From assembly GCA_963721805.1 (NCBI GenBank), contig CAVRJY010000001.1, positions 288,001 through 352,000 of the forward strand: DNA of 64,000 nucleotides. Reading direction: 5' to 3'. The translations under genes were made by a program, and so were the position numbers. Origin of the DNA: Nitrospirota bacterium (GTDB taxonomy: Bacteria > Nitrospirota > Thermodesulfovibrionia > Thermodesulfovibrionales > JdFR-86). This document shows, piece by piece, positions 1 to 64,000 of this stretch (position 1 is its first letter; each line of letters starts with the position of its first letter). The notes beneath the pieces are model-generated. The model saw only the letters and a program-made list of their open reading frames with translations. It was not told the origin of the DNA and ran no database searches.

Positions 1-404
1 CCAACGGGGCCATAACCCCGAAGGCCGCGATCTCTCAGGCCGCATCGATCATCATCGAGCACATGGGATTTTTCGTGTTCGAGCACGGCGAGGAGGGCGC
101 GGAGCCCGATATGCTCGTCTCGAAGGGCATGCACCAGGAGGCGATCTTCAACGAGAACCTGCTTAAGAGCGTCGAGGAGCTCGAGCTCTCCGTGCGCGCC
201 CACAACTGCCTCAAGAACGCCGACATAAAGACCATCGCCGACCTCGTCGAGAAGAGCGAAAACGAGATGCTCCGCACCAAGAACTTCGGCCGCAAGTCGT
301 TAAACGAGATCAAGGAGATCATCAACGGCATGGGCCTGGACTTCGGGATGCGCGTGGACCGCGAAGCCCTCGAAAAATACAAGGAGAAAACCAATGCGTC
401 ATAA
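1..404 (+). CDS. rpoA: RNA polymerase alpha subunit, C-terminal part (5' truncated by window)
   Basis: alpha-CTD motif VEELELSVRAHNCLKNADIKTIADLV...LRTKNFGRKSLNEIK; directly upstream of rplQ. Confidence 0.97.
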   Translation, partial: NGAITPKAAISQAASIIIEHMGFFVFEHGEEGAEPDMLVSKGMHQEAIFNENLLKSVEELELSVRAHNCLKNADIKTIADLVEKSENEMLRTKNFGRKSLNEIKEIINGMGLDFGMRVDREALEKYKEKTNAS

Positions 405-798
405 AGTGGCCGGAAAGCTGTTCCACAGGACGGCCAACCAGAGGAAGGCCCTGCTGAGGTGCCTCGTCTCGAGCCTGTTCGAGCACCAGAGGATCGAGAC
501 CACGGTCTCGAAGGCACGCGAGACCCGCAAGATCGCCGAGCGCCTCATCACGCTGGGCAAGCGCGGCGACCTTCACGCGAAGCGCACCGTAATGGCATCG
601 ATCCCGAACCGCAAGCTCATGGTAAAGCTGTTTGACGAGATCGCGCCGCGCCTCATGGACCGTCCGGGCGGCTACCTGCGCATCATCAAGACCCGCGTGC
701 GCGTCAACGACTGCTCCGAGATGGCCGTGCTCGAGTTCGTAGACTTCGAGAGCATCCGCGAGGCCGCCGCCAAGCCCGCCGCCAAGAAGGAAGCCTAG
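394..798 (+). CDS. rplQ: 50S ribosomal protein L17
   Basis: MRHKVAGKL..RKALLR..IETTVSKA..ERLIT..RPGGYLRIIK motif. Confidence 0.97.
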   Translation: MRHKVAGKLFHRTANQRKALLRCLVSSLFEHQRIETTVSKARETRKIAERLITLGKRGDLHAKRTVMASIPNRKLMVKLFDEIAPRLMDRPGGYLRIIKTRVRVNDCSEMAVLEFVDFESIREAAAKPAAKKEA

Positions 799-800
799 AG

Positions 801-971
801 CTGAATACCAACGACCTCGTAACGATTCTCTTAGTCGTGGGCGTGTACATCGCGATGAGGGTCGTGCTCAGGAAGATGGGAGTGCCGACCTGAGGCGCGA
901 GCACGGGGCCGGTCGGCCCCTCAGGTAAGGGCAATAAAGGTTGCTGCCCGATGCCGCCCAGCAAGAAATAG
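801..971 (+). CDS. Putative small membrane selenoprotein (CTG start, in-frame UGA at 891-893); 30-aa peptide if UGA is a stop
   Basis: Reads (M)NTNDLVTILLVVGVYIAMRVVLRKMGVPT-UGA-GASTGPVGPSGKGNKGCCPMPPSKK; GGGGCC-GGTC-GGCCCC hairpin at 905-920; purine-rich AAGAAGGA upstream; terminator follows the readthrough TAG. Confidence 0.6.
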
Positions 972-990
972 CTTAATCAGCCGCTCTACG

Positions 991-1018
991 GCCGCTCCCG
1001 CAAGGGGGCGGCTTTTTT
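991..1018 (+). terminator. Intrinsic terminator of the alpha operon
   Basis: gccgctccc-gcaa-gggggcggc followed by a T tract. Confidence 0.85.
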
Positions 1019-1085
1019 GTTGAGTGAGCGGCTTAACTCAGCAGGCCGGAATCTGGTATATTATCCCTTAAAGGAGACACGAGAA

Positions 1086-1529
1086 ATGAACTGCAGGATA
1101 TCCCTTATAGGCGCCATCATTTTAGCCGCAGCGGTCCTGTCCGCAGCCGGTGCGTCCGCGCAGGACAAGGCCAATTTCAAGGACGGGATGTGGGAGATCA
1201 CCTCTACGATGACGATGGAGGGGATGGCCATGGGCTCGCAGACCAGCACCGTCAAGCAGTGCATGAAGTCCGACAACCCCGTGCCAGCGAACAAGAACAG
1301 CAACTGCAAGATCGACAGCCTCAACATAAGCGGCAATACCGTGGCATGGAAGATGACCTGCGATAACCCGCAGGGCGGCAAGGTCCAGAGCAACGGCAAG
1401 ATGACGTACGAAAACGGGACGAGCTTCTACGGGACGATGGAGACGAGCTTCGCCGGAGCCCAGCAGGAGATGAAGATGCAGAGTGACATGCGGGGGCACT
1501 ACGTCGGGCCCTGCACGAACGGGAAGTAG
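1086..1529 (+). CDS. Exported DUF3617-like protein
   Basis: Signal peptide; GMWEITSTM..QC..NCKI..WKMTC..G.YVGPC pattern; AAGGAG RBS. Confidence 0.75.
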   Translation: MNCRISLIGAIILAAAVLSAAGASAQDKANFKDGMWEITSTMTMEGMAMGSQTSTVKQCMKSDNPVPANKNSNCKIDSLNISGNTVAWKMTCDNPQGGKVQSNGKMTYENGTSFYGTMETSFAGAQQEMKMQSDMRGHYVGPCTNGK

Positions 1530-1547
1530 GGTTCGGTAACCTTTTTC

Positions 1548-1730
1548 AAAGCGCACCAAATCGCTTGATACGTTGTCGCGGCCTCGGAAATCCGTCCTCG
1601 ATGTACGCCCAAGTACACCGTCGGACGTTTTCCTCGCCGCTCCTAGTCTGAAGCCGATTTGGGCGCGCTTTCGGGGGTTGGTCGCGGCTCCGCCGCTGGA
1701 CCCCCGCGCCCCCGTGGTCAACGGCTTTAA
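1548..1730 (+). repeat. Palindromic intergenic repeat (MITE/REP-like), copy A
   Basis: Ends AAAGCGCACCAAATCG / CGATTTGGGCGCGCTTT (1548-1671), central GTAC-N6-GTAC, tail ending GGTCAACGGCTTTAA. Confidence 0.85.
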
Positions 1731-1764
1731 CCAAAACTTAACCCCCGCTTCATCATGCCTGAAC
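1727..1764 (+). promoter_or_regulatory. PHO-box-like 11-bp-phased direct repeats
   Basis: TTAAC(1727) TTAAC(1738) TTCAT(1749) TGAAC(1760); nearly identical to the pstS upstream array; -10-like TAAAGT at 1776. Confidence 0.7.
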
Positions 1765-1786
1765 GGCCCGTGTTGTAAAGTCAATT

Positions 1787-1984
1787 ATGGACAAAGAAAG
1801 ACAGAAGAGCATTGGCACGGGCCAGTGCGCCGATTATCAGAAGGGCGTGAGGCGGTGCGTCAAGGGCATGGGCGTGACGCCGCTTTACAGACTGTATTTC
1901 TGCGAGTCGATGCCCGAGCGATGCCCGCTTCGGCGGGGCATGAAGGCCGATAACCGCGTATTGGAATCCGGAGGTATGCAATGA
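1787..1984 (+). CDS. Small 4-Cys protein (paralogue of 50933-51121)
   Basis: CADY..RC..FCES...CPL pattern; stop overlaps the next start (ATGA). Confidence 0.6.
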   Translation: MDKERQKSIGTGQCADYQKGVRRCVKGMGVTPLYRLYFCESMPERCPLRRGMKADNRVLESGGMQ

Positions 1985-2427
1985 CCGATACATGCATGGC
2001 GCTTAACCCCGCGGATTCGCTGGCCGCCCGGGTGATCGGGAGGCGCGCATCCGCGCTGGCCGAGATCAGCGCCGGGTTCGCGGCTGCGATCCGAGAGGGG
2101 CTCTGCAAGTATGTCGTGCGGGGCGTCGTCTCTGAACTCGAAAGGCACGCGGCCGAGGGCCTTTCATACGAAGAGCTGTGCATGGCGCGAATCGACCGCA
2201 ATGAGATAGACCGCCATTTAACAGAGCACGAGCGCTTCAGGGACGAGCTCGCGAGGCTCCGGGCGGACCTTGGCTGCCTGCGGCCCGACCGCTCCAACGC
2301 GTCCTATGAGCTCTCGGTCGAGATCAACCGGCTCCTGGCCGACTGGCTGAGGCAGCACGTCGGCCGCATGGACGCGAGCCTCGTCGAATCGCTCCGCAAG
2401 GGGGCGAGCGACCCATACCCGCTCTAA
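1981..2427 (+). CDS. Degenerate hemerythrin-like protein
   Basis: YEELCM..HLTEHERF..DWLRQHVGRMD matches the C-terminal half of hemerythrin. Confidence 0.65.
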   Translation: MTDTCMALNPADSLAARVIGRRASALAEISAGFAAAIREGLCKYVVRGVVSELERHAAEGLSYEELCMARIDRNEIDRHLTEHERFRDELARLRADLGCLRPDRSNASYELSVEINRLLADWLRQHVGRMDASLVESLRKGASDPYPL

Positions 2428-2620
2428 TTAAAGCCGTTGACCGCTCGCGCGATTAGGCATAGGCAACATTAAAGCGCGCCCAAATCGTCTTCAGACAAGG
2501 GGGCCGGTTGGCCCCTCTCCTTGGAAAGAGGTGCCCGTGGCACCCCGATGGTGTACTGTGACGTACATAGAGGGCGAGTCTTTGAAGCCCAACGCAGTAT
2601 CAAGCGATTTGACGCGCTTT
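2428..2620 (-). repeat. Palindromic intergenic repeat, copy B
   Basis: Same terminal inverted repeats (2471-2620) and TTAAAGCCGTTGACC tail, inverted relative to copy A. Confidence 0.85.
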
Positions 2621-2672
2621 GTAGAAGCAATCTCCCCTTGATTAGGGTCGACGCGTAACTGTACAATTTTAA

Positions 2673-2846
2673 ATGGCCGGTAGAGAGCTGTTTATTTTCT
2701 TGTTCGCGTTCGGGCTGGTCCTTTTCGACTGGCCCGCGCTCCTGATATTCCGCGACTCGCTGCCGGTAAGCCTTTTTGCGTGCTGGGGCGTCTTCATCGC
2801 CGCGCTCGGGTTCCTCTCCAGCCGCATAGCCTCGCGGAAGGGCTGA
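2673..2846 (+). CDS. Small two-TM membrane protein preceding the SLC5-sensor kinase
   Basis: MAGRELFIFLFAFGLVLFDWPALLIF..LFACWGVFIAALGFLSSR, 57 aa, not in the ORF track; ends 2 nt before the kinase ATG. Confidence 0.7.
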   Translation: MAGRELFIFLFAFGLVLFDWPALLIFRDSLPVSLFACWGVFIAALGFLSSRIASRKG

Positions 2847-2848
2847 GC

Positions 2849-5806
2849 ATGTTTCAGGGCTGGCACCTCTTCATGATCACGGCCGGGTATCTCACGCTCC
2901 TGTTCGCAGCGGCCTATCTGGCCGAGATGAAGAAGGCCAGCGGCCGCAGCATCGTCGCGAACCCCTACGTCTACTCGCTCTCGATGGCGGTTTACTGCAC
3001 TTCCTGGACGTTCTATGGCAGCGTGGGCAAGGCCGCCACCTCCGGGCTCTCGTTTCTGACGACGTATCTAGGCCCCACGCTGATGGCCGCGCTGTGGTGG
3101 GTTGTGCTCCGCAAGATCGTGACCATATGCCGCGAAAACCGGATCACCACGATCTCGGACTTCATAGGCTCCAGATACGGCAACTCGCTGCTGCTCTCGG
3201 CGCTCGTGACGGTCGTCGCCGCGGTCGGCATCTCTCCGTACCTCGGCCTGCAGATCAAGGCGATCATCACGACCTTTACGATCCTCTCGGGCGAGCCGCG
3301 CGAGGGCGCGGCCTCGGGCATGTTACTGACGGTAATGGTCGGGATATTCGCGATGATCTTCGGCGCGCGGAGGCTCGGCCTGCGCGAGAAGCACGAGGGG
3401 CTCGTCTTCGCGGTTGCGCTGGAGTCGGTAATCAAGCTCGCGGCGTTTCTGGCGGTTGGGATATATGTGACATACGGCCTGTTTAACGGTTTCGGGGACA
3501 TCCTGGGCCGCATCGGGCAGAGCCAGTGGCATTCGCTGCTGCGGCTCGGCGAGGGATCGGCCACCGGGTATTCCGAGTGGGCCTCGCTGATGTTCATGTC
3601 GATGATGGCGATCATGTTCCTGCCCCGGCAGTTCCATGTCGCGGTGGTCGAAAACCACGACGAGCGCCACATCTTAAAGGCGATGTGGATGTTCCCGCTC
3701 TATCTCCTGCTGATAAACGTCTTCGTGCTCCCGATTGCGTTCGGCGGGCTGCTGCTGGGCGGCGACCCGAAGGCCGCCGACTCCTTCGTGCTCTCGATCC
3801 CGATGTCGCAGGGCAATGCCATGATCACGCTGCTCGTGTTTCTCGGGGGATTTTCCGCCGCGACCGGGATGCTGATAGTCGAGTCGCTCGCTATCAGCAA
3901 CATGGTGATGAACAACCTGATAACGCCGTTTATGTTCCGCTACCGCTTCGAACGGCTGGACGATTTCCCGACGGTGCTGATCAACATAAAGCGCGTCGTG
4001 ATATTCCTGTTCGTATTCGCCGGGTACGTTATCGCGGTGAATATAGGGGAGTTCTACTCGCTCGTGGACATGGGGCTTAAGTCCTTCGAGGCCGTGACGA
4101 TATTCGCCCCGGCAGTATTCTTCGGGCTCTACTGGAAGCGCGGCAACCGCTGGGGCGCGATGGCCGGCGTGCTCGGCGGGTTCGTCGTATGGCTTTACAT
4201 GCTCCTGCTGCCTGCGATGGTGAAGTCCGGCGTGGTAGCCCCAGGCGGGATCGTGGCCTACTTGATGGGCTCCGAGCACCTCAACCCGCTGGCCTTCATG
4301 GGCATGACCGGGTTGGACCGCTGGAGCCACTCATTGTTCTGGGGCCTCTCGGTGAACATCACGCTATTCGTGGGAATATCGCTCCTGACGCGCCGCGACG
4401 AATCGGAAGAACGCCAGGCCCTGCTGTTTGTGGAGTCTTTCTCGCCGACGGTGCTGCACGCAAAAAATACCGTCGACGACATCAGCGATGCGATAGGCCA
4501 GTTCATCGGCCGGCCGGAGGCCCAGCGCGTGATCGAGGAGTTCATGGACCGGGAGGGGATCGACCCGAAGGCCGTGGACTCCACCGCCATGATGAAGCTG
4601 CGCGAGGAGGCCCGCCGCGTGCTCTCCGGCGCGCTTGGCTCCCCTATCGCGGCCCTCGTGCTCGAAGACCACCTCGCGCAGACGACCGAGGAGCGCGCCG
4701 CGGTGCTCGAGAGCATACGCCAGATGACGCGCACGCTGAGGCTCTCGCGGCAGGAACTGGCCGAGACGAACCGCCAGCTCGCGTTTTTAAAGGAATTCTC
4801 CGAAAACATCATCGAGAGCATACCGCTGGGGGTGGCCACGGTCGACACCTCGTCGCGCGTCACCTACTGGAACGGCACGATGAGGCGCATCACCGGCACG
4901 GACAGAAACGACGCGATGGGGCTGCACGCCGACCGGCTGCTCCGCCCCCTGATGCCGGAGCTCATCGGCCCCTCGGGCGGCATAGAGCGCGAGGGCGGGC
5001 TCGTATGCTCCTCTCCGGGCAAGGTGCTCTCGGTCTATGTCACGAGGCTGATGGGCGGCAGGCAGGGCCGCGTGGTCGTGGTCGAGGACATCACCGAGAA
5101 GCGCAAGATCGAGGAGGAGCTGTTTCGCACGACCAAGCACGCCAGCATCGGCAGGCTCGCGGCAGGCGTCTCGCACGAGATCGGAAACCCGCTGGCCTCC
5201 ATATCGTCGCTCGTGCAGGAGATGATCGCGGAGGACACGACGCCCTTCGTCGGCGAATCGCTCGATACGATCCACCACCACGTCGACCGCATAGCGCGGA
5301 TCGTCCGGAGCCTCGGGGACTTCGCCCGCCTGCACCCGCGCGAGAAGGCCCCGGCGGACCTCGCGGTCGTGCTCGAGACCACGATGCGCCTCGTGCGCTA
5401 CGACAAGAACTTCAGGAAGATCAACCTGCACGTCAACCTCTCCCCGGTGCCCCCGGTCGTGGTCGACACGGACCAGATGCAGCAGGTATTCCTCAATTTA
5501 TTCCTCAACGCCAGCGACGCGATGCCCGATGGCGGCGACCTGACGGTCACGCTGCACCCCTCGGCCCCGGGCGGCGTCGAGGTCGAGTTCGCCGACACCG
5601 GCAAGGGGATCGACGAGGCCGTGATGGACAAGATATTCGACCCGTTTTTCAGCACCAAGGGCCCGGCGCGCGGCACCGGCCTTGGCCTCAGCATCAGTTA
5701 CAGTATAATAAAAGACCACGGCGGCACGATCTCGGTCCGCCCCGGGAGGCAGCGCGGGGCGAGCTTCGTCATAACGCTTCCTGCGGCAAAGGGGGAACTC
5801 ATTTAA
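2849..5806 (+). CDS. Na+/solute symporter (SLC5)-PAS-histidine kinase fusion, CrbS/CbrA-like
   Basis: YSLSMAVYCTSWTFYGSVG and PRQFHVAVVE SLC5-kinase motifs; H-box GVSHEIGNPL; G-box FFSTK..GTGLGL. Confidence 0.92.
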   Translation: MFQGWHLFMITAGYLTLLFAAAYLAEMKKASGRSIVANPYVYSLSMAVYCTSWTFYGSVGKAATSGLSFLTTYLGPTLMAALWWVVLRKIVTICRENRITTISDFIGSRYGNSLLLSALVTVVAAVGISPYLGLQIKAIITTFTILSGEPREGAASGMLLTVMVGIFAMIFGARRLGLREKHEGLVFAVALESVIKLAAFLAVGIYVTYGLFNGFGDILGRIGQSQWHSLLRLGEGSATGYSEWASLMFMSMMAIMFLPRQFHVAVVENHDERHILKAMWMFPLYLLLINVFVLPIAFGGLLLGGDPKAADSFVLSIPMSQGNAMITLLVFLGGFSAATGMLIVESLAISNMVMNNLITPFMFRYRFERLDDFPTVLINIKRVVIFLFVFAGYVIAVNIGEFYSLVDMGLKSFEAVTIFAPAVFFGLYWKRGNRWGAMAGVLGGFVVWLYMLLLPAMVKSGVVAPGGIVAYLMGSEHLNPLAFMGMTGLDRWSHSLFWGLSVNITLFVGISLLTRRDESEERQALLFVESFSPTVLHAKNTVDDISDAIGQFIGRPEAQRVIEEFMDREGIDPKAVDSTAMMKLREEARRVLSGALGSPIAALVLEDHLAQTTEERAAVLESIRQMTRTLRLSRQELAETNRQLAFLKEFSENIIESIPLGVATVDTSSRVTYWNGTMRRITGTDRNDAMGLHADRLLRPLMPELIGPSGGIEREGGLVCSSPGKVLSVYVTRLMGGRQGRVVVVEDITEKRKIEEELFRTTKHASIGRLAAGVSHEIGNPLASISSLVQEMIAEDTTPFVGESLDTIHHHVDRIARIVRSLGDFARLHPREKAPADLAVVLETTMRLVRYDKNFRKINLHVNLSPVPPVVVDTDQMQQVFLNLFLNASDAMPDGGDLTVTLHPSAPGGVEVEFADTGKGIDEAVMDKIFDPFFSTKGPARGTGLGLSISYSIIKDHGGTISVRPGRQRGASFVITLPAAKGELI

Positions 5807-5809
5807 CCT

Positions 5810-7188
<1,379 letters not shown>

Positions 7189-7192
<4 letters not shown>

Positions 7193-9072
7193 TCAAGGCC
7201 GACATAATCAGGTTTCTGAAGGCCACGCCGCCATTTCACTTTCTCAAGGATTCGGAGCTCGACCTTATCGCCGATGACATAGCGATAGAGTTCTATCCCA
7301 GGGGGACGAAGATTCTCGTGCAGGACGGCCCGCCGAGCGATTTTCTGAGGATCATAAAAAAAGGCGGGGTCAAGGTCTTCGTCTCATCCGAGACCGGCGA
7401 GGAGTTAGATATCGACTTCAGGGGCGAGGGCGAGCAGTTCGGGTTCCTCTCGGTCGTCGGCGCGGACCGCTCGAGGGCGAACGTGCTCGCGGTCGAGGAT
7501 ACGATCTGCTACCTCATCCCGCGCGATAAGGTCTTTAAGGTGCTCCAGAAAAACTCCGAGGTCAACGAGTTTTTCATGCGCTCGTTTTTTTTAAATTTCA
7601 TCGACAAGACATACGACGAGACCAGGCGCAACATGACCGGCCTGGGCGACGTGGACCGGCAGCTCTTCATCACCCCGGTCGGGCTCATCCTCAAGAAGGC
7701 CCCGATGACCACGGCCGGGACCGCCTCGATACAGGACGCCGCGCGGCTGATGTCCGCTGAGCGCATCAGCTCGCTGATCGTGACAGGCCCCTCGGGCGAG
7801 CCTGCCGGTATCATCACCGACCGCGACTTGCGGGCCAAGGTCGTGGCCTCGGGGCGTTCTATCGGCGACCCTGTCAGCTCGATAATGAGCGCGCCGCTTA
7901 TCACAGTAAACGCCGAGGAGAACTGTTTTGAGGCCCTGCTTCGCATGATCCGCCACAAGATCCACCATATAATAGTGGTCGAGGCAGGCAGGTTCAAGGG
8001 GATAGTCACGAACCACGACTTCATGGTCCTGCAGGGCTCGGCCCCCACGGCGCTCGTCAAGGAGATGGACGACATGAAGGGCGTGGACGAGCTTGCGGGC
8101 GTGGTGCCCAAGCTATACAAGAACGTCTCAAACCTGATGCGCGAGGGCGCGCGCGCGGCGAACGTCACGGGGCTTATAACCGAGGTCATCGAGAAGCTCC
8201 TGATCCGGCTGATAGAGTTCGCCGAGCGCAAGCTCGGGCCCGCTCCGCTGCCATACACCGTGGCGATGATCGGCGCGGGCGGCAGGCGCGAACTCACGCT
8301 CGGCCTCGACGTCCGCCTCGCGATCATATTCGCCGACAGCCCCAACCTCTCGCTCGTCAGGGAGACGTGCAAGTACTTCGAGGGCTTCACTGACGAGCTC
8401 GGCGCGGGGCTGATTGCGTGCGGCATACGCTCGTGCACCGACCGCCTGAGGTCCGAAAACGTCCTGAGCCTCGCGGACTGGACCGTGCGGTTTGCGAAGC
8501 GGATAACCGATCCCGGGCAGAACTCCCCTGACCTCGCGCTGTTTGATATCAGGGCCATACACGGCGACGAGGCGCGCGTGGAGCAGCTCAGGGCCGCGTC
8601 GTTCAGCCTCGGCTCGTCGAGCCCGAAGTTCATCGACCACGCCTCGGAGCTTACGCTCTCTAACAGGCCGCCCCTTGGGTTCTTCGGAAAGTTCGTGGTC
8701 GAGAAGTCCGGCGAGCACCGAAACGAGCTCGACCTGTACGACAAGGGCGTCCGTCCGATAGCGGACGTGGCCCGGCTCTTCGCGTTTCATTACGACGTGC
8801 GCGACTACTCGACCACCCGCCGGCTCGCTACGCTTCGGGACCGCTACAAGTTCGAGGAGGCCGAGAACCTCCAGCACGCCTTCGACTACCTGATGACGCT
8901 CGCCGTGCATTTACAGCTCAGCCAGATCGAGAAGGGCTACGAGCCGGACGAGTTCGTAAACCCCGAGGCGCTCTCCGCGTTCGAGCGCCAGACGCTCAAG
9001 GAGTCGTTCCAGATGCTGACGAAGATCTACGCCCTGATCGAGAAGCGCGAAGCTGTAGAAAGACCCCAGTAG
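7189..9072 (+). CDS. cNMP-binding/CBS/DUF294 nucleotidyltransferase-like protein
   Basis: N-terminal cNMP domain, CBS pair (GIITDRDLR), G..GRRE, PPLGFFGKFVVEKSGEH. Confidence 0.9.
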
Positions 9073-9073
9073 G

Positions 9074-9790
9074 ATGATACTCCCGCGCCCCCTGGCATGC
9101 CTGTTCGGCACCGGCTCAGCCGACATGCCCGAGGCGCTCCGCCGCCACAGGGGCGCGAACAAGCGCCTCCGGCCCGACTTAGCGCTCGAGGAGGCCGAGT
9201 TCGTGGTCTTCGACACCGAGCTCACCGGGCTGTCGTACAAAAACGACTCGATAGTCTCGATAGGCGCGATCAGGATGCGCGGCGGGGCGATACTGGCCTC
9301 GACCGAGTTTTATCGGCTCGTCCGGCCCGAGACCGAGCTTCGCGGCGAGAGCGTCTGCATACACGAGATCACGCCCGACGAGCTCGCCTCTTCAGCGATG
9401 GAGCCCAAAGACGCGCTCGCGGAGTTCCTCGACTATGCCGGGGACGCGGTGCTCGTCGGGCACTTCGCCGAGATAGACGTGACGTTCGTAAGCCGGGCGA
9501 TGCGGCGGCACTTCTGCCTCCCGCTTCAGAGTCGTGCGGTAGACACCGCGCTCCTGCACGCATGGCTCCTCGCGCGCGGCTCTTCGCTAAGCCGCCACTT
9601 CGGCGGCTGGTGCCTCGATCAGAACCTCTTTACCATGGCTCGCCACTACGGGATCGAGCCGGGGGGCCAGGCGCACAACGCCCTGCTCGACGCGTTCGTC
9701 ACCGCGCAGCTCTTTCAGCGGCTGCTGGCGTTCCTGCCCGAGAGCGGCATAAAAAGCGTGGGCGGGCTACTTAAGGCGGGTGGGTTGTAA
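9074..9790 (+). CDS. DEDDh 3'-5' exonuclease (DnaQ-like)
   Basis: VVFDTELTGL, LVGH, AHNALLDA; typical partner of DUF294 genes. Confidence 0.9.
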   Translation: MILPRPLACLFGTGSADMPEALRRHRGANKRLRPDLALEEAEFVVFDTELTGLSYKNDSIVSIGAIRMRGGAILASTEFYRLVRPETELRGESVCIHEITPDELASSAMEPKDALAEFLDYAGDAVLVGHFAEIDVTFVSRAMRRHFCLPLQSRAVDTALLHAWLLARGSSLSRHFGGWCLDQNLFTMARHYGIEPGGQAHNALLDAFVTAQLFQRLLAFLPESGIKSVGGLLKAGGL

Positions 9791-9983
9791 TTGCCGATTG
9801 CCGTTGGGGAAGAGGGGTCCGTGACCCCCCGTGGCACCCTCTTGCTTTTATGGGATTGCTTATGCCATACTCAAAACTAGTTGCAGGAGTATTTTTAAGG
9901 AACACCACAGAGTACACCAAGCTATGCGGTTTCAGTAGAAGTTCTCCTTAGCACAATATCAGAGAAGAAAGGAGAACATTCAC

Positions 9984-10184
9984 ATGGCAAACGGCACTGT
10001 AAAGTGGTTCAACGAGTCCAAGGGTTTCGGCTTCATCACCGAGGACAATGGCACCGACGTTTTCGCGCATTTTTCAGCGATCAAGGGCGACGGCTTCAAG
10101 ACCCTTAACGAAGGCGATCGCGTCAGCTTCGAGATCGTAAACGGCGACAAGGGCCTCAAGGCTCAGGACATCGTCAAGATCTAA
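9984..10184 (+). CDS. cspA: Cold-shock protein
   Basis: [24 protein letters not shown]. Confidence 0.95.
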
Positions 10185-10198
10185 GTTTCGCACAAACC

Positions 10199-10233
10199 AA
10201 AAAGGCGGACCCGCAAGGGCCCGCCTTTTTTTT
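10199..10233. terminator. Bidirectional intrinsic terminator
   Basis: AAAAA-ggcggaccc-gcaa-gggcccgcc-TTTTTTTT between convergent genes. Confidence 0.85.
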
Positions 10234-10261
10234 ATTTCCAAATAGGATGTGAGCCGCTTCT

Positions 10262-11263
10262 TCAGCGCGGCATATTTGCTATCCCGCGCGGCCCGTGCTG
10301 CTGCCTCTGATCCTCACCCTCATGCCTCGGCTGCACCTGCTGAGGCTGAACCTCACGCCTGATCCGCTTGGGCTGCTCTAGCGGCTGGGGCTGCGCCTGC
10401 TGAGGCTGAACCTCGCGCCTGATCCGCTTGGGCTGCTCTAGCGGCTGGGGCTGCGCCTGCTGAGGCTGAACCTCGCGCCTTATCCGCTTGGGCTGCTCTA
10501 GCGGCTGGGGCTGCGCCTGCTGAGGCTGAACCTCGCGCCTGATCCGCTTGGGTTGCTCTAGCGGCTGGGGCTGAATCTTCTGTGGCTGTTGCGGTTGGAA
10601 CTCGCGTTTAGGCCGCTCGGGCTGCGGCGGCTGCCCGCCCCCGTGCCTCGGACGGTCCCATCTCCGCTCATGTTCCCAGGTGCGCCAGTGCTCGAGCATG
10701 TCGCGTTCCCCTATGCGCTCTCCTGTGAAGGCCCGCCTGCGGTAATCGTGCGGCATCGTCATCACCGGCCGAGGCATCATGCCGAAGCGCACGTAGTCCC
10801 ATGGGCCTGAGTATGCATGCGAGCGGTACCACCTGTGCTCATACGGCCGGTACCACCACCCCTCATAGAAAAACAGGCCGTCGACGTCCGGGACGAAATA
10901 AACATATGTCTCCTCGTACTCGACGACCGGGGGCGGCTCGGGAAAATCGAACGGTGGCGGCGGTGGCGGAGGGACTTCATATACCGGCTCTTCCTCCGGT
11001 ATAGGCGGGATCGCGTACTCGTCGCTCACAGCGGCTTCGCCCTCGGGGACCTGCTCTAAAGCGGGTGCGGGCTCCACGGCAGGGGCCTGCTCCGGGGCTG
11101 TCGTAACCTCGGGCAAAGGTGCCGGGGGAGGGGCCGCTGGGGGCGTTGCGGAGACGGTGTTTTCGATGGCCGGCGGAGCGTTCGTGATCGCCGTCTTGCC
11201 GCGCTTGCACGCAACGAGCGCCAGCAGGCAGCACATTATAATGGCTATAAGCCTCGCGTTCAT
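10262..11263 (-). CDS. Pro/Gln-rich putative lipoprotein with C-terminal 20-aa repeats
   Basis: LALVAC lipobox; AAGGAGG RBS; aromatic-rich core (FFYEGWWY..WY..GPW); QPQPLEQPKRIRREVQPQQA x4. Confidence 0.75.
   Translation of the reverse strand: MNARLIAIIMCCLLALVACKRGKTAITNAPPAIENTVSATPPAAPPPAPLPEVTTAPEQAPAVEPAPALEQVPEGEAAVSDEYAIPPIPEEEPVYEVPPPPPPPFDFPEPPPVVEYEETYVYFVPDVDGLFFYEGWWYRPYEHRWYRSHAYSGPWDYVRFGMMPRPVMTMPHDYRRRAFTGERIGERDMLEHWRTWEHERRWDRPRHGGGQPPQPERPKREFQPQQPQKIQPQPLEQPKRIRREVQPQQAQPQPLEQPKRIRREVQPQQAQPQPLEQPKRIRREVQPQQAQPQPLEQPKRIRREVQPQQVQPRHEGEDQRQQHGPRGIANMPR
10331..10573 (-). repeat. Coding 60-bp tandem repeat, about 4 copies
   Basis: ctgctgaggctgaacctcgcgcctgatccgcttgggctgctctagcggctggggctgcgc repeated with few substitutions. 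Confidence 0.9.
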
Positions 11264-11421
11264 CTCTCCTCCTTGCTTTCATCATAATATACCACCGCCC
11301 GGCCCGGTTTGCTAGATGGCCGGTTCCCATCAAATGTATGCTTTTGCTTGCGCTCAGAGGCAAAAGTGTGGTATATTTCAGGTTAAGTTTTAAAGATCAA
11401 GTCAGTTCCGGTTCAAAACGT

Positions 11422-11940
11422 ATGCTGAGACAACGAATCATAACGGTGGTCTTGGTGCTTGTAGTCGGGTGGACCGGCGGGTACCTTCACCACTCCCTCC
11501 AGAGCCTGCGGCAGGCCGAGTCCCTCACGCGCGAGGTCGCGGACCTCAGGGCGGACAACGAAAGCTACAGCCTGCAGCGCGATCTCGTCCGCAAGGTCTA
11601 CTGCAAGATCACCGCGTACTCCCGTGATGCCATATCGATCAACCGCCCCGAGTGGCTCGAGGACGGCGCGACCGCATCGGGCAAGATGGCCAGGCGGGGC
11701 CGCATTGCGGCCGACTGGGACTTCTTCCCGCCCGGCACGCGCATCTACGTGCCCGGCTACGGCGAGGCCGTCGTGGCCGACCGCGGCAGCGACGTCCAGG
11801 AAAACCACATTGACCTTTTCATGGACTCATACGACGAGGCCAAACGCTGGGGCGTGCGGAACATCGAGGTCTACGTGATCGAGATGGGAAAGCCAGTTAC
11901 GAAGGACGCATCGCGCGGCGGCTCAGGCGCGCAGGGCTAA
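11422..11940 (+). CDS. 3D-domain cell-wall protein
   Basis: N-terminal TM and coiled coil; ITAYS..TASG..IAAD..PGT.IYVPGYG..ADRG..IDLFM. Confidence 0.85.
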   Translation: MLRQRIITVVLVLVVGWTGGYLHHSLQSLRQAESLTREVADLRADNESYSLQRDLVRKVYCKITAYSRDAISINRPEWLEDGATASGKMARRGRIAADWDFFPPGTRIYVPGYGEAVVADRGSDVQENHIDLFMDSYDEAKRWGVRNIEVYVIEMGKPVTKDASRGGSGAQG

Positions 11941-13028
11941 GCCCCGCCTGATATCTCACCCTTGCCCTCAAGCAGTTCCATCGCTGCGCCAAGCACGGTC
12001 TTGACGTCCATCGCGGCCAGGCACGCGAAGTCCTCTCCGCGGCGGCATCTCTGCGGTATCGGCGAGTAGCGGAAGCACGGGGGGCAGCCCGGCATGCGCA
12101 GGACGCGGCTGGGGGTGCGCCAGGGCGCCAGCCACTGCGGGTTGGTTGGGCCAAAGAGCGCGACGGTCGGAACGCTCAGCGCAGCCGCCAGGTGCATAAG
12201 CCCCGAGTCGTTGGTGACGAAGACGCGGCACAGGCCCATGAGCGCCGCGCTCTGACGGATGGATGCGGTGCTCACCGCGATCACGCGCCCCGCCCCAAGC
12301 CCTGCAAGCTGGATTATCTCATGTTTGAGCGGGTCTTCCTCCGGGCCGCCGAAGAGCAGAAACGCGGCATCCCCGGCCGCTCCCGAGAGCTCGTGTATCA
12401 GTGCGGCGTATTTCTCCCTGGGCCAGCGTTTTTTGGCGTGCTCCTTAAACAGGCTGCTGCCGGGATGAAACCCGAACAGCACGCGCCCGCCCAGGCCGTG
12501 GCCGTCAGCCCACCCGTCGGCCCATGCCCGCTCCTCGTCGCTTAGATATATGCCAAGCGGGTAAGGCTCGGGGTCCTCGATGCCGAGGAACCGGAGCAGC
12601 CGCAGGTTTTCCTGCACGTTATGCAGCGAGTCGTCCTCGCGGAGCGTCCGGTTTTTCAGGAAGTTCAGCTCGCGGACGTCGCGCAGCGCATACCTGTGGC
12701 CGATCCGCACCGGCGCGCCTACTAGCATCGCCGAGAGGTTGTAGTCCCGCCGGTTGGAGGGATAGAGGTTTATCGAGGCATCGAAGCCCCGGCCCCGGAA
12801 CTTAAGCAGAAACCTGATCCCCTCCATCTTCGGCCGCGTGAGGAACGGGAAGAGGTGGTTTTCGTCTACGTGAGGGTTGCCGATCATGACGTCGCGCGTC
12901 GAGCCGAACATGTGGAGGCAGACCACGCGAGCCCCGAGCCGCTCCTTGATGTTGCGCAGCGCGGGGGTCGCCATCAGCATGTCGCCGATGCCATAAACCG
13001 GCATGGTTATGATCCGCTTGAAGCTCAC
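11937..13028 (-). CDS. Glycosyltransferase family 9 (heptosyltransferase-like)
   Basis: GIGDMLMATP, HPG, KRWP, VTNDSGLMHLAAA..VALFGPT. Confidence 0.92.
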   Translation of the reverse strand: MSFKRIITMPVYGIGDMLMATPALRNIKERLGARVVCLHMFGSTRDVMIGNPHVDENHLFPFLTRPKMEGIRFLLKFRGRGFDASINLYPSNRRDYNLSAMLVGAPVRIGHRYALRDVRELNFLKNRTLREDDSLHNVQENLRLLRFLGIEDPEPYPLGIYLSDEERAWADGWADGHGLGGRVLFGFHPGSSLFKEHAKKRWPREKYAALIHELSGAAGDAAFLLFGGPEEDPLKHEIIQLAGLGAGRVIAVSTASIRQSAALMGLCRVFVTNDSGLMHLAAALSVPTVALFGPTNPQWLAPWRTPSRVLRMPGCPPCFRYSPIPQRCRRGEDFACLAAMDVKTVLGAAMELLEGKGEISGGA

Positions 13029-14107
13029 CGGCCCTCCTTCAGTATGCGCAGAAGCAGGGCCTCGTAATCCTCCGAGATCCGCTCCCATGTGTATCCCTGC
13101 ACGTACTTAAGCGCGCTCACTCCCATGCGAAGGCGCGAGGCGGCATCCGATAGCGCGGCCGAGAGTTTCGCGGCGCAGTCTTGGGCGTCGCCCGTCTTAA
13201 ACGCGAGCCCGAAGCCCCCCTCGAGCGCGAAGCAGAGCTCCGGGATGTCGCTTACGATTACAGGGCGGCCGCAGGCCGCGGCCTCGAGCACGACTATGCC
13301 CCAGCCCTCGAACCTCGAAGGCAGCACGAACAGTTTAGCCCGCCTCATCAGGTCGAGCTTTTGGGCCTCGTCCACGAAGCCCCTGAACTCTATATCGAGC
13401 CCTTTCGCCATTTCCTTTAGCTTATGTTCATCAGGGCCGCGCCCGGCGATCACGAGTTTTGCTGGTTGCGCCAGCAGCCGCATCGCGCCGATCAGGGTGT
13501 CGAGTCCCTTGTTCGCAATAGCCAGCCGGCCTACGTAGAGTATGAAGTCCTCCTCCGGAGCCGGGCTGGCGAGGATCGTATCGGCGTTGATGCCGGCGGG
13601 TATTACGGCGACGTCGCTGCGCCCGATCTTCCGGCGCGTGCCTTCCGAGAGCGCCGTGACGTGGCGGAACATGCGAGGGTAGACGGACTCGAGCAGGAAA
13701 AACGGCAGCCCCGCGAGCATGCCCTTGCGTCTCAGTATGCCCCGGCCCTCTATGTGGTTTAGGTGCAGCACCGAGGGACGCCCCGAGAGCAGCCGGGAGA
13801 ATACCGGGTTCCAGGGGGCGAAGTCCTCGACCACTATGTCAAACTCGCGGCCGTGCCTCAGCACGAAGGCCGCGCCCGCCGCAGCGAACCCGAACGTGCT
13901 CGCCACGTATCCGGACGAAGGGCCGACGAACTTGTATGAGAGCCTGCCCTCGGTGTAGTCACGCGCGCCGGGGTATGAGCCGCTTACGACCGTGACCTCG
14001 TGGCCTCGGCCTGCCAGGCGGCGGTTAAGCTCGAGCACGCGCACCGCGCCGCCGCCGCCGACCCACGGGTTGGAGGGATGGTCGTATATCAGGTGCAGGA
14101 TCCTCAG
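13025..14107 (-). CDS. Glycosyltransferase family 4
   Basis: LYVGRL..KG, PSRFEGWGIVVLEAAACGRPVI; probable CTG start overlapping the gmd stop. Confidence 0.9.
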   Translation of the reverse strand: MRILHLIYDHPSNPWVGGGGAVRVLELNRRLAGRGHEVTVVSGSYPGARDYTEGRLSYKFVGPSSGYVASTFGFAAAGAAFVLRHGREFDIVVEDFAPWNPVFSRLLSGRPSVLHLNHIEGRGILRRKGMLAGLPFFLLESVYPRMFRHVTALSEGTRRKIGRSDVAVIPAGINADTILASPAPEEDFILYVGRLAIANKGLDTLIGAMRLLAQPAKLVIAGRGPDEHKLKEMAKGLDIEFRGFVDEAQKLDLMRRAKLFVLPSRFEGWGIVVLEAAACGRPVIVSDIPELCFALEGGFGLAFKTGDAQDCAAKLSAALSDAASRLRMGVSALKYVQGYTWERISEDYEALLLRILKEGR

Positions 14108-15117
14108 GCCGCGCTCTCGATCTCGAAGCGCACCATCAAAGAGACGAGCGCATGAAAGCGGGTGCGGGCGGACCAGCCCAGCACGGCACGCGCCTTCGAC
14201 GGGTCTCCGGTGAGGTCGTCTATGTCCGAGGGCCGCATGAAACGCGCGTCGACCGAGACCAGCGCCTTGCCGGTCGCGGCGTCGATCCCGCGTTCGCCGA
14301 TCCCGGAGCCCTCCCATCCGAGCGTGAAGCCCGCCTCCTGAAACGCCGCCTCCACGAACTCGCGCACGCTATGCGATTCTCCGGTGGCGATCACGTAGTC
14401 GTCGGGCGCTGCGGCTTGCAGCATCTCCCAGGCCGCCTCGACGTACTCAGGGGCATAGCCCCAGTCGCGGCGGGCCGAGAGGTTGCCGAGCACCAGCGGC
14501 CCGGTGCGCGCGCCGCGCGAGAACTCGGCCGCGGCGCGCGTGATCTTGCGCGTGACGAACTCCTCTGGCCTGAGCCTGGACTCGTGCGGGAAGAGTATGC
14601 CCGAGCAGACGAACAGCCCGTGCGAGCGCCTGTATATCCCGGCCATGCGATGCGCCATGAGCTTCGATGCGGCATACGGGCTAAGGGGACTAAACCCGGT
14701 GCCCTCGTCCCTGCGCCCCCTGATGTTGCCGAACATGTCCCCTGAGGATGCGTTAAAGAACCGGGCATGGGGAGAGTGTTTTCTCGTCGCTTCCATAAGC
14801 GCCGTCGCGCCGAGCGCATTTACGCGGATCGTGCCTACGGGGTCCTCGAACGAGCGGGCGACGCTGCTTTGCGCCGCGAGGTTATAGACCTCGTCAGGGG
14901 CGGTATCGGCAATGAGCCTCTCGAGCGCATCCGCATCCGTGATGTCGAGGCTGCGGAGCGTCACGCGCTCTTTAATGCCGAGGGCAATCAGCCCCGGCGT
15001 GCCGTCGCGGCCGGGCATCAGGGTGCCGACGACGCGGTAGCCCTTCTCAAGCAGCAGCCGGGCGAGGAACGCCCCGTCCTGCCCCCCGGCGCCTGTTATA
15101 AGAGCGGTCTTGGACAT
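14104..15117 (-). CDS. gmd: GDP-mannose 4,6-dehydratase
   Basis: ALITGAGGQDG, YNLAAQSSV, SPYAASK, FVTRKIT, RDWGYA. Confidence 0.92.
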   Translation of the reverse strand: MSKTALITGAGGQDGAFLARLLLEKGYRVVGTLMPGRDGTPGLIALGIKERVTLRSLDITDADALERLIADTAPDEVYNLAAQSSVARSFEDPVGTIRVNALGATALMEATRKHSPHARFFNASSGDMFGNIRGRRDEGTGFSPLSPYAASKLMAHRMAGIYRRSHGLFVCSGILFPHESRLRPEEFVTRKITRAAAEFSRGARTGPLVLGNLSARRDWGYAPEYVEAAWEMLQAAAPDDYVIATGESHSVREFVEAAFQEAGFTLGWEGSGIGERGIDAATGKALVSVDARFMRPSDIDDLTGDPSKARAVLGWSARTRFHALVSLMVRFEIESAA

Positions 15118-15210
15118 CCATGATTATATACGGTAATTGCGGCGGGAGGCTACCGGGGCGGCCGGCCCGCTTCTACATTGCAGGGCCGCGCGCGTATGAT
15201 AGAATTCTGG

Positions 15211-17526
15211 ATGGGCACGGACGGCACGAAGCGGCTGCGGCTTACGGTCAGAGGCACGGTGCAGGGCGTCGGGATGAGGCCGCGCGTGCACAGCCTCGCA
15301 ACCGGGCTCGGTCTTTCGGGATTCATCGCTAACACCGAGGACGGCGTCGTGATCGAGGTCGAGGGCAGGGTGGTTGCGGGGTTTGAAAAAGCCCTGAGAG
15401 AGGTCATGCCTCCGCTTGCGAGAATCGAGTCTATCGAGGCAGCGGATATACCGCTTCAAAATGCGGAAAGTTTTGAGATAAGAGACAGCGTGAAGGCGCA
15501 GGCCTTCGCGCTCGTGCCGCCTGATACCGCGACGTGCCCGGCATGCATCGCGGAGTTCAACGACCCGGCTGACAGACGATACCGGTATCCGTTTATCAAC
15601 TGCACCGACTGCGGCCCGCGATACAGCATCACGGTGCGCATCCCCTACGACCGGCCCAATACGACGATGTCAGGATTTTTGATGTGCGCGGAGTGCGAGG
15701 CCGAGTACCGCGACCCCTCCTCCCGCAGGTTTCACGCCGAGCCCAACGCATGCCCCGCATGCGGCCCGCGCCTGACATTAATGCCCGGCGGGCCACAGCC
15801 CGAAGGCCATGGAGGGCTGGTGAAAATTGCCGGGGACGCGCTGGAAGAGGCGGTGTGCATGCTCCAGGAGGGGCGCATCGTCGCGGTCAAGGGCATCGGT
15901 GGGTTTCACCTCGCCTGCGACGCGATGAACCCCGGCGCGGTGCGCACATTACGCGAGCGCAAGCGCCGGAGCAACAAGCCCTTCGCGCTCATGGCCCGCG
16001 ATATCGAGACGATACGCGGCCATTGCGAGGTAAGCGATGCAGAGGCCGGGGTACTGCTGAGCGCTGCCCGCCCGATTGTATTGCTAAAGAGGGGGACCCC
16101 GTCCCCGCTGCCAGAAGCGGTCGCCCCAGGCGCGCCCTATCTGGGCTTCATGCTCCCGTACGCGCCGCTGCACCACCTGCTGCTGGAGCGGATACCAGTC
16201 CTCGTGATGACGAGCGCCAACCTCGCTGAAGAGCCTATAGTCATAGACAACGAAGATGCGGTCTCAAGGCTCGGCGGGATATGCGATGCCTTCTTGCTGC
16301 ATGACCGCCAGATATTCATGCGCTGCGACGACTCGGTCGTGCGCGTGACCGGGCGGGGAGAGACCTTGATGCTCAGGCGGGCGCGCGGGTTCGTGCCCTC
16401 GCCGATAATGCTGCGCGAGGGCGGCCCGGACGTCCTGGCCGCGGGCGCCGAGCTCAAAAACACCCTCGCGCTCACGGCCGGCCGGATGGCCGTAGTGAGC
16501 CAGCACATCGGGGACATGGAAAATATAGAGACGCTCGAGTTCTTCGAAGAGACGCTCCGCAATCTCAAGGCCGCTTACGGGGCCGCCCCTGTCGCTCTCG
16601 GCCATGACCTGCACCCCGGATACCTGAGCACCAGATGGGCGCTCAGGCAGAAGCTAAGGCCCATCGCGGTGCAGCACCACCACAGCCACGTAGCCTCGGT
16701 GATGGCCGAGCACGGACTTGGCGGACGCGGCCTCGGCATAGTGCTGGACGGCGCTGGCTATGGCACAGACGGCACGCTATGGGGCGGCGAGTTTCTGGTC
16801 ACGGACGGGGCGATGTTTGAGCGCGCCGGGCATCTGCTGCCCGTCCCGCTTCCGGGCGGGGATACCGCCGTTCGCGAGCCCTGGCGGATGGCGGTGAGCT
16901 ATATGCACCAATCTAGCGGTAGGGACGAGGCCGCGACGATCCCGCTGCTTCAGAGGCTCGGGTATATGGACCGCTACGGAGAGACGCTGGTGCGTAACGT
17001 GCTTACGGTCTGCGCCATCGCGATCCCCAGCTCCGGAACTGGCAGGCTCTTCGATGCCGTGGCCGCGCTTTCGGGCGTATGCGACCGCAACACCTTCGAG
17101 GGCGAGGCCCCGATAGCGCTCACAGCGGCCGCGATGCGCGCATGGGGCAGGCCGCATGGGCCATATCCATACTCCATAACCGGCAGCGCCCCGGCGATCC
17201 TGGATTTTTCAACGGCTATAGCCGGTATAATTAATGATAGACTTTCACATATGGGCCGGGACGAGATCGCGGCCAGATTTCACCGCACCGTAATCGATGC
17301 CGTGGTCGCGCTGGGCGGCCGGATTTATGGCTCGCGCGATTTAAGGTGGGCCGCGCTTAGCGGCGGGAGCTTTCAAAATCCGCTGCTCCTAGACGGAGTG
17401 CGCGAGGGGCTTGAGGCCCTCGGGATCGAGGTCCATATCAACGAGCGCGTGCCGTTAAACGACGGGGGAATTTCACTCGGTCAAGCGTACATTGCACGGG
17501 AGGTTTTAAAACAACTTGCTCCCTGA
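15211..17526 (+). CDS. hypF: Hydrogenase maturation carbamoyltransferase
   Basis: GTVQGVG, CxxC zinc fingers (NCTDCGPRY, NACPACGP), KGIGGFHL, HDLHP, QHHHSH, NDGGISLGQ. Confidence 0.96.
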   Translation: MGTDGTKRLRLTVRGTVQGVGMRPRVHSLATGLGLSGFIANTEDGVVIEVEGRVVAGFEKALREVMPPLARIESIEAADIPLQNAESFEIRDSVKAQAFALVPPDTATCPACIAEFNDPADRRYRYPFINCTDCGPRYSITVRIPYDRPNTTMSGFLMCAECEAEYRDPSSRRFHAEPNACPACGPRLTLMPGGPQPEGHGGLVKIAGDALEEAVCMLQEGRIVAVKGIGGFHLACDAMNPGAVRTLRERKRRSNKPFALMARDIETIRGHCEVSDAEAGVLLSAARPIVLLKRGTPSPLPEAVAPGAPYLGFMLPYAPLHHLLLERIPVLVMTSANLAEEPIVIDNEDAVSRLGGICDAFLLHDRQIFMRCDDSVVRVTGRGETLMLRRARGFVPSPIMLREGGPDVLAAGAELKNTLALTAGRMAVVSQHIGDMENIETLEFFEETLRNLKAAYGAAPVALGHDLHPGYLSTRWALRQKLRPIAVQHHHSHVASVMAEHGLGGRGLGIVLDGAGYGTDGTLWGGEFLVTDGAMFERAGHLLPVPLPGGDTAVREPWRMAVSYMHQSSGRDEAATIPLLQRLGYMDRYGETLVRNVLTVCAIAIPSSGTGRLFDAVAALSGVCDRNTFEGEAPIALTAAAMRAWGRPHGPYPYSITGSAPAILDFSTAIAGIINDRLSHMGRDEIAARFHRTVIDAVVALGGRIYGSRDLRWAALSGGSFQNPLLLDGVREGLEALGIEVHINERVPLNDGGISLGQAYIAREVLKQLAP

Positions 17527-18616
17527 CGAACAGATAAGGGCGGCCGGGCAGCTCAGCCGGGCGATCGCCACGCTCAGCGCCAAGATAGGCCGCCCGCTTA
17601 ACCTGATGGAGGTCTGCGGCACGCACACGGTCGCGATCTTCCGCCACGGAATACGGAGCCTCCTGCCCCAGGAAGGCATCACGCTTCTGAGCGGGCCGGG
17701 CTGCCCGGTATGCGTCACCGCGACGCGCGACATCGACACCGCGCTTGCGTATGCCGCGCTGCCTTCTGTTGTGCTCGCTACGTTCGGAGACATGATGCGG
17801 GTGCCGGGCTCCGAGCGCTCGCTCATGGAGGCTAAGGCGCGCGGCGCTGACGTCCGCGTCGTGTACTCTCCGCTTGAGGCCCTGCGCATCGCGAAGGCCG
17901 AGCCGCAAAAGACGGTCCTGTTCTTCGCGACCGGGTTTGAGACGACCTCGCCGCTCGTTGCGGCAACGCTGATCGAGGCAGACCGCACCGGCGTTGGCAA
18001 TCTCTATATCCTCCCGGTGCACAAGCTCGTCCCCCCGGCGCTGCGCGCCCTGGTCGGGACCCCGGGGCTCAAGGTCGACGGCTTCATCCTGCCGGGCCAT
18101 GTCTGCACCATTACAGGCACAATCCCGTACCGGTTCCTGAGCGCGGATTACGGCATACCGGGCGTTGCGACCGGCTTTAGCGCGCTGGACATCCTTGAGG
18201 GCATCCTTATGATACTGATGCAGATAGAGGGCGGAGCGCCCCGGATCGCGATACAGTATAAGAAGGTCGTGCGTGAGGGGGGAAACCCGAAGGCCGTCGA
18301 GACGATCAACCGCTGCTTCGACGCGGCGGACGCCGAGTGGCGCGGCATAGGCGTGCTGCCCCTAAGCGGGCTCGTGCTTAAGCCGGAATACGCCCACCGC
18401 GACGCGCGCACGGCACTTGGGGAGGTCGTGGTCGAGGCGAGGCCTGACCCCAAGGGCTGCTCCTGCGGCAGCGTGCTTAGGGGCATCATGCTCCCCCCGG
18501 ACTGCCCGCTCTTTGGGAAGGGCTGCACCCCGGAGCGTCCTGTCGGGCCGTGCATGGTTAGCGCCGAGGGCAGTTGCGCGGCATACTATAAATACGGGGG
18601 CTACGGATACAAGTGA
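17516..18616 (+). CDS. hypD: Hydrogenase maturation protein
   Basis: MEVCGTHT, GPGCPVC, GFETT, PGHV, GPCMVSAEGSC. Confidence 0.97.
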   Translation: MLPDEQIRAAGQLSRAIATLSAKIGRPLNLMEVCGTHTVAIFRHGIRSLLPQEGITLLSGPGCPVCVTATRDIDTALAYAALPSVVLATFGDMMRVPGSERSLMEAKARGADVRVVYSPLEALRIAKAEPQKTVLFFATGFETTSPLVAATLIEADRTGVGNLYILPVHKLVPPALRALVGTPGLKVDGFILPGHVCTITGTIPYRFLSADYGIPGVATGFSALDILEGILMILMQIEGGAPRIAIQYKKVVREGGNPKAVETINRCFDAADAEWRGIGVLPLSGLVLKPEYAHRDARTALGEVVVEARPDPKGCSCGSVLRGIMLPPDCPLFGKGCTPERPVGPCMVSAEGSCAAYYKYGGYGYK

Positions 18617-19623
18617 ACTCAGACGAACGCATACTTCTAGGCCACGGAAGCGGGGGGCGGCTTATGCACGAACTCATCCGCACCTGCTTCGGCTCGCGCT
18701 TCGGGATAACGCAGGTCACGGACGCCGCGCTGCTGGACTTCCCGCATAGCGGGCGGCTCGCGTATACGACCGACTCATACGTCGTCTCGCCCTTGTTCTT
18801 CGAGGGCGGCTCGATCGGGGACCTCGCGGTAAACGGCACCGTCAACGACCTGGCGGTCTCCGGGGCGCGGCCGCTTTACCTCACCGCCGGGTTCGTGATC
18901 GAGGAGGGCTTCCCGCTTCGCGACCTTACACGCATAGCCGACGACATGGCCGCGGCCGCGCAAAAGGCCGAAGTTCGCATCGTGGCCGGGGACACGAAGG
19001 TCGTCGAGCGCGGGAAGGCCGACGGGCTCTTCATCAACACCTCCGGCGTCGGCGTCGTATCGGAGGACGTTGCGCTTTCGGTCGAGGCCATCTCGGCCGG
19101 GGACGCGGTAGTCGTGAGCGGCCCGATAGGGAGCCACGGGATGTCCGTGATGGCAAGCAGGAGCGGGCTGCACTTCGAGCCCAGGCTCCGGAGCGACTGC
19201 GCCCCGCTATGGCCGATGGTGCGGGCGATGCTCGAGGGCGACGCGCCCAGCGTGCGCGTGATGCGCGACCCCACGCGCGGCGGGCTCGCGACCACGCTTA
19301 AGGAATTTACGGAGGCCTCCGGCCTGGCCATAGAGCTCTGGGAGGGCAACGTCCCGGTGCTCCGGCAGGTCACCGGTGCGTGCGAGCTACTCGGGCTCGA
19401 CCCCCTCTACGTGGCCTGCGAGGGCGTACTCGTTGCCGTGGTAAGGGCCGATATGGCAGAATATCACATAGCGCGCATGCGGGAGTTCCCCGAGGGGAGG
19501 CTCGCGGTGCAGATCGGCGTGGTTAAGGCCGCGCCTGCAGGGGCCGTGGCGCTCAGGACGACGCTGGGCGGCTCAAGGCTCCTAGACATGCTCCAGGGCG
19601 AGCAGCTTCCGCGCATCTGCTGA
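18613..19623 (+). CDS. hypE: Hydrogenase maturation protein
   Basis: HGSGG, TTDSYVV, GDTKVV, RDPTRGG, C-terminal PRIC. Confidence 0.97.
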   Translation: MNSDERILLGHGSGGRLMHELIRTCFGSRFGITQVTDAALLDFPHSGRLAYTTDSYVVSPLFFEGGSIGDLAVNGTVNDLAVSGARPLYLTAGFVIEEGFPLRDLTRIADDMAAAAQKAEVRIVAGDTKVVERGKADGLFINTSGVGVVSEDVALSVEAISAGDAVVVSGPIGSHGMSVMASRSGLHFEPRLRSDCAPLWPMVRAMLEGDAPSVRVMRDPTRGGLATTLKEFTEASGLAIELWEGNVPVLRQVTGACELLGLDPLYVACEGVLVAVVRADMAEYHIARMREFPEGRLAVQIGVVKAAPAGAVALRTTLGGSRLLDMLQGEQLPRIC

Positions 19624-19657
19624 TTCATATCAAGGCGCTCAAACCGCATCGGGAGGT

Positions 19658-20566
19658 ATGGCATTGAGGAAGATCACAATCGCGTTTATGGCTGCACTGC
19701 TCATCGTGGCCGCAGTTGCATGCTCGGTCAGGCAGCAGTCCGGCAAGACAGCCGCCACGGTCGACGGGGTCGCTATACCCGAGGCCGCCGTCAAATGGGG
19801 GATGAGGGGCCATATAGCCCAACACGCCGCCGCCAATGTCAACGAGTCCGCGATGCGCACCGCGGTCCTCAACCAGTACGTCGCCAACAGGCTGCTGGCC
19901 GAGGGCGCGAAGGAGAAGGGCCTCTCTGTCACGGATTCCGACCTCAAGGTCCATATGGACGCCGAGAGCAGTTCTGCGGGCGCCGAGAAGTTCGCCCAGT
20001 CGCTCAGGGACGCCGGGCTCACCGAGAAGCAATACCAGGATATCCTCCGGGACCGCATACTGGCCTCGATGTTCACCCAGACGCTTTATAACGACGCGTC
20101 GATTACGGACGGGATGCTCAGGGACGTCTACATGAAGCTCCCGAAGCCGATGATGATGCCCGAGACGGTCACGATACGCTTCATGGAGTTTAAGGACGAG
20201 GCCTCGGCCGCCAGGGCCGCCGCGAAGGTAAAGGCAAGCGGGTTTGACAAGGTTGCCGACGCATACAAGAGGGACAACGCCGCGACCGTGAGCGGGTACG
20301 GCGAGATCGCGCCGTCGTTTTTCGACCCTGAGGCCGCCAAGGCGGTCAGCGCGCTGGCCCCAGGCGGCTGGACCGGGCCGGTGAAGGGCAGGAGCGGCTT
20401 TTACCTGATACGCCTCAAGCAGCACAACCCGCCCAGGCCCAAGACGTTCGACGAGGCCAGGGGCGAGCTGCGCGGCATGCTCGCAACACAGCTTAAAAAC
20501 CAGAGCGTCATGTCATGGCTTGCCGCTCGCAAGGGAAGTGCGAAAATTGTCATCAACAGCAATTAG
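19658..20566 (+). CDS. Exported SurA/PpiC-type peptidylprolyl isomerase-like chaperone
   Basis: Signal or lipobox, SurA N-like helical domain, degenerate rotamase domain. Confidence 0.75.
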   Translation: MALRKITIAFMAALLIVAAVACSVRQQSGKTAATVDGVAIPEAAVKWGMRGHIAQHAAANVNESAMRTAVLNQYVANRLLAEGAKEKGLSVTDSDLKVHMDAESSSAGAEKFAQSLRDAGLTEKQYQDILRDRILASMFTQTLYNDASITDGMLRDVYMKLPKPMMMPETVTIRFMEFKDEASAARAAAKVKASGFDKVADAYKRDNAATVSGYGEIAPSFFDPEAAKAVSALAPGGWTGPVKGRSGFYLIRLKQHNPPRPKTFDEARGELRGMLATQLKNQSVMSWLAARKGSAKIVINSN

Positions 20567-21491
20567 GGGCGTCCTGCTGCTCATGCTCGCGCTGTGCGCG
20601 GCCGCGCTCCTGCCGCGGCAGGCCGCCGCGGACGACAGCATCCTCCTTGACCGCGTCGTCGCGGTCGTCAATAAGGAGGTCATAACGTGGAGCGAGCTGT
20701 ATGCAGCCATGGATAGCGAGTTCGGCAAGGCCCTCTCCGCGATGAGCGACAAAGACAGGCTCGCCTTCCTGAAGTCCCGCGAGGGCGTCTACCTGGATGC
20801 GATGATCAACAACCGCCTTCAGATGCAGAGCGCGAAGAAACTCGGCATCACGCCCGCGGAGGACGAGATCGACGAGGCCATAGACGGCATTCGCAAGAAA
20901 AACAACCTCACCCCCGGGCAGTTCGAATCGGAGCTCAAGGACGCCGGCTACACCAAGGACACGTACCGCAAGAGCATCACAGAGCAGATGACCATCTCGA
21001 GGCTCGTAGACCGCGAGGTCAGGCGCAACGTGAAGGTTACGGACGAGGACGTGAAGGACTATCTAAAGGCCAGCAACCTGCCCGCGGACGGCAAGTTTTA
21101 CCATATCACGCAGGCCTACTTCAAGCTTCCGACCGAGGACAACGTCGAGGAGACCAAACAGAAGATCGCCAAGTTCATGGCCGAGGCCAACGGCGGGGCG
21201 AACTTCCGCGAACTCTCGGCCAAGTACTCAGAGAGCGCCATCGCCGAAAACGGCGGCGACATGGGCTATATACACGAGAGCAAGCTCTCGGACGAATTCA
21301 AGCACGCGGTGCAGGACCTCAAGCCCGGCGACGTGAGCCGCCCCTTCCAAAGCTCGATGGGCGTGCACATCATAAAGCTCGAGGACGTACGCACGGCCCG
21401 GCAGATGCTCGAGGCCGAGCGCTTCAGTGCGGCGTACCGCGACTGGCTCAGGGCGCTGCGCGAAGACGCGCTCGTAGAGGTCAGGCTCTAG
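20538..21491 (+). CDS. SurA-like chaperone/PPIase
   Basis: DRVVAVVNKEVIT, FRELSAKYSE..NGGDMG, GDVSRPF..GVHIIKL. Confidence 0.85.
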   Translation: MRKLSSTAIRGVLLLMLALCAAALLPRQAAADDSILLDRVVAVVNKEVITWSELYAAMDSEFGKALSAMSDKDRLAFLKSREGVYLDAMINNRLQMQSAKKLGITPAEDEIDEAIDGIRKKNNLTPGQFESELKDAGYTKDTYRKSITEQMTISRLVDREVRRNVKVTDEDVKDYLKASNLPADGKFYHITQAYFKLPTEDNVEETKQKIAKFMAEANGGANFRELSAKYSESAIAENGGDMGYIHESKLSDEFKHAVQDLKPGDVSRPFQSSMGVHIIKLEDVRTARQMLEAERFSAAYRDWLRALREDALVEVRL

Positions 21492-21611
21492 AGAGCCCCG
21501 CCGCTCTTGTACGCCAAACGGTTTTTCGATCTGGAGGGGCCGCGGCCCCGCATTGACCCCGCGCCGCAAATATCGTAAAATCAATTGCTGAATTCAAGGA
21601 GGGCTGATCGG

Positions 21612-22076
21612 ATGAAGGTAATACAGGGCGACCTGCAGGCCAAGGGCCTGAGGTTCGGCATAGTCGTCAGCAGGTTTAACGATTTCATCACCTCGAGGCT
21701 CCTGGAAGGGGCCGAGGACGCCCTCGTGCGCCACGGGGCCAAGGGCGAGGAGATCGAGGTAGTGAAGGTCCCCGGCGCGTTCGAGATCCCGATAGCCGCG
21801 AAGAAGCTCGCCGCGACCGGCAGGTACGACGCCATCATATGCCTGGGCACGGTGATACGCGGCGCCACGCCACACTTCGACTATATAGCCTCCGAGGTCT
21901 CCAAGGGCATAGCCGCAGTGAGCCTCGAGCACTCGGTCCCTGTGGCGTTCGGCGTGCTCACGACCGACACGATAGAGCAGGCGGTCGAGCGCGCTGGCAC
22001 CAAGAGCGGCAACAAGGGCTGGGACTCCGCGGTCACCGCGATCGAGATGGCACAGCTCTTCAAGAAGCTAGGCTGA
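21612..22076 (+). CDS. ribH: Lumazine synthase
   Basis: [29 protein letters not shown]. Confidence 0.97.
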
Positions 22077-22092
22077 CGGGCGGCCCGCGCCT

Positions 22093-22491
22093 ATGAAGCG
22101 CAGGAGGGCACGCGAGTACGCCCTGCAGCTGCTTTTCCAGCACGATTTCGCCCCTGGCGTCGATATCGACTACGAGAGTTTCTGGGCCGACAAGGACGAG
22201 GACGACTCGGTGAAGGCCTTCGCGCGCTCGATCGTAGTGGGCACGCTAGGGCACCTCGCGGAGATCGACGCCGCGATATCGGCCGCGGCCGAACACTGGG
22301 AGATGAGCCGCATGGCCGCTGTGGACCGCAACATCCTGCGCGCCGGGGCCTACGAGCTGATGTTCGCCCCGGACATCCCTCCGAAGGTCGCGATCAACGA
22401 GGCCCTCGAGGTAGCCAAGAAATTTTCTTCGCAGGATTCCGCCCCATTCATCAACGGCATCCTTGACAGGATCGCCAACAGGAACAGGTAA
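22093..22491 (+). CDS. nusB: Transcription antitermination factor
   Basis: RRRAREYALQ, DRNILR, INEALE, FINGILD. Confidence 0.96.
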   Translation: MKRRRAREYALQLLFQHDFAPGVDIDYESFWADKDEDDSVKAFARSIVVGTLGHLAEIDAAISAAAEHWEMSRMAAVDRNILRAGAYELMFAPDIPPKVAINEALEVAKKFSSQDSAPFINGILDRIANRNR

Positions 22492-23225
22492 TGAGCGGCG
22501 CCGCCATCCTGACCGCGGTGCTCTCCGACGTCCATTCAAACCTCTCCGCGCTGACCTCGGTGCTCGATGACGCGCGGTCGCGCGGGGCCGGGCGGTTCTG
22601 GTTTCTGGGCGACGCGGTCGGATACGGCCCCGACCCCAACGAGTGCGTGGACCTGCTTTTCCATACGGCCTCGGTGATGGTGCTCGGCAACCACGACGCC
22701 GCGGTGCTCAGGGCCGAGGAGGCCGCGCGCTTTAACCGCTACGCGGCCGAGGTCGTCGACTGGACGCGCAACGAGCTCGACTCGAGCAATATCGCCGTGC
22801 TGCACTCGATGCGCCTTACCGCATCCGTCGAGGACGTGCTGTTGGTGCACGCCTCCCCCGACGAGCCCGGGATGTGGTACTACCTCACCGGCGCGCCGTC
22901 GGTCGCCTCTGTCGCGAACAGTTTTATAGAGCGCATCTGCATGGTCGGCCACACTCACGCCCCGTTCATCGTCGAACTCAGGGCCGACGGCCGGTTGTTC
23001 ACACACCAGAAGGCCGTCGCGTTCGCCGAGGGTTCGAGGTATGTCATCAACGCAGGGAGCGTCGGGCAGCCCCGCGACGGCGACCCGCGCGCCGCATACG
23101 TCCTGATGGGCGCCGGGCATGCCGAGGTCGTACGCGTCTCGTACGACATAGCCGAGTGCAAGCGCAGGATGCGCGAACGCGGACTTCCGGAGCCGCTTAT
23201 ACGGCGGCTCGCGATGGGGGTGTGA
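22491..23225 (+). CDS. Calcineurin-like metallophosphoesterase
   Basis: SDVHSN, GDAVGYG, GNHD, GHTH, GSVGQPRDGD. Confidence 0.93.
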   Translation: MSGAAILTAVLSDVHSNLSALTSVLDDARSRGAGRFWFLGDAVGYGPDPNECVDLLFHTASVMVLGNHDAAVLRAEEAARFNRYAAEVVDWTRNELDSSNIAVLHSMRLTASVEDVLLVHASPDEPGMWYYLTGAPSVASVANSFIERICMVGHTHAPFIVELRADGRLFTHQKAVAFAEGSRYVINAGSVGQPRDGDPRAAYVLMGAGHAEVVRVSYDIAECKRRMRERGLPEPLIRRLAMGV

Positions 23226-23908
23226 TGCTCCAGCTTCAGCTCGGGCTTCCCTTCCAGTCATACGAGGGCCCGGATGCGATAAGGGCCGCGCTCGAGCGCG
23301 TATACGGCAGGCAGCTCTCTTTGGTCCTGACCGAGAACGTCCGGAGCCTGCTGTCTCTGAGACCGGGGCGCGAGGGCGTGCCGGAGGTGCGGCTGCACAG
23401 GATGTTTCTCACAGCCCCCTCCGAGGTGATCGAGGAGGTCGGGCAGTACATAAAATGCCGCAAGGGCCGGACCCCGCTTTTCTGGAGGTTCGTCAAGGGC
23501 AACGAGCACCTGATCGGACAGCCCGCGCCGAGGCGCGTCGCGATGCATACCGAGGGACGCTACCACGACCTCTCGGAGATGTTCGATGAGATCAACGCCG
23601 AGATGTTCCAGGGCAGGCTCCGCTGCGGCGTGACCTGGGGCCATGGCGTGAAGGGCCGCGTCAGGCGGCGTACGCTCGGGAGCTATTCCCCGGCCGCCAA
23701 CACGATACGCATCAACTCCATGCTCGACCGGCGGGACGTGCCTTCATACTACGTGGGCTATGTGCTCTACCACGAGATGCTGCACGCGGACATGGGCATC
23801 GGCGATATCGGGGGCAGGAGGGTCATACACCCGAGGGAGTTCAGGGAGCGCGAGAAACAGTACCCGCACCATGCGCGCGCGGTCGCTTACGAGGGCAGAA
23901 GGCCGTAA
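23225..23908 (+). CDS. SprT-like Zn metallopeptidase
   Basis: YHEMLH HExxH motif, LGSY, HPREFRERE. Confidence 0.8.
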   Translation: MLQLQLGLPFQSYEGPDAIRAALERVYGRQLSLVLTENVRSLLSLRPGREGVPEVRLHRMFLTAPSEVIEEVGQYIKCRKGRTPLFWRFVKGNEHLIGQPAPRRVAMHTEGRYHDLSEMFDEINAEMFQGRLRCGVTWGHGVKGRVRRRTLGSYSPAANTIRINSMLDRRDVPSYYVGYVLYHEMLHADMGIGDIGGRRVIHPREFREREKQYPHHARAVAYEGRRP

Positions 23909-23952
23909 GAGAGAGAGAGAGGGGCCGGTCTGGAATTTTTTCTGAGTTGTGC

Positions 23953-23988
23953 CGCTGCAAATTCAAGCGCAGCGAGAATTTGCAGCGC
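23953..23988. terminator. Hairpin between convergent genes
   Basis: cgctgcaaattc...gaatttgcagcg 12-bp inverted repeat. Confidence 0.55.
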
Positions 23989-23991
23989 TTT

Positions 23992-26636
23992 CTAGTGGGC
24001 CTTGGCCCAGTTCGGGCCGATTCCCAGATCAACCTTTATCGGCACGCTCATTTCCACCGCGCCCTCCATCTCCTCGCGCACCAGCTCCGCCAGCTTATGC
24101 GCCTCGTCCTTCGGCGACTCGCACAAGAGTTCGTCATGCACTTGAAGGATCATGCGGCCCGAGAGGTGCTCTTTCTTAATCCGCCTGTCGAGGTTGATCA
24201 TCGCGATCTTTATGACCTCCGCTGCCGAGCCCTGCACCGGCGTGTTCACCGCGAGCCGCTCACCTGCCTGACGGGTCGATGCGTTAGAGCTTTTAAGCTC
24301 CGGCACAGGGCGGCGGCGCCCGGCTATCGTCGTGACATACCCGCGTTCGCGCGCCTCGGCTATCGTGCGGTCGATGTACTCGCGCACTCCGGGGTGGCGC
24401 TCGAAGTACCGCTTTATGTAGTCGTCCGCCTCCTGCCGCGAGATGCCGAGGCCCTCTGAGAGGCCGTATGCGGTCTGGCCGTAAATCACGCCGAAGTTCA
24501 CGGTCTTTGCTGCGCGCCTCATATCGGCCGTCACGCGCGAGGCAGGGACGCCGAATATCTCGGAGGCGGTCTTGGCATGGACGTCCGCGCCGTGTGCGAA
24601 GGCCTCCTTGAGCGTGGCGTCGCAGCTCAGGTGCGCCAGTATCCTTAGCTCGATCTGGCTGTAGTCGGCCGAGATGAGCAGGCTGCCTCCCTCGGCTATA
24701 AAGGCCTCCCTGATGCGCCTGCCCCAGTCGCCGCGGATCGGGATGTTCTGGAGATTCGGCTCCGAGCTCGATAGCCTGCCGGTCGCGGTCGAGGCCTGAT
24801 TGAACGAGGTATGCACGCGGCCCGTGGCCGGGTTTATCAGGCCGGGCAGGACGTCGACGTATGTGTTTTTTAGCTTGCTTAAGGTGCGCCATGAAAGCAC
24901 CTCGGCCGGGAGCTCATGTGTCTTCGCGAGCTCCTCGAGCACTGCCATGTCGGTGGAGTACCCGGTCTTTTTCTTCTTCCCGGGCTTGAGCCCGAGGCGA
25001 TCAAAGAGCACCTCGCCCAGCTGCTTGGGGGAGTTAATGTTGAACTCGCCCCCGGCGATGAAGTATATCCTGCCCTTGAGGGATTCGAGCTCTCGCTCGA
25101 GTTCGCGGCCTATGCCGTGGAGCACATCGGGCGCGACCTTCACCCCGGCGGTCTCGATATTGACGAGCACCGGCACGAGCGGCATCTCGATCTCGTTAAA
25201 CACGACCGCCAACCCCTGCGCGTCCATCAGCGGCAGCATCGCGGCCTTAAGCGAGAACGCGAGCTCCGCGTCCTCGGCGGCATACGGCACCGCATCTTCG
25301 AGCGAGACGTGCTCGAACCCCCGATTGCCGCCCGCGACTTCCTTATAAGGCCTTTTCGCGCGGCCGAGGTGCTCGAGCCCGACGCTCTCGAGGGAGTGCT
25401 CGGCGCGGTTTGGGTTAAGGAGGCTGGAGGCGACCATCGTATCGAACAGCGGGCCGCGCAGCGTGACGCCCGCTGAGTTCAGCACGATCATGTCAAACTT
25501 GATGTTATGGCCGATCTTCGTGATATGCCGGTCGGACATCACGCGGCCGAGAAGCTTAAGCGCGTCATGCGCCGGGATCTGGCCTTCTAGGCCCTCGTGG
25601 GCGAGCGGGACGTATACCGCATGGCCCTTTTCGGCGCATAGCGAGAACCCCACAAGAGAGGCCCTCATCGGGTCGAGCCCTGTGGTCTCGGTATCGAGCG
25701 CGACCTCGCCCTTTATCGACGAGAGGAATTTCTCAAGCTCGGCCTCGCTTAATATCGCCTTATACTTCCGGGGGCCAGCGGCCCCTCTTCTTCGCGGGGG
25801 ATGAGCTTCATGAGCGAGGTAAATCCGAGCTCGCGGAATATCCCGGCGAGCTCGTGCCAGCGCGGGGGGAGGAGCTTGAAGGTATCCTTCTTGAGGTCGA
25901 GCGGGACCTTGTGGTTGATCTCGGCAAGCTGCTGGCTCAGCCTCATGCTCTCCCGGCCCTCGACGATGAGCGTCCTAGTGCGCTCGCGCTTTATGCGCTC
26001 GGGGTGAGCGAGCATCTCATCAAGGCTGTGAAACTCGGCCAGCAGCTCGCGGGCGGTCTTCTCGCCTATGCCCTTGACGCCGGGGATGTTGTCCGAGGCG
26101 TCGCCGACGAGCGCCATGTACTCGGTGACGCGCTTTGGAGGCACGCCTATCTTATCCTCGACCGCGCGGCTGTCTAATTCGATGTCCTTCATCGGGTCGT
26201 AGACTCTGATGTGCGGCCCGACGAGCTGCATCATGTCCTTGTCGCTCGTGACGATAAAGGCGTCCGAGCCGTGGCGGACCGCCTCGTCCGCGAGCGTGGC
26301 CAGCACGTCGTCGGCCTCGTATCCTGGCATCTCGAACGTGCGTATGCCCATCGCGCTTATGATCTGCTTGATATGCGGGACCTGCGCGATAAGGTCGTCC
26401 GGGGTCTCCGGGCGCTGGGCCTTGTAGTCTTCGAACAGGAGGTGGCGTTCGGTCGGGTGCGGGGTGTCGAAGGCGACGATCACGGCCTCGGGCCTGCGCT
26501 CGCGGATGATCTTTAAAAGCATGTTCGTAAAGCCTAATATCGCTCCGGTGGGGCGGCCTTGCGAGTCCGTGAGACCGCGTATCGCGTAGTATGCGCGGTA
26601 TACGTAGGAGTTGCCGTCTATGAGATAGATGGCCAT
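23992..26636 (-). CDS. polA: DNA polymerase I, frameshifted near 25770 (probable sequencing indel)
   Basis: 5' nuclease (LIDGNS, GYEADD, DNIPGVKGIG) and Klenow part (DTETTGLD, ADYSQIELR, LQVHDEL) in two frames joined at a G/C run. Confidence 0.95.
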
Positions 26637-26765
26637 TAACCAGAGTTTAACACAGCGCATGCGGCCGCGTTAACGCCAGCCGCGCCGGGCCGCTTCATTT
26701 GAGATCGCGGAAAGTGGTAAATTAGATGTGTCTTAACGATCAGCCTGGATTAAGGAGGACAGCGT

Positions 26766-27239
26766 ATGGAACGGGTTCCAATGACGCCCGAGGGACATAA
26801 AGCCATGCAGGTGGAGCTCGAACGCCTGCTGAAGGTCGACCGGCCGGCCAACGTGCGGGCCATCGCCGAGGCGCGCGCTCACGGCGACCTCTCCGAGAAC
26901 GCGGAGTACCACGCGGCCAAGGAGAAGCAGAGTTTCATGGAGGGCCGCATACAGGAGCTGCAAGACAAGCTCGCGCGCGCGCAGGTCATCGACGCCTCGC
27001 AGGTCAACCACGACAAGGTCGCCTTCGGCGCGCGCGTCACGGTGCTCGACCTCGCAAGCGACGTGGAGTACGTCTTCAGGATAGTCGGCAGCGAGGAGGC
27101 GGACCTAAAGAAAGGCAGCATCTCTCTGACCTCCCCGGTGGGGAAGGCCTTAATCGGCAAGACCATCGGCGACAGCGCGATCATAAAGGCCCCGGCAAAG
27201 ACTATCGAATACGAGATCATGGGCATAGCATACGACTGA
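26766..27239 (+). CDS. greA: Transcription elongation factor
   Basis: ARAHGDLSENAEYHAAKE, SPVGKAL. Confidence 0.97.
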   Translation: MERVPMTPEGHKAMQVELERLLKVDRPANVRAIAEARAHGDLSENAEYHAAKEKQSFMEGRIQELQDKLARAQVIDASQVNHDKVAFGARVTVLDLASDVEYVFRIVGSEEADLKKGSISLTSPVGKALIGKTIGDSAIIKAPAKTIEYEIMGIAYD

Positions 27240-27997
27240 TGGAATCGCGCTCGTTTCAGGCCGAGGTCACGGGACAGAGGCAGGTCAGCCCCGGCCAGTT
27301 CGTGCTCTCGCTGAAATCGCTCTCGGAGGCACCCGAGCCCAGGGCCGGACAGTTTTATATGCTCGGCGTGGGCGACGGGTACGACCCGCTTTTGAAGCGT
27401 CCGTTTTGCATGTTCGGGTATGAGGGCGGAATCATACGCATACTCTATGCGGTGCGCGGCCGCGGGACGCGCCTGCTAAGCACGCTTAAGCCCGGCGCGG
27501 TGATCCCGGTGCTCGGGCCGCTCGGCAACGGCTACCCCGCGCCACGTCGCGGCTCTGACCCGCTGATCATAGCCGGGGGCACGGCCATAGCCTCGGTCTA
27601 CCCGCTCATCATGCAGCTTAAGAAGAAATGCCGCGTGGTATACGGCGCGCGGAGCCTTGCCGAGCTCCTGATGGTCGAGGATATAACGGCGGCCGCACGC
27701 GAGGTCCATACCTGCACCGAGGACGGCTCATGCGGCGCCCACGGAAACGTGATCGACGTCCTCGGCTCTCTCGATCTCGCTCCCTCGACGATGATTTATG
27801 CCTGCGGCCCGCGCGGGCTGGTTGACGCGGTGCAGGCCTTTGCGAAGGCTCGCGGGCTCGCGGGCGTGGTATCGCTCGAGGAGTTCATGGCATGCGGCAT
27901 CGGGGCGTGCATGGGCTGCGTCTGCAAGACAGCGCACGGATACAAGCGCGTCTGCAAGGAGGGCCCGGTGTTCCCGCTCGATGAGGTGATAATGTGA
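27239..27997 (+). CDS. pyrK: Dihydroorotate dehydrogenase electron transfer subunit
   Basis: GQF..RPF, GPLGNG, ACGP, MACGIGACMGC..CKEGPVF. Confidence 0.93.
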   Translation: MESRSFQAEVTGQRQVSPGQFVLSLKSLSEAPEPRAGQFYMLGVGDGYDPLLKRPFCMFGYEGGIIRILYAVRGRGTRLLSTLKPGAVIPVLGPLGNGYPAPRRGSDPLIIAGGTAIASVYPLIMQLKKKCRVVYGARSLAELLMVEDITAAAREVHTCTEDGSCGAHGNVIDVLGSLDLAPSTMIYACGPRGLVDAVQAFAKARGLAGVVSLEEFMACGIGACMGCVCKTAHGYKRVCKEGPVFPLDEVIM

Positions 27998-28017
27998 ACA
28001 TGCGGGCGAGTGTGAAC

Positions 28018-28926
28018 ATGCGGGTGAAGATCGGCCCGATGGAGCTTAAAAATCCGGTCATGACCGCATCAGGCACGTTTGGGTACGGGGAGGAGTTCTC
28101 GGAGTTCTTCGACCTCGCCCGCCTGGGCGCGGTAGTGATGAAGGGCATATCGGTCAATCCCAGGGAGGGGAACCCTCCGCCGCGGCTGTACGAGACGCCG
28201 TGCGGGATGCTCAACTCCATAGGGCTCCAAAACGTCGGGCTTAAAAGGTTTCTTAAAGAGAAGCTCCCATTCATCAGGCAGTTCGATACCTTGGCGATCG
28301 CGAACATACTCGGAGGCACGCCTGCGGAATTCACAAAGCTCGCGCGTGCGCTAGACGATGCCGGTCTTGACGGCATCGAGCTTAACGTCTCGTGCCCGAA
28401 CGTTAAGAAGGGCGGGCAGGTCTTCTGCTCGGACCTGCGCATGCTCGCGAGGCTCATCGCCAAGGTGCGCGCGGAGGTCAGGCACGCCGCGCTTATAGTG
28501 AAGCTCTCACCGGCGGTCGGGGACATCCGGCCGGGGGCGCGCGTGGCGGAGGCGGAGGGCGCTGACGCGATCTCGCTCATCAACACCCTGCCCGGACTCG
28601 CGGTGGACCTCGACGCGCGCCGGCCGGTTTTAGCGAACGTCGTAGGCGGGCTCTCCGGCCCGGCCATTCGGCCCGTGGCGCTCCGCATGGTATGGGAGGC
28701 CGCATCGACCGTGAAGATCCCGATTATCGGGATGGGCGGGATAACCAGCGGCCGCGAGGCGCTGGAGTTCATGCTATGCGGCGCGACGGCGGTCGCGGTC
28801 GGGACCGCCAATTTTATCGAGCCGATGTCGGCTGTGAGGGTCGTCGAGGAGATCGAAGGGTATCTGCAGGCCAAGGGCATCGGGGACGTGCGCGAACTCA
28901 TAGGCGCGCTGGAGGTGACGACTTGA
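28018..28926 (+). CDS. pyrD: Dihydroorotate dehydrogenase 1B catalytic subunit
   Basis: NPVMTASGTFG, LNVSCPNV, GGLSGPAI. Confidence 0.95.
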   Translation: MRVKIGPMELKNPVMTASGTFGYGEEFSEFFDLARLGAVVMKGISVNPREGNPPPRLYETPCGMLNSIGLQNVGLKRFLKEKLPFIRQFDTLAIANILGGTPAEFTKLARALDDAGLDGIELNVSCPNVKKGGQVFCSDLRMLARLIAKVRAEVRHAALIVKLSPAVGDIRPGARVAEAEGADAISLINTLPGLAVDLDARRPVLANVVGGLSGPAIRPVALRMVWEAASTVKIPIIGMGGITSGREALEFMLCGATAVAVGTANFIEPMSAVRVVEEIEGYLQAKGIGDVRELIGALEVTT

Positions 28927-29705
28927 TCGCACTGCTGACGGACTTCGGGACGCGCGACCCCTTCGCAGGGATATTGAAGGGCATCATAGCCGGGATCAAC
29001 GCCGGTGCGAACGTCATGGATATTACGCACGAGATCCCGCCGCAGGACATACGCCGCGCCGCGCTCGTGCTCGGTGACTCGTACCGCTACTTCCCGAAGG
29101 GGACGATCTTCGTCTGCGTGATCGACCCGGACGTGGGCTCCGGCCTGAGGCGGCCCCTTTGCGTGCAGGCCGGGGAGCACTTCTTCATAGGCCCGGATAA
29201 CGGGACGTTCACCGTGCCGATCACCGAGCACCCGAACGCCACGCGGCTGTGGGAGATCACGAGCAGCAAGTACCTCCTGCCGGTGCGCGGCAGCACGTTT
29301 CATGGCCGGGACATCTATGCCCCTGTCGCGGCATGGCTTTCTAAGGGCATCGAGCCATGGGAACTCGGGCCTGAGGCCGGCTGCCCGGTTCTGATCGAGC
29401 TGCCCGTGCCCGTCCGGCGCGGAGGCGTGACGACCGGCGAGATCGTGATGATCGACCGCTTCGGAAACGCGATCACGAACATCAGGGCACGCGATATCGA
29501 GGGCTCGGAGATTGTGGTCACGGTCAAGGGCAGGGCCGTCGGCATGGTAAAGCACTACTCGGACGCCACGGACGGGAAGCCGCATGCGCTGCTAAACAGC
29601 GAGGGAAGGCTCGAGGTATTCGTCTATCTTGGGGATGCGGTGGCCGCGCTGGGGCTTGGGCTTGGCGACGAGGTTACGGTAACGTCAGGCGCGGACGCGG
29701 CGTGA
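28923..29705 (+). CDS. SAM hydroxide adenosyltransferase (DUF62 family)
   Basis: LLTDFG, DITH, DPDVG, GPDNG, STFHGRD, DRFGN. Confidence 0.92.
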   Translation: MIALLTDFGTRDPFAGILKGIIAGINAGANVMDITHEIPPQDIRRAALVLGDSYRYFPKGTIFVCVIDPDVGSGLRRPLCVQAGEHFFIGPDNGTFTVPITEHPNATRLWEITSSKYLLPVRGSTFHGRDIYAPVAAWLSKGIEPWELGPEAGCPVLIELPVPVRRGGVTTGEIVMIDRFGNAITNIRARDIEGSEIVVTVKGRAVGMVKHYSDATDGKPHALLNSEGRLEVFVYLGDAVAALGLGLGDEVTVTSGADAA

Positions 29706-30692
29706 GGATTCCCTTGCGCCAAGCTCGCTAAACGGGGTGAGCCGCTCGTAGTCATAGAGCACGGCCATCGCCGTGCTCTCGGTGTGTATCCCGGATTCCT
29801 CAAGCGCGGCCACAGGGTTGAGCCCGCCCACGATAACCATCCCCGCGCGGTCCATCCCGACCGGCATCTCCAGAAGCGGCTGGTTGGGGTTGCCCATCGT
29901 GAGTATCCCGCCTATGCCGATTTCGGCGAGACGGCGCTGCACGTCCTGCGCGGCGGCGAGGCTCATGACCGGTATCTCGCGAAAGCTCCCGAGGATCTTG
30001 CCCCGGCCCTCGGTGACGGCCGAGCCGACCGAGGTCATCCGCCCCCGGATGAACAGCACAAGCGGGTCTATCGAGGAGCCGTCGTAGCTCAGTATCGCGG
30101 TGAAGCGCGAAGGCCTGCCCTCGTCGACCTCGATCACGCCGCCGAAGCGCGAGACGACAGGGATCCCGTTTTTGAGGAAGACGCCGTTGATCGTGACGCT
30201 GCATACAGTGCCTATGGCGACCATGCCCTCCGGCACCACAGTGTCGCCGATCTGGTCGCCCTCGCGGACGAGGATCAGCTTGTCGGACATTATATAGGGC
30301 GAGCCGAAGACGCGGCCCATTACCTTGATCGCGGCCTTGACGTCGCGCGCGGGGAAAAGCGTCACGTTGAGGATGACCTTGCCCTCGCGGCGGTCGAGGT
30401 CGAACGTCGTCTGAAACGCGAGGTTCTCGATCTTGCTTATGATGAACCCCACACGGTCCGAGACGACCGCGTTTCTGAGCTCCTCGCGGCCCTTCTCGGT
30501 GATCTGGCGGCCTTCCTTGCCGAAGACCCTCGTGAAGCCGCGCTCGTCGAGCATCTTCATGTGGTAGCGCACCGTGCGCTCCGTAAGCTCGACCCCGAGG
30601 AGCGTCAGCTGCCTCGATAGCTCCCGCGAGCCTACGATCGCCTCGGGGTGCTGGTTTAGGACCTTCAGTATCGCGAGCATCTGCTTGTTCAT
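29685..30692 (-). CDS. nrpR: NrpR-family regulator (wHTH plus one NRD domain)
   Basis: LTERTVRYH..GR.ITEKG, TVCSVTINGV, YDGSSIDP, GGLNP. Confidence 0.88.
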   Translation of the reverse strand: MNKQMLAILKVLNQHPEAIVGSRELSRQLTLLGVELTERTVRYHMKMLDERGFTRVFGKEGRQITEKGREELRNAVVSDRVGFIISKIENLAFQTTFDLDRREGKVILNVTLFPARDVKAAIKVMGRVFGSPYIMSDKLILVREGDQIGDTVVPEGMVAIGTVCSVTINGVFLKNGIPVVSRFGGVIEVDEGRPSRFTAILSYDGSSIDPLVLFIRGRMTSVGSAVTEGRGKILGSFREIPVMSLAAAQDVQRRLAEIGIGGILTMGNPNQPLLEMPVGMDRAGMVIVGGLNPVAALEESGIHTESTAMAVLYDYERLTPFSELGARESSRRVRA

Positions 30693-30817
30693 AACGGTAA
30701 TTATTATAACATTTATGTATTGTGGCTCCATTTTGAGCCCGCCAACCCTGATCTGGTATTATATGTATAGATAGATAATAATTTCTTATAATCCATCCTA
30801 ACGGGGGTGACGGGCAG

Positions 30818-32110
30818 ATGAAAGACAAGGCGTATCGCTTCGAGACTCAGGCCCTGCATGCCGGGCAGGTGCCGGACCCGACCACGCTATCGCGTGCGGT
30901 GCCGATCCACAGGACGACCTCATACGTCTTTAAGAACACCGAGCACGCGGCGAACCTCTTTGCGCTTCGGGAGCTCGGGAACCTCTATACGAGGCTCACT
31001 AACCCGACGACCGCGATCCTTGAGGAGCGCATAAGCGCGCTTGAGGGCGGCGCGGCCTCGGTCGCGCTGGCATCGGGCACGGCCGCGATATTCTATGCGG
31101 TCATAACCATCGCGGAGGCCGGAGACGAGATAGTATCGGCCTCGAACCTCTACGGCGGCACTATCACGCAGTTCGACTCGATACTGCCATCGCTCGGGAT
31201 CAAGACCACGTTCGTGGACCAGAGAGACCCGGCGAGCTTCGAGGCCGCGATCACGGAGCGGACTCGCGCAATCTTCATCGAGACTATAGGCAACCCCGTG
31301 CTGGATTTCACGGACGTCGCCGCTATCGCCGGGGTCGCGCACCGAAACGGCCTGCCGCTGATCGTGGACGCGACGTTTACGACGCCATACCTGCTTAGGA
31401 CTATCGAGCACGGCGCGGACATCGTGGTCAACTCGCTCTCGAAGTGGATCGGGGGCCACGGCACCGCCATAGGCGGGAGCGTGACCGACGCCGGAACGTT
31501 CAACTGGGCCGGGGGGCGGCACCCGCTCTTTACGCGGCCCGATCCGAATTACCACGGCCTGCGGTGGGCGCAGGACCTCCCTCCGGCGCTCGCGCCCATA
31601 GCGTTCGCGTTACGCGTGCGCACCGTGCCGCTTAGGAACCTCGGGGCCTGCATAGCGCCCGACAACTCCTGGATCTTCCTGCAGGGCACCGAGACCCTGT
31701 CGCTTCGGATGGAGCGCCACTGCCAAAACGCGCTCGCTGTGGCCAAACACCTGAGCTCTCACCCGAAGGTCGCGTGGGTGCGCCATCCGGGCCTCCCAAG
31801 CGATCCGGCATACGCCACCGCGAGCCGGTACCTGAAGCGCGGCTACGGGGGCATGGTCGTCACCGGGCTTAAGGGCGGGTATGACGCGGCGGTGAAGGTC
31901 ATAGACAGCATCGAGCTGTTTTCGCACCTCGCCAACGTGGGCGACGCCAAGAGCCTGATTCTGCACCCGGCCAGCACCTCGCACTCGCAGCTCACCGACG
32001 CCCAGAAGCTCTCCGGCGGGCTCACCCCCGACCTGATCAGGCTCTCCATCGGCATCGAGCACATAGACGACATCATCGGAGCGCTTGACGATGCGCTCGC
32101 GGGCGTATAG
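30818..32110 (+). CDS. metY: O-acetylhomoserine sulfhydrylase
   Basis: YTRLTNPT, SKWIGGHG PLP lysine, HLANVGD..HPASTSH. Confidence 0.93.
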   Translation: MKDKAYRFETQALHAGQVPDPTTLSRAVPIHRTTSYVFKNTEHAANLFALRELGNLYTRLTNPTTAILEERISALEGGAASVALASGTAAIFYAVITIAEAGDEIVSASNLYGGTITQFDSILPSLGIKTTFVDQRDPASFEAAITERTRAIFIETIGNPVLDFTDVAAIAGVAHRNGLPLIVDATFTTPYLLRTIEHGADIVVNSLSKWIGGHGTAIGGSVTDAGTFNWAGGRHPLFTRPDPNYHGLRWAQDLPPALAPIAFALRVRTVPLRNLGACIAPDNSWIFLQGTETLSLRMERHCQNALAVAKHLSSHPKVAWVRHPGLPSDPAYATASRYLKRGYGGMVVTGLKGGYDAAVKVIDSIELFSHLANVGDAKSLILHPASTSHSQLTDAQKLSGGLTPDLIRLSIGIEHIDDIIGALDDALAGV

Positions 32111-33017
32111 GTGGCGCTAGTCCTCCAGCAGGGGCTCGGCATCAAGCCGATGCTCCAGAGCCACCACATCCAGTGCGTCGACCTCGACGAGGCGATGAGG
32201 GAGGACATCCGCGCGCTGCGCATCGGGATACTGAACATCATGCCGCAGGCCGAGACGTACGAGTTCAGCCTGCTGTACGCGCTCGGCCGCTCGGTGCTCC
32301 AGATCGAACCTGTATGGATCAGGCTTCGGGAGCACCAGTACCGGAGCTCCGACCACGAGCACCTGAGGCGTCGGTACGTCTATCTTCGACGAGGCTATCT
32401 CCCGCGGCCCTATAGACGGCCTGCTGCTGACCGGCGCGCCCGTGGAGGACATGGACTTCGAGCAGGTCTTTTACTGGCGCGAGCTGCTCGGCATCTTGGA
32501 GCACTGCCAGATCAATTCGCAGAGCGTGCTGGGGATGTGCTGGGGCGGGCTCGCCCTGGCCAATATGATGGGGATCGAGAAGATACGCTATCCGCGCAAG
32601 CTTTTCGGCGTCTTCGAGACCCGCAACCTCGACCCCGAGCACCCGATTATGTGCGACCAGGACGACGTGTTCTGGTGCCCTCAGAGCCGCCACGCCGGGG
32701 TGGACGACGCAACGATGGAGGCCGCGGCCTCGCGCGGCGAGGTCAGCCTGCTGGCGCACGCGCCGGAGAGCGGCTATACGATATTTGAAAGCGGCGACGG
32801 AAAGCTGCTCGCGCACCTCGGCCACCCGGAATACCGCGCCATGAGGCTTGTCGACGAATACCGGAGGGACGCCGAGCGCGGACGCCAGGACGTCGGTGCG
32901 CCCGTGAACCTCTCGCTGGCCGCGCCGCAGAACCGGTGGAGGTCACACCGCAATGAGTTCTTCCGCCGGTGGGTGGACTTCATCCACGAGATGACCAATA
33001 AGAAACTTGCGCGGTGA
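32111..33017 (+). CDS. metA: Homoserine O-acyltransferase (MetA family), frameshifted near 32384
   Basis: IGILNIMP in one frame; DGLLLTGAPVE, CWG, PQSRH, GHPEY in the next. Confidence 0.9.
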
Positions 33018-33031
33018 AAGGGCGCTTTTTG

Positions 33032-33262
33032 AAAGCGCGCTAAAGTCGCGTGATACGTTGTCACGGCTCGGAAATCCGTCCTCAACGTACGTCATAGTAC
33101 GCCTCGGTACGTTTTCCTCGCCGTTCCTAGTCTGACGCGATTTATCGCGCTTTGCGGGGTTAGACGCGGCCCAGCCGCTGGACCCCGCCCCCCAAGGTCA
33201 ACGGCATTGATTAGAGATGAGCGCTGTGGCGTGAATTGGGAAGGGGGCCAATCGGCCCCCGC
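33032..33262 (+). repeat. Palindromic intergenic repeat, copy C
   Basis: Core 33032-33153 closely resembles copy A; extended tail shared with copies D and E. Confidence 0.85.
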
Positions 33263-33300
33263 ACCTTGACAGGGGGGCGGGTTGGTGCTAAGATTTAATC

Positions 33301-33405
33301 AGAGACAGGGAGCGCAACACAGAGCGCACCCGAAGGGCCGCGGCCTACGTCGGAGGTCCCGACAGACGAGCCGCAGATCAGCACCGCGACCCTTCGGTTT
33401 TTTAT
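33301..33405 (+). ncRNA. Candidate stand-alone small RNA
   Basis: TTGACA(33266)-17 bp-TAAGAT(33289) promoter; ccgaagggccgcgg...ccgcgacccttcgg stem followed by T6; no ORF; next gene is convergent. Confidence 0.5.
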
Positions 33406-33455
33406 TGTCCTGAGAGCCCCATTCAAAAAGATAGTGAGAGCCCGGTGGCTGCCGT

Positions 33456-33845
33456 CTATTCGCCGCCCTGTGCGTTGTTATAGGCCCTGCCCACGCGGGC
33501 GACGATTGCTGCGAGCCTCCTGTCGAGCTTCTCGCCGGGGCTGCCGAGGATCTTGCGCACCGCTCGGTTGCTCAGCCCGTACTTCGCTGCCAGCCTGCGC
33601 GGGCACATCCCGCCGCGGTGGTCCTTGCGGATGGCGGCATTGCGCGCTTCGCGAAACAGGCCCTCGAGGCTGTTGATGTAGATCATCGTGCCCTTTAAGG
33701 CCTTGGCGATCCTGAGCGCGGCCTCCGGCCCCGCGATCTCCGCGATCCTTCCCACGTCCCCGGAGAACAGCCCGCTCCCGCCGGCCCGCCGCCCGGTTTC
33801 GTTCGATTCGCGATGCGCCAATGTGGTTGTCCGTTTCTCTATCAT
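33456..33845 (-). CDS. Mor/C-family transcription activator
   Basis: IAEIAG..AL.I..GTMIYI..RNAAIR..LAAKYGLSNRAVRKIL matches the Mu Mor-like architecture. Confidence 0.8.
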   Translation of the reverse strand: MIEKRTTTLAHRESNETGRRAGGSGLFSGDVGRIAEIAGPEAALRIAKALKGTMIYINSLEGLFREARNAAIRKDHRGGMCPRRLAAKYGLSNRAVRKILGSPGEKLDRRLAAIVARVGRAYNNAQGGE

Positions 33846-33850
33846 TTTCC

Positions 33851-34184
33851 TAACAATAGTTAATGGTTATACGAAGAAATAATCGGTCGGGCACTCAAGC
33901 GCCCTGGCGAGCTTGGCCAGGGTGTTTGCGCGCGGCTCTTTCTTTCCCTTCTCCAAGGCCGATATAGAGACCTGGCTGAGGCCGATTTCCTTGGAAAGGC
34001 GCACCTGCGTCTTTCCCAACCGCCTTCGCCTCACCGACATCCTCTCGGGGCTGAATTGCATGTCCGCACCTCCTTTCGCTAACTATTGTTAGTTTATACC
34101 TCTCATTTTACTACTGTCAAGGGTAATACTTAACTTTAGTTAGTAAAAAGGGCTTGACAATTGCTTTTCTATAAACTATAGTTA
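33851..34184. promoter_or_regulatory. Four palindromic operators, consensus TAACTATAGTTA, with back-to-back sigma70 promoters
   Basis: TAACAATAGTTA 33851, TAACTATTGTTA 34080, TAACTTTAGTTA 34131, AAACTATAGTTA 34173; TTGACA on both strands (34115-34120 minus, 34154-34159 plus). Confidence 0.8.
33867..34061 (-). CDS. Cro-like XRE HTH protein
   Basis: TQVRLSKEIGLSQVSISALEKG..P..TLAKLARAL; GGAGG RBS. Confidence 0.9.
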   Translation of the reverse strand: MQFSPERMSVRRRRLGKTQVRLSKEIGLSQVSISALEKGKKEPRANTLAKLARALECPTDYFFV

Positions 34185-34188
34185 ATGC

Positions 34189-34836
34189 ATGGTGAAGATA
34201 AAGGCCACCGACATGAAGCGGATCGGCGGATTCATTAAGAGAAAGAGGATAGAGAAAAACCTCACCGCGCGCAGGCTGGCCGAACTCGTCGGGGTCTCGG
34301 ACGCCCATATCATCTATATAGAGAAGGGCCAGCGCGGGGCCTCCTTCGACATCATCGTAAACATACTCTCAGCGCTGGGCGAGACGGTCGAGGGCATGCT
34401 CGCCGAGATCAGGCGCAGCCGCTCCAACGTCGAGCCGGCGCGGATGGCCTCCCCGGCGCCGATCCCCGTGGTCTCATGGGTGACGGCCGGTAAGTGGCGC
34501 GAGGTCTGCGACGTCTTCGAGCCCGGCGACTCGGACGAGTGGATAGAGAGCGACGTCCGGGGCAGAAACGTCTTCGCGCTTCGCGTGACGGGGGATTCGA
34601 TGGACCCGGAGTTCAAGGACGGCGAGATCATCGTCGTGAACCCTCATATCGAGGCCACGCCGAACGACTATGTCGTGGTCAAAAACCCGAGGGGCGAGGC
34701 CACCTTCAAGCAGCTCAAGAAATACGGCCAGAGGTGGGTCCTGCACCCCTTAAACCCCAGGTACGAGGACGAGGAGGTCAGGAAGGGCGACTTCGCGATC
34801 ATAGGCAAGGTCGTCAAAAAAGAGAAACGGTATTAG
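34189..34836 (+). CDS. CI/LexA-like repressor (HTH + S24 peptidase)
   Basis: XRE HTH, VTAG cleavage site, ALRVTGDSM (Ser) and ATFKQL (Lys). Confidence 0.92.
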   Translation: MVKIKATDMKRIGGFIKRKRIEKNLTARRLAELVGVSDAHIIYIEKGQRGASFDIIVNILSALGETVEGMLAEIRRSRSNVEPARMASPAPIPVVSWVTAGKWREVCDVFEPGDSDEWIESDVRGRNVFALRVTGDSMDPEFKDGEIIVVNPHIEATPNDYVVVKNPRGEATFKQLKKYGQRWVLHPLNPRYEDEEVRKGDFAIIGKVVKKEKRY

Positions 34837-34898
34837 AAAGGCCAGGCCCGGGCGTTTGTAGGGCGCGCAGCCCGTATGGTAAAATTATCTTTGCCCTA

Positions 34899-34974
34899 GG
34901 GCGGTTAGCTCAGTTGGGAGAGCGCGGCGTTCGCAACGCCGAGGTCGAGGGTTCGACCCCCTTACCGTCCACCA
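34899..34974 (+). tRNA. tRNA-Ala(CGC)
   Basis: 76-nt cloverleaf, anticodon loop TT-CGC-AA, G3:U70 pair, GGTTCGA T-arm, encoded CCA. Confidence 0.96.
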
Positions 34975-34975
34975 T

Positions 34976-35018
34976 AAAAATCCCCCTGATCCCAAACAGA
35001 TCAGGGGGATTCTTTTTT
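34976..35018. terminator. Intrinsic terminator after tRNA
   Basis: aatccccctgatc...gatcagggggatt followed by a T tract. Confidence 0.85.
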
Positions 35019-35095
35019 GTCCGAACCTGAGCGTGTCAGGAGGGAGCCCATCGGGGCGGGACTTGGAGATCCAGCCCCGATGGGTGGATACTATG

Positions 35096-37234
35096 TTACT
35101 GCCTGACGCCTACCATAAGCCTGATCGTGCCGTCGGTGGCCCCGTTGTCCATGGACATGAAAACCTGCGCGTCGGGGCTGAGCATGCCGCTGTCGCCCGT
35201 GGACATCGTCAGCTGTCCGCCGGTGCCCATCGTGTAGGTACCGCCGCTGGCGTATGGCTGCCCGTCGCTGCTGTAGAGGTCCTGGGCAGAGAAATTGCCG
35301 CTGCCGTCGAAGGTCATCGCGCTGACGCCGGTCCATGCGAGGTCTCCGGTGATCGCCGTCTGCGCGACCGTATAGTCGCCGGCCATCGATCCAGCATTAA
35401 GCCCGCTGGAGGTCGAGACGCCGATGGCCATGCCGGTCTTCCGGCCTGAGTTGCCGACCTGCACGAGGCTCAGAACGGCGCCGTCGGACCTCGCGAAGCC
35501 CTGCAGCTGCATGCCGTTGACCTTCATCGTAACCTTGCCGTTGTTCGCGACCTGGTACCTGCCGGACTTGGCCATGCCGTTGCCCGGTGCGCCTTCGCCG
35601 CCGTCGGTGTTGCCTCCGGTGGTGCCAGCGTTACGGTAGGACATCCTGCCGTTGCCCTTAAACTGGATGTTCACGAGGAACGGGGTCGAGGTGACCTGGC
35701 CTGTGCCGGTGGCCGTCATCGCCACGCCGCCTATGACATACGTTCCCTTAAGCTTGGACCTGCCCATGTGGCCGGAGGCCCTGAACCCGAGGCCGATGCT
35801 CAGGGCGTTGTCCCCGGCCGTCGAGGTGTCGGCCCATGCCATGGCGTTGCCGTCAGCTGACTGCGCGGACATGCCGCCGGTTGTTCCAAAGGACATAAGC
35901 CCTTCGGCGGTCGTGGTGACCATGCCGGTCATCCTGTTGCCCATGCCCATGGATGAGCCCGAGCCCATGGGGTTGCCGCTGAAGTTGCCCTGGCTGTCGA
36001 TGCCGAGGTTGTACATCTGGTCCCAGAAGGGCTGGCCGGATGAACGCCAGCCGAACATCCCGAAGACGTAGTTGCCGGCAGGACCCGTTCCGCCTGTGCC
36101 GCCTGTGCCTCCGGCCAGGGTCGTCGCCGTGGCGGTATTGCTCGCGGCCGATACGTTGCCGGCCGCGTCGGCTGCCTCGACGGTGTAGTTATAGGTGGTC
36201 GTAGGCGCGATCGCCATATCCGTGTAGCTGGTCATGGCCGTAGAGCCTATCTGCGTGCCGTCGCGGAAGACCTTGTATCCGGTCACGCCAACGTTATCGG
36301 AGGACGCGCCCCAGATGAGCTTGACCGAATTGGCCATCACCGATGCCGTGAGCCCGGAGGGTGCGGACGGCGGCGTGGTGTCGGTAACCGAGACGCTTAC
36401 GTTCACCGAGGCGCTTGCCGGGCTAGAGACGTTACCGGCCGCGTCCTTGGCCCATGCATACATGGTATTGGCGCCCGCGGAGCCGGCCATGTAGCTCGTG
36501 GGAGCGGTGGCCGACCAGCCGGCCGCGTTAGCGAGCGGCGCGGTAGCGGAAGTGGTCACCATGTATCCGGTCACGCCGACGTTATCGGTGGCCGTGAAGC
36601 TCGTGATCATCATCGTCATCGAGGATGACATGGCCGGCATGCTGAAGCCGGTGATCGTCGGTGGCGTGGTATCGGTCGTCGCGCCGCCTGCGGAAACCGT
36701 GAACGAATTGGTCGATACGACTTCCATCCCATGGTTGGGGTTGTTCGGGTCAGGCGTCCAGCCCGTGCCGAATACGCTGGATGAGGCGTCGTACTGGTTG
36801 CCGTACCACGCGACCTTCCAGGTGTAAGTGCCCGGGGTCGAAGGCGCGGGCGAGTTCAGGACTATGGGATAGCCCATGCCGCCGCCCATACCGCCGCTCA
36901 TCGCGCCGGTGCTGCGGGCAAGCTCGACGCCGTTTTGGTCAAGGAGGAGGCCGCGGATCCAGCCGGTCCGGTAGCCGCCGGTCATTGTTACGCTCACGGA
37001 CTCGCCGGGGGCGTACGTGGCCTTGGAGGTCGTACCGGTTATGTTAATGACGTTTTTGTTGCTGTTAGAGTGCGTGCCGTGCGAGTGGCAGCCGTTACAG
37101 GTAGTGGGCGATGCGGCGTGGCAGCTTGTGCAGTTTGCAGCGAAATAGCTCGATTCAGCACTGGCGTTCGACGGCATGAATCCAAACGCCGCGAAGCCCA
37201 GGATACAGCAGAGGATTATTAAACTTTTTTGCAT
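35096..37234 (-). CDS. Secreted diheme cytochrome c / Ig-like / Fn3 protein, Met-rich paralogue 1
   Basis: Signal peptide, CTSCH and CNGCH, DTTPP..SDNVGVTGY..YTVEAADAAGNVS Fn3 module; AGGAG RBS. Confidence 0.85.
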   Translation of the reverse strand: MQKSLIILCCILGFAAFGFMPSNASAESSYFAANCTSCHAASPTTCNGCHSHGTHSNSNKNVINITGTTSKATYAPGESVSVTMTGGYRTGWIRGLLLDQNGVELARSTGAMSGGMGGGMGYPIVLNSPAPSTPGTYTWKVAWYGNQYDASSSVFGTGWTPDPNNPNHGMEVVSTNSFTVSAGGATTDTTPPTITGFSMPAMSSSMTMMITSFTATDNVGVTGYMVTTSATAPLANAAGWSATAPTSYMAGSAGANTMYAWAKDAAGNVSSPASASVNVSVSVTDTTPPSAPSGLTASVMANSVKLIWGASSDNVGVTGYKVFRDGTQIGSTAMTSYTDMAIAPTTTYNYTVEAADAAGNVSAASNTATATTLAGGTGGTGGTGPAGNYVFGMFGWRSSGQPFWDQMYNLGIDSQGNFSGNPMGSGSSMGMGNRMTGMVTTTAEGLMSFGTTGGMSAQSADGNAMAWADTSTAGDNALSIGLGFRASGHMGRSKLKGTYVIGGVAMTATGTGQVTSTPFLVNIQFKGNGRMSYRNAGTTGGNTDGGEGAPGNGMAKSGRYQVANNGKVTMKVNGMQLQGFARSDGAVLSLVQVGNSGRKTGMAIGVSTSSGLNAGSMAGDYTVAQTAITGDLAWTGVSAMTFDGSGNFSAQDLYSSDGQPYASGGTYTMGTGGQLTMSTGDSGMLSPDAQVFMSMDNGATDGTIRLMVGVRQ

Positions 37235-37433
37235 TGGTACTCTCCTTTTTGGTTGTTCAGGCATAATACGAAGATGACGGCAGGCAGCGTCTTTGCTTGA
37301 TCGCACGGTGTCGTCTCTCTTGCCCCCTTTCGTTTTAGTTCGCTTGTTCTCGGTCCGCATGCGCCGGGACGCAACTCTCCTTATGCCCCATTGCGCACCT
37401 CCGCTGTGCCCCCTTCTGAAGGGAGGGGGAAAT

Positions 37434-37553
37434 AAAAAACCGCCAGAGCCATGTTTCCTCTGGCGGCCCGGCTGACATGAAACGGGATGCGCTCCGTTCG
37501 TTAGTCCCGTTGCTCTGCGCCCCGGGGTTTCCCGCGGTTTGCTCTGAGCAGAG
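37434..37553 (-). promoter_or_regulatory. GEMM-I cyclic dinucleotide riboswitch (A20 variant) with overlapping terminator
   Basis: CUCUG-CUCAGA-GCAAACC-gcgg-GAAA-cccc-GGGGCGCAGAGC..GGGACUAA..UGUCAGCCGGGCCGCC-AGAG; terminator ccgccagag/ctctggcgg plus U6. Confidence 0.9.
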
Positions 37554-37597
37554 TCCTTGATGCCTTCGATCTTGTGCATATAGGATAGCACCAAAAT

Positions 37598-37646
37598 ATG
37601 AAAACGCTGTGAAGCGGGCGCATATGAAATATGATTATTTTGTGAA
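37598..37646 (-). promoter_or_regulatory. 11-bp-phased TTCAC/TTCAT repeats (OmpR/PhoB-type site)
   Basis: Plus-strand ATGAA 37598, GTGAA 37609, ATGAT 37631, GTGAA 37642; same pair at 40520/40531. Confidence 0.45.
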
Positions 37647-37744
37647 CCCCCGATCCGCCTCTTTAAGGTGGCTTATGGGGGGGCCCATCCAGGCGGGGGG
37701 GGTATGAGGAGGGCCCCGCCTGGATGGGTTAAAAACTTTTGCTC

Positions 37745-40155
37745 TTACTCTTTTACGCCGATTCGCAGTCCGATAGAGCCGTCAGGGTTTCCCCTGTCTA
37801 CGGACATGAAAACCTGCTCGTCGGGGCTGATCATGCCGCTGTCTCCGGTGGACATCGTAAGCTGTCCGCCGGCCGCGACCCGGTAGGTCCCGCCAGCCGC
37901 GTACGGCTGCCCGTCGCTGCTGTAGAGGTCCTGGGCCGAGAAGTTGCCGTTGCCGTCGAAGTCCATCCTGCTGATGCCGGTCCACGCGGAGCTGCCCGTA
38001 AGTACCGTCTGGGCCACCGCATAGCCGCCGGAAAGGGAGGCTGAACTCATGCCGGTCGAGACCGGGATACCGACGGCGATGCCGTCCTTAAGGCTGGAGC
38101 CGGGCTGCACAAGGCTGATGAGCCTGCCGCCGTCCTTGACCGAGCCCTTAAGGTTCATATTATTTATCGTCATCGAGACTGAGCCGCTGCGCGAGACCGA
38201 ATACTTGCCCGAATATATCTTAGTACTGGTCACGCTGGTATCCCTCGATGCGGTCCTGGAGCCGGAGTCGTCACCGGTGCCGCTCGTGCTGCTGACGGCG
38301 CTGTAGGTCATGGTGCCGTCGCCCTTGAACGTCATGTTATACAGGTAAGCCTTCGCCGTCGTCTGACCGGTGCTGTTTTCCACCGTGGTGACGCCGCCCA
38401 GCAGGTACTTGCCCTTGAGCGTGGCATTGCTCATGCGCGTGGTGGGCTTCGCGAACCCCAGCCCGATGCTCAGGGAGTTGTCCGCGGTCTCTGAGGAGTC
38501 AGCCCACGCAAGGACCTTTCCGTCCGAGGACGGGGCCGCGATGCCGTCGAGAGCGTCAAAGTACAGGAGCCCTTCATCGGTCAGGCTGACCGTGCCGGTG
38601 CCGGTCGAGGAGCCGTCGTCGGATGAGCCCACCTGTGAGTAGGTGAAGTTGCCCTGACCGTCGAGCCCGAGGTTATACAGCTTGTCCCAGAAATTGTCCT
38701 GAGACGATTGCCATCCGAAGAGGTCGAGCGAGAAGCTGCCGCTTACTCCGGTGGCAGCGCCGCCTGCCTGGGTCGTGACCGTCGCGGTGTTGCTGGGCGC
38801 CGATACGTTGCCGGCAGCGTCGGTGGCTTCAACGGTGTAGTTATAGGTGGTCGATGCGGCGACCGTCATGTCCGTGTAACCGGCCGCGGCCGAGGTGCCT
38901 ATCTGCGCGCCGTCACGGAGGATCAGGTATCCGGTCACGCCTACGTTGTCAGAAGACGCGTTCCAGGTGAGCTTGACCGAATTGGTGGCCGTCGAGGCCG
39001 TGAGCCCTGTGGGTGCGGAAGGGGCTACCGTGTCCGAGATCGTTATCGTAACTGAAGCGCTCATCGAGGCGGATACGTTGCCCGCTGCGTCCTTAGCCCA
39101 TGCATAGAGGGTTTTGGTCCCTGCGGTGCTAAACGTATAGCTCGCGGGAGCGCTAGCCGACCATCCTGCCACGGTAGCAAGCGGCTTGGTCGAGGACTCG
39201 GTCACCATGTAGCCGGTGACGCCGTGTTGTCGGTGGCCATCATGCTTGAGATCGGTACGGTGAGCGAGGACGAGGTGGCCGGTATGCTGAAGCCGGTCAT
39301 CGTCGGTGCCATCGTATCGGGAAGCGTTATCGTAACTGAAGCGCTCATCGAGGAAGATACGTTGCCCGCGGCGTCCTTGGCCCATGCATAGAGGGTTTTG
39401 GTCCCTGCGGTGCTAAACGTATAGCTCGCGGGAGCGCTAGCCGACCATCCTGCCACAGTAGCAAGCGGTGCGGTCGCGGACTCGTTTACGAGGTATCCGG
39501 TGACGGCCGTGTCGTCGGTGGCCATCATGCTTGAGATCGGTACGGTGAGCGAGGACGAGGTGGCAGGTATGCTGAAGCCGGTCATCGTCGGTGCCATCGT
39601 ATCTACCATGGCCACGACCGTGAACGAGTTTGCGCTGACGACTTCCATTCCATGGTTTGGGTTGTTCGGATCAGGCGTCCAGCCGGCTCCGAATATGCTG
39701 GATGAGGCGTCGTACTGGTTGCCGTACCACGCGACCTTCCAGGTGTAAGTGCCCGGAGTCGAAGGCGCAGGCGAGTTCAGAACTATGGGGTAGCCGGGTC
39801 CGCCACCCATGCCGCCGCTTGCGGTGCCGGTGCTGCGGGCAAGCTCCACGCCGTTTTGGTCAAAGAGGAGGCCGCGGATCCAACCGGTCCTGTAGCCGCC
39901 GGTGAGCGTTACGTTTACGAGCTCTCCGGGGGCGTAACTGGCCTTGGAGGTGGTCCCGGCTACGTTAATTACGTTTTTTGTGCTGTTAGAGTGGGTACCG
40001 TGCGAGTGGCAGCCGTTGCAGGTAGACGGCGATGCCGCGTGGCAGCTCGTGCAGTACGTCGCGAAATAGGTCGACTGTGCGCTGGCGTCCGATGCCATGA
40101 ATCCAAATGCTGCAATCCCTAAGATGCAGCACAGGATAATTAAACTTCTTTGCAT
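37745..40155 (-). CDS. Secreted diheme cytochrome c / Ig-like x2 / Fn3 protein, paralogue 2, frameshift near 39222
   Basis: N-terminus near-identical to paralogue 1 (CTSCH, CNGCH); internal duplication of about 282 bp in which one copy is 1 nt short. Confidence 0.85.
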
Positions 40156-40352
40156 TAATACGCTCCTTTTAGTTTGGTTCGGCATAATACGAAGATGACG
40201 GCAACTGGCGTCATTGCTTGGTTAGGCGATGTCGTCTCCCGAGCCTCCTTTCATTTTGGATGGCTTTTTGTTTGCCCGTATGCACAAGGACGCACCTCTC
40301 CCTATGGCCCATCGCGCACCTCCGCTGTGCCCCTCCTGAAGGGAGGGGAAAT

Positions 40353-40472
40353 AAAAAACCGCCAGAGTAGGTTTCCCTCTGGCGGCCCGGCTGACATGAA
40401 ACGGGATGCTTCCCGCTCGTTAGTCCCGTTGCTCTGCGCCCCGCGGTTTCCCGAGGTTAGCTCTGAGCAGAG
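40353..40472 (-). promoter_or_regulatory. Second GEMM-I riboswitch (A20 variant) with overlapping terminator
   Basis: CUCUG-CUCAGA-GCUAACC-ucgg-GAAA-ccgc-GGGGCGCAGAGC..GGGACUAA..UGUCAGCCGGGCCGCC-AGAG followed by terminator. Confidence 0.9.
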
Positions 40473-40733
40473 TCTATTTTACTGTTTCGATTTCTTGCGC
40501 TTATCATAGCATGCGCAATATGAAAAACTTGTGAAGGGATTAGCCCCACTAATATGCTGCAGGCCGCAAGCCGCGCCCTCCCGCCCATGCCGGACGGCGT
40601 ATCAGCCGGGGCAGGGTTGCGGCCGGCCGCGCGTGTGCTACAATTAATATAGACATCAGCGCCCGCCACGGCCTGATTCCGAAGCGCAGACTCATAGCAA
40701 GCAACGACGCAGGTTCAAGGAAAAAGAGAGTAC

Positions 40734-42320
40734 ATGTCAAGCAAGATCCGGTCACTTATCAGGGACGAGAAGCCGCTAAATCCATCACCCGCAACGGACC
40801 CTTCACAAGCCTCAGTATCGCCCATCAGGGCCCTGCTCGTATACCCGGAATTCCCCGACACCTTCTGGAGCTTCAGGTACGCCCTGAAGTTCATCCACAG
40901 AAAGGCGAGCAGCCCGCCGCTGGGGCTGCTGACCGTCGCGGCGATGCTCCCCGGCGCCTGGGAGAAGCGGCTGGTGGACATGAACGTAAAGGCGCTGCGC
41001 GACGATGATCTCAGGTGGGCGGACCTCGTCCTGATAAGCGCGATGTCCGTGCAGAAGGCCTCGGTCAAGGCAGTGATCGCGAGGTGCAAGGCCGCCGGGG
41101 TCAGGGTCGTCGCCGGGGGGCCGCTTTTTACGACGGAATACGAGGCCTTCGAGGACGTCGACCACCTGGTCTTGAACGAGGCCGAGCTCACGCTGCCCCG
41201 GTTTCTCGAAGACCTCGCAAACGGTGCTGCCAAGCGCGTTTATACGACCGACCAGTGGGCCGACCTGCGGACGACTCCCATCCCGCTTTGGCGGCAAATC
41301 AAGGTGAGGCACTACGCCTCGGTCAATATCCAGTACTCGCGCGGCTGCCCGTTTAACTGCGAGTTTTGCGACATCACGCTGCTTTGCGGCCGCACCCCGC
41401 GCACGAAGGACAGCGGGCAGATCGTCGCCGAGCTCGAGAGCGTCTACCGCTCGGGGTTCAGGGGGCAGGTCTTCTTCGTCGACGACAACTTCATCGGGAA
41501 CAAGAAGAAGCTCAAGGAGGACGTGCTCCCGGCCATCATCGAATGGATGGACAGCCGAGGCCACCCTTTCGGCTTCAATACGCAGGCTTCCATAGAGCTC
41601 TCGGACCACGAGGACCTTATGCGCCTTATGGTGCGCGCCGGGTTCGACATGGTATTCGTCGGCATCGAGACCCCGCACGAGCAGAGCCTCGCGGAGTGCA
41701 GCAAGCAGCAGAACAAGAACCGCGACCTGCTTGCGAGCGTCAGGAAGATCCAGAATGCCGGCATCGAGGTGCAGGGGGGCTTTATCGTCGGGTTCGACAG
41801 CGATCCCCATACGATCTTCGATACCCAGATAAAATTCATCCAGGCAAGCGGCGTGGTCACGGCCATGGTCGGAATTCTTAACGCGCTGCCGCGCACGCGG
41901 CTATACGAGAGGCTCAAGCAGGAACACAGGCTGCTGGCCGAGACCTCGGGCGACAACACCGACCTCTCGACGAACTTCATCACGAAGATGGACCCGGAGC
42001 TCCTTGCCACCGGCTACAAGAAGGTCATCGGCACACTGTATTCGCCCCGGCACTACTATAAGAGGCTCAGGACGTTCATGAAGGAATACCACCCGCCCAA
42101 GAGGAAATATAAGGCGTTCAGGATCCGGCCCAACTACATGGGCGCGTTCTTCAAGGCCGCCGTAGTGCTCGGGCTGACCGGAAAAGAGCGGTTCCAATAC
42201 TGGAGGCTCCTGTTTTGGACGATGTCGCACCGTCCCGCGCAGATGTCACAGGCCATTACGCTTGCGATCTACGGCCACCATTTCAGGAAGGTGTTCGACA
42301 AGCGCCTCAGGGATGCTTGA
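40734..42320 (+). CDS. B12-binding radical SAM protein (DUF4070-type C-terminus)
   Basis: PPLGLLTVAA, VAGGP, RGCPFNCEFC, FVDDNFIGN, FIVGFDSD. Confidence 0.92.
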   Translation: MSSKIRSLIRDEKPLNPSPATDPSQASVSPIRALLVYPEFPDTFWSFRYALKFIHRKASSPPLGLLTVAAMLPGAWEKRLVDMNVKALRDDDLRWADLVLISAMSVQKASVKAVIARCKAAGVRVVAGGPLFTTEYEAFEDVDHLVLNEAELTLPRFLEDLANGAAKRVYTTDQWADLRTTPIPLWRQIKVRHYASVNIQYSRGCPFNCEFCDITLLCGRTPRTKDSGQIVAELESVYRSGFRGQVFFVDDNFIGNKKKLKEDVLPAIIEWMDSRGHPFGFNTQASIELSDHEDLMRLMVRAGFDMVFVGIETPHEQSLAECSKQQNKNRDLLASVRKIQNAGIEVQGGFIVGFDSDPHTIFDTQIKFIQASGVVTAMVGILNALPRTRLYERLKQEHRLLAETSGDNTDLSTNFITKMDPELLATGYKKVIGTLYSPRHYYKRLRTFMKEYHPPKRKYKAFRIRPNYMGAFFKAAVVLGLTGKERFQYWRLLFWTMSHRPAQMSQAITLAIYGHHFRKVFDKRLRDA

Positions 42321-42407
42321 TGGTTATTGTTAGAACTTGAGGCGGCGCGGATGCGCCTTTGAGGAGACCGCGCCGAGGCTGGAAGGCATGCCCGGGCGGA
42401 TTGCGGG

Positions 42408-43661
42408 TCAGGCTTGGGCCTCGACGCCCTTTCGGATCTCCTCAAGGTTGTTACCGAGCATCTTTACGAAGAACTTAAAACTTTCCATGTCGTAGTTGTC
42501 CGGCTGGTTCTGGATGATGCTCAGGGCCTTATAGGGGCTCATCGGCGACTGGTAGGGCCGCGCGGTCGTGATCGCGTCATAGGTGTCCGCGATCGCGGTT
42601 ATGCGGCCCGTCAGGTGGATCGCCTCGCCCTTGAGGCCGAAGGGATAGCCCACGCCGGAGAGCTTCTCGTGGTGCTCCATCAGGGGGTAGAAGGACTCCG
42701 GCGGCATGTCGCGCTTCATGCGGACGAGTTTCAAGCCCTTCTGGACATGGGCCTTCATGATGCGGAACTCGTCTTCCGTGAGCTTGCCCGGCTTGTTGAG
42801 TATCTCGGGCGGCACCTCGCTCTTGCCGATGTCGTGCAGCAGCGAGCCGATCCCCAGCGGCATGAGCTCGCGCTCCCGGTCCATGCCCATGGCCATCGCG
42901 AGCGCGAGCGTCAGGACGCTGACCTCGACGGAGTGGGCGTAAGTGTAATAGTCGTATTTGTTCAGGGTGAGGATGCTGGTGGTCAGGCCGCCGCTGTCGT
43001 GTATCGAGGCGATCAGGTCCCCGACCGCGTCCTTGCAAAGCTCGACGGTGTTGCCGCTCCTGGGGTCGGTCAGGAGCTCCTTGACTACGATCTTGGTGTT
43101 TTCCTTGATGATCGCGTTTTTCACGCGCTGGGCGTCCTTGCCCGTGCCGGTATGCGATCCGAGCTGCTTTAGGTACTCGCGGTAGCGGGCGATGTCCTTG
43201 ATGTCTATCAGGAGCTCGCCGGGCGCATCGAGGATCTCGCCGGTGAGCTCGATATCGCGGCCGGAGTAGACCGCTATGGGCGCGATATCGATGTCGTGCT
43301 TGCTGTACAGCGAGAAATCGACCGCGCTGCCGCGCTGCAGGGTGCCCTTCTCGATCTGGAGGCGCTCCTCCTTCTCGTGCGAATACCGCTTGAACTCCTC
43401 GGGCGTGATTATGCGCTCCTCGACTCGCCGGGTGTTGGGTGCGGGCGGGGGAGGGGCCTGCTGCTCCTTTGCGGCCTCGGACTCGTCGAGGTCCTCGCGG
43501 ACGAAGACGTACTCGATCCCGGCGTCCCTGATAGCCTGGAGCTGCTCCTCGTTGCGGATATGGAACTTGTGGCTTAAAAAAGGCGTCTTGAACCAGGACA
43601 TGTCTATCCCGTCAAGGAACATCCCTATGCGCAGATCTTCTACGGGTATCCTGGTTCGCAT
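42408..43661 (-). CDS. HD-GYP cyclic dinucleotide phosphodiesterase with DUF3391-like N-terminus
   Basis: YTYAHS, LLHDIGK, HHEKLSGVGYP, ADTYDAITTARPYQ; N-terminal LRIGMF..SWFKTPF. Confidence 0.92.
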   Translation of the reverse strand: MRTRIPVEDLRIGMFLDGIDMSWFKTPFLSHKFHIRNEEQLQAIRDAGIEYVFVREDLDESEAAKEQQAPPPPAPNTRRVEERIITPEEFKRYSHEKEERLQIEKGTLQRGSAVDFSLYSKHDIDIAPIAVYSGRDIELTGEILDAPGELLIDIKDIARYREYLKQLGSHTGTGKDAQRVKNAIIKENTKIVVKELLTDPRSGNTVELCKDAVGDLIASIHDSGGLTTSILTLNKYDYYTYAHSVEVSVLTLALAMAMGMDRERELMPLGIGSLLHDIGKSEVPPEILNKPGKLTEDEFRIMKAHVQKGLKLVRMKRDMPPESFYPLMEHHEKLSGVGYPFGLKGEAIHLTGRITAIADTYDAITTARPYQSPMSPYKALSIIQNQPDNYDMESFKFFVKMLGNNLEEIRKGVEAQA

Positions 43662-43694
43662 ATCGTTGAGTTAATTATACCCCGTCTCGGGCGG

Positions 43695-45342
43695 CTATCG
43701 CGAATATATCCATACGAACGGCCGGTAATAGAACTCTCCGGTCGAGACGGAGAACTCGCGCCTGAGCGTGAATCCCTCCGGCGGCTGCGGCAGCGGCGTG
43801 AGGCCGTCGGAGATCACCGCGTATACCCGGCTTTCGGGCGCGGGCGCGGCGTAGTATGACGGGTTTCGGTAGCGCCAGGTGAAGCGGAGCGCGGAGGTCG
43901 CAAGCACGTCGTCCGGGACCGTGCGCCTGACGTCATAGGCGTAGTGGATCGGTTTGTTTAGGTACAGATCCAGCAGAGGCACCGAGACCGCCGGGTTTAT
44001 CTCGCTCTCGCTCTGGGGCAGCGTGACGACCTCGACCGCATCGCCTGGCAGACTGTCGATGAACCTGGCCGCGTCTCTTAGGTTCACGGTATCGTAGCGG
44101 TCCAGTAACGGGACGTAAAACGCGAGCACCAGCGCTACGGAGGCAAGCGCGGCCCCGAGGGCGGCCGTCCGCATCGCCCGCTGCCCACTGATGGCCGAGA
44201 GCCCGTATGCGGCCATCAGCGCGAATGAGGGCAGCGCGGGCATCAGGTAGCGCGAGCGCTTTATCTGGAACGCGACGGCCAGAAGCGGCAGCCAGAGCGC
44301 GATGAGGTAACGCGCGTCGCGCCTCTTTAGCGCGACCGCGAGGGAGCAAAGCGCCGCGAGCGTCACGAACGGGTGTATCTGAAACAGGAACGTCGAGGTG
44401 AACGACTCGCCCCAGCGGCTTAGGCCCGGCCCCTGATACTCACGCAGAAACGCGATCTGCGAGGCGACTACATCCCGCATCGGCCAGAGCGCTAGGCCGA
44501 GCATCGCGATCCCCGCCGCTATCGCGATCAGCCCCCGCATCGCCTGCGGCCTGCCGCGCTTGATTGCATATGCAAGCAGTATCACGCCGAGCACCGAGAG
44601 CATCGGCCAGAGCGAGTATTTGCTGAGCGCAGAGGCGGCTATGGCTGCCCCCGCCGCAAGGATGCGCCGCACGCGGCCGCGCTCTACCGCCAGGATGAAC
44701 AGGTATGCCGCGAGCGCGAGGAAGAACATGCTGCCCATGTCGACGAGCATCAGCGGGGCCTGCGCCCATACCAGAGGCATCGCGATCAGCATGAGCCCGG
44801 CTGCGCGGCCTGTCTCCTCGTCCCAGAGCCTCCTGCCCGTAGATGCAACGAGCCATACCGAGCCGGAGAGGAACGCGGAGTTCAGTATGTCGGCCAGCAG
44901 CCTGTGCTCGCCAAAGATCTTAAAGAGCAGCCCGTAGAGGAAGGGGATCAGGGGCAGGTCGGTCCATGCCTCCAAGAGTGGGGCCGCCCCAGTCGCGAAG
45001 GAACGCGAGCGCCCCGTAGAGTTCGAGGTGCTTGGCCTGTGTGAAGTAACGCGCGGCGTCCACTATCGTCTCGGGCGTGTGCCAGAGCAGCGCCGAGACG
45101 CAGAATGTCAGTATCGCCTGAGTTCGCGGCGAGGGGAGGCGTCTCGATCCGAGCCCGAGGGCCGCGGCCATCGAGGCTGCGGCAAGGCCGAGCAGCCGCC
45201 AGAGGTCGTCCGGCCCCATCAGCCAGTCCCACGGGGCGAGGCGGTTGTCGTCGATGGCCCTCAGGCGGTAGAGCGCGAGATAGGCCGCTATGCCCGCTAT
45301 GCAGACAAGCGCCGCGCCTCCCCTGCCCGAGCCGGATCTCAT
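43695..45342 (-). CDS. ArnT/PMT-like (GT39/83) membrane glycosyltransferase, frameshift near 44980
   Basis: Multi-TM protein; DAARYFTQAK, TDLPL.PFLYG, LSKY. Confidence 0.7.
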
Positions 45343-45390
45343 CGCGAATTTTAACACGCGCGCGTCTGCGTTAGGGTAAAATCAGGCACA

Positions 45391-46543
45391 GTGGCTATAA
45401 CGCGCGAGGGCATAGAGGCCGCCTGCGGCCGGCCGTTCATCAACGGAAACTCGGTCGAGGTCCTGGTGCGCGGGGAGTCGGTCTTCGGGAGGCTGTTTGA
45501 GGCCGTGCGCTCTGCAAGGCGCAACATATGCCTTCAGTTTTACATCTTCCGCGACGACGCGACCGGACGCGAGCTGGCGTCGATCCTAAAGGAGCGCGCG
45601 GCTGCGGGCGTGAAGGTCTATCTGCTCTACGACCATATGGGCTCGTTCTACACCCGCCGCGCGTTCTGGGAAGATCTGAGATCCTCGGGCGTCGAGGCTC
45701 GTGCCGTCGAGGCCCTTCCGGTGGGCCTCGCCGATCCTCTATATCAGGCGCGACCACCGCAAGCTCGTCGTGATCGACGGCCGCACGGCCCTCATCGGGG
45801 GCTTCAATATCGCGGACGAGTACCATACCGGCCTGGGCGCGGCATCCGCGGGCTCGTGGCGCGACACCGCGATATTCATCCACGGCCCGGCCGCGCTCAA
45901 CATGCGGCGGACCTTCAGCACCGCGTGGAAGCGCAGCGGCGGGCAGGACATCACCGACCCGGCCCCGCCCGAGGCGGAACTCGACGAGTGCACGATGCTC
46001 CCGGTGCTCCCGCTCTTCGCGCACTCGGTCAAGGGCCGCCGCAGGATGCGCAAGGTGCTTTACCACTCGATCGGCGAGGCCGGGCATGACATATGGCTTA
46101 CTACCGCGTACTTCACGCCGAGCCTCTGGATGATGCACGAACTCGAACTCGCGGTGCGCCGCGGGGTGAGGGTGCGCCTGCTCGTGCCCGGCCGGAGCGA
46201 CGTCCCGGCCGCGTACTACGCCGGGCGGTCGTTCTTCACGCACCTGCTGAAGCTCGGCGTCGAGATATACGAATACGGGGGCACGATGCTGCACGCCAAG
46301 GCGTACATATTCGACGGCCAGTGGTGCGTCGTCGGCTCGTCGAACCTCGACTTCAGGTCTCTGAGGTGGAACGACGAGGGCAACGCCGGGATATTCGGCG
46401 AGGGGTTCGCGCTCGAGATGAGGCGTATCTTCGAGGACGATGCGGCGCAGTCCTTAAGGCTGGATATCGAACGGTGGCGGAGGCGGCCGATGATGGAGAA
46501 ATTCAAAGAGGCGTTTTATACCATTTTCCGCCGCAGCCTTTAA
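45391..46543 (+). CDS. cls: Cardiolipin synthase (PLD family), frameshift near 45705
   Basis: Two HKD motifs (DHRKLVVIDG, LHAKAYIFDG..GSSNLD), LTTAYF. Confidence 0.88.
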
Positions 46544-46610
46544 AATTACAAGGCGCCCCGCCCCTAGACAATACACGATACCCTCTGCTATTGTTTGAGT
46601 TATGTCTGTT

Positions 46611-47477
46611 ATGCGTTATCTGAGCCCCGGCAGGATGCTCGCGCTCAACGCCGTGCTCGGCGTGGCGCTCGTGCTCGCCGCCCTGCTCGTCGTGCGCGAC
46701 ACGGTCTCGCTGCGGCGGGCCGCGTCGAGCCCGCCCCCGGCGGCACCCGCCAAGGCCGCAGCCCATGAGGGGGCCAAGCCCTTCGAGTCCTACGCCTCGG
46801 CCGTCGAGCAGGGCAACCCCTTCGGCATCCCCGGCGGCAAGCTAGAGCGCATCACCGCCAAGACCGGTGCGGCGCAGTCCGCGCTCGAGGTGAAGGTCGT
46901 GGGCATCATCGCCTGGCCCGGGGGGCGCGGATACGCGATGCTGAGTTCGCCGAGCATCCCTCAGGACGTCTATAGGGCCGGCCGCGAGATACCCGGCGTA
47001 GGCAGGTTAAAGGCGGTATACCCCTATAAGGTAATAATCACCTCCGGGGGGAAGGACGTCGAGCTCAAGCTCATCGAGGACTCGGCGATGCCGGTCTCAG
47101 CACCGGAGGCAATTAAACCCGCTGGCGGGCGCGGAGAGTTCGCGCGGCGCACCTCGGACAACGCGTTCAGCGTCGATAGGGAGGCGCTCCGCGAGTCGCT
47201 GGAGAACCCCCAAAAACTGATGACCGACGCCCGGATGGTCCCGAACATGGAGGGCGCGTCCCAGCACGGCTTCATACTGCGCGAGATCAGGCCGGGCGGG
47301 ATATACCAAAAGCTCGGGCTCAAAAACGGCGACGTGCTGCTTCGGGTCAACGAGTTTGAGATATCGGACACGGAAAGCGCCCTGCAGGCCTTCACCGCGC
47401 TTAAGGGCCTCGACCGCGTGGCGCTCGACATCGTGCGCGGCGGAGCGAACATGACCTTGACTTATTCGGTCCAATAG
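46611..47477 (+). CDS. gspC: Type II secretion protein C-like (TM + PDZ)
   Basis: N-terminal TM; ARMVP..GF..IRPG.IYQKLGLKNGDVL PDZ domain; upstream of gspD. Confidence 0.8.
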   Translation: MRYLSPGRMLALNAVLGVALVLAALLVVRDTVSLRRAASSPPPAAPAKAAAHEGAKPFESYASAVEQGNPFGIPGGKLERITAKTGAAQSALEVKVVGIIAWPGGRGYAMLSSPSIPQDVYRAGREIPGVGRLKAVYPYKVIITSGGKDVELKLIEDSAMPVSAPEAIKPAGGRGEFARRTSDNAFSVDREALRESLENPQKLMTDARMVPNMEGASQHGFILREIRPGGIYQKLGLKNGDVLLRVNEFEISDTESALQAFTALKGLDRVALDIVRGGANMTLTYSVQ

Positions 47478-47488
47478 GTGAAGAATTA

Positions 47489-49672
47489 ATGGCTTATATG
47501 CTGCGCAACACACTTATAACCCTGCTGATCGCCGCCGCGCTCGTAATGGGCGCAGGCTCGGCGCACCTCTATGCCGCCGGCCCGGAGGGCGGGGTCACGT
47601 TTAACCTCTCGAACGTCGAGATCGCGAACGTCGCCAAGTTCGTAAGCGACGTCACGGGCAAGAACTTCATGTTCGACGACCGCGTGACCGGCAAGATCAC
47701 GATCATCGCCCCCACGAAGATCAGCCCCGACGACGCCTTCAAGCTCTTCGTCTCGGTCCTGAGATTAAAGGGCTACGCGCTCGTGCCTACCGGCGTGGAC
47801 GCATACAAGATCGTGCCCGCGGCCGAGGCCAAGCAGTCCGGCGTCGACCTGCTCGCGCCGGACAAGACGATCCCGATGGACGACAATACGGTCGCGCGGC
47901 TCATAAGCCTGACGTACATATCGGCCGACGACGCCCTGAAGTTCCTCCAGCCGGTCGTATCGAAGTCCGGGCACATATCGTCCTTCGGCCCGGGGAACCT
48001 GCTGCTGGTAGTGGATTCAGGGATGGTCGTCGACAAGGTCCTGAAGCTCGTCGAGAGCATCGACCTGCCGGCCCAGAGCGAGGAGCCGGACGTCGTGTTC
48101 CTGCAAAACGCCGGGGCCGAGGCCGTGGCCGCTACGCTTAACGACGGGCTCTCGCGCTCGGCGGCCAGACGGGGCCCGGAGCAGCAGCCCGCACGCGCGG
48201 TGGCCGACCGCAGGCTCAACGCGGTCGTACTGTTCGGCGACCGCTCGGCCAAGGAGGGCATGAAGCGCCTGGTCGCGCGCCTCGACGTCAAGGCCGACTC
48301 CACGCAGGGCGCGATAAACGTGTATTTCCTGGAGAACGCCGCGGCCGAGGACATCGCCAAGGTGCTCGAAAACATCAGGAAGGTCTCGCAGGAGGCCGCC
48401 TCGAAGCAGCAGCCTGGGATTCAGTCCATCCAGGCCGCCCAGCCGACGCGCTCGCCGTTTGAGTCCGCCTCGGGAATGAGCATCACGCCGGATAAGGCCT
48501 CGAACTCCCTGATAATCATAGCCTCGCCCTCGGACTACGCGAGCCTCGTGCAGGTGATAAAGAAGCTCGACCGCCGCAGGCGGCAGGTGTACGTCGAGGC
48601 CATGGTAGTGGAGGCCTCGGTCGACAAGACCCGCGACCTCGGCACCGAGTGGCGGGCGACCGCCCTCGACAGCAAGCGCGCCCCGATAGTGGTCGGCGGC
48701 GTCGGCACGATAGACGCCACCGCCGTCAGCGCGATCCTGAGCGGGCTTTCGGGCGCGACCGTCGGCGGGCTCGGTAATTTCTTCTCGGTGCCGGTGACAA
48801 ACCCCGACGGCACTACCGGGACGCTCTCGGTGCCGGGCTATGCCGCGCTATTTAGCGCGAGCATCTTCAGCTCGGCCGTAAACGTCCTCTCCACGCCCCA
48901 GATCCTCACGTCCGACAACGCCGAGGCCGAGATCATCGTCGGCGAGAACGTCCCGTTCATCACCCAAAACAACGTCAATACCGTGAATTCCGGCGTCGTC
49001 TCAAACTACATAGAGCGCAAGGACGTCGGCATCACGCTTAAGCTCACGCCCCAGATCACCGAGGGCGACTACGTCAAGCTCGACATCTACCAGGAGATCT
49101 CGGCCCTCGAGAACATCTCGTCGAACAACCTCGTCTCGATCATCACTACGGTCGGCCCCACCACGACCAAGCGCTCGACCAAGACGGACGTCGTGGTCCG
49201 CGACGGCCAGACCGTCGTGATCGGCGGGCTCATGCAGGACAAGGTAAACGATACGATTACCAAGGTGCCGCTGCTGGGCGACATACCGCTGCTGGGCTGG
49301 CTTTTCAAAAACAGTTCGAAGGAGCACACGAAGACCAACCTCCTCGTCTTCCTGACCCCGCACATCATCAGGGACTCCAGGGAGCTCGAGGGCCTGACCT
49401 CACACAAGCGCACGGAGATCTCCGGGGATGACGACCTTTACATCGACGGCGAACTCGTGGTCAGCTTCGGCCCCGGAGTGGCCGCCGAGAAGGCAGCCGA
49501 GATACTCAGGTCCAAGGGCGTGACCGTCCTGGGCACCCTCTCGGACGGCAGGTACATAGTGCGCACTCTCGTGCCCGAGCGCACGGCCGAGACGATGGGG
49601 GAACTCAAGTCCACCCCGGGCGTGGTGGACGTCTTCAGGCGGCTCCGCACCGAGAGCCTTACCGCCCAATAA
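47489..49672 (+). CDS. gspD: Type II secretion secretin
   Basis: N0-N3 domains, QVYVEAMVVE, NVLSTP, GENVPF, DVGITL, KVPLLGDIPLLGWLFK. Confidence 0.95.
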   Translation: MAYMLRNTLITLLIAAALVMGAGSAHLYAAGPEGGVTFNLSNVEIANVAKFVSDVTGKNFMFDDRVTGKITIIAPTKISPDDAFKLFVSVLRLKGYALVPTGVDAYKIVPAAEAKQSGVDLLAPDKTIPMDDNTVARLISLTYISADDALKFLQPVVSKSGHISSFGPGNLLLVVDSGMVVDKVLKLVESIDLPAQSEEPDVVFLQNAGAEAVAATLNDGLSRSAARRGPEQQPARAVADRRLNAVVLFGDRSAKEGMKRLVARLDVKADSTQGAINVYFLENAAAEDIAKVLENIRKVSQEAASKQQPGIQSIQAAQPTRSPFESASGMSITPDKASNSLIIIASPSDYASLVQVIKKLDRRRRQVYVEAMVVEASVDKTRDLGTEWRATALDSKRAPIVVGGVGTIDATAVSAILSGLSGATVGGLGNFFSVPVTNPDGTTGTLSVPGYAALFSASIFSSAVNVLSTPQILTSDNAEAEIIVGENVPFITQNNVNTVNSGVVSNYIERKDVGITLKLTPQITEGDYVKLDIYQEISALENISSNNLVSIITTVGPTTTKRSTKTDVVVRDGQTVVIGGLMQDKVNDTITKVPLLGDIPLLGWLFKNSSKEHTKTNLLVFLTPHIIRDSRELEGLTSHKRTEISGDDDLYIDGELVVSFGPGVAAEKAAEILRSKGVTVLGTLSDGRYIVRTLVPERTAETMGELKSTPGVVDVFRRLRTESLTAQ

Positions 49673-49699
49673 GCGGCCTCATCCATGGAGGATTCGAGC

Positions 49700-50449
49700 A
49701 TGACCGCACGGAGACTGTTTAAGCTGATCTGCACCGCCCTGCTCATTCCGGCCGCGCTCGCGGCCTGCGGCAAACTCTCTCACATGTCGTACAATTCCCT
49801 GAGCGAGGACCCGCCCTCCGACCTCACGGCCAAGGCCACGTCCTCAAGCTCTGTGCACCTGAAGTGGAAGGCCCCGATAAGCGGCGTCTCGGCCGGATAT
49901 GACATATACCGCTCGGATGGGGGGTCAGGGGCATACGTCGAGATAGATTCCTTCGACATCGGCAACGCCATAGACAACAGCATAGATAACAGCATCGTCA
50001 ACAGCCCTTTCTACGACGACACCGGGCTCACCGCAGGCCAGCTTTACTGCTACGAGGTCTCGTCATATAACGCAAGTGGCGTGCAGTCCAAGAAGAGCAA
50101 TTCAGCCTGCGTCTCGATCCCCGGCGTCCTGAGCGTCGACCCTGCAAACCTGAGCAACGGCATCGCTTGGGACCCCGCCCCCACCATCAGCGTGACCTTC
50201 ACGGATCCCATAAAGGCCTCGACGATATCAGAGAGCAACTTTACGATGCTCGTCAACTCCGGAGCGGATATCGGAAACTCAGTCGTTGGATCAGTGATAA
50301 TTAACAGCGTTAATAACGTGCGGTTTACGCCGGGCGCTTCACTGGAGAACGGTACGACATACCAGGTCACTCTCGGAAGCGGCGTACAGTTCGATGACGG
50401 AAGCGATCTGGACGGCCCCTACACCTGGAAGTTCACGACTGCCCCGTAG
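49700..50449 (+). CDS. Lipoprotein with Fn3 and Ig-like (Big_5-type) domains
   Basis: LAAC lipobox; YDIYR..DTGL..YCYEV; VTF..F.P..L..GTTY.V..WKFTT. Confidence 0.8.
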   Translation: MTARRLFKLICTALLIPAALAACGKLSHMSYNSLSEDPPSDLTAKATSSSSVHLKWKAPISGVSAGYDIYRSDGGSGAYVEIDSFDIGNAIDNSIDNSIVNSPFYDDTGLTAGQLYCYEVSSYNASGVQSKKSNSACVSIPGVLSVDPANLSNGIAWDPAPTISVTFTDPIKASTISESNFTMLVNSGADIGNSVVGSVIINSVNNVRFTPGASLENGTTYQVTLGSGVQFDDGSDLDGPYTWKFTTAP

Positions 50450-50455
50450 CGGGGC

Positions 50456-50707
50456 TCAGTCTTTAAATACGTAGCCCAGGGTCGCCGCCGGATTCGTCGT
50501 CGAGCGCCAGAAGAACCAGTCGTCGGCCATCGCTATGGAGTCGGCCTGCGGCGGCCTCCGTTTGCGTATTTTGTAGATGTCCCCCTCGGAGAACATCTCT
50601 ATGAGCGGCTCCCCCTCGCCGGGTTCGGTGTAGCGCACGCGCACCCCGTATAGCCCGTCGTCGAACTCCTCGGCCTCGTCGAGGTCCGCTATCAGCACGT
50701 ACTTCAT
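50456..50707 (-). CDS. Hypothetical protein
   Basis: 83-aa ORF filling the intergenic space, GC-type codon usage. Confidence 0.5.
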   Translation of the reverse strand: MKYVLIADLDEAEEFDDGLYGVRVRYTEPGEGEPLIEMFSEGDIYKIRKRRPPQADSIAMADDWFFWRSTTNPAATLGYVFKD

Positions 50708-50741
50708 CTATTGAGGATAGTCGATACTGCATTTCTTTGCA

Positions 50742-50807
50742 AGGGTGCCACGGGCACCTCCCTCTATTCGCGGGGCCACGGCCCCCTCTCACTATTCGCT
50801 TCGCTCA
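50742..50807 (-). repeat. Partial repeat (tail hairpin modules only)
   Basis: gggtgccacgggcacc and tattcgcggggccacggccccctctcactattcgc, shared with copies D and E. Confidence 0.7.
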
Positions 50808-50839
50808 CTTCCAATCAAAGCCTTTGGCCTTGGAGAGCT

Positions 50840-50888
50840 TTCAACAAGGTTTAACCGAAGCTTAACGGCGGCTACACGCTGGCTTAAT
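50840..50888 (+). promoter_or_regulatory. PHO-box-like 11-bp-phased repeats
   Basis: TTCAA 50840, TTAAC 50851, TTAAC 50862, TACAC 50873, TTAAT 50884; TACAAT -10 at 50900. Confidence 0.7.
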
Positions 50889-50932
50889 GGCTGGGGCGCT
50901 ACAATTAATAATGACAAAAGGAGGGATGAGAA

Positions 50933-51121
50933 ATGTTTACGCTCGATAGGAAGCTCCCGATCACCCAGTCCGCATACTGCCCGTATTGCAGCTTCGAGAC
51001 CGACCGCTGCCAGGCCGCGCTCACAGTGCTCCGCCCGGCACAGTCCCCGCACCAGGGGCTCTGCGCCAGCGAGGACCACGACGGCTGCCCGCTTTTCCTC
51101 TCAAAGCTCCTGCGGGCATAA
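50933..51121 (+). CDS. Small Cys-rich protein
   Basis: CPYC..RC..LCASED.DGCPLF; AGGAGG RBS. Confidence 0.75.
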   Translation: MFTLDRKLPITQSAYCPYCSFETDRCQAALTVLRPAQSPHQGLCASEDHDGCPLFLSKLLRA

Positions 51122-51123
51122 CC

Positions 51124-51380
51124 CCGGAGGCTGCGCCCCCCGCAACTATTCGCGGGGCCACGGGCCCTTCTCACTATTCGCGCATAGCGCTCATCTCTAA
51201 AATAATGCCGTTGACCTTGGGGGGCTCGGGGGGCTTCCGTTGGACTCCACACCCCCGAAAGCGCGCCCAAATCGTCTTCAGACAAGGCAGGGCGAGAAGA
51301 CCGCCCGATGGTGTACTTGGACGTACATGGAGGGCGAGTCTTCGAAGACCAACGCAGTATCAAGCGATTTGGCGCGCTTT
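51124..51380 (-). repeat. Palindromic intergenic repeat, copy D
   Basis: Core 51258-51380 with the same termini, plus extended tail. Confidence 0.85.
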
Positions 51381-51402
51381 GAAGAAATCGCACCTACTGC
51401 TC

Positions 51403-52068
51403 TTATTCTATCGCGGGGGGCGCCATGTGACGGATTATCTTGCCGTCGATGAGATACAGCACCATCTCGGCGATATTAGTGGCGTGGTCCGCGATGCGCT
51501 CGAGGTACTGCGCGACGAAGCTGATCTTCATGGCCCTCGTCACGTTGGAGGGGTCCTTTATCATGTACGTCGCGAGTTCGTGCAGTACGAGGTGCTTGAG
51601 CTCGTCGACCTCGTCGTCGCGCTGGATGACGTCGCGCGCGAGCCGCCGGTCCTTCTGGACGAAGGCGTTCAGGGCGTCGCGGGTCATCCCCTGCGCGACC
51701 TGGCTCATGCGCGGCACGTCGATGTAGGGCTTAAGCAGCGGCTCCTCGTTGAGCTCGAGCGCGCGCTCGGCTATGTTGACCGAGAGGTCGCCCATGCGTT
51801 CGAGGTCGGTCGTGATCTTCATGGCCATCGTGATGAGCCGCAGGTCCGCGCCCTTGGGCTGCATCAGCGCGATCAGCCTTATGCACTCCTCGTCGATCTC
51901 GACGTCGAGCGCGTTTAGAGAGTGGTCGTTGTCTATCACGCGGATCGCGAGCGCGTTGTCGCGCTCGACGAGCGCCTGCACCGAGAGCTTGACCGATTCC
52001 TCGACCATCGAGCCCATCCGCAGGATCCTGTCTTTGAGCCGTGCCAGCTCGTCGTCGAATATCGCCAT
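51403..52068 (-). CDS. phoU: Phosphate signalling protein
   Basis: QPKGADLR, DLERMGD, YLERIADHATNIAE. Confidence 0.96.
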   Translation of the reverse strand: MAIFDDELARLKDRILRMGSMVEESVKLSVQALVERDNALAIRVIDNDHSLNALDVEIDEECIRLIALMQPKGADLRLITMAMKITTDLERMGDLSVNIAERALELNEEPLLKPYIDVPRMSQVAQGMTRDALNAFVQKDRRLARDVIQRDDEVDELKHLVLHELATYMIKDPSNVTRAMKISFVAQYLERIADHATNIAEMVLYLIDGKIIRHMAPPAIE

Positions 52069-52832
52069 CAGCCGAACCTCCCCGTGATATAGTCCTCCGT
52101 GAGCTTCTCAGTGGGGGCCGTAAACATCATGCCCGTCTCCCCGAACTCGATCAGGCTGCCGAGCATCATGAAGCCGGTCCAGTCCGAGATGCGCGCGGCC
52201 TGCTGCATGTTGTGCGTGACGATGATGATCGTGACCTCGCGCTTGAGCTCCACGGCCAGCTCCTCGATCTTCGAGGTCGAGATCGGGTCGAGCGCCGAGG
52301 TCGGCTCGTCAAAGAGCAGGACCTCCGGCTCCACGGCCAGCGCCCTGGCGATGACGAGCCTCTGCTGCTGCCCGCCCGAAAGGTCGTTGGCGCTGTCTCT
52401 GAGCTTGTCCTTGACCTCGTCCCACAAAGCGGCGTGGCGCAGGGCGCGCTCGACGCGGCCGGCAAGCTCCGAGCGGCCCCCCAGGCCCTTGAGCCTCAGG
52501 CCGTACGCGACGTTCTCGTAAATGCTCATCGGAAACGGCGTCGGCTTCTGGAAGACCATGCCTATGCGGCTTCGAAGCTCGATGAGGTCCACCTCGCGGG
52601 CGAGCAGATTTTTCCCGTCGAGGATGATCTCGCCCTCGTACTTGTTGCCGGGGTAGAGGTCGTGCATGCGGTTGAAGCATCTCAGGAGCGTGGTCTTCCC
52701 GCAGCCCGAGGGCCCGATCAGGGCGGTCACCCCGTTTTTGCGCACCGTGAGGTTGATTTCCTTAAGCGCGTGGTTGCCTCCCGCGTAATGGAAATCAAGC
52801 CCCTTGACCTCGATCTTCGTCTCGGCTGACAC
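52068..52832 (-). CDS. pstB: Phosphate ABC transporter ATPase
   Basis: [30 protein letters not shown]. Confidence 0.97.
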
Positions 52833-53674
52833 TACCTGAACCTCCAGCGTATGAAAAGTCTGCCCATGACCGTCAGGCCGAGCACGAATACGGTTATCAC
52901 CATCGACGCGGCCCATGCCTGCGCGTGCCAGTTATCGTAAGGTCCCATCGCGTACTGGAAGATCGCGACCGTCAGAGACGGCACCGGGCCGTTCATCTTA
53001 AGCGTGAAGTACGAGTTATTAAACGACGTAAATAAAAGCGGCGCGGTCTCGCCCACGACGCGCGCAATAGAGAGCAGCACGCCCGTAAGCACGCCGCGCG
53101 CCGCGCTCCGGAATACGATGTCCATGATAACCTTGTAGTACGGCGCTCCGAGCGCGAAGGCGGCCTCGCGGAGCGTCCAGGGCACGAGGCCCAGCATGTT
53201 CTCGGTCGTCTTTATCACGACCGGCACCATGATTACGGCGAGCGCCACCGCGCCGGCCCAGCCGCTGAAGTGGCCCATCGGCCTGACCATCACGGCATAT
53301 ATAAACGTCCCTACGATGATCGACGGCACGCTGATCATGATGTCGGACATCGTGCTTATGATACCAGAGATCCGTTTGCCGCGGGCGTACTCGGCCAGGA
53401 ACGTCCCGCCCAAAAGCCCGACCGGCACGCCGATCACGACCGCGAAGAACGTGAGCATCAGGTGGCCGACGAAGGCGTTTCGGAGCCCTCCGCCCTCGAC
53501 ACCGGCCGGAACGGGGTCTGAGAGGAACAGCGCGCCGTTTAAGGCAGAGGCGCCGTGGCGTATCACGTCAAACAGTATGAATAGAAGCCAGAAAAGCCCG
53601 GCCGCCGCGGCCGCGCCGCAAAGCACGAGCGCCGCGAGGTTCGTGGCCTTCCTTATCGCGCTCCGCCTGATCAC
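52832..53674 (-). CDS. pstA: Phosphate ABC permease
   Basis: [29 protein letters not shown]. Confidence 0.95.
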
Positions 53675-54624
53675 GCCCCGGCCCCCGACTGCGCCTTGTG
53701 CAACAGGAGCCTTGCAGCCCCCAGCACCGCGAAGCTTATAGCGAACAGCACGAGCCCCAAAAAGAACAGAGACGAGAGGTACATGTCGCCCGCGGCCTCG
53801 GTGAACTCGTTGGCGAGCGTTACGGTGATAGTCGATGCGGAATCCAGAAGCGAGGCCGAGATGCGGTGGCTGTTGCCCAGGACGAAGGCGACGGCCATCG
53901 TCTCGCCCAGAGCGCGTCCGAGCGAGAGCACTATCCCGCCCATCACCCCGGTCTTCGAGTAAGGTATTATGACGTCCTTTACGACCTCCCACTTCGTAGC
54001 GCCCACGGAGTACGCGGACTCTTTCAATATGGACGGCGTGAGCATGAAGGCATCGCGGGAGATGCTGGCCGCAAACGGGATGATCATGATGCTCAGGATC
54101 AGGCTCGCGGTCAGCAGGTCTATGCCCATCGGAGTGCCCTGAAACAATACGTGCACGAGGGGGATGCTCGCGGTGGCCTTCTTTAAAAACGGCTCGACGT
54201 GATCTCCCATGATTGGGGAGAGCGTGAACAGCCCCCACATGCCGTATATGATGCTGGGGATCGAGGCCAGGAGCTCAATGGCCACGCCTATCGGGCCTTT
54301 GAGGCGCGAGGGGGCGATCTCGGTGATGAATACCGCGATCCCGAGCGCGAGCGGCACCGCGATGACGAGCGAGAGGACTGTAGTGACGACCGTCCCGTAG
54401 ATGGAGGTGGCCGCGCCGAAGACCTCGGTCACCGGGTTCCATTGCATGCCGGTTATGAACCCGAAGATCCCGAACTTGCCGATCGCGAGCCTTGACTCGA
54501 TGAGCAGCGAGACGAAGATGCCGACGATCAGGACGAGTATGGTCGAGGCCGCGGCCCCCGTGAGGACGGCCACGGCCCTGTCGACGTTCTTCTCGTAGCT
54601 CGAACCTTTTTTGGTTTTGTTCAT
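53671..54624 (-). CDS. pstC: Phosphate ABC permease
   Basis: LLASIPSIIYG, LGRALGETMAV. Confidence 0.96.
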   Translation of the reverse strand: MNKTKKGSSYEKNVDRAVAVLTGAAASTILVLIVGIFVSLLIESRLAIGKFGIFGFITGMQWNPVTEVFGAATSIYGTVVTTVLSLVIAVPLALGIAVFITEIAPSRLKGPIGVAIELLASIPSIIYGMWGLFTLSPIMGDHVEPFLKKATASIPLVHVLFQGTPMGIDLLTASLILSIMIIPFAASISRDAFMLTPSILKESAYSVGATKWEVVKDVIIPYSKTGVMGGIVLSLGRALGETMAVAFVLGNSHRISASLLDSASTITVTLANEFTEAAGDMYLSSLFFLGLVLFAISFAVLGAARLLLHKAQSGAGA

Positions 54625-54675
54625 ATCCGCAATCAAAGGGGCGGAGACCGCGGCGGTCCCCGCCCCTTCGTCGTA

Positions 54676-55686
54676 TTATATGCCCTGGGACTTCCAGTAT
54701 GCCCTGATCTTGTCCTTCAGCGAGGCCGGCAGCGGGACGTATACTAGCTCCTTCGCCTTGGCGTCGCCGTTTTTGAACGCCCAATCATAGAACTTCGTCA
54801 CCTTCTTGTTCGCCTCGGGCCTGTCCTTGGCGAGGATTATGAACGTCGCCCCGGCGATGCCCCAGGCGTCCTTGCCGGGCGCGTCGACGAGCCAGAGGTA
54901 GAAGTCCTTCCTGGGGTCGAAGTCCGCGCTGGCGGCCGCGTCCCCGAAGCTCTCGAAGCTCGGCTTCACGAAGTTGCCGGCCTTGTTCTTAAGCAGGGTG
55001 TACGAGATCTTGTTCTGCATCGCATAGGCGAACTCCACGAACCCGACCGAGTGCTTCATCCTCTTGACGTAGTTCGCCACGCCCTCGTTGCCCTTGCCGC
55101 CGATGCCGACCGGCCAGTTGACGGCAGTGCCGGAGCCGACCTTCTCTTTCCACTTGGGGCAGACCTGGCTTAGGTAGCTGGTGAATATCGCGGTCGTGCC
55201 CGATCCGTCCGAACGGTGCACCACGCCGATCTCGTCGTCAGGCAGGTTGAGGCCGGGGTTGAGCTTCGCTATGGCCGGGTCGTTCCACTTGGAGATGTCG
55301 CCGAGGAATACGCCGCAGAGGGTCTGCTGGTCGAACTTGAACTGCCCGGTCTTGACGCCCTCGAGGTTCACTACCGGCACCACGCCGCCCATAACGGCGG
55401 GAAACTGCATCTCGTTGTTTTTCTTGAGTGCCTCGGGGGTAAGCGGTGCGTCGGAGGCGCCGAACTCCACCGTGCGGTCCGCGATCTGCCTCTGGCCGCC
55501 GCCGGAGCCGATCGGCTGGTAGTTGAGCTTCACCCCGGTGGCCTTGCCGTAATCAAAGGCCCACGCCGAGTAGACCGGGTAGGGGAAAGTGGCCCCGGCG
55601 CCGTTTATCGTCTCGTCGGCCGATGCGATGCCAGAGAAGCACAGGCACAGCGCCAGCGCCATCAAGGCAAAAAAATTCGTCTTCAT
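54676..55686 (-). CDS. pstS: Phosphate-binding protein
   Basis: GAGATFPYP, GSGGG, FGASD, RSDGSGTT. Confidence 0.97.
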   Translation of the reverse strand: MKTNFFALMALALCLCFSGIASADETINGAGATFPYPVYSAWAFDYGKATGVKLNYQPIGSGGGQRQIADRTVEFGASDAPLTPEALKKNNEMQFPAVMGGVVPVVNLEGVKTGQFKFDQQTLCGVFLGDISKWNDPAIAKLNPGLNLPDDEIGVVHRSDGSGTTAIFTSYLSQVCPKWKEKVGSGTAVNWPVGIGGKGNEGVANYVKRMKHSVGFVEFAYAMQNKISYTLLKNKAGNFVKPSFESFGDAAASADFDPRKDFYLWLVDAPGKDAWGIAGATFIILAKDRPEANKKVTKFYDWAFKNGDAKAKELVYVPLPASLKDKIRAYWKSQGI

Positions 55687-55735
55687 ACAACCTCCTTGGG
55701 ATTCGGTTTGCGTTCATCAACCATGAGATTAGTAT

Positions 55736-55784
55736 ATGAAACGAATGTTATCACCTTATGAAGCGGATGTTAAATTTTGGTTAA
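55736..55784 (-). promoter_or_regulatory. PHO box array upstream of pstS
   Basis: Minus strand TTAAC-N6-TTAAC-N6-TTCAT-N6-ATAAC-N6-TTCAT. Confidence 0.85.
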
Positions 55785-55878
55785 GGGGCCACGGGTCCCT
55801 CTCATTTTGGGGCTGGCAATCCGGCCCTATTGCCGTATGAATACTATCAGGGCCGACTCGGGCCGGTACATGCATTTA

Positions 55879-57024
55879 TCAATCCAGCGTGCGGCGGTAG
55901 CGCTTGACCCCGATGGCAAGAACTATAACCGTAAAAAGCGCTATCGGCCAGAGCTGGCCCGATACGTCAACAAACCCGTCGCCCTTAAGCAGTATCGCGC
56001 GCGTTATCCTCAGATAATGCGTAAGCGGGAAGATATTGCCTATCGCCTGCGCCCAGAGCGGCATCCCCCTGAAAGGGAACATGAAGCCCGACAGCAGGAT
56101 GTTGGGAAGGAAGAAGAACATGCCCATCTGCATCGCCTGCCGCTGGTTCGTGGCGAGGGTCGAAAACGTCACCCCGACCGCGAGGTTCGCAAATATGAAA
56201 AGGACGGTAAGGACCAGCAGCAGCGCTATGCTCCCCTCTATCGGGACGTTGAAGACGAAGATCGCCGCCAGCAGGATCAGCCCGACTTGCAGGTACCCGA
56301 CGAGCACGTAAGGCACGATCTTGCCTATCAGCACCTCCAGAGGCCGCGTCGGCATGGTGAGCAGGTTTTCCATCGTCCCGGTCTCGATCTCGCGCGTTAT
56401 GGCTATGGCCGTGATCAGGACCATCGTCATCGTGAGCACGACGCCCATCAGGCCCGGCACTATGTTGTACTGCGTGATCGCCTCGGGGTTATATTTCGCA
56501 TGCACCCTGATCTCGACCGGGTCGTCCTGGGGGGCGAGGTACGAAAGCGCGCCCTTGAGGTCGTCGGCCACGGCCGTGCGCATCAGCGTGCCGAGGGTCG
56601 CGAGCGCGTTGCCGGTCGAGCCCGGGTCGGTCGCGTCGGCCTCGACCAGGAGCACCGGCCGCGCGCCGCGCAGCAGATCGCGCGTGAAGTCCTGCGGTAT
56701 GTTGACCACGAACTGCACCTCGCCTCGCGCAAGCGCCTCTTCGGCCTCCTGCTCGGTGCTGATCAGCCTGACGAACTCGAAGTACCCGCTGTTGCGCATC
56801 GCGTAAAGCAGCGTCCGGCCGAGCGGCCCGTTGTCAGAGCTGACGACCGCGGCAGGCAGGTGCCTGGGGTCCTCGTTTATGGCGAACCCGAAGAGCATGA
56901 GCTGCAAAAGCGGTATCCCGATTATCATCACGAACGTCAGGCGGTCGCGGCGCATCTGGATGAACTCCTTGACGACCATCGCCCAGAACCGCCCGAACGA
57001 GAACTCACGGCCCACGAGCCTCAT
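55879..57024 (-). CDS. ABC-2 type permease (YbhS-like)
   Basis: KEFIQMRRD, REIETGTMENL, LLSGFMFP. Confidence 0.9.
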   Translation of the reverse strand: MRLVGREFSFGRFWAMVVKEFIQMRRDRLTFVMIIGIPLLQLMLFGFAINEDPRHLPAAVVSSDNGPLGRTLLYAMRNSGYFEFVRLISTEQEAEEALARGEVQFVVNIPQDFTRDLLRGARPVLLVEADATDPGSTGNALATLGTLMRTAVADDLKGALSYLAPQDDPVEIRVHAKYNPEAITQYNIVPGLMGVVLTMTMVLITAIAITREIETGTMENLLTMPTRPLEVLIGKIVPYVLVGYLQVGLILLAAIFVFNVPIEGSIALLLVLTVLFIFANLAVGVTFSTLATNQRQAMQMGMFFFLPNILLSGFMFPFRGMPLWAQAIGNIFPLTHYLRITRAILLKGDGFVDVSGQLWPIALFTVIVLAIGVKRYRRTLD

Positions 57025-57941
57025 TGCCGCCCCTCGCTCTCCATGAAATGTATAAACGCGTCCTCGAGCCCGGAGGGTATGCGGCTCCACTGGTAGCGGG
57101 CGTCGGCCTTATACGGGGCGATCGCGGCCTCGAGCGCCGCGGGGTCGGGGCCGCTGACGTGCAGCGTGCCGCCGAACGCGACCGCCTGCTCGACCCCGGC
57201 TGCCGCCTTGAGGCTCAGCGCGAGCTCCCTCAGCTCGGGGCCGCTCACGGCCCAGGTGACGAGCCCCGCGTGCTCTATGAGGTCCGCGGTCGTGCCCTCG
57301 GTCAGCAGCCTGCCGTTTAGGATGAACGCGAGCCTGTGGCAGCGCTCGGCCTCGTCCATGTAATGGGTCGCGATCAGAAACGTAAGCCCCCCGGCCGCGA
57401 GCGCGTGTATCTCGTCCCAGAACTCGCGCCGGGCCCTCGGGTCTACGCCCGCCGTAGGCTCGTCCAGCAGCAGGAGGCTCGGGTTGTGTATCATGCACGC
57501 CGCAAGCGCGAGCCGCTGCTTCCAGCCCCCGGAGAGCTGCCCTGCGAGCTGGTTTCTGCGGGCCTCGAGCCCGAGCCGCGCGAGGCTCTGATTGACCGCG
57601 TCTTTGCGGTTCGTTATGCCGTACATCCGCGCGACGAAGTCGAGGTTCTCTGAGATGCTCAGGTCCTCCCAGAAGCTGAAGCGCTGGGTCATGTACCCGA
57701 CCCTGAGCTTTATCGCCGCGCTCTCGGTGATGACGTCATGGCCGAGGCAGACGCCCTCGCCGCGGTCCGGCTGCAGCAGGCCGCAGAGCATGCGTATGAA
57801 GGTCGTCTTGCCGCTGCCGTTTGGGCCGAGGAAACCGCATATTTCGCCGGGCCGCACGCGCAGGCTCACGCCGTCAACCGCGACGAGCCCCCCGAAGCTC
57901 TTGGTCATGCCACGCACGTCTATGGCATATTCGCTATCCAT
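57021..57941 (-). CDS. ABC transporter ATPase (YbhF-like)
   Basis: GPNGSGKT, LSGGWKQR, LDEPTAGVD. Confidence 0.92.
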   Translation of the reverse strand: MDSEYAIDVRGMTKSFGGLVAVDGVSLRVRPGEICGFLGPNGSGKTTFIRMLCGLLQPDRGEGVCLGHDVITESAAIKLRVGYMTQRFSFWEDLSISENLDFVARMYGITNRKDAVNQSLARLGLEARRNQLAGQLSGGWKQRLALAACMIHNPSLLLLDEPTAGVDPRARREFWDEIHALAAGGLTFLIATHYMDEAERCHRLAFILNGRLLTEGTTADLIEHAGLVTWAVSGPELRELALSLKAAAGVEQAVAFGGTLHVSGPDPAALEAAIAPYKADARYQWSRIPSGLEDAFIHFMESEGRQ

Positions 57942-57953
57942 CGCAGGGGCCTG

Positions 57954-58907
57954 CTACGGCAGGTATACATCCACGGGCTGGCCGGGATGCATCCGGGCCG
58001 AAAGCTCGGGGCCGAAGACTACCTCGATCATGAAGACGAGCTTGCTTCGCGTCTCGCGGCTGTAGATGACCGGGGGGGTGTACTCGGCGCTCGGGGAGAT
58101 AAAGCTTATCCTGCCGGGGATGGGAGCCTTATCCCCGTCGATCCTGACTTGCACGGTCTCGCCCGGCTGGAGTGCGGCTATGCGGGGCTCGGGCACGAAG
58201 GCGCGCACCTTGACGTTCGAAGGCGGCAGGAGCACGACGACCGGCCTGCCTGCCGCGACCCACTCGCCGGGGCGGTAGAGGGTGTCGAAGACGAGCGCGT
58301 CCTGCGGGGCGGACAGGCGGCTCTGGCCGAGGTCGTATTCAGCGCGGGCCTCGGCCGCCCGCAGGCTCCGTTCCGAGGCCGCCCCGGCCGCTATCTGGTC
58401 CGTGCGCGCCCCGAGCCTCGCGGTCTTGAGGTCCGACTCTATCTGGGCCACGCGCTCGCGGTCCTGGTCGCGCGCCGAGCGCGCGACGTCCACGTCCTGC
58501 GCGGCGTTAAACCCGGCGCGGCTAAGCTCCTGCTGCCTGGCGAAATCCTTTTCAGCAAGCACGAGCGCTGCGCGCGCCTGCATCAGCTGTGCCTCCAGCG
58601 AGGCTATCTCGGTCGGCCGGAGGCCCTTCGTTAAGTCCACGAGGCCGGAGTGCGCCTGCGACACGCGCTCGGCCGCCTCGTCGCGCGCGGTCCGTTCCGG
58701 CGTGTCGTCAAGCACGTACAGAAGCCCCCCGGAGCGGACCTGATCTCCGCGGCTGACGTCCAGCTCGCGGAGCGTCCCGGAGGTCTCAGACGCCATATAG
58801 AGGTACTCGCCCTCGACGTATCCCTGCACCGGGCCGTTAGGCTTGGCCGGGCATGCCGCGGCCATCGCGAGGCAGGCCATCAGCAAGATCGTTTTTAAGA
58901 GGCGCAT
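57954..58907 (-). CDS. HlyD-family membrane fusion protein (YbhG-like)
   Basis: QGYVEGE, coiled coil, AEYTPPVIYS, HPGQPVDV. Confidence 0.9.
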   Translation of the reverse strand: MRLLKTILLMACLAMAAACPAKPNGPVQGYVEGEYLYMASETSGTLRELDVSRGDQVRSGGLLYVLDDTPERTARDEAAERVSQAHSGLVDLTKGLRPTEIASLEAQLMQARAALVLAEKDFARQQELSRAGFNAAQDVDVARSARDQDRERVAQIESDLKTARLGARTDQIAAGAASERSLRAAEARAEYDLGQSRLSAPQDALVFDTLYRPGEWVAAGRPVVVLLPPSNVKVRAFVPEPRIAALQPGETVQVRIDGDKAPIPGRISFISPSAEYTPPVIYSRETRSKLVFMIEVVFGPELSARMHPGQPVDVYLP

Positions 58908-58969
58908 TGTTACATTAAACCATAATCCGCCCACGTCGTAAATCCCGGGCGTCTTCGGAGTGAGGGGAG

Positions 58970-60703
58970 CTAGATGATGATTTTGACCGTTGTGCCGCGG
59001 CCCTCGGCGCTCTCGACGCGCATATGCCAGCCGTGGGCGCGCACGAGGTGCTTGACGATGGACAGCCCGAGCCCGGTGCCGCCCATCTTGCGCGAGCGGC
59101 CGGGATCGACCCGGAAGAACCTCTCGCCGAGCCGCGGGATGAACTTCTGCGGGACCCCGATGCCGGTGTCGCGGACGAAGATATACCTCTCGCCGCCGCT
59201 TATCTCCGAGCCTATGGTGACCGAACCCCTGTCAGTGAACTTGATCGCGTTTTCCGCGAGGTTCGTAAGTATCTGGATGAGCCGGTTTTTGTCGGCCGAG
59301 ATCTCGGCCAGGCCGGGGCTGACCGAGCTCTGGAGAGTAATCCCCTTGGCCTCGGCGCGGGCGTCAAGCAAGGCGGTGACGCTCCTTATGGCCCCATCGA
59401 GCTGCACCGGGCCTTTCTCTATCCTTATGACCCCGAGCTCTATGCGGGATATCGTCATGAGGTCGTCTATCAGGCTGTTCATGCGCTCTGCGTGCGAGTG
59501 TATCGTCTCGAGGAACGAGACCGCGTTTTCGCGGTCGTCGAGCGCGCCGCCCAGCAGGGTCTCGCTGAACCCCCGGATGGCCGAGATCGGGGTCTTGAGC
59601 TCGTGCGAGACGTTCGCGATGAAGTCCTTCCTGACCTCCTCGAGCTGCCGCTCCTTGGTGATGTCGTGCAGTATCATCACCGCGCCATCGGGCTCGCCTT
59701 CCGGCAATCCGAACCGCAGCGGGGCGATGCGCACGAGCATGTAGCGCTCGTCCACCTTGAGCTCTTCCGTGATCAGCTCGCCGGATGCCTTCGCGGCGTC
59801 GACGAGCGCGGCGACCTCGTGGTTTCTGAGCACCTCCAGATACTGTCTGCCGATGAGGGGCAGGCCGTGGAAGAACTCCGAGGCCGAGGCGCTCGCAAGC
59901 CGTATCGTCCCCCTTGCCCCGAGGATCAGGAGCGAGTCCGGGACGCTTTGAAGTATCACGCCCAGCCGCATGCGCTCCGACTCGCTCTGCGCGAAGGCCT
60001 CATGCAGGCGCTTGGACATCGAGTTGAGGTCGTCCGTGATGCCCTCAAACTCGGCCGCGCCCTCGAAGTACATCTGCTGCCCGGTCGCGCCCTGCGCCAG
60101 CGAGTGGGAAAACTCGCTTATCCGCTTGAGGTAGCGCCTCAGCAGGTTGACGAAATACTCCGAGAGCGCAAGCGTGAAGAGCAGGACCGCGAGCACCGTC
60201 AGGACGATCTTGAGCCTGATGGAGTTGATGGCGCGGTCGACCTGCACGAGCGGCACCGCGAGCCTGATGAACCCCGGCGTCGAGCCCCCGCCCGCGGTGC
60301 GCTTGGCGACGTACAGCAGGTCGACGCCCAGCGTGTGGCTGTGGCGGATCGATGAGCCCAGCCCGGCCTCGCGCGCCCTCATCACCTCGATCCTGTCGCG
60401 GTGGTTTTCCATCTTAAGCGACTCGGCGTCGGAGTCCCCCAGGACCTCGCCCGAGTCCGCGATCACGGTCATGCGCGCCCCGCTTAGCGCCTTGACCCTC
60501 CGGCATAGCCCGTCGTACCGCAGCCCGCCGTCGAACGAGACATCGTTCTCTATCAGGTTGATGCGGGCCGAGAGCTCGGAGGTGATGTCAGAGACGTAGG
60601 AGCCGTGTATCACAGAGGTGATGTAAAGCTCGCTGAAGAGCACCGCTACCGCGAAAAACGCGATGTGCAGCCAGAGTATCCGGCCGAAGATCCCCCTGCT
60701 CAT
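58970..60703 (-). CDS. phoR: Phosphate regulon sensor kinase
   Basis: HAMP/PAS, FIANVSHELKTP, ERFFRVD..RSR.GGTGLGLSIVKH; near the pst operon. Confidence 0.88.
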   Translation of the reverse strand: MSRGIFGRILWLHIAFFAVAVLFSELYITSVIHGSYVSDITSELSARINLIENDVSFDGGLRYDGLCRRVKALSGARMTVIADSGEVLGDSDAESLKMENHRDRIEVMRAREAGLGSSIRHSHTLGVDLLYVAKRTAGGGSTPGFIRLAVPLVQVDRAINSIRLKIVLTVLAVLLFTLALSEYFVNLLRRYLKRISEFSHSLAQGATGQQMYFEGAAEFEGITDDLNSMSKRLHEAFAQSESERMRLGVILQSVPDSLLILGARGTIRLASASASEFFHGLPLIGRQYLEVLRNHEVAALVDAAKASGELITEELKVDERYMLVRIAPLRFGLPEGEPDGAVMILHDITKERQLEEVRKDFIANVSHELKTPISAIRGFSETLLGGALDDRENAVSFLETIHSHAERMNSLIDDLMTISRIELGVIRIEKGPVQLDGAIRSVTALLDARAEAKGITLQSSVSPGLAEISADKNRLIQILTNLAENAIKFTDRGSVTIGSEISGGERYIFVRDTGIGVPQKFIPRLGERFFRVDPGRSRKMGGTGLGLSIVKHLVRAHGWHMRVESAEGRGTTVKIII

Positions 60704-61416
60704 GGCTCCTCGTCCGTGATCAGGTAGCCGAGGCCGCGCTTCGTGAGCAGGTAGCGCGGGGCCGAGGGGTCGTCCTCGATCTGAGAGCGGAGCTTGCGGA
60801 TATGCACGTCCACCGTGCGGGGCTCGACGTGCGACTCGTTGCCCCAGAGCGCGTCCAGCAGGCGGTCGCGCGAGAAGACCCGCCCGCGCCGCTCGGCGAG
60901 ATACAGCAGTATCCGGTATTCCGTGGCGCTGAGCGTCAGCGCCCGCCCGGCCTTCGTGACCGAGCAGGCGTCCTTTGTGATCGTCAGGTCCCCGACCGAG
61001 AGGACGTTTTCGGCGGCCGGCTCCTCGGGGGTCGCGCGCCTGAGCACCGCCCGGATGCGCGCCATGAGTTCGTTTACGCCGAAGGGCTTGGTGATGTAAT
61101 CGTCCGCGCCGAGCTCGAGCCCGAGCACCTTGTCGAGCTCCTCGCCCTTGGCGGTGAGCATGATGATCGGGATGGACTTGGTCGAGCTGTCGGCCTTGAG
61201 CCTGCGGCAGAGTTCGAGGCCGCTTACGCCTGGGAGCATGAGGTCCAGGAGCACCAAGTCGGGCTTCCCGGCGCGCACGGTGCGCTGCACATCGGTGCCG
61301 TCATAGGCCTCGAGCACCTTGTACCCCTCGCGTTTGAGGTTGTACGAGACGAGCCGCACGAGGTCTTCCTCGTCCTCGACGATCAGAATCTTTTTGGCGT
61401 CCCGGCTGGCGTCCAT
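60700..61416 (-). CDS. phoB: Phosphate regulon response regulator
   Basis: OmpR-family receiver + wHTH (RTVDVHIRKLR), paired with phoR. Confidence 0.88.
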   Translation of the reverse strand: MDASRDAKKILIVEDEEDLVRLVSYNLKREGYKVLEAYDGTDVQRTVRAGKPDLVLLDLMLPGVSGLELCRRLKADSSTKSIPIIMLTAKGEELDKVLGLELGADDYITKPFGVNELMARIRAVLRRATPEEPAAENVLSVGDLTITKDACSVTKAGRALTLSATEYRILLYLAERRGRVFSRDRLLDALWGNESHVEPRTVDVHIRKLRSQIEDDPSAPRYLLTKRGLGYLITDEEP

Positions 61417-61458
61417 CTGATGATTATATCCTAAATGGGGCCGACCGGCCCCACTCAA

Positions 61459-62299
61459 TCACATGTGTTCCAGGCGGTCGATGCGCTCCTCGATCGGGGG
61501 ATGCGTGCTGAACAGCTTTCTCAGGCCGCCGCCGGTTAATGGATTGACGATGAACATGTGCGAGGTCGCGGGCGTGGCCGCGTCCATCGGGATGCGCTTT
61601 GAGGCCATGTCGAGCTTGCGGAGCGCGCCGGAGAGGAACCTCGGGTTGCCGGCCAGCTCGGCCCCTGCGATATCGGCCTGGTACTCGCGCGAGCGCGAGA
61701 TCGCCATCTGTATGAGCATAGCGGCTATCGGGGCGACGATCATCATCACTATCGCGGCTATCGGGCTTCCGCCCTCGCCGTCGTCGCGGCGGCCGCCGCC
61801 GAATATCGCGGCCCACTGGGCCATCTGCGCCAGATAGCTGATCGCGCCGGCTATAGTGGCCGCTATGGTCGAGATCAGGATGTCGCGGTTGCGTACGTGC
61901 CCGAGCTCGTGGCCTATGACGCCCGAGAGCTCCTCGGGGCTCAGTATCCGCATTATGCCGGTCGTTACCGCGACGGCCGCGTGCTCGGGGTTGCGGCCCG
62001 TGGCGAAGGCGTTGGGCTGGTCCTCGTCGATGATGTAGACCTTCGGCATCGGGAGCTGGGCCTTCGATCGCGAGGCGGCGCACGGTAGAGAACAGCTCGG
62101 GCGCGTCGGTCTCGGTGACTTCCTTGGCATGGTACATCCTGAGCACGATCTTGTCGCTGAACCAGTAGGAGACCATGTTCATGCCGAACGCGATCACCAG
62201 CGCGATGGTCATGCCGCCGCGGCCGCCCAATGCACCGCCCACGAACACCAGGAACACCGTAAGGCCCACCAGCAGGACCATAGTCTTTAGATTATTCAT
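61459..62299 (-). CDS. htpX: Zn protease HtpX, frameshift near 62068
   Basis: YWFSDKIVL, then [25 protein letters not shown]. Confidence 0.93.
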
Positions 62300-62372
62300 A
62301 TGAAACCTCCTTCAGGCAACGTTTCTGCCTAACATCTAGTATATCAAAAGCACTGGCAGCGCTGTCATTTTC

Positions 62373-62652
62373 AAAGCGCACCAAATCGCTTGATACTGCG
62401 TTGGGCATCGAAGACTCGCCCTCTATGTACGCCCAAGTACACCATCGGGGTGCCACGGGCACCTCTCCTGAAGAAAGGGCCAGTCGCCCTGCCTTGTCTG
62501 AAGACGATTTGGGCGCGCTTTCGGGGGGCACGGACAACGGACGCCCCCCGTGCCCCACAAGGTCAAAGGCATGATTGGAGATGAGCGCTCTGGCGCGAAT
62601 AGTGAGAGGGGCCCGTGGCCCCGCGAATATTTGCCGGGGGGCGCTGCCCCCC
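62373..62652 (+). repeat. Palindromic intergenic repeat, copy E (longest)
   Basis: Core 62373-62521 plus all tail modules. Confidence 0.88.
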
Positions 62653-62739
62653 ATTGACAGGGAGGCGTGGAAATAGTAAATTAACAGACAGCTTAATAAA
62701 AGTTATCACAAATCCCTATATGACGGCCAAGGAGCGGTG

Positions 62740-63108
62740 ATGAGCAAGAAGCGGGTTCTAATAGTGGACGACAGCGCCCTGGTCGCAAAGCAGCTCGCGG
62801 CGATAGTCGAGGGCTCGGGGGATTTCGAGGTCGTAGGCCGCGCGCAAAACGGCATCGAGGGCATAAAGCAGTTCACCGCTCTGAAGCCCGACCTGGTCCT
62901 GATGGACCTCGTGATGCCGGAGATGGACGGCCTGCAGGCCATCCGCGCGATCACGTCGCTGGACAAAGAGGCGAGCATCGTCGTCATATCCTCGGCCGGG
63001 GGCGTCGGGGAGAAGGTCGTCGAGGCGCTCAGGTTCGGGGCCAAAAGCGTGATATCCAAGCCCTTTGATCCGGCCAAGGTGATCGACGTTATGAAGGGGC
63101 TCGCGTAG
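62740..63108 (+). CDS. Single-domain CheY-like response regulator
   Basis: VLIVDDS, DLVMPEMDG, KPF. Confidence 0.9.
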   Translation: MSKKRVLIVDDSALVAKQLAAIVEGSGDFEVVGRAQNGIEGIKQFTALKPDLVLMDLVMPEMDGLQAIRAITSLDKEASIVVISSAGGVGEKVVEALRFGAKSVISKPFDPAKVIDVMKGLA

Positions 63109-63144
63109 GGGGGACTAACCCGATGCGGAGGGAGAGCATATCAG

Positions 63145-63981
63145 ATGGCGGTCAAATTCTTCGGACAGTTCCTTCTTGAGCGCGGCATAATCGGCCGCGA
63201 CCAGTTGCTGGATGCGGTGTCGTACCAGGAATCCAAGAACCTCAAACTCGGCGATTACGCCGTTACCAAGGGCTACCTTTCGGCCGAGCAGCTCGTGCGC
63301 CTCAACGAGGAGCAGAAGCGCACCGACATGCGCATCGGCGAGCTCGCGGTCCTGATGGGCATGCTGAGCCGTACCCGGCTGGAGGAGCTCCTCGTGATGC
63401 AGAAAAACGACCATATAATGATCGGCGAGGCCTTTGTCCGAAAGGGCATCCTCACCGCGGACGTCATCGAGCGCGAGCTGATCGCGTTTCACGAGGACCA
63501 GAAGGCATACGCCCAGGACAAGGCCGCCGAGTCCACCGGCAACGAGGCCGTGCGCGCGGCCATTGACATGACGATAAAGATGTTCCAGCGCGTCGCGCAC
63601 ATCGAGGCCAAGGTGGGCCAGGGCGAGCCGGACGGGGTCGTCCCGGCCTCGAGCTTCTCGGCCGTCTCGATAATGTTTTCGGGCGACATCAAGGTCGAGT
63701 ATGTCCTGTGCACCACGCGCGAGCTGTCCAAGCGGATAGCGGCGGTATTCATCGGGGCGGACACCGCCACCGAGGAGGAACTCCGAGACGGCGTGCGAGA
63801 GTTCTGCAATATCGTCTGCGGCAACGTGATGGCCGTCCTCGCGCGCAAGGGCAAGGCGGTCGACATCAGCCCGCCGAAGGATCGGATTCCGGGCGAGGAT
63901 GTGTCGGAGGGGATGGCAGCGACGCGCTACTCGATCGCGACGACCATACTCGGGGAGCAAGCACTCATCATCGTTCGCTAG
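63145..63981 (+). CDS. CheX-domain protein with N-terminal MshEN-like repeats
   Basis: FGQFLL..G, KLGD, RIGE, IGE repeats; DGVREFCNIVCGN..ISPP CheX motif. Confidence 0.8.
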   Translation: MAVKFFGQFLLERGIIGRDQLLDAVSYQESKNLKLGDYAVTKGYLSAEQLVRLNEEQKRTDMRIGELAVLMGMLSRTRLEELLVMQKNDHIMIGEAFVRKGILTADVIERELIAFHEDQKAYAQDKAAESTGNEAVRAAIDMTIKMFQRVAHIEAKVGQGEPDGVVPASSFSAVSIMFSGDIKVEYVLCTTRELSKRIAAVFIGADTATEEELRDGVREFCNIVCGNVMAVLARKGKAVDISPPKDRIPGEDVSEGMAATRYSIATTILGEQALIIVR

Positions 63982-63985
63982 TGTG

Positions 63986-64000
63986 AAAGCGCACCAAATC
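63986..64000 (+). repeat. Start of repeat copy F (cut by window end)
   Basis: AAAGCGCACCAAATC, identical to the left ends of copies A and E. Confidence 0.7.

Follow-up and report, generated by a model that had tools for sequence, protein, structure and literature searches.

The question raised by this locus, which lies in a window of 64,000 nucleotides, is which second messenger governs two related genes for exported CxxCH proteins that are each preceded by a GEMM-I riboswitch, and which enzymes might make and degrade that messenger. The host is a Nitrospirota of Thermodesulfovibrionales-like affinity, as judged from RpoB identities and named homologues, in agreement with the placement offered by the initial annotation. 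We assign the window system to the known Hypr-cGAMP/GEMM-Ib system: candidates for the reader, the writer and the eraser occur together in one Nitrospirota-like genome, and the readers are positioned on cytochrome genes.

The two GEMM-I aptamers, at 37459..37553 and 40378..40472 of the minus strand, match the RF01051 model in cmscan with 51.2 and 47.8 bits respectively (gathering score 35). Both display an adenine at model position 11, just before the P1a GC pair, which corresponds to G20 in Vc2 numbering; replacement of this guanine by adenine is the GEMM-Ib rule in the part of PMC6140456 dealing with that position, and the two A20 riboswitches called from the letters are thus confirmed. Each aptamer is coupled to an intrinsic terminator on the same strand, located at 37430..37469 for riboswitch 1 (a 12-bp stem of -20.5 kcal/mol, followed by U6AUUU) and at 40349..40388 for riboswitch 2 (-20.8 kcal/mol, U6AUUU). 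Folding revealed these hairpins, which both have 9-nt loops and for that reason escaped a simple terminator scan. The 5' arm of terminator 1, GCCGCCAGAG, includes the 3' strand of the aptamer stem P1, and terminator 2 overlaps the P1 3' strand in the same manner. Since the terminator shares bases with P1, each riboswitch is likely to be an ON switch. The overlap recurs in all 12 aptamers of the same subtype for which flanks are available (four from this genome and eight from four other genomes), and P1 and the terminator covary across the subtype, from CUCUG/CAGAG to CUUUG/CAAAG. Hence, we posit that each twin gene would constitute its own transcription unit with an A20 (GEMM-Ib) aptamer at its head: without ligand, the strong terminator hairpin would capture the CAGAG 3' strand of P1 and end transcription some 190 nt short of the start codon; when ligand is bound, P1 (CUCUG/CAGAG) would form, the terminator would be blocked and the gene would be read through. 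The ligand would most likely be 3',3'-cGAMP.

GEMM-Ib riboswitches of Geobacter, such as Gs1761 upstream of pgcA, reportedly sense 3',3'-cGAMP in the 2015 studies of Kellenberger and of Nelson. The window riboswitches have in common with them the GEMM-I fold with A20, the terminator-based ON platform, and the control of genes for extracellular cytochromes and surface proteins. They differ in forming a distinct sequence subtype, with 5' CUCUGCUCAGAGC, a longer P1b hairpin and CAGAG where CAAAG is otherwise conserved, in being single rather than tandem, and in the phylum of their host; their ligand preference is a prediction from sequence. When the search for GEMM copies was extended to the whole genome, four GEMM-I aptamers were recovered, all of them A20. 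The two outside the twin genes head a tandem octahaem cytochrome pair and a small secreted protein, the fourth riboswitch lying upstream of two genes with eight CxxCH motifs each; the twin genes would accordingly make up half of a four-member A20 regulon. Among relatives, A20 accounts for 20 of the 123 GEMM-I aptamers (the remaining 103 being G20) and is found in 12 of 60 genomes.

The genes placed under these riboswitches are both on the minus strand. Paralogue 1 (35096..37234), preceded by the Shine-Dalgarno sequence AAGGAG, encodes an exported protein of 712 aa with a signal peptide and two CxxCH motifs (CTSCH at residues 35-39 and CNGCH at 46-50), followed in order by an Ig-like sandwich, an Ig-like repeat, an Fn3 domain and a Gly/Ser/Thr-rich C-terminal domain of ~330 aa with no family match; its Pfam matches to Fn3/Big_13 are weak and below the cut-off. 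Paralogue 2 (37745..40155) starts at 40155 with the same N-terminal two-CxxCH domain, shows 86% DNA identity to its twin across the initial 540 bases of the alignment, and has one additional Ig-like repeat of ~95 aa. A single-base frameshift near 39220 divides it between the ORFs 39202-40185 and 37745-39385, and reflects either a broken gene or a mis-assembly; a look for public sequencing runs that might decide between the two, or show expression, found none listed, RNA data included. The twin paralogues of the initial annotation are therefore upheld as two related genes, each behind its own GEMM-I riboswitch, with the qualification that one of them is disrupted. Across 14 aligned family members C35, C38, H39, C46, C49, H50, H52 and H168 are invariant, and these eight residues are the set required for two haems attached covalently and ligated by His. 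We propose that the Sec-exported products would carry an N-terminal two-CxxCH segment, probably dihaem, on the Ig-like sandwich, followed by the Ig/Fn3 repeats, an architecture suggestive of a role in redox chemistry or attachment at the cell surface.

Homologs of this type are found in Geobacter and Geomonas, where they are labeled "cytochrome c / Ig-like domain-containing". The G. metallireducens protein P0023 is 47% identical over 371 aa, in an alignment that runs from the signal peptide through the two-CxxCH segment and Ig-like sandwich and takes in the 95-aa Ig-like repeats; the window proteins have fewer repeats and a different C-terminal domain than the Geobacter/Geomonas proteins, such that the N-terminal half of the query alone is covered. 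A GEMM-I aptamer precedes 32 of the 79 loci coding for this N-terminal domain family, in the same orientation and no more than 840 nt away. Sorted by label, these comprise 31 of 37 Thermodesulfobacteriota loci, one of four from Nitrospirota and none of 14 from Myxococcota, and 49 of the 51 aptamers upstream of family loci are A20. As in Geobacter GEMM-Ib regulation, the gene family to which the twin genes themselves belong lies behind A20 aptamers, at 31 of 37 Geobacteraceae/Desulfuromonadales loci. A quick maximum-likelihood tree of 81 N-terminal domains, not resolved at its backbone, permits no claim as to a donor of the twin genes or a direction of transfer; in it the Nitrospirota rows are scattered without forming a cluster, and the two copies from the window group as sisters with an SH-aLRT of 100.

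A candidate for the writer, which the initial annotation had suggested looking for among Hypr GGDEF enzymes, is found outside the window in a GAF-GGDEF protein of the same genome (G000 contig C3, 994-2475). The GHxxGS motif occurs in three of the 21 readable GGDEF domains of the genome, and in the C3 protein it reads GHLVGS, aligning to GHLVGS of GacA (6D9M) with a serine at GacA position 348 (PleD Asp344). A portion of PMC6456294 gives the Hypr rules as Ser/Thr348, GGDE[F/Y] and never GGEEF, and a cross-dimer residue other than Arg. The C3 protein has the motif GGDEF and a serine, not Arg, at the cross-dimer Tyr304 site; a second candidate has GGDEY and an aspartate at this site, which is the cross-dimer residue of the canonical GGDEF compared in that portion of PMC6456294. 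The catalytic domain of the C3 enzyme scores 176 bits against the Hypr enzyme GacA and 122 against PleD, and GacA is its best PDB match. Ser348 is retained at 28 of 29 loci in relatives and in 119 of the 120 best homologs, and the cross-dimer site is Thr rather than Ser in most Hypr-type orthologs (87/120). With Geobacter GacA the C3 enzyme shares Ser348 and GGDEF, the Asn339 equivalent, the RxxD I-site and the non-Arg cross-dimer residue, and with the cAMP-activated GacB of Myxococcus xanthus the GAF-GGDEF layout. It differs from both in having ~170 residues without a Pfam match before the GAF domain, and in that orthologs of its type are near-universal in most families of the order, with or without riboswitches. 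Taken together, these features make it likely that the C3 enzyme is a cGAMP synthase. Of the 60 relatives, 46 have a GAF-Ser-GGDEF ortholog, as do 62 of the 300 genomes in a phylum sample; such orthologs occur in most families and were not found in those containing the sample's complete single-contig genomes. Because of this base rate, their presence in 11 of the 12 relatives with A20 aptamers is uninformative. As an alternative source of cGAMP we considered a CD-NTase, and the 94%-complete genome gave no match to SMODS (PF18144) at E <= 0.01.

The putative eraser is encoded in the window itself, by a minus-strand gene for a phosphodiesterase combining DUF3391 with an HD-GYP domain (HD_5; 42408..43661). 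Its HD and GYP motifs are intact (LLHDIGK and HHEKLSGVGYP), and RPYQ occupies the place of the usual Rxx(K/R), aligning to RPYK of PmGH (4MCW) and RPYR of V-cGAP3; the non-canonical motif reported for an HD-GYP gene about 2 kb away is therefore genuine. RxxQ is the signature of the cGAMP-specific PmxA, and in a screen of six Rxx(Q/N) proteins three were apparently cGAMP-selective, two cleaved both dinucleotides and one was inactive (bioRxiv 10.1101/600031). The window protein resembles the cGAMP-specific HD-GYP enzymes (GAPs) PmxA and Bd2325 in these intact motifs and in having RxxQ at the guanine-recognition motif, and differs from them in its N-terminal domain, which is DUF3391 and not Cache-TM-HAMP, and in having no orthologs in relatives. 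With its activity predicted in this manner, it is likely a cGAMP phosphodiesterase. The gene between the twins and the HD-GYP gene, for a B12-binding radical SAM protein with DUF4070 (40734..42320, plus strand), provides no evidence of membership in the circuit.

The account we favor, and regard as moderately probable, joins A20 ON switches most likely sensing cGAMP, the twin exported proteins, and a four-member regulon including the tandem octahaem cytochromes, with the conserved C3 GAF-GGDEF as the likely writer and the window RxxQ HD-GYP as the likely eraser. It has to be weighed against ordinary c-di-GMP control, under which the A20 aptamers would be bispecific or prefer c-di-GMP, the Ser-GGDEF would produce mainly c-di-GMP and the regulon would serve biofilm or surface functions. 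The genome does code for some 20 GGDEF domains of the canonical Asp type and for over a dozen Rxx(K/R) HD-GYPs. Moreover, parts of PMC6140456 report that A20 RNAs, natural ones included, can be bispecific, both ligands being bound by a G20A mutant as well as by an A20 aptamer that occurs naturally in Clostridium, and a portion of PMC6456294 describes two tested Hypr enzymes that gave mostly c-di-GMP. Nevertheless, all four aptamers of this genome are A20, against a predominance of G20 among relatives, the cross-dimer residue of the writer candidate is Ser and not the Arg that the same portion of PMC6456294 links to a c-di-GMP bias, an RxxQ eraser candidate is present, and in Geobacteraceae the homologous genes lie behind A20 aptamers, a class which part of the literature reports as cGAMP-selective there. 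Hence, we consider control by c-di-GMP unlikely.

Two further alternatives concern individual components of the proposed cGAMP circuit. The twin proteins might be mainly adhesins or surface-layer-like proteins, with a CxxCH pair that is not redox-active and instead metal-binding or structural, for instance. Ig/Fn3 repeats and the unmatched Gly/Ser/Thr-rich domain do form the bulk of each protein; neither has a cytochrome family match in Pfam or NCBIfam, and aptamers of this subtype also precede secreted, haem-free proteins in relatives. The modeled N-terminal domain (mean pLDDT 67, falling to the low-confidence range below 50 in the haem segment) recovers in Foldseek weak matches to macroglobulin/Ig-like sandwiches alone, with TM ~0.37. 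The invariance of the CxxCH residues together with H52 and H168, and the name "cytochrome c" given by one source to the G. metallireducens homolog, speak against this adhesin interpretation, which we find rather doubtful. We think it moderately probable that the HD-GYP gene is a chance neighbor, whose product may still degrade cGAMP but which does not belong with the twin genes to any module, functional or inherited. It has no ortholog in 60 relatives, and its position beside the twin genes is therefore not conserved; its closest matches there are 39-45% identical RxxK paralogs from families without the Ser-GGDEF. It also belongs to a separate transcription unit, following a co-oriented PMT_2 glycosyltransferase gene after a gap of 34 nt, and lies ~1.9 kb from aptamer 2, with the opposite-strand radical SAM gene intervening. 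Yet it is the sole RxxQ version found among the 15 readable HD-GYP domains of this 2.78 Mb genome and lies near two of its four A20 aptamers, and in one relative (G003) two aptamers belonging to this subtype have a different non-canonical HD-GYP, with RPYG, immediately upstream. Counting against the cGAMP circuit, three other relatives (G037, G047 and G054) have other RxxQ HD-GYPs, and their aptamers are all G20. Thus, the circuit envisaged in the initial annotation is supported by the A20 ON platforms and regulon, the Hypr candidate and the RxxQ enzyme, and a conserved module that includes the HD-GYP gene finds no support.

Hypr-cGAMP signaling has been characterized in Geobacter, Myxococcus and Bdellovibrio, and is reported as narrowly distributed in those portions of the literature that treat its range. 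Literature searches gave no description of the pathway in Nitrospirota, consistent with the earlier impression that no such circuit was known there, and the tables of Hallberg 2016, Nelson 2015 and Kellenberger 2015 may list Nitrospirae. Confirmation of the ligand would carry the connection of cGAMP with extracellular electron transfer into a second phylum and provide a sequence marker for such regulons in metagenomes. It would also open the large, conserved Hypr-type GGDEF family of these relatives and of the phylum sample to biochemistry. More tentatively still, we suggest that cGAMP made by the GAF-Hypr GGDEF could be a core messenger of anaerobic Thermodesulfovibrionales-like Nitrospirota, in which a lineage-specific A20 subtype would have been co-opted to turn on extracellular multihaem cytochromes along with surface proteins, and would thereby mark those uncultured Nitrospirota that live by extracellular electron transfer.

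Scanning the full window against Rfam yielded three matches above the gathering score, namely a tRNA-Ala(CGC) at 34899-34974 and two GEMM-I aptamers (RF01051) on the minus strand, at 37459-37553 (51.2 bits) and 40378-40472 (47.8 bits). Both aptamers display A instead of the consensus G at model position 11, immediately 5' of the P1a G-C pair. This position is G20 in Vc2 numbering and, according to PMC6140456, A at this site is a feature of the 3',3'-cGAMP-binding (hereafter cGAMP) GEMM-Ib riboswitches, dual binding of cGAMP and c-di-GMP being known for a G20A mutant and for one or more natural A20 aptamers. Thus, the Rfam matches and the base at position 11 bear out the two A20 riboswitches that the initial annotation placed ahead of a pair of twin genes. 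Directly 3' of each aptamer we observed GCCGCCAGAG, a 9-nt loop and CUCUGGCGG, followed by U6AUUU, which fold into a 12-bp hairpin (about -20.5 kcal/mol) whose 5' arm includes the CAGAG that pairs with the aptamer's 5' CUCUG to form P1. As CAGAG is common to P1 and the terminator arm, the ligand-stabilised P1 and the terminator are predicted to be mutually exclusive, which argues for a transcriptional ON switch: the ligand would stabilise P1, block the terminator and permit transcription. We compared 12 aptamers of this subtype with their flanks, four from the source genome and eight drawn from the genomes of two relatives and from two named Nitrospirota MAGs. The P1-overlapping terminator is present in all 12, and P1 and the terminator arm covary among them, with CUCUG/CAGAG/CUCUG replaced by CUUUG/CAAAG/CUUUG. 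Without ligand, the minimum-energy fold instead pairs the 5' CUCUG with an internal CAGAG, which stands in place of the family's conserved CAAAG, and this may represent an anti-aptamer pairing.

The first twin gene (35096-37234; Shine-Dalgarno AAGGAG) codes for an exported protein of 712 aa with a signal peptide ending in ASA, and two CxxCH motifs (CTSCH and CNGCH) eleven residues apart. It also gives weak matches to Big_13 and Fn3 that fall short of the Pfam cut-off, and its C-terminal domain (about 330 aa, rich in Gly, Ser and Thr) is without a family match. The second gene, starting at 40155, has the same N-terminus and one additional Ig-like repeat of about 95 aa; its frame changes near 39220, within the second repeat copy, to give ORFs at 39202-40185 and 37745-39385. 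The two copies are sisters in the family tree, with DNA identity of 86% over the first 540 aligned coding bases, 80% in the leaders and 67% in the C-terminal part; the leaders (37235-37425 and 40156-40345), which span about 190 nt from terminator to start codon, exceed the length required for a ribosome-binding site. Elsewhere in the genome, a stretch coding for SecA, a GAF-GGDEF protein, an MglA-like GTPase, an AAA protein and a CheA-like protein occurs in near-identical form at C1:1342000-1349000 and C3:1-6000, with several frameshifts in the C1 copy and an intact copy on the 20-kb contig C3, which looks like strain mixing or a local assembly error. Hence, indel errors or strain mixing are also a plausible source of the frameshift in the second twin gene, which bears on the trust to be placed in the latter. 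A look-up of public sequencing runs found none listed. A long GC-rich hairpin at 37641-37745 (CCCATCCAGGCGGGG...CCCCGCCTGGATGGG), between the stop codon of the second gene and the leader of the first, is probably a terminator separating the two transcription units. The block is adjoined at 33459-34974 by genes for a Mor-family activator and an S24/LexA-like repressor along with the tRNA-Ala(CGC), which may be a prophage remnant or integration site.

Searching the remainder of the source genome (2.78 Mb, 9 contigs, 94% complete) for further GEMM matches, as had been suggested, recovered two more, both A20; all four aptamers share the same 5' end and platform. The third heads a gene for a haem-free secreted protein of 227 aa, and the fourth heads two tandem genes, each with eight CxxCH motifs. 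The twin gene family is defined by its N-terminal 190 aa, with invariant C35, C38, H39, C46, C49, H50, H52 and H168. We scanned the genomes of 185,579 species for this region, kept 79 loci, and ran on them a covariance model made from the aptamers of this order. Of the resulting 53 GEMM-I matches, 51 are on the same strand as the gene and no more than 840 nt upstream of it; they are spread over 32 loci, 19 of which have two aptamers each. Such upstream aptamers occur in 31 of 37 loci from Thermodesulfobacteriota (Geobacteraceae/Desulfuromonadales), one of four from Nitrospirota, none of 14 from Myxococcota and none of the 24 with other or no labels; position 20 is A in 49 of the 51, C in one, and truncated in one. 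Therefore, the family routinely belongs to the A20 regulon of the Geobacter lineage. The Nitrospirota aptamers are of the same class and of a different sequence subtype from those of that lineage.

The affinities of the host support its description as Nitrospirota-like: its RpoB is 71-72% identical to those of two same-order relatives, 71% to that of a MAG titled 'uncultured Nitrospiraceae bacterium' and 63-65% to those of three other Nitrospirota-titled MAGs, versus 58% for Geobacter, 59% for Anaeromyxobacter and Methylomirabilis, and 57% for Deferrimicrobium. GEMM-I is present in 33 of 60 relatives, where position 20, over all matches at or above the cut-off, is G in 103 of 123 and A in 20 (in 12 genomes), making the source genome, with A in all four, unusual.

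A GGDEF family search of the source genome gave 23 matches, and among the 21 strongest, which were translated, three show GHxxGS at the position of PleD Asp344: a 493-aa GAF-GGDEF protein (C3:994-2475), its frameshifted near-copy on C1, and a 382-aa GAF-GGDEF protein with GGDEY. According to PMC6456294, Ser348 marks the Hypr GGDEFs, natural Ser/Thr348 enzymes have only GGDE[F/Y], and the residue at the cross-dimer Tyr304 site correlates with the product, Arg with a c-di-GMP bias and Tyr, Ser, Ala or Gln with cGAMP. The C3 protein agrees with these rules, aligning its GHLVGS with the GHLVGS of G. metallireducens GacA, with GGDEF and with Ser at the Tyr304 site; its catalytic domain scores 176 bits against the solved GacA Hypr domain (6D9M) versus 122 against PleD. 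Hence, it is a credible candidate for the Hypr synthase sought in this genome. The GGDEY protein, with 100 bits to 6D9M versus 99 to WspR and Asp at the Tyr304 site, is less clear as a Hypr enzyme. The alternative source proposed, a CD-NTase, found no counterpart, with no SMODS-type cyclase in the 94% complete assembly. In 46 of the 60 relatives the C3 protein is represented by a single clear orthologue (63-75% identity, one cut by a contig end; next paralogue at most 47%), with none found in families f3, f6 and f10. GHLxGS and GGDEF are kept in 28 of 29 loci read from relatives and in 119 of the best 120 database homologues, among which all five organism-named proteins are from Thermodesulfovibrionales, Nitrospirota or Nitrospirae. 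In an even phylum sample of 300 other genomes, 62 have a match at E <= 1e-55, with none in its four largest families. The enzyme is so widespread that its presence in 11 of the 12 relatives with A20 aptamers carries no weight. Orthologues of the GGDEY protein occur in only four of the 60 relatives; in one (G016:C1:861222-872767) the sole GEMM-I aptamer, an A20, lies about 10 kb from it. A cNMP-binding/CBS/DUF294 nucleotidyltransferase-like protein at 7120-9069 in the window is of interest because cAMP activates the GAF domain of GacB in M. xanthus.

The candidate eraser is the HD-GYP protein at 42408-43661 on the minus strand. In an alignment of 18 translated HD_5 matches from the genome, the guanine-recognition motif was readable in 15: its fourth position is K or R in 13, ambiguous in one, and Q solely in the window protein (RPYQ, versus RPYK in PmGH, 4MCW). 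RxxQ renders PmxA cGAMP-specific, and of six Rxx(Q/N) enzymes screened three looked cGAMP-selective, two cleaved both dinucleotides and one was inactive (bioRxiv 10.1101/600031). As the signatures of the predicted reader, writer and eraser all pass published sequence tests, we favour, with somewhat more confidence than doubt, the initially proposed cGAMP circuit. The part of that proposal that did not stand is the conserved linkage of the HD-GYP with the riboswitches and twin genes: it has no orthologue among the 60 relatives, where the best matches are RxxK paralogues (39-45% identity), and for this reason we do not count it as a conserved element of the locus. The relatives do contain three further RxxQ HD-GYPs, in genomes holding only G20 aptamers. 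The same-family relative G003, with 17 GEMM-I aptamers (eight A20), has two A20 aptamers of the same subtype 3.5 kb apart (L323, C1:44000-63500; 12535-18608), heading genes for secreted Fn3-like proteins without haem motifs, and directly upstream of the pair is a different HD-GYP (759 aa, RPYG). A literature search that did not extend to the three original PNAS papers or their supplementary files found no link between the cGAMP pathway and Nitrospirota. Finally, a stretch at 46602-50446, 3 kb from the HD-GYP of the window, holds gspC and gspD of type II secretion and, after them, a gene for a small Fn3/Big_5 protein; the surface proteins may be exported by this system.
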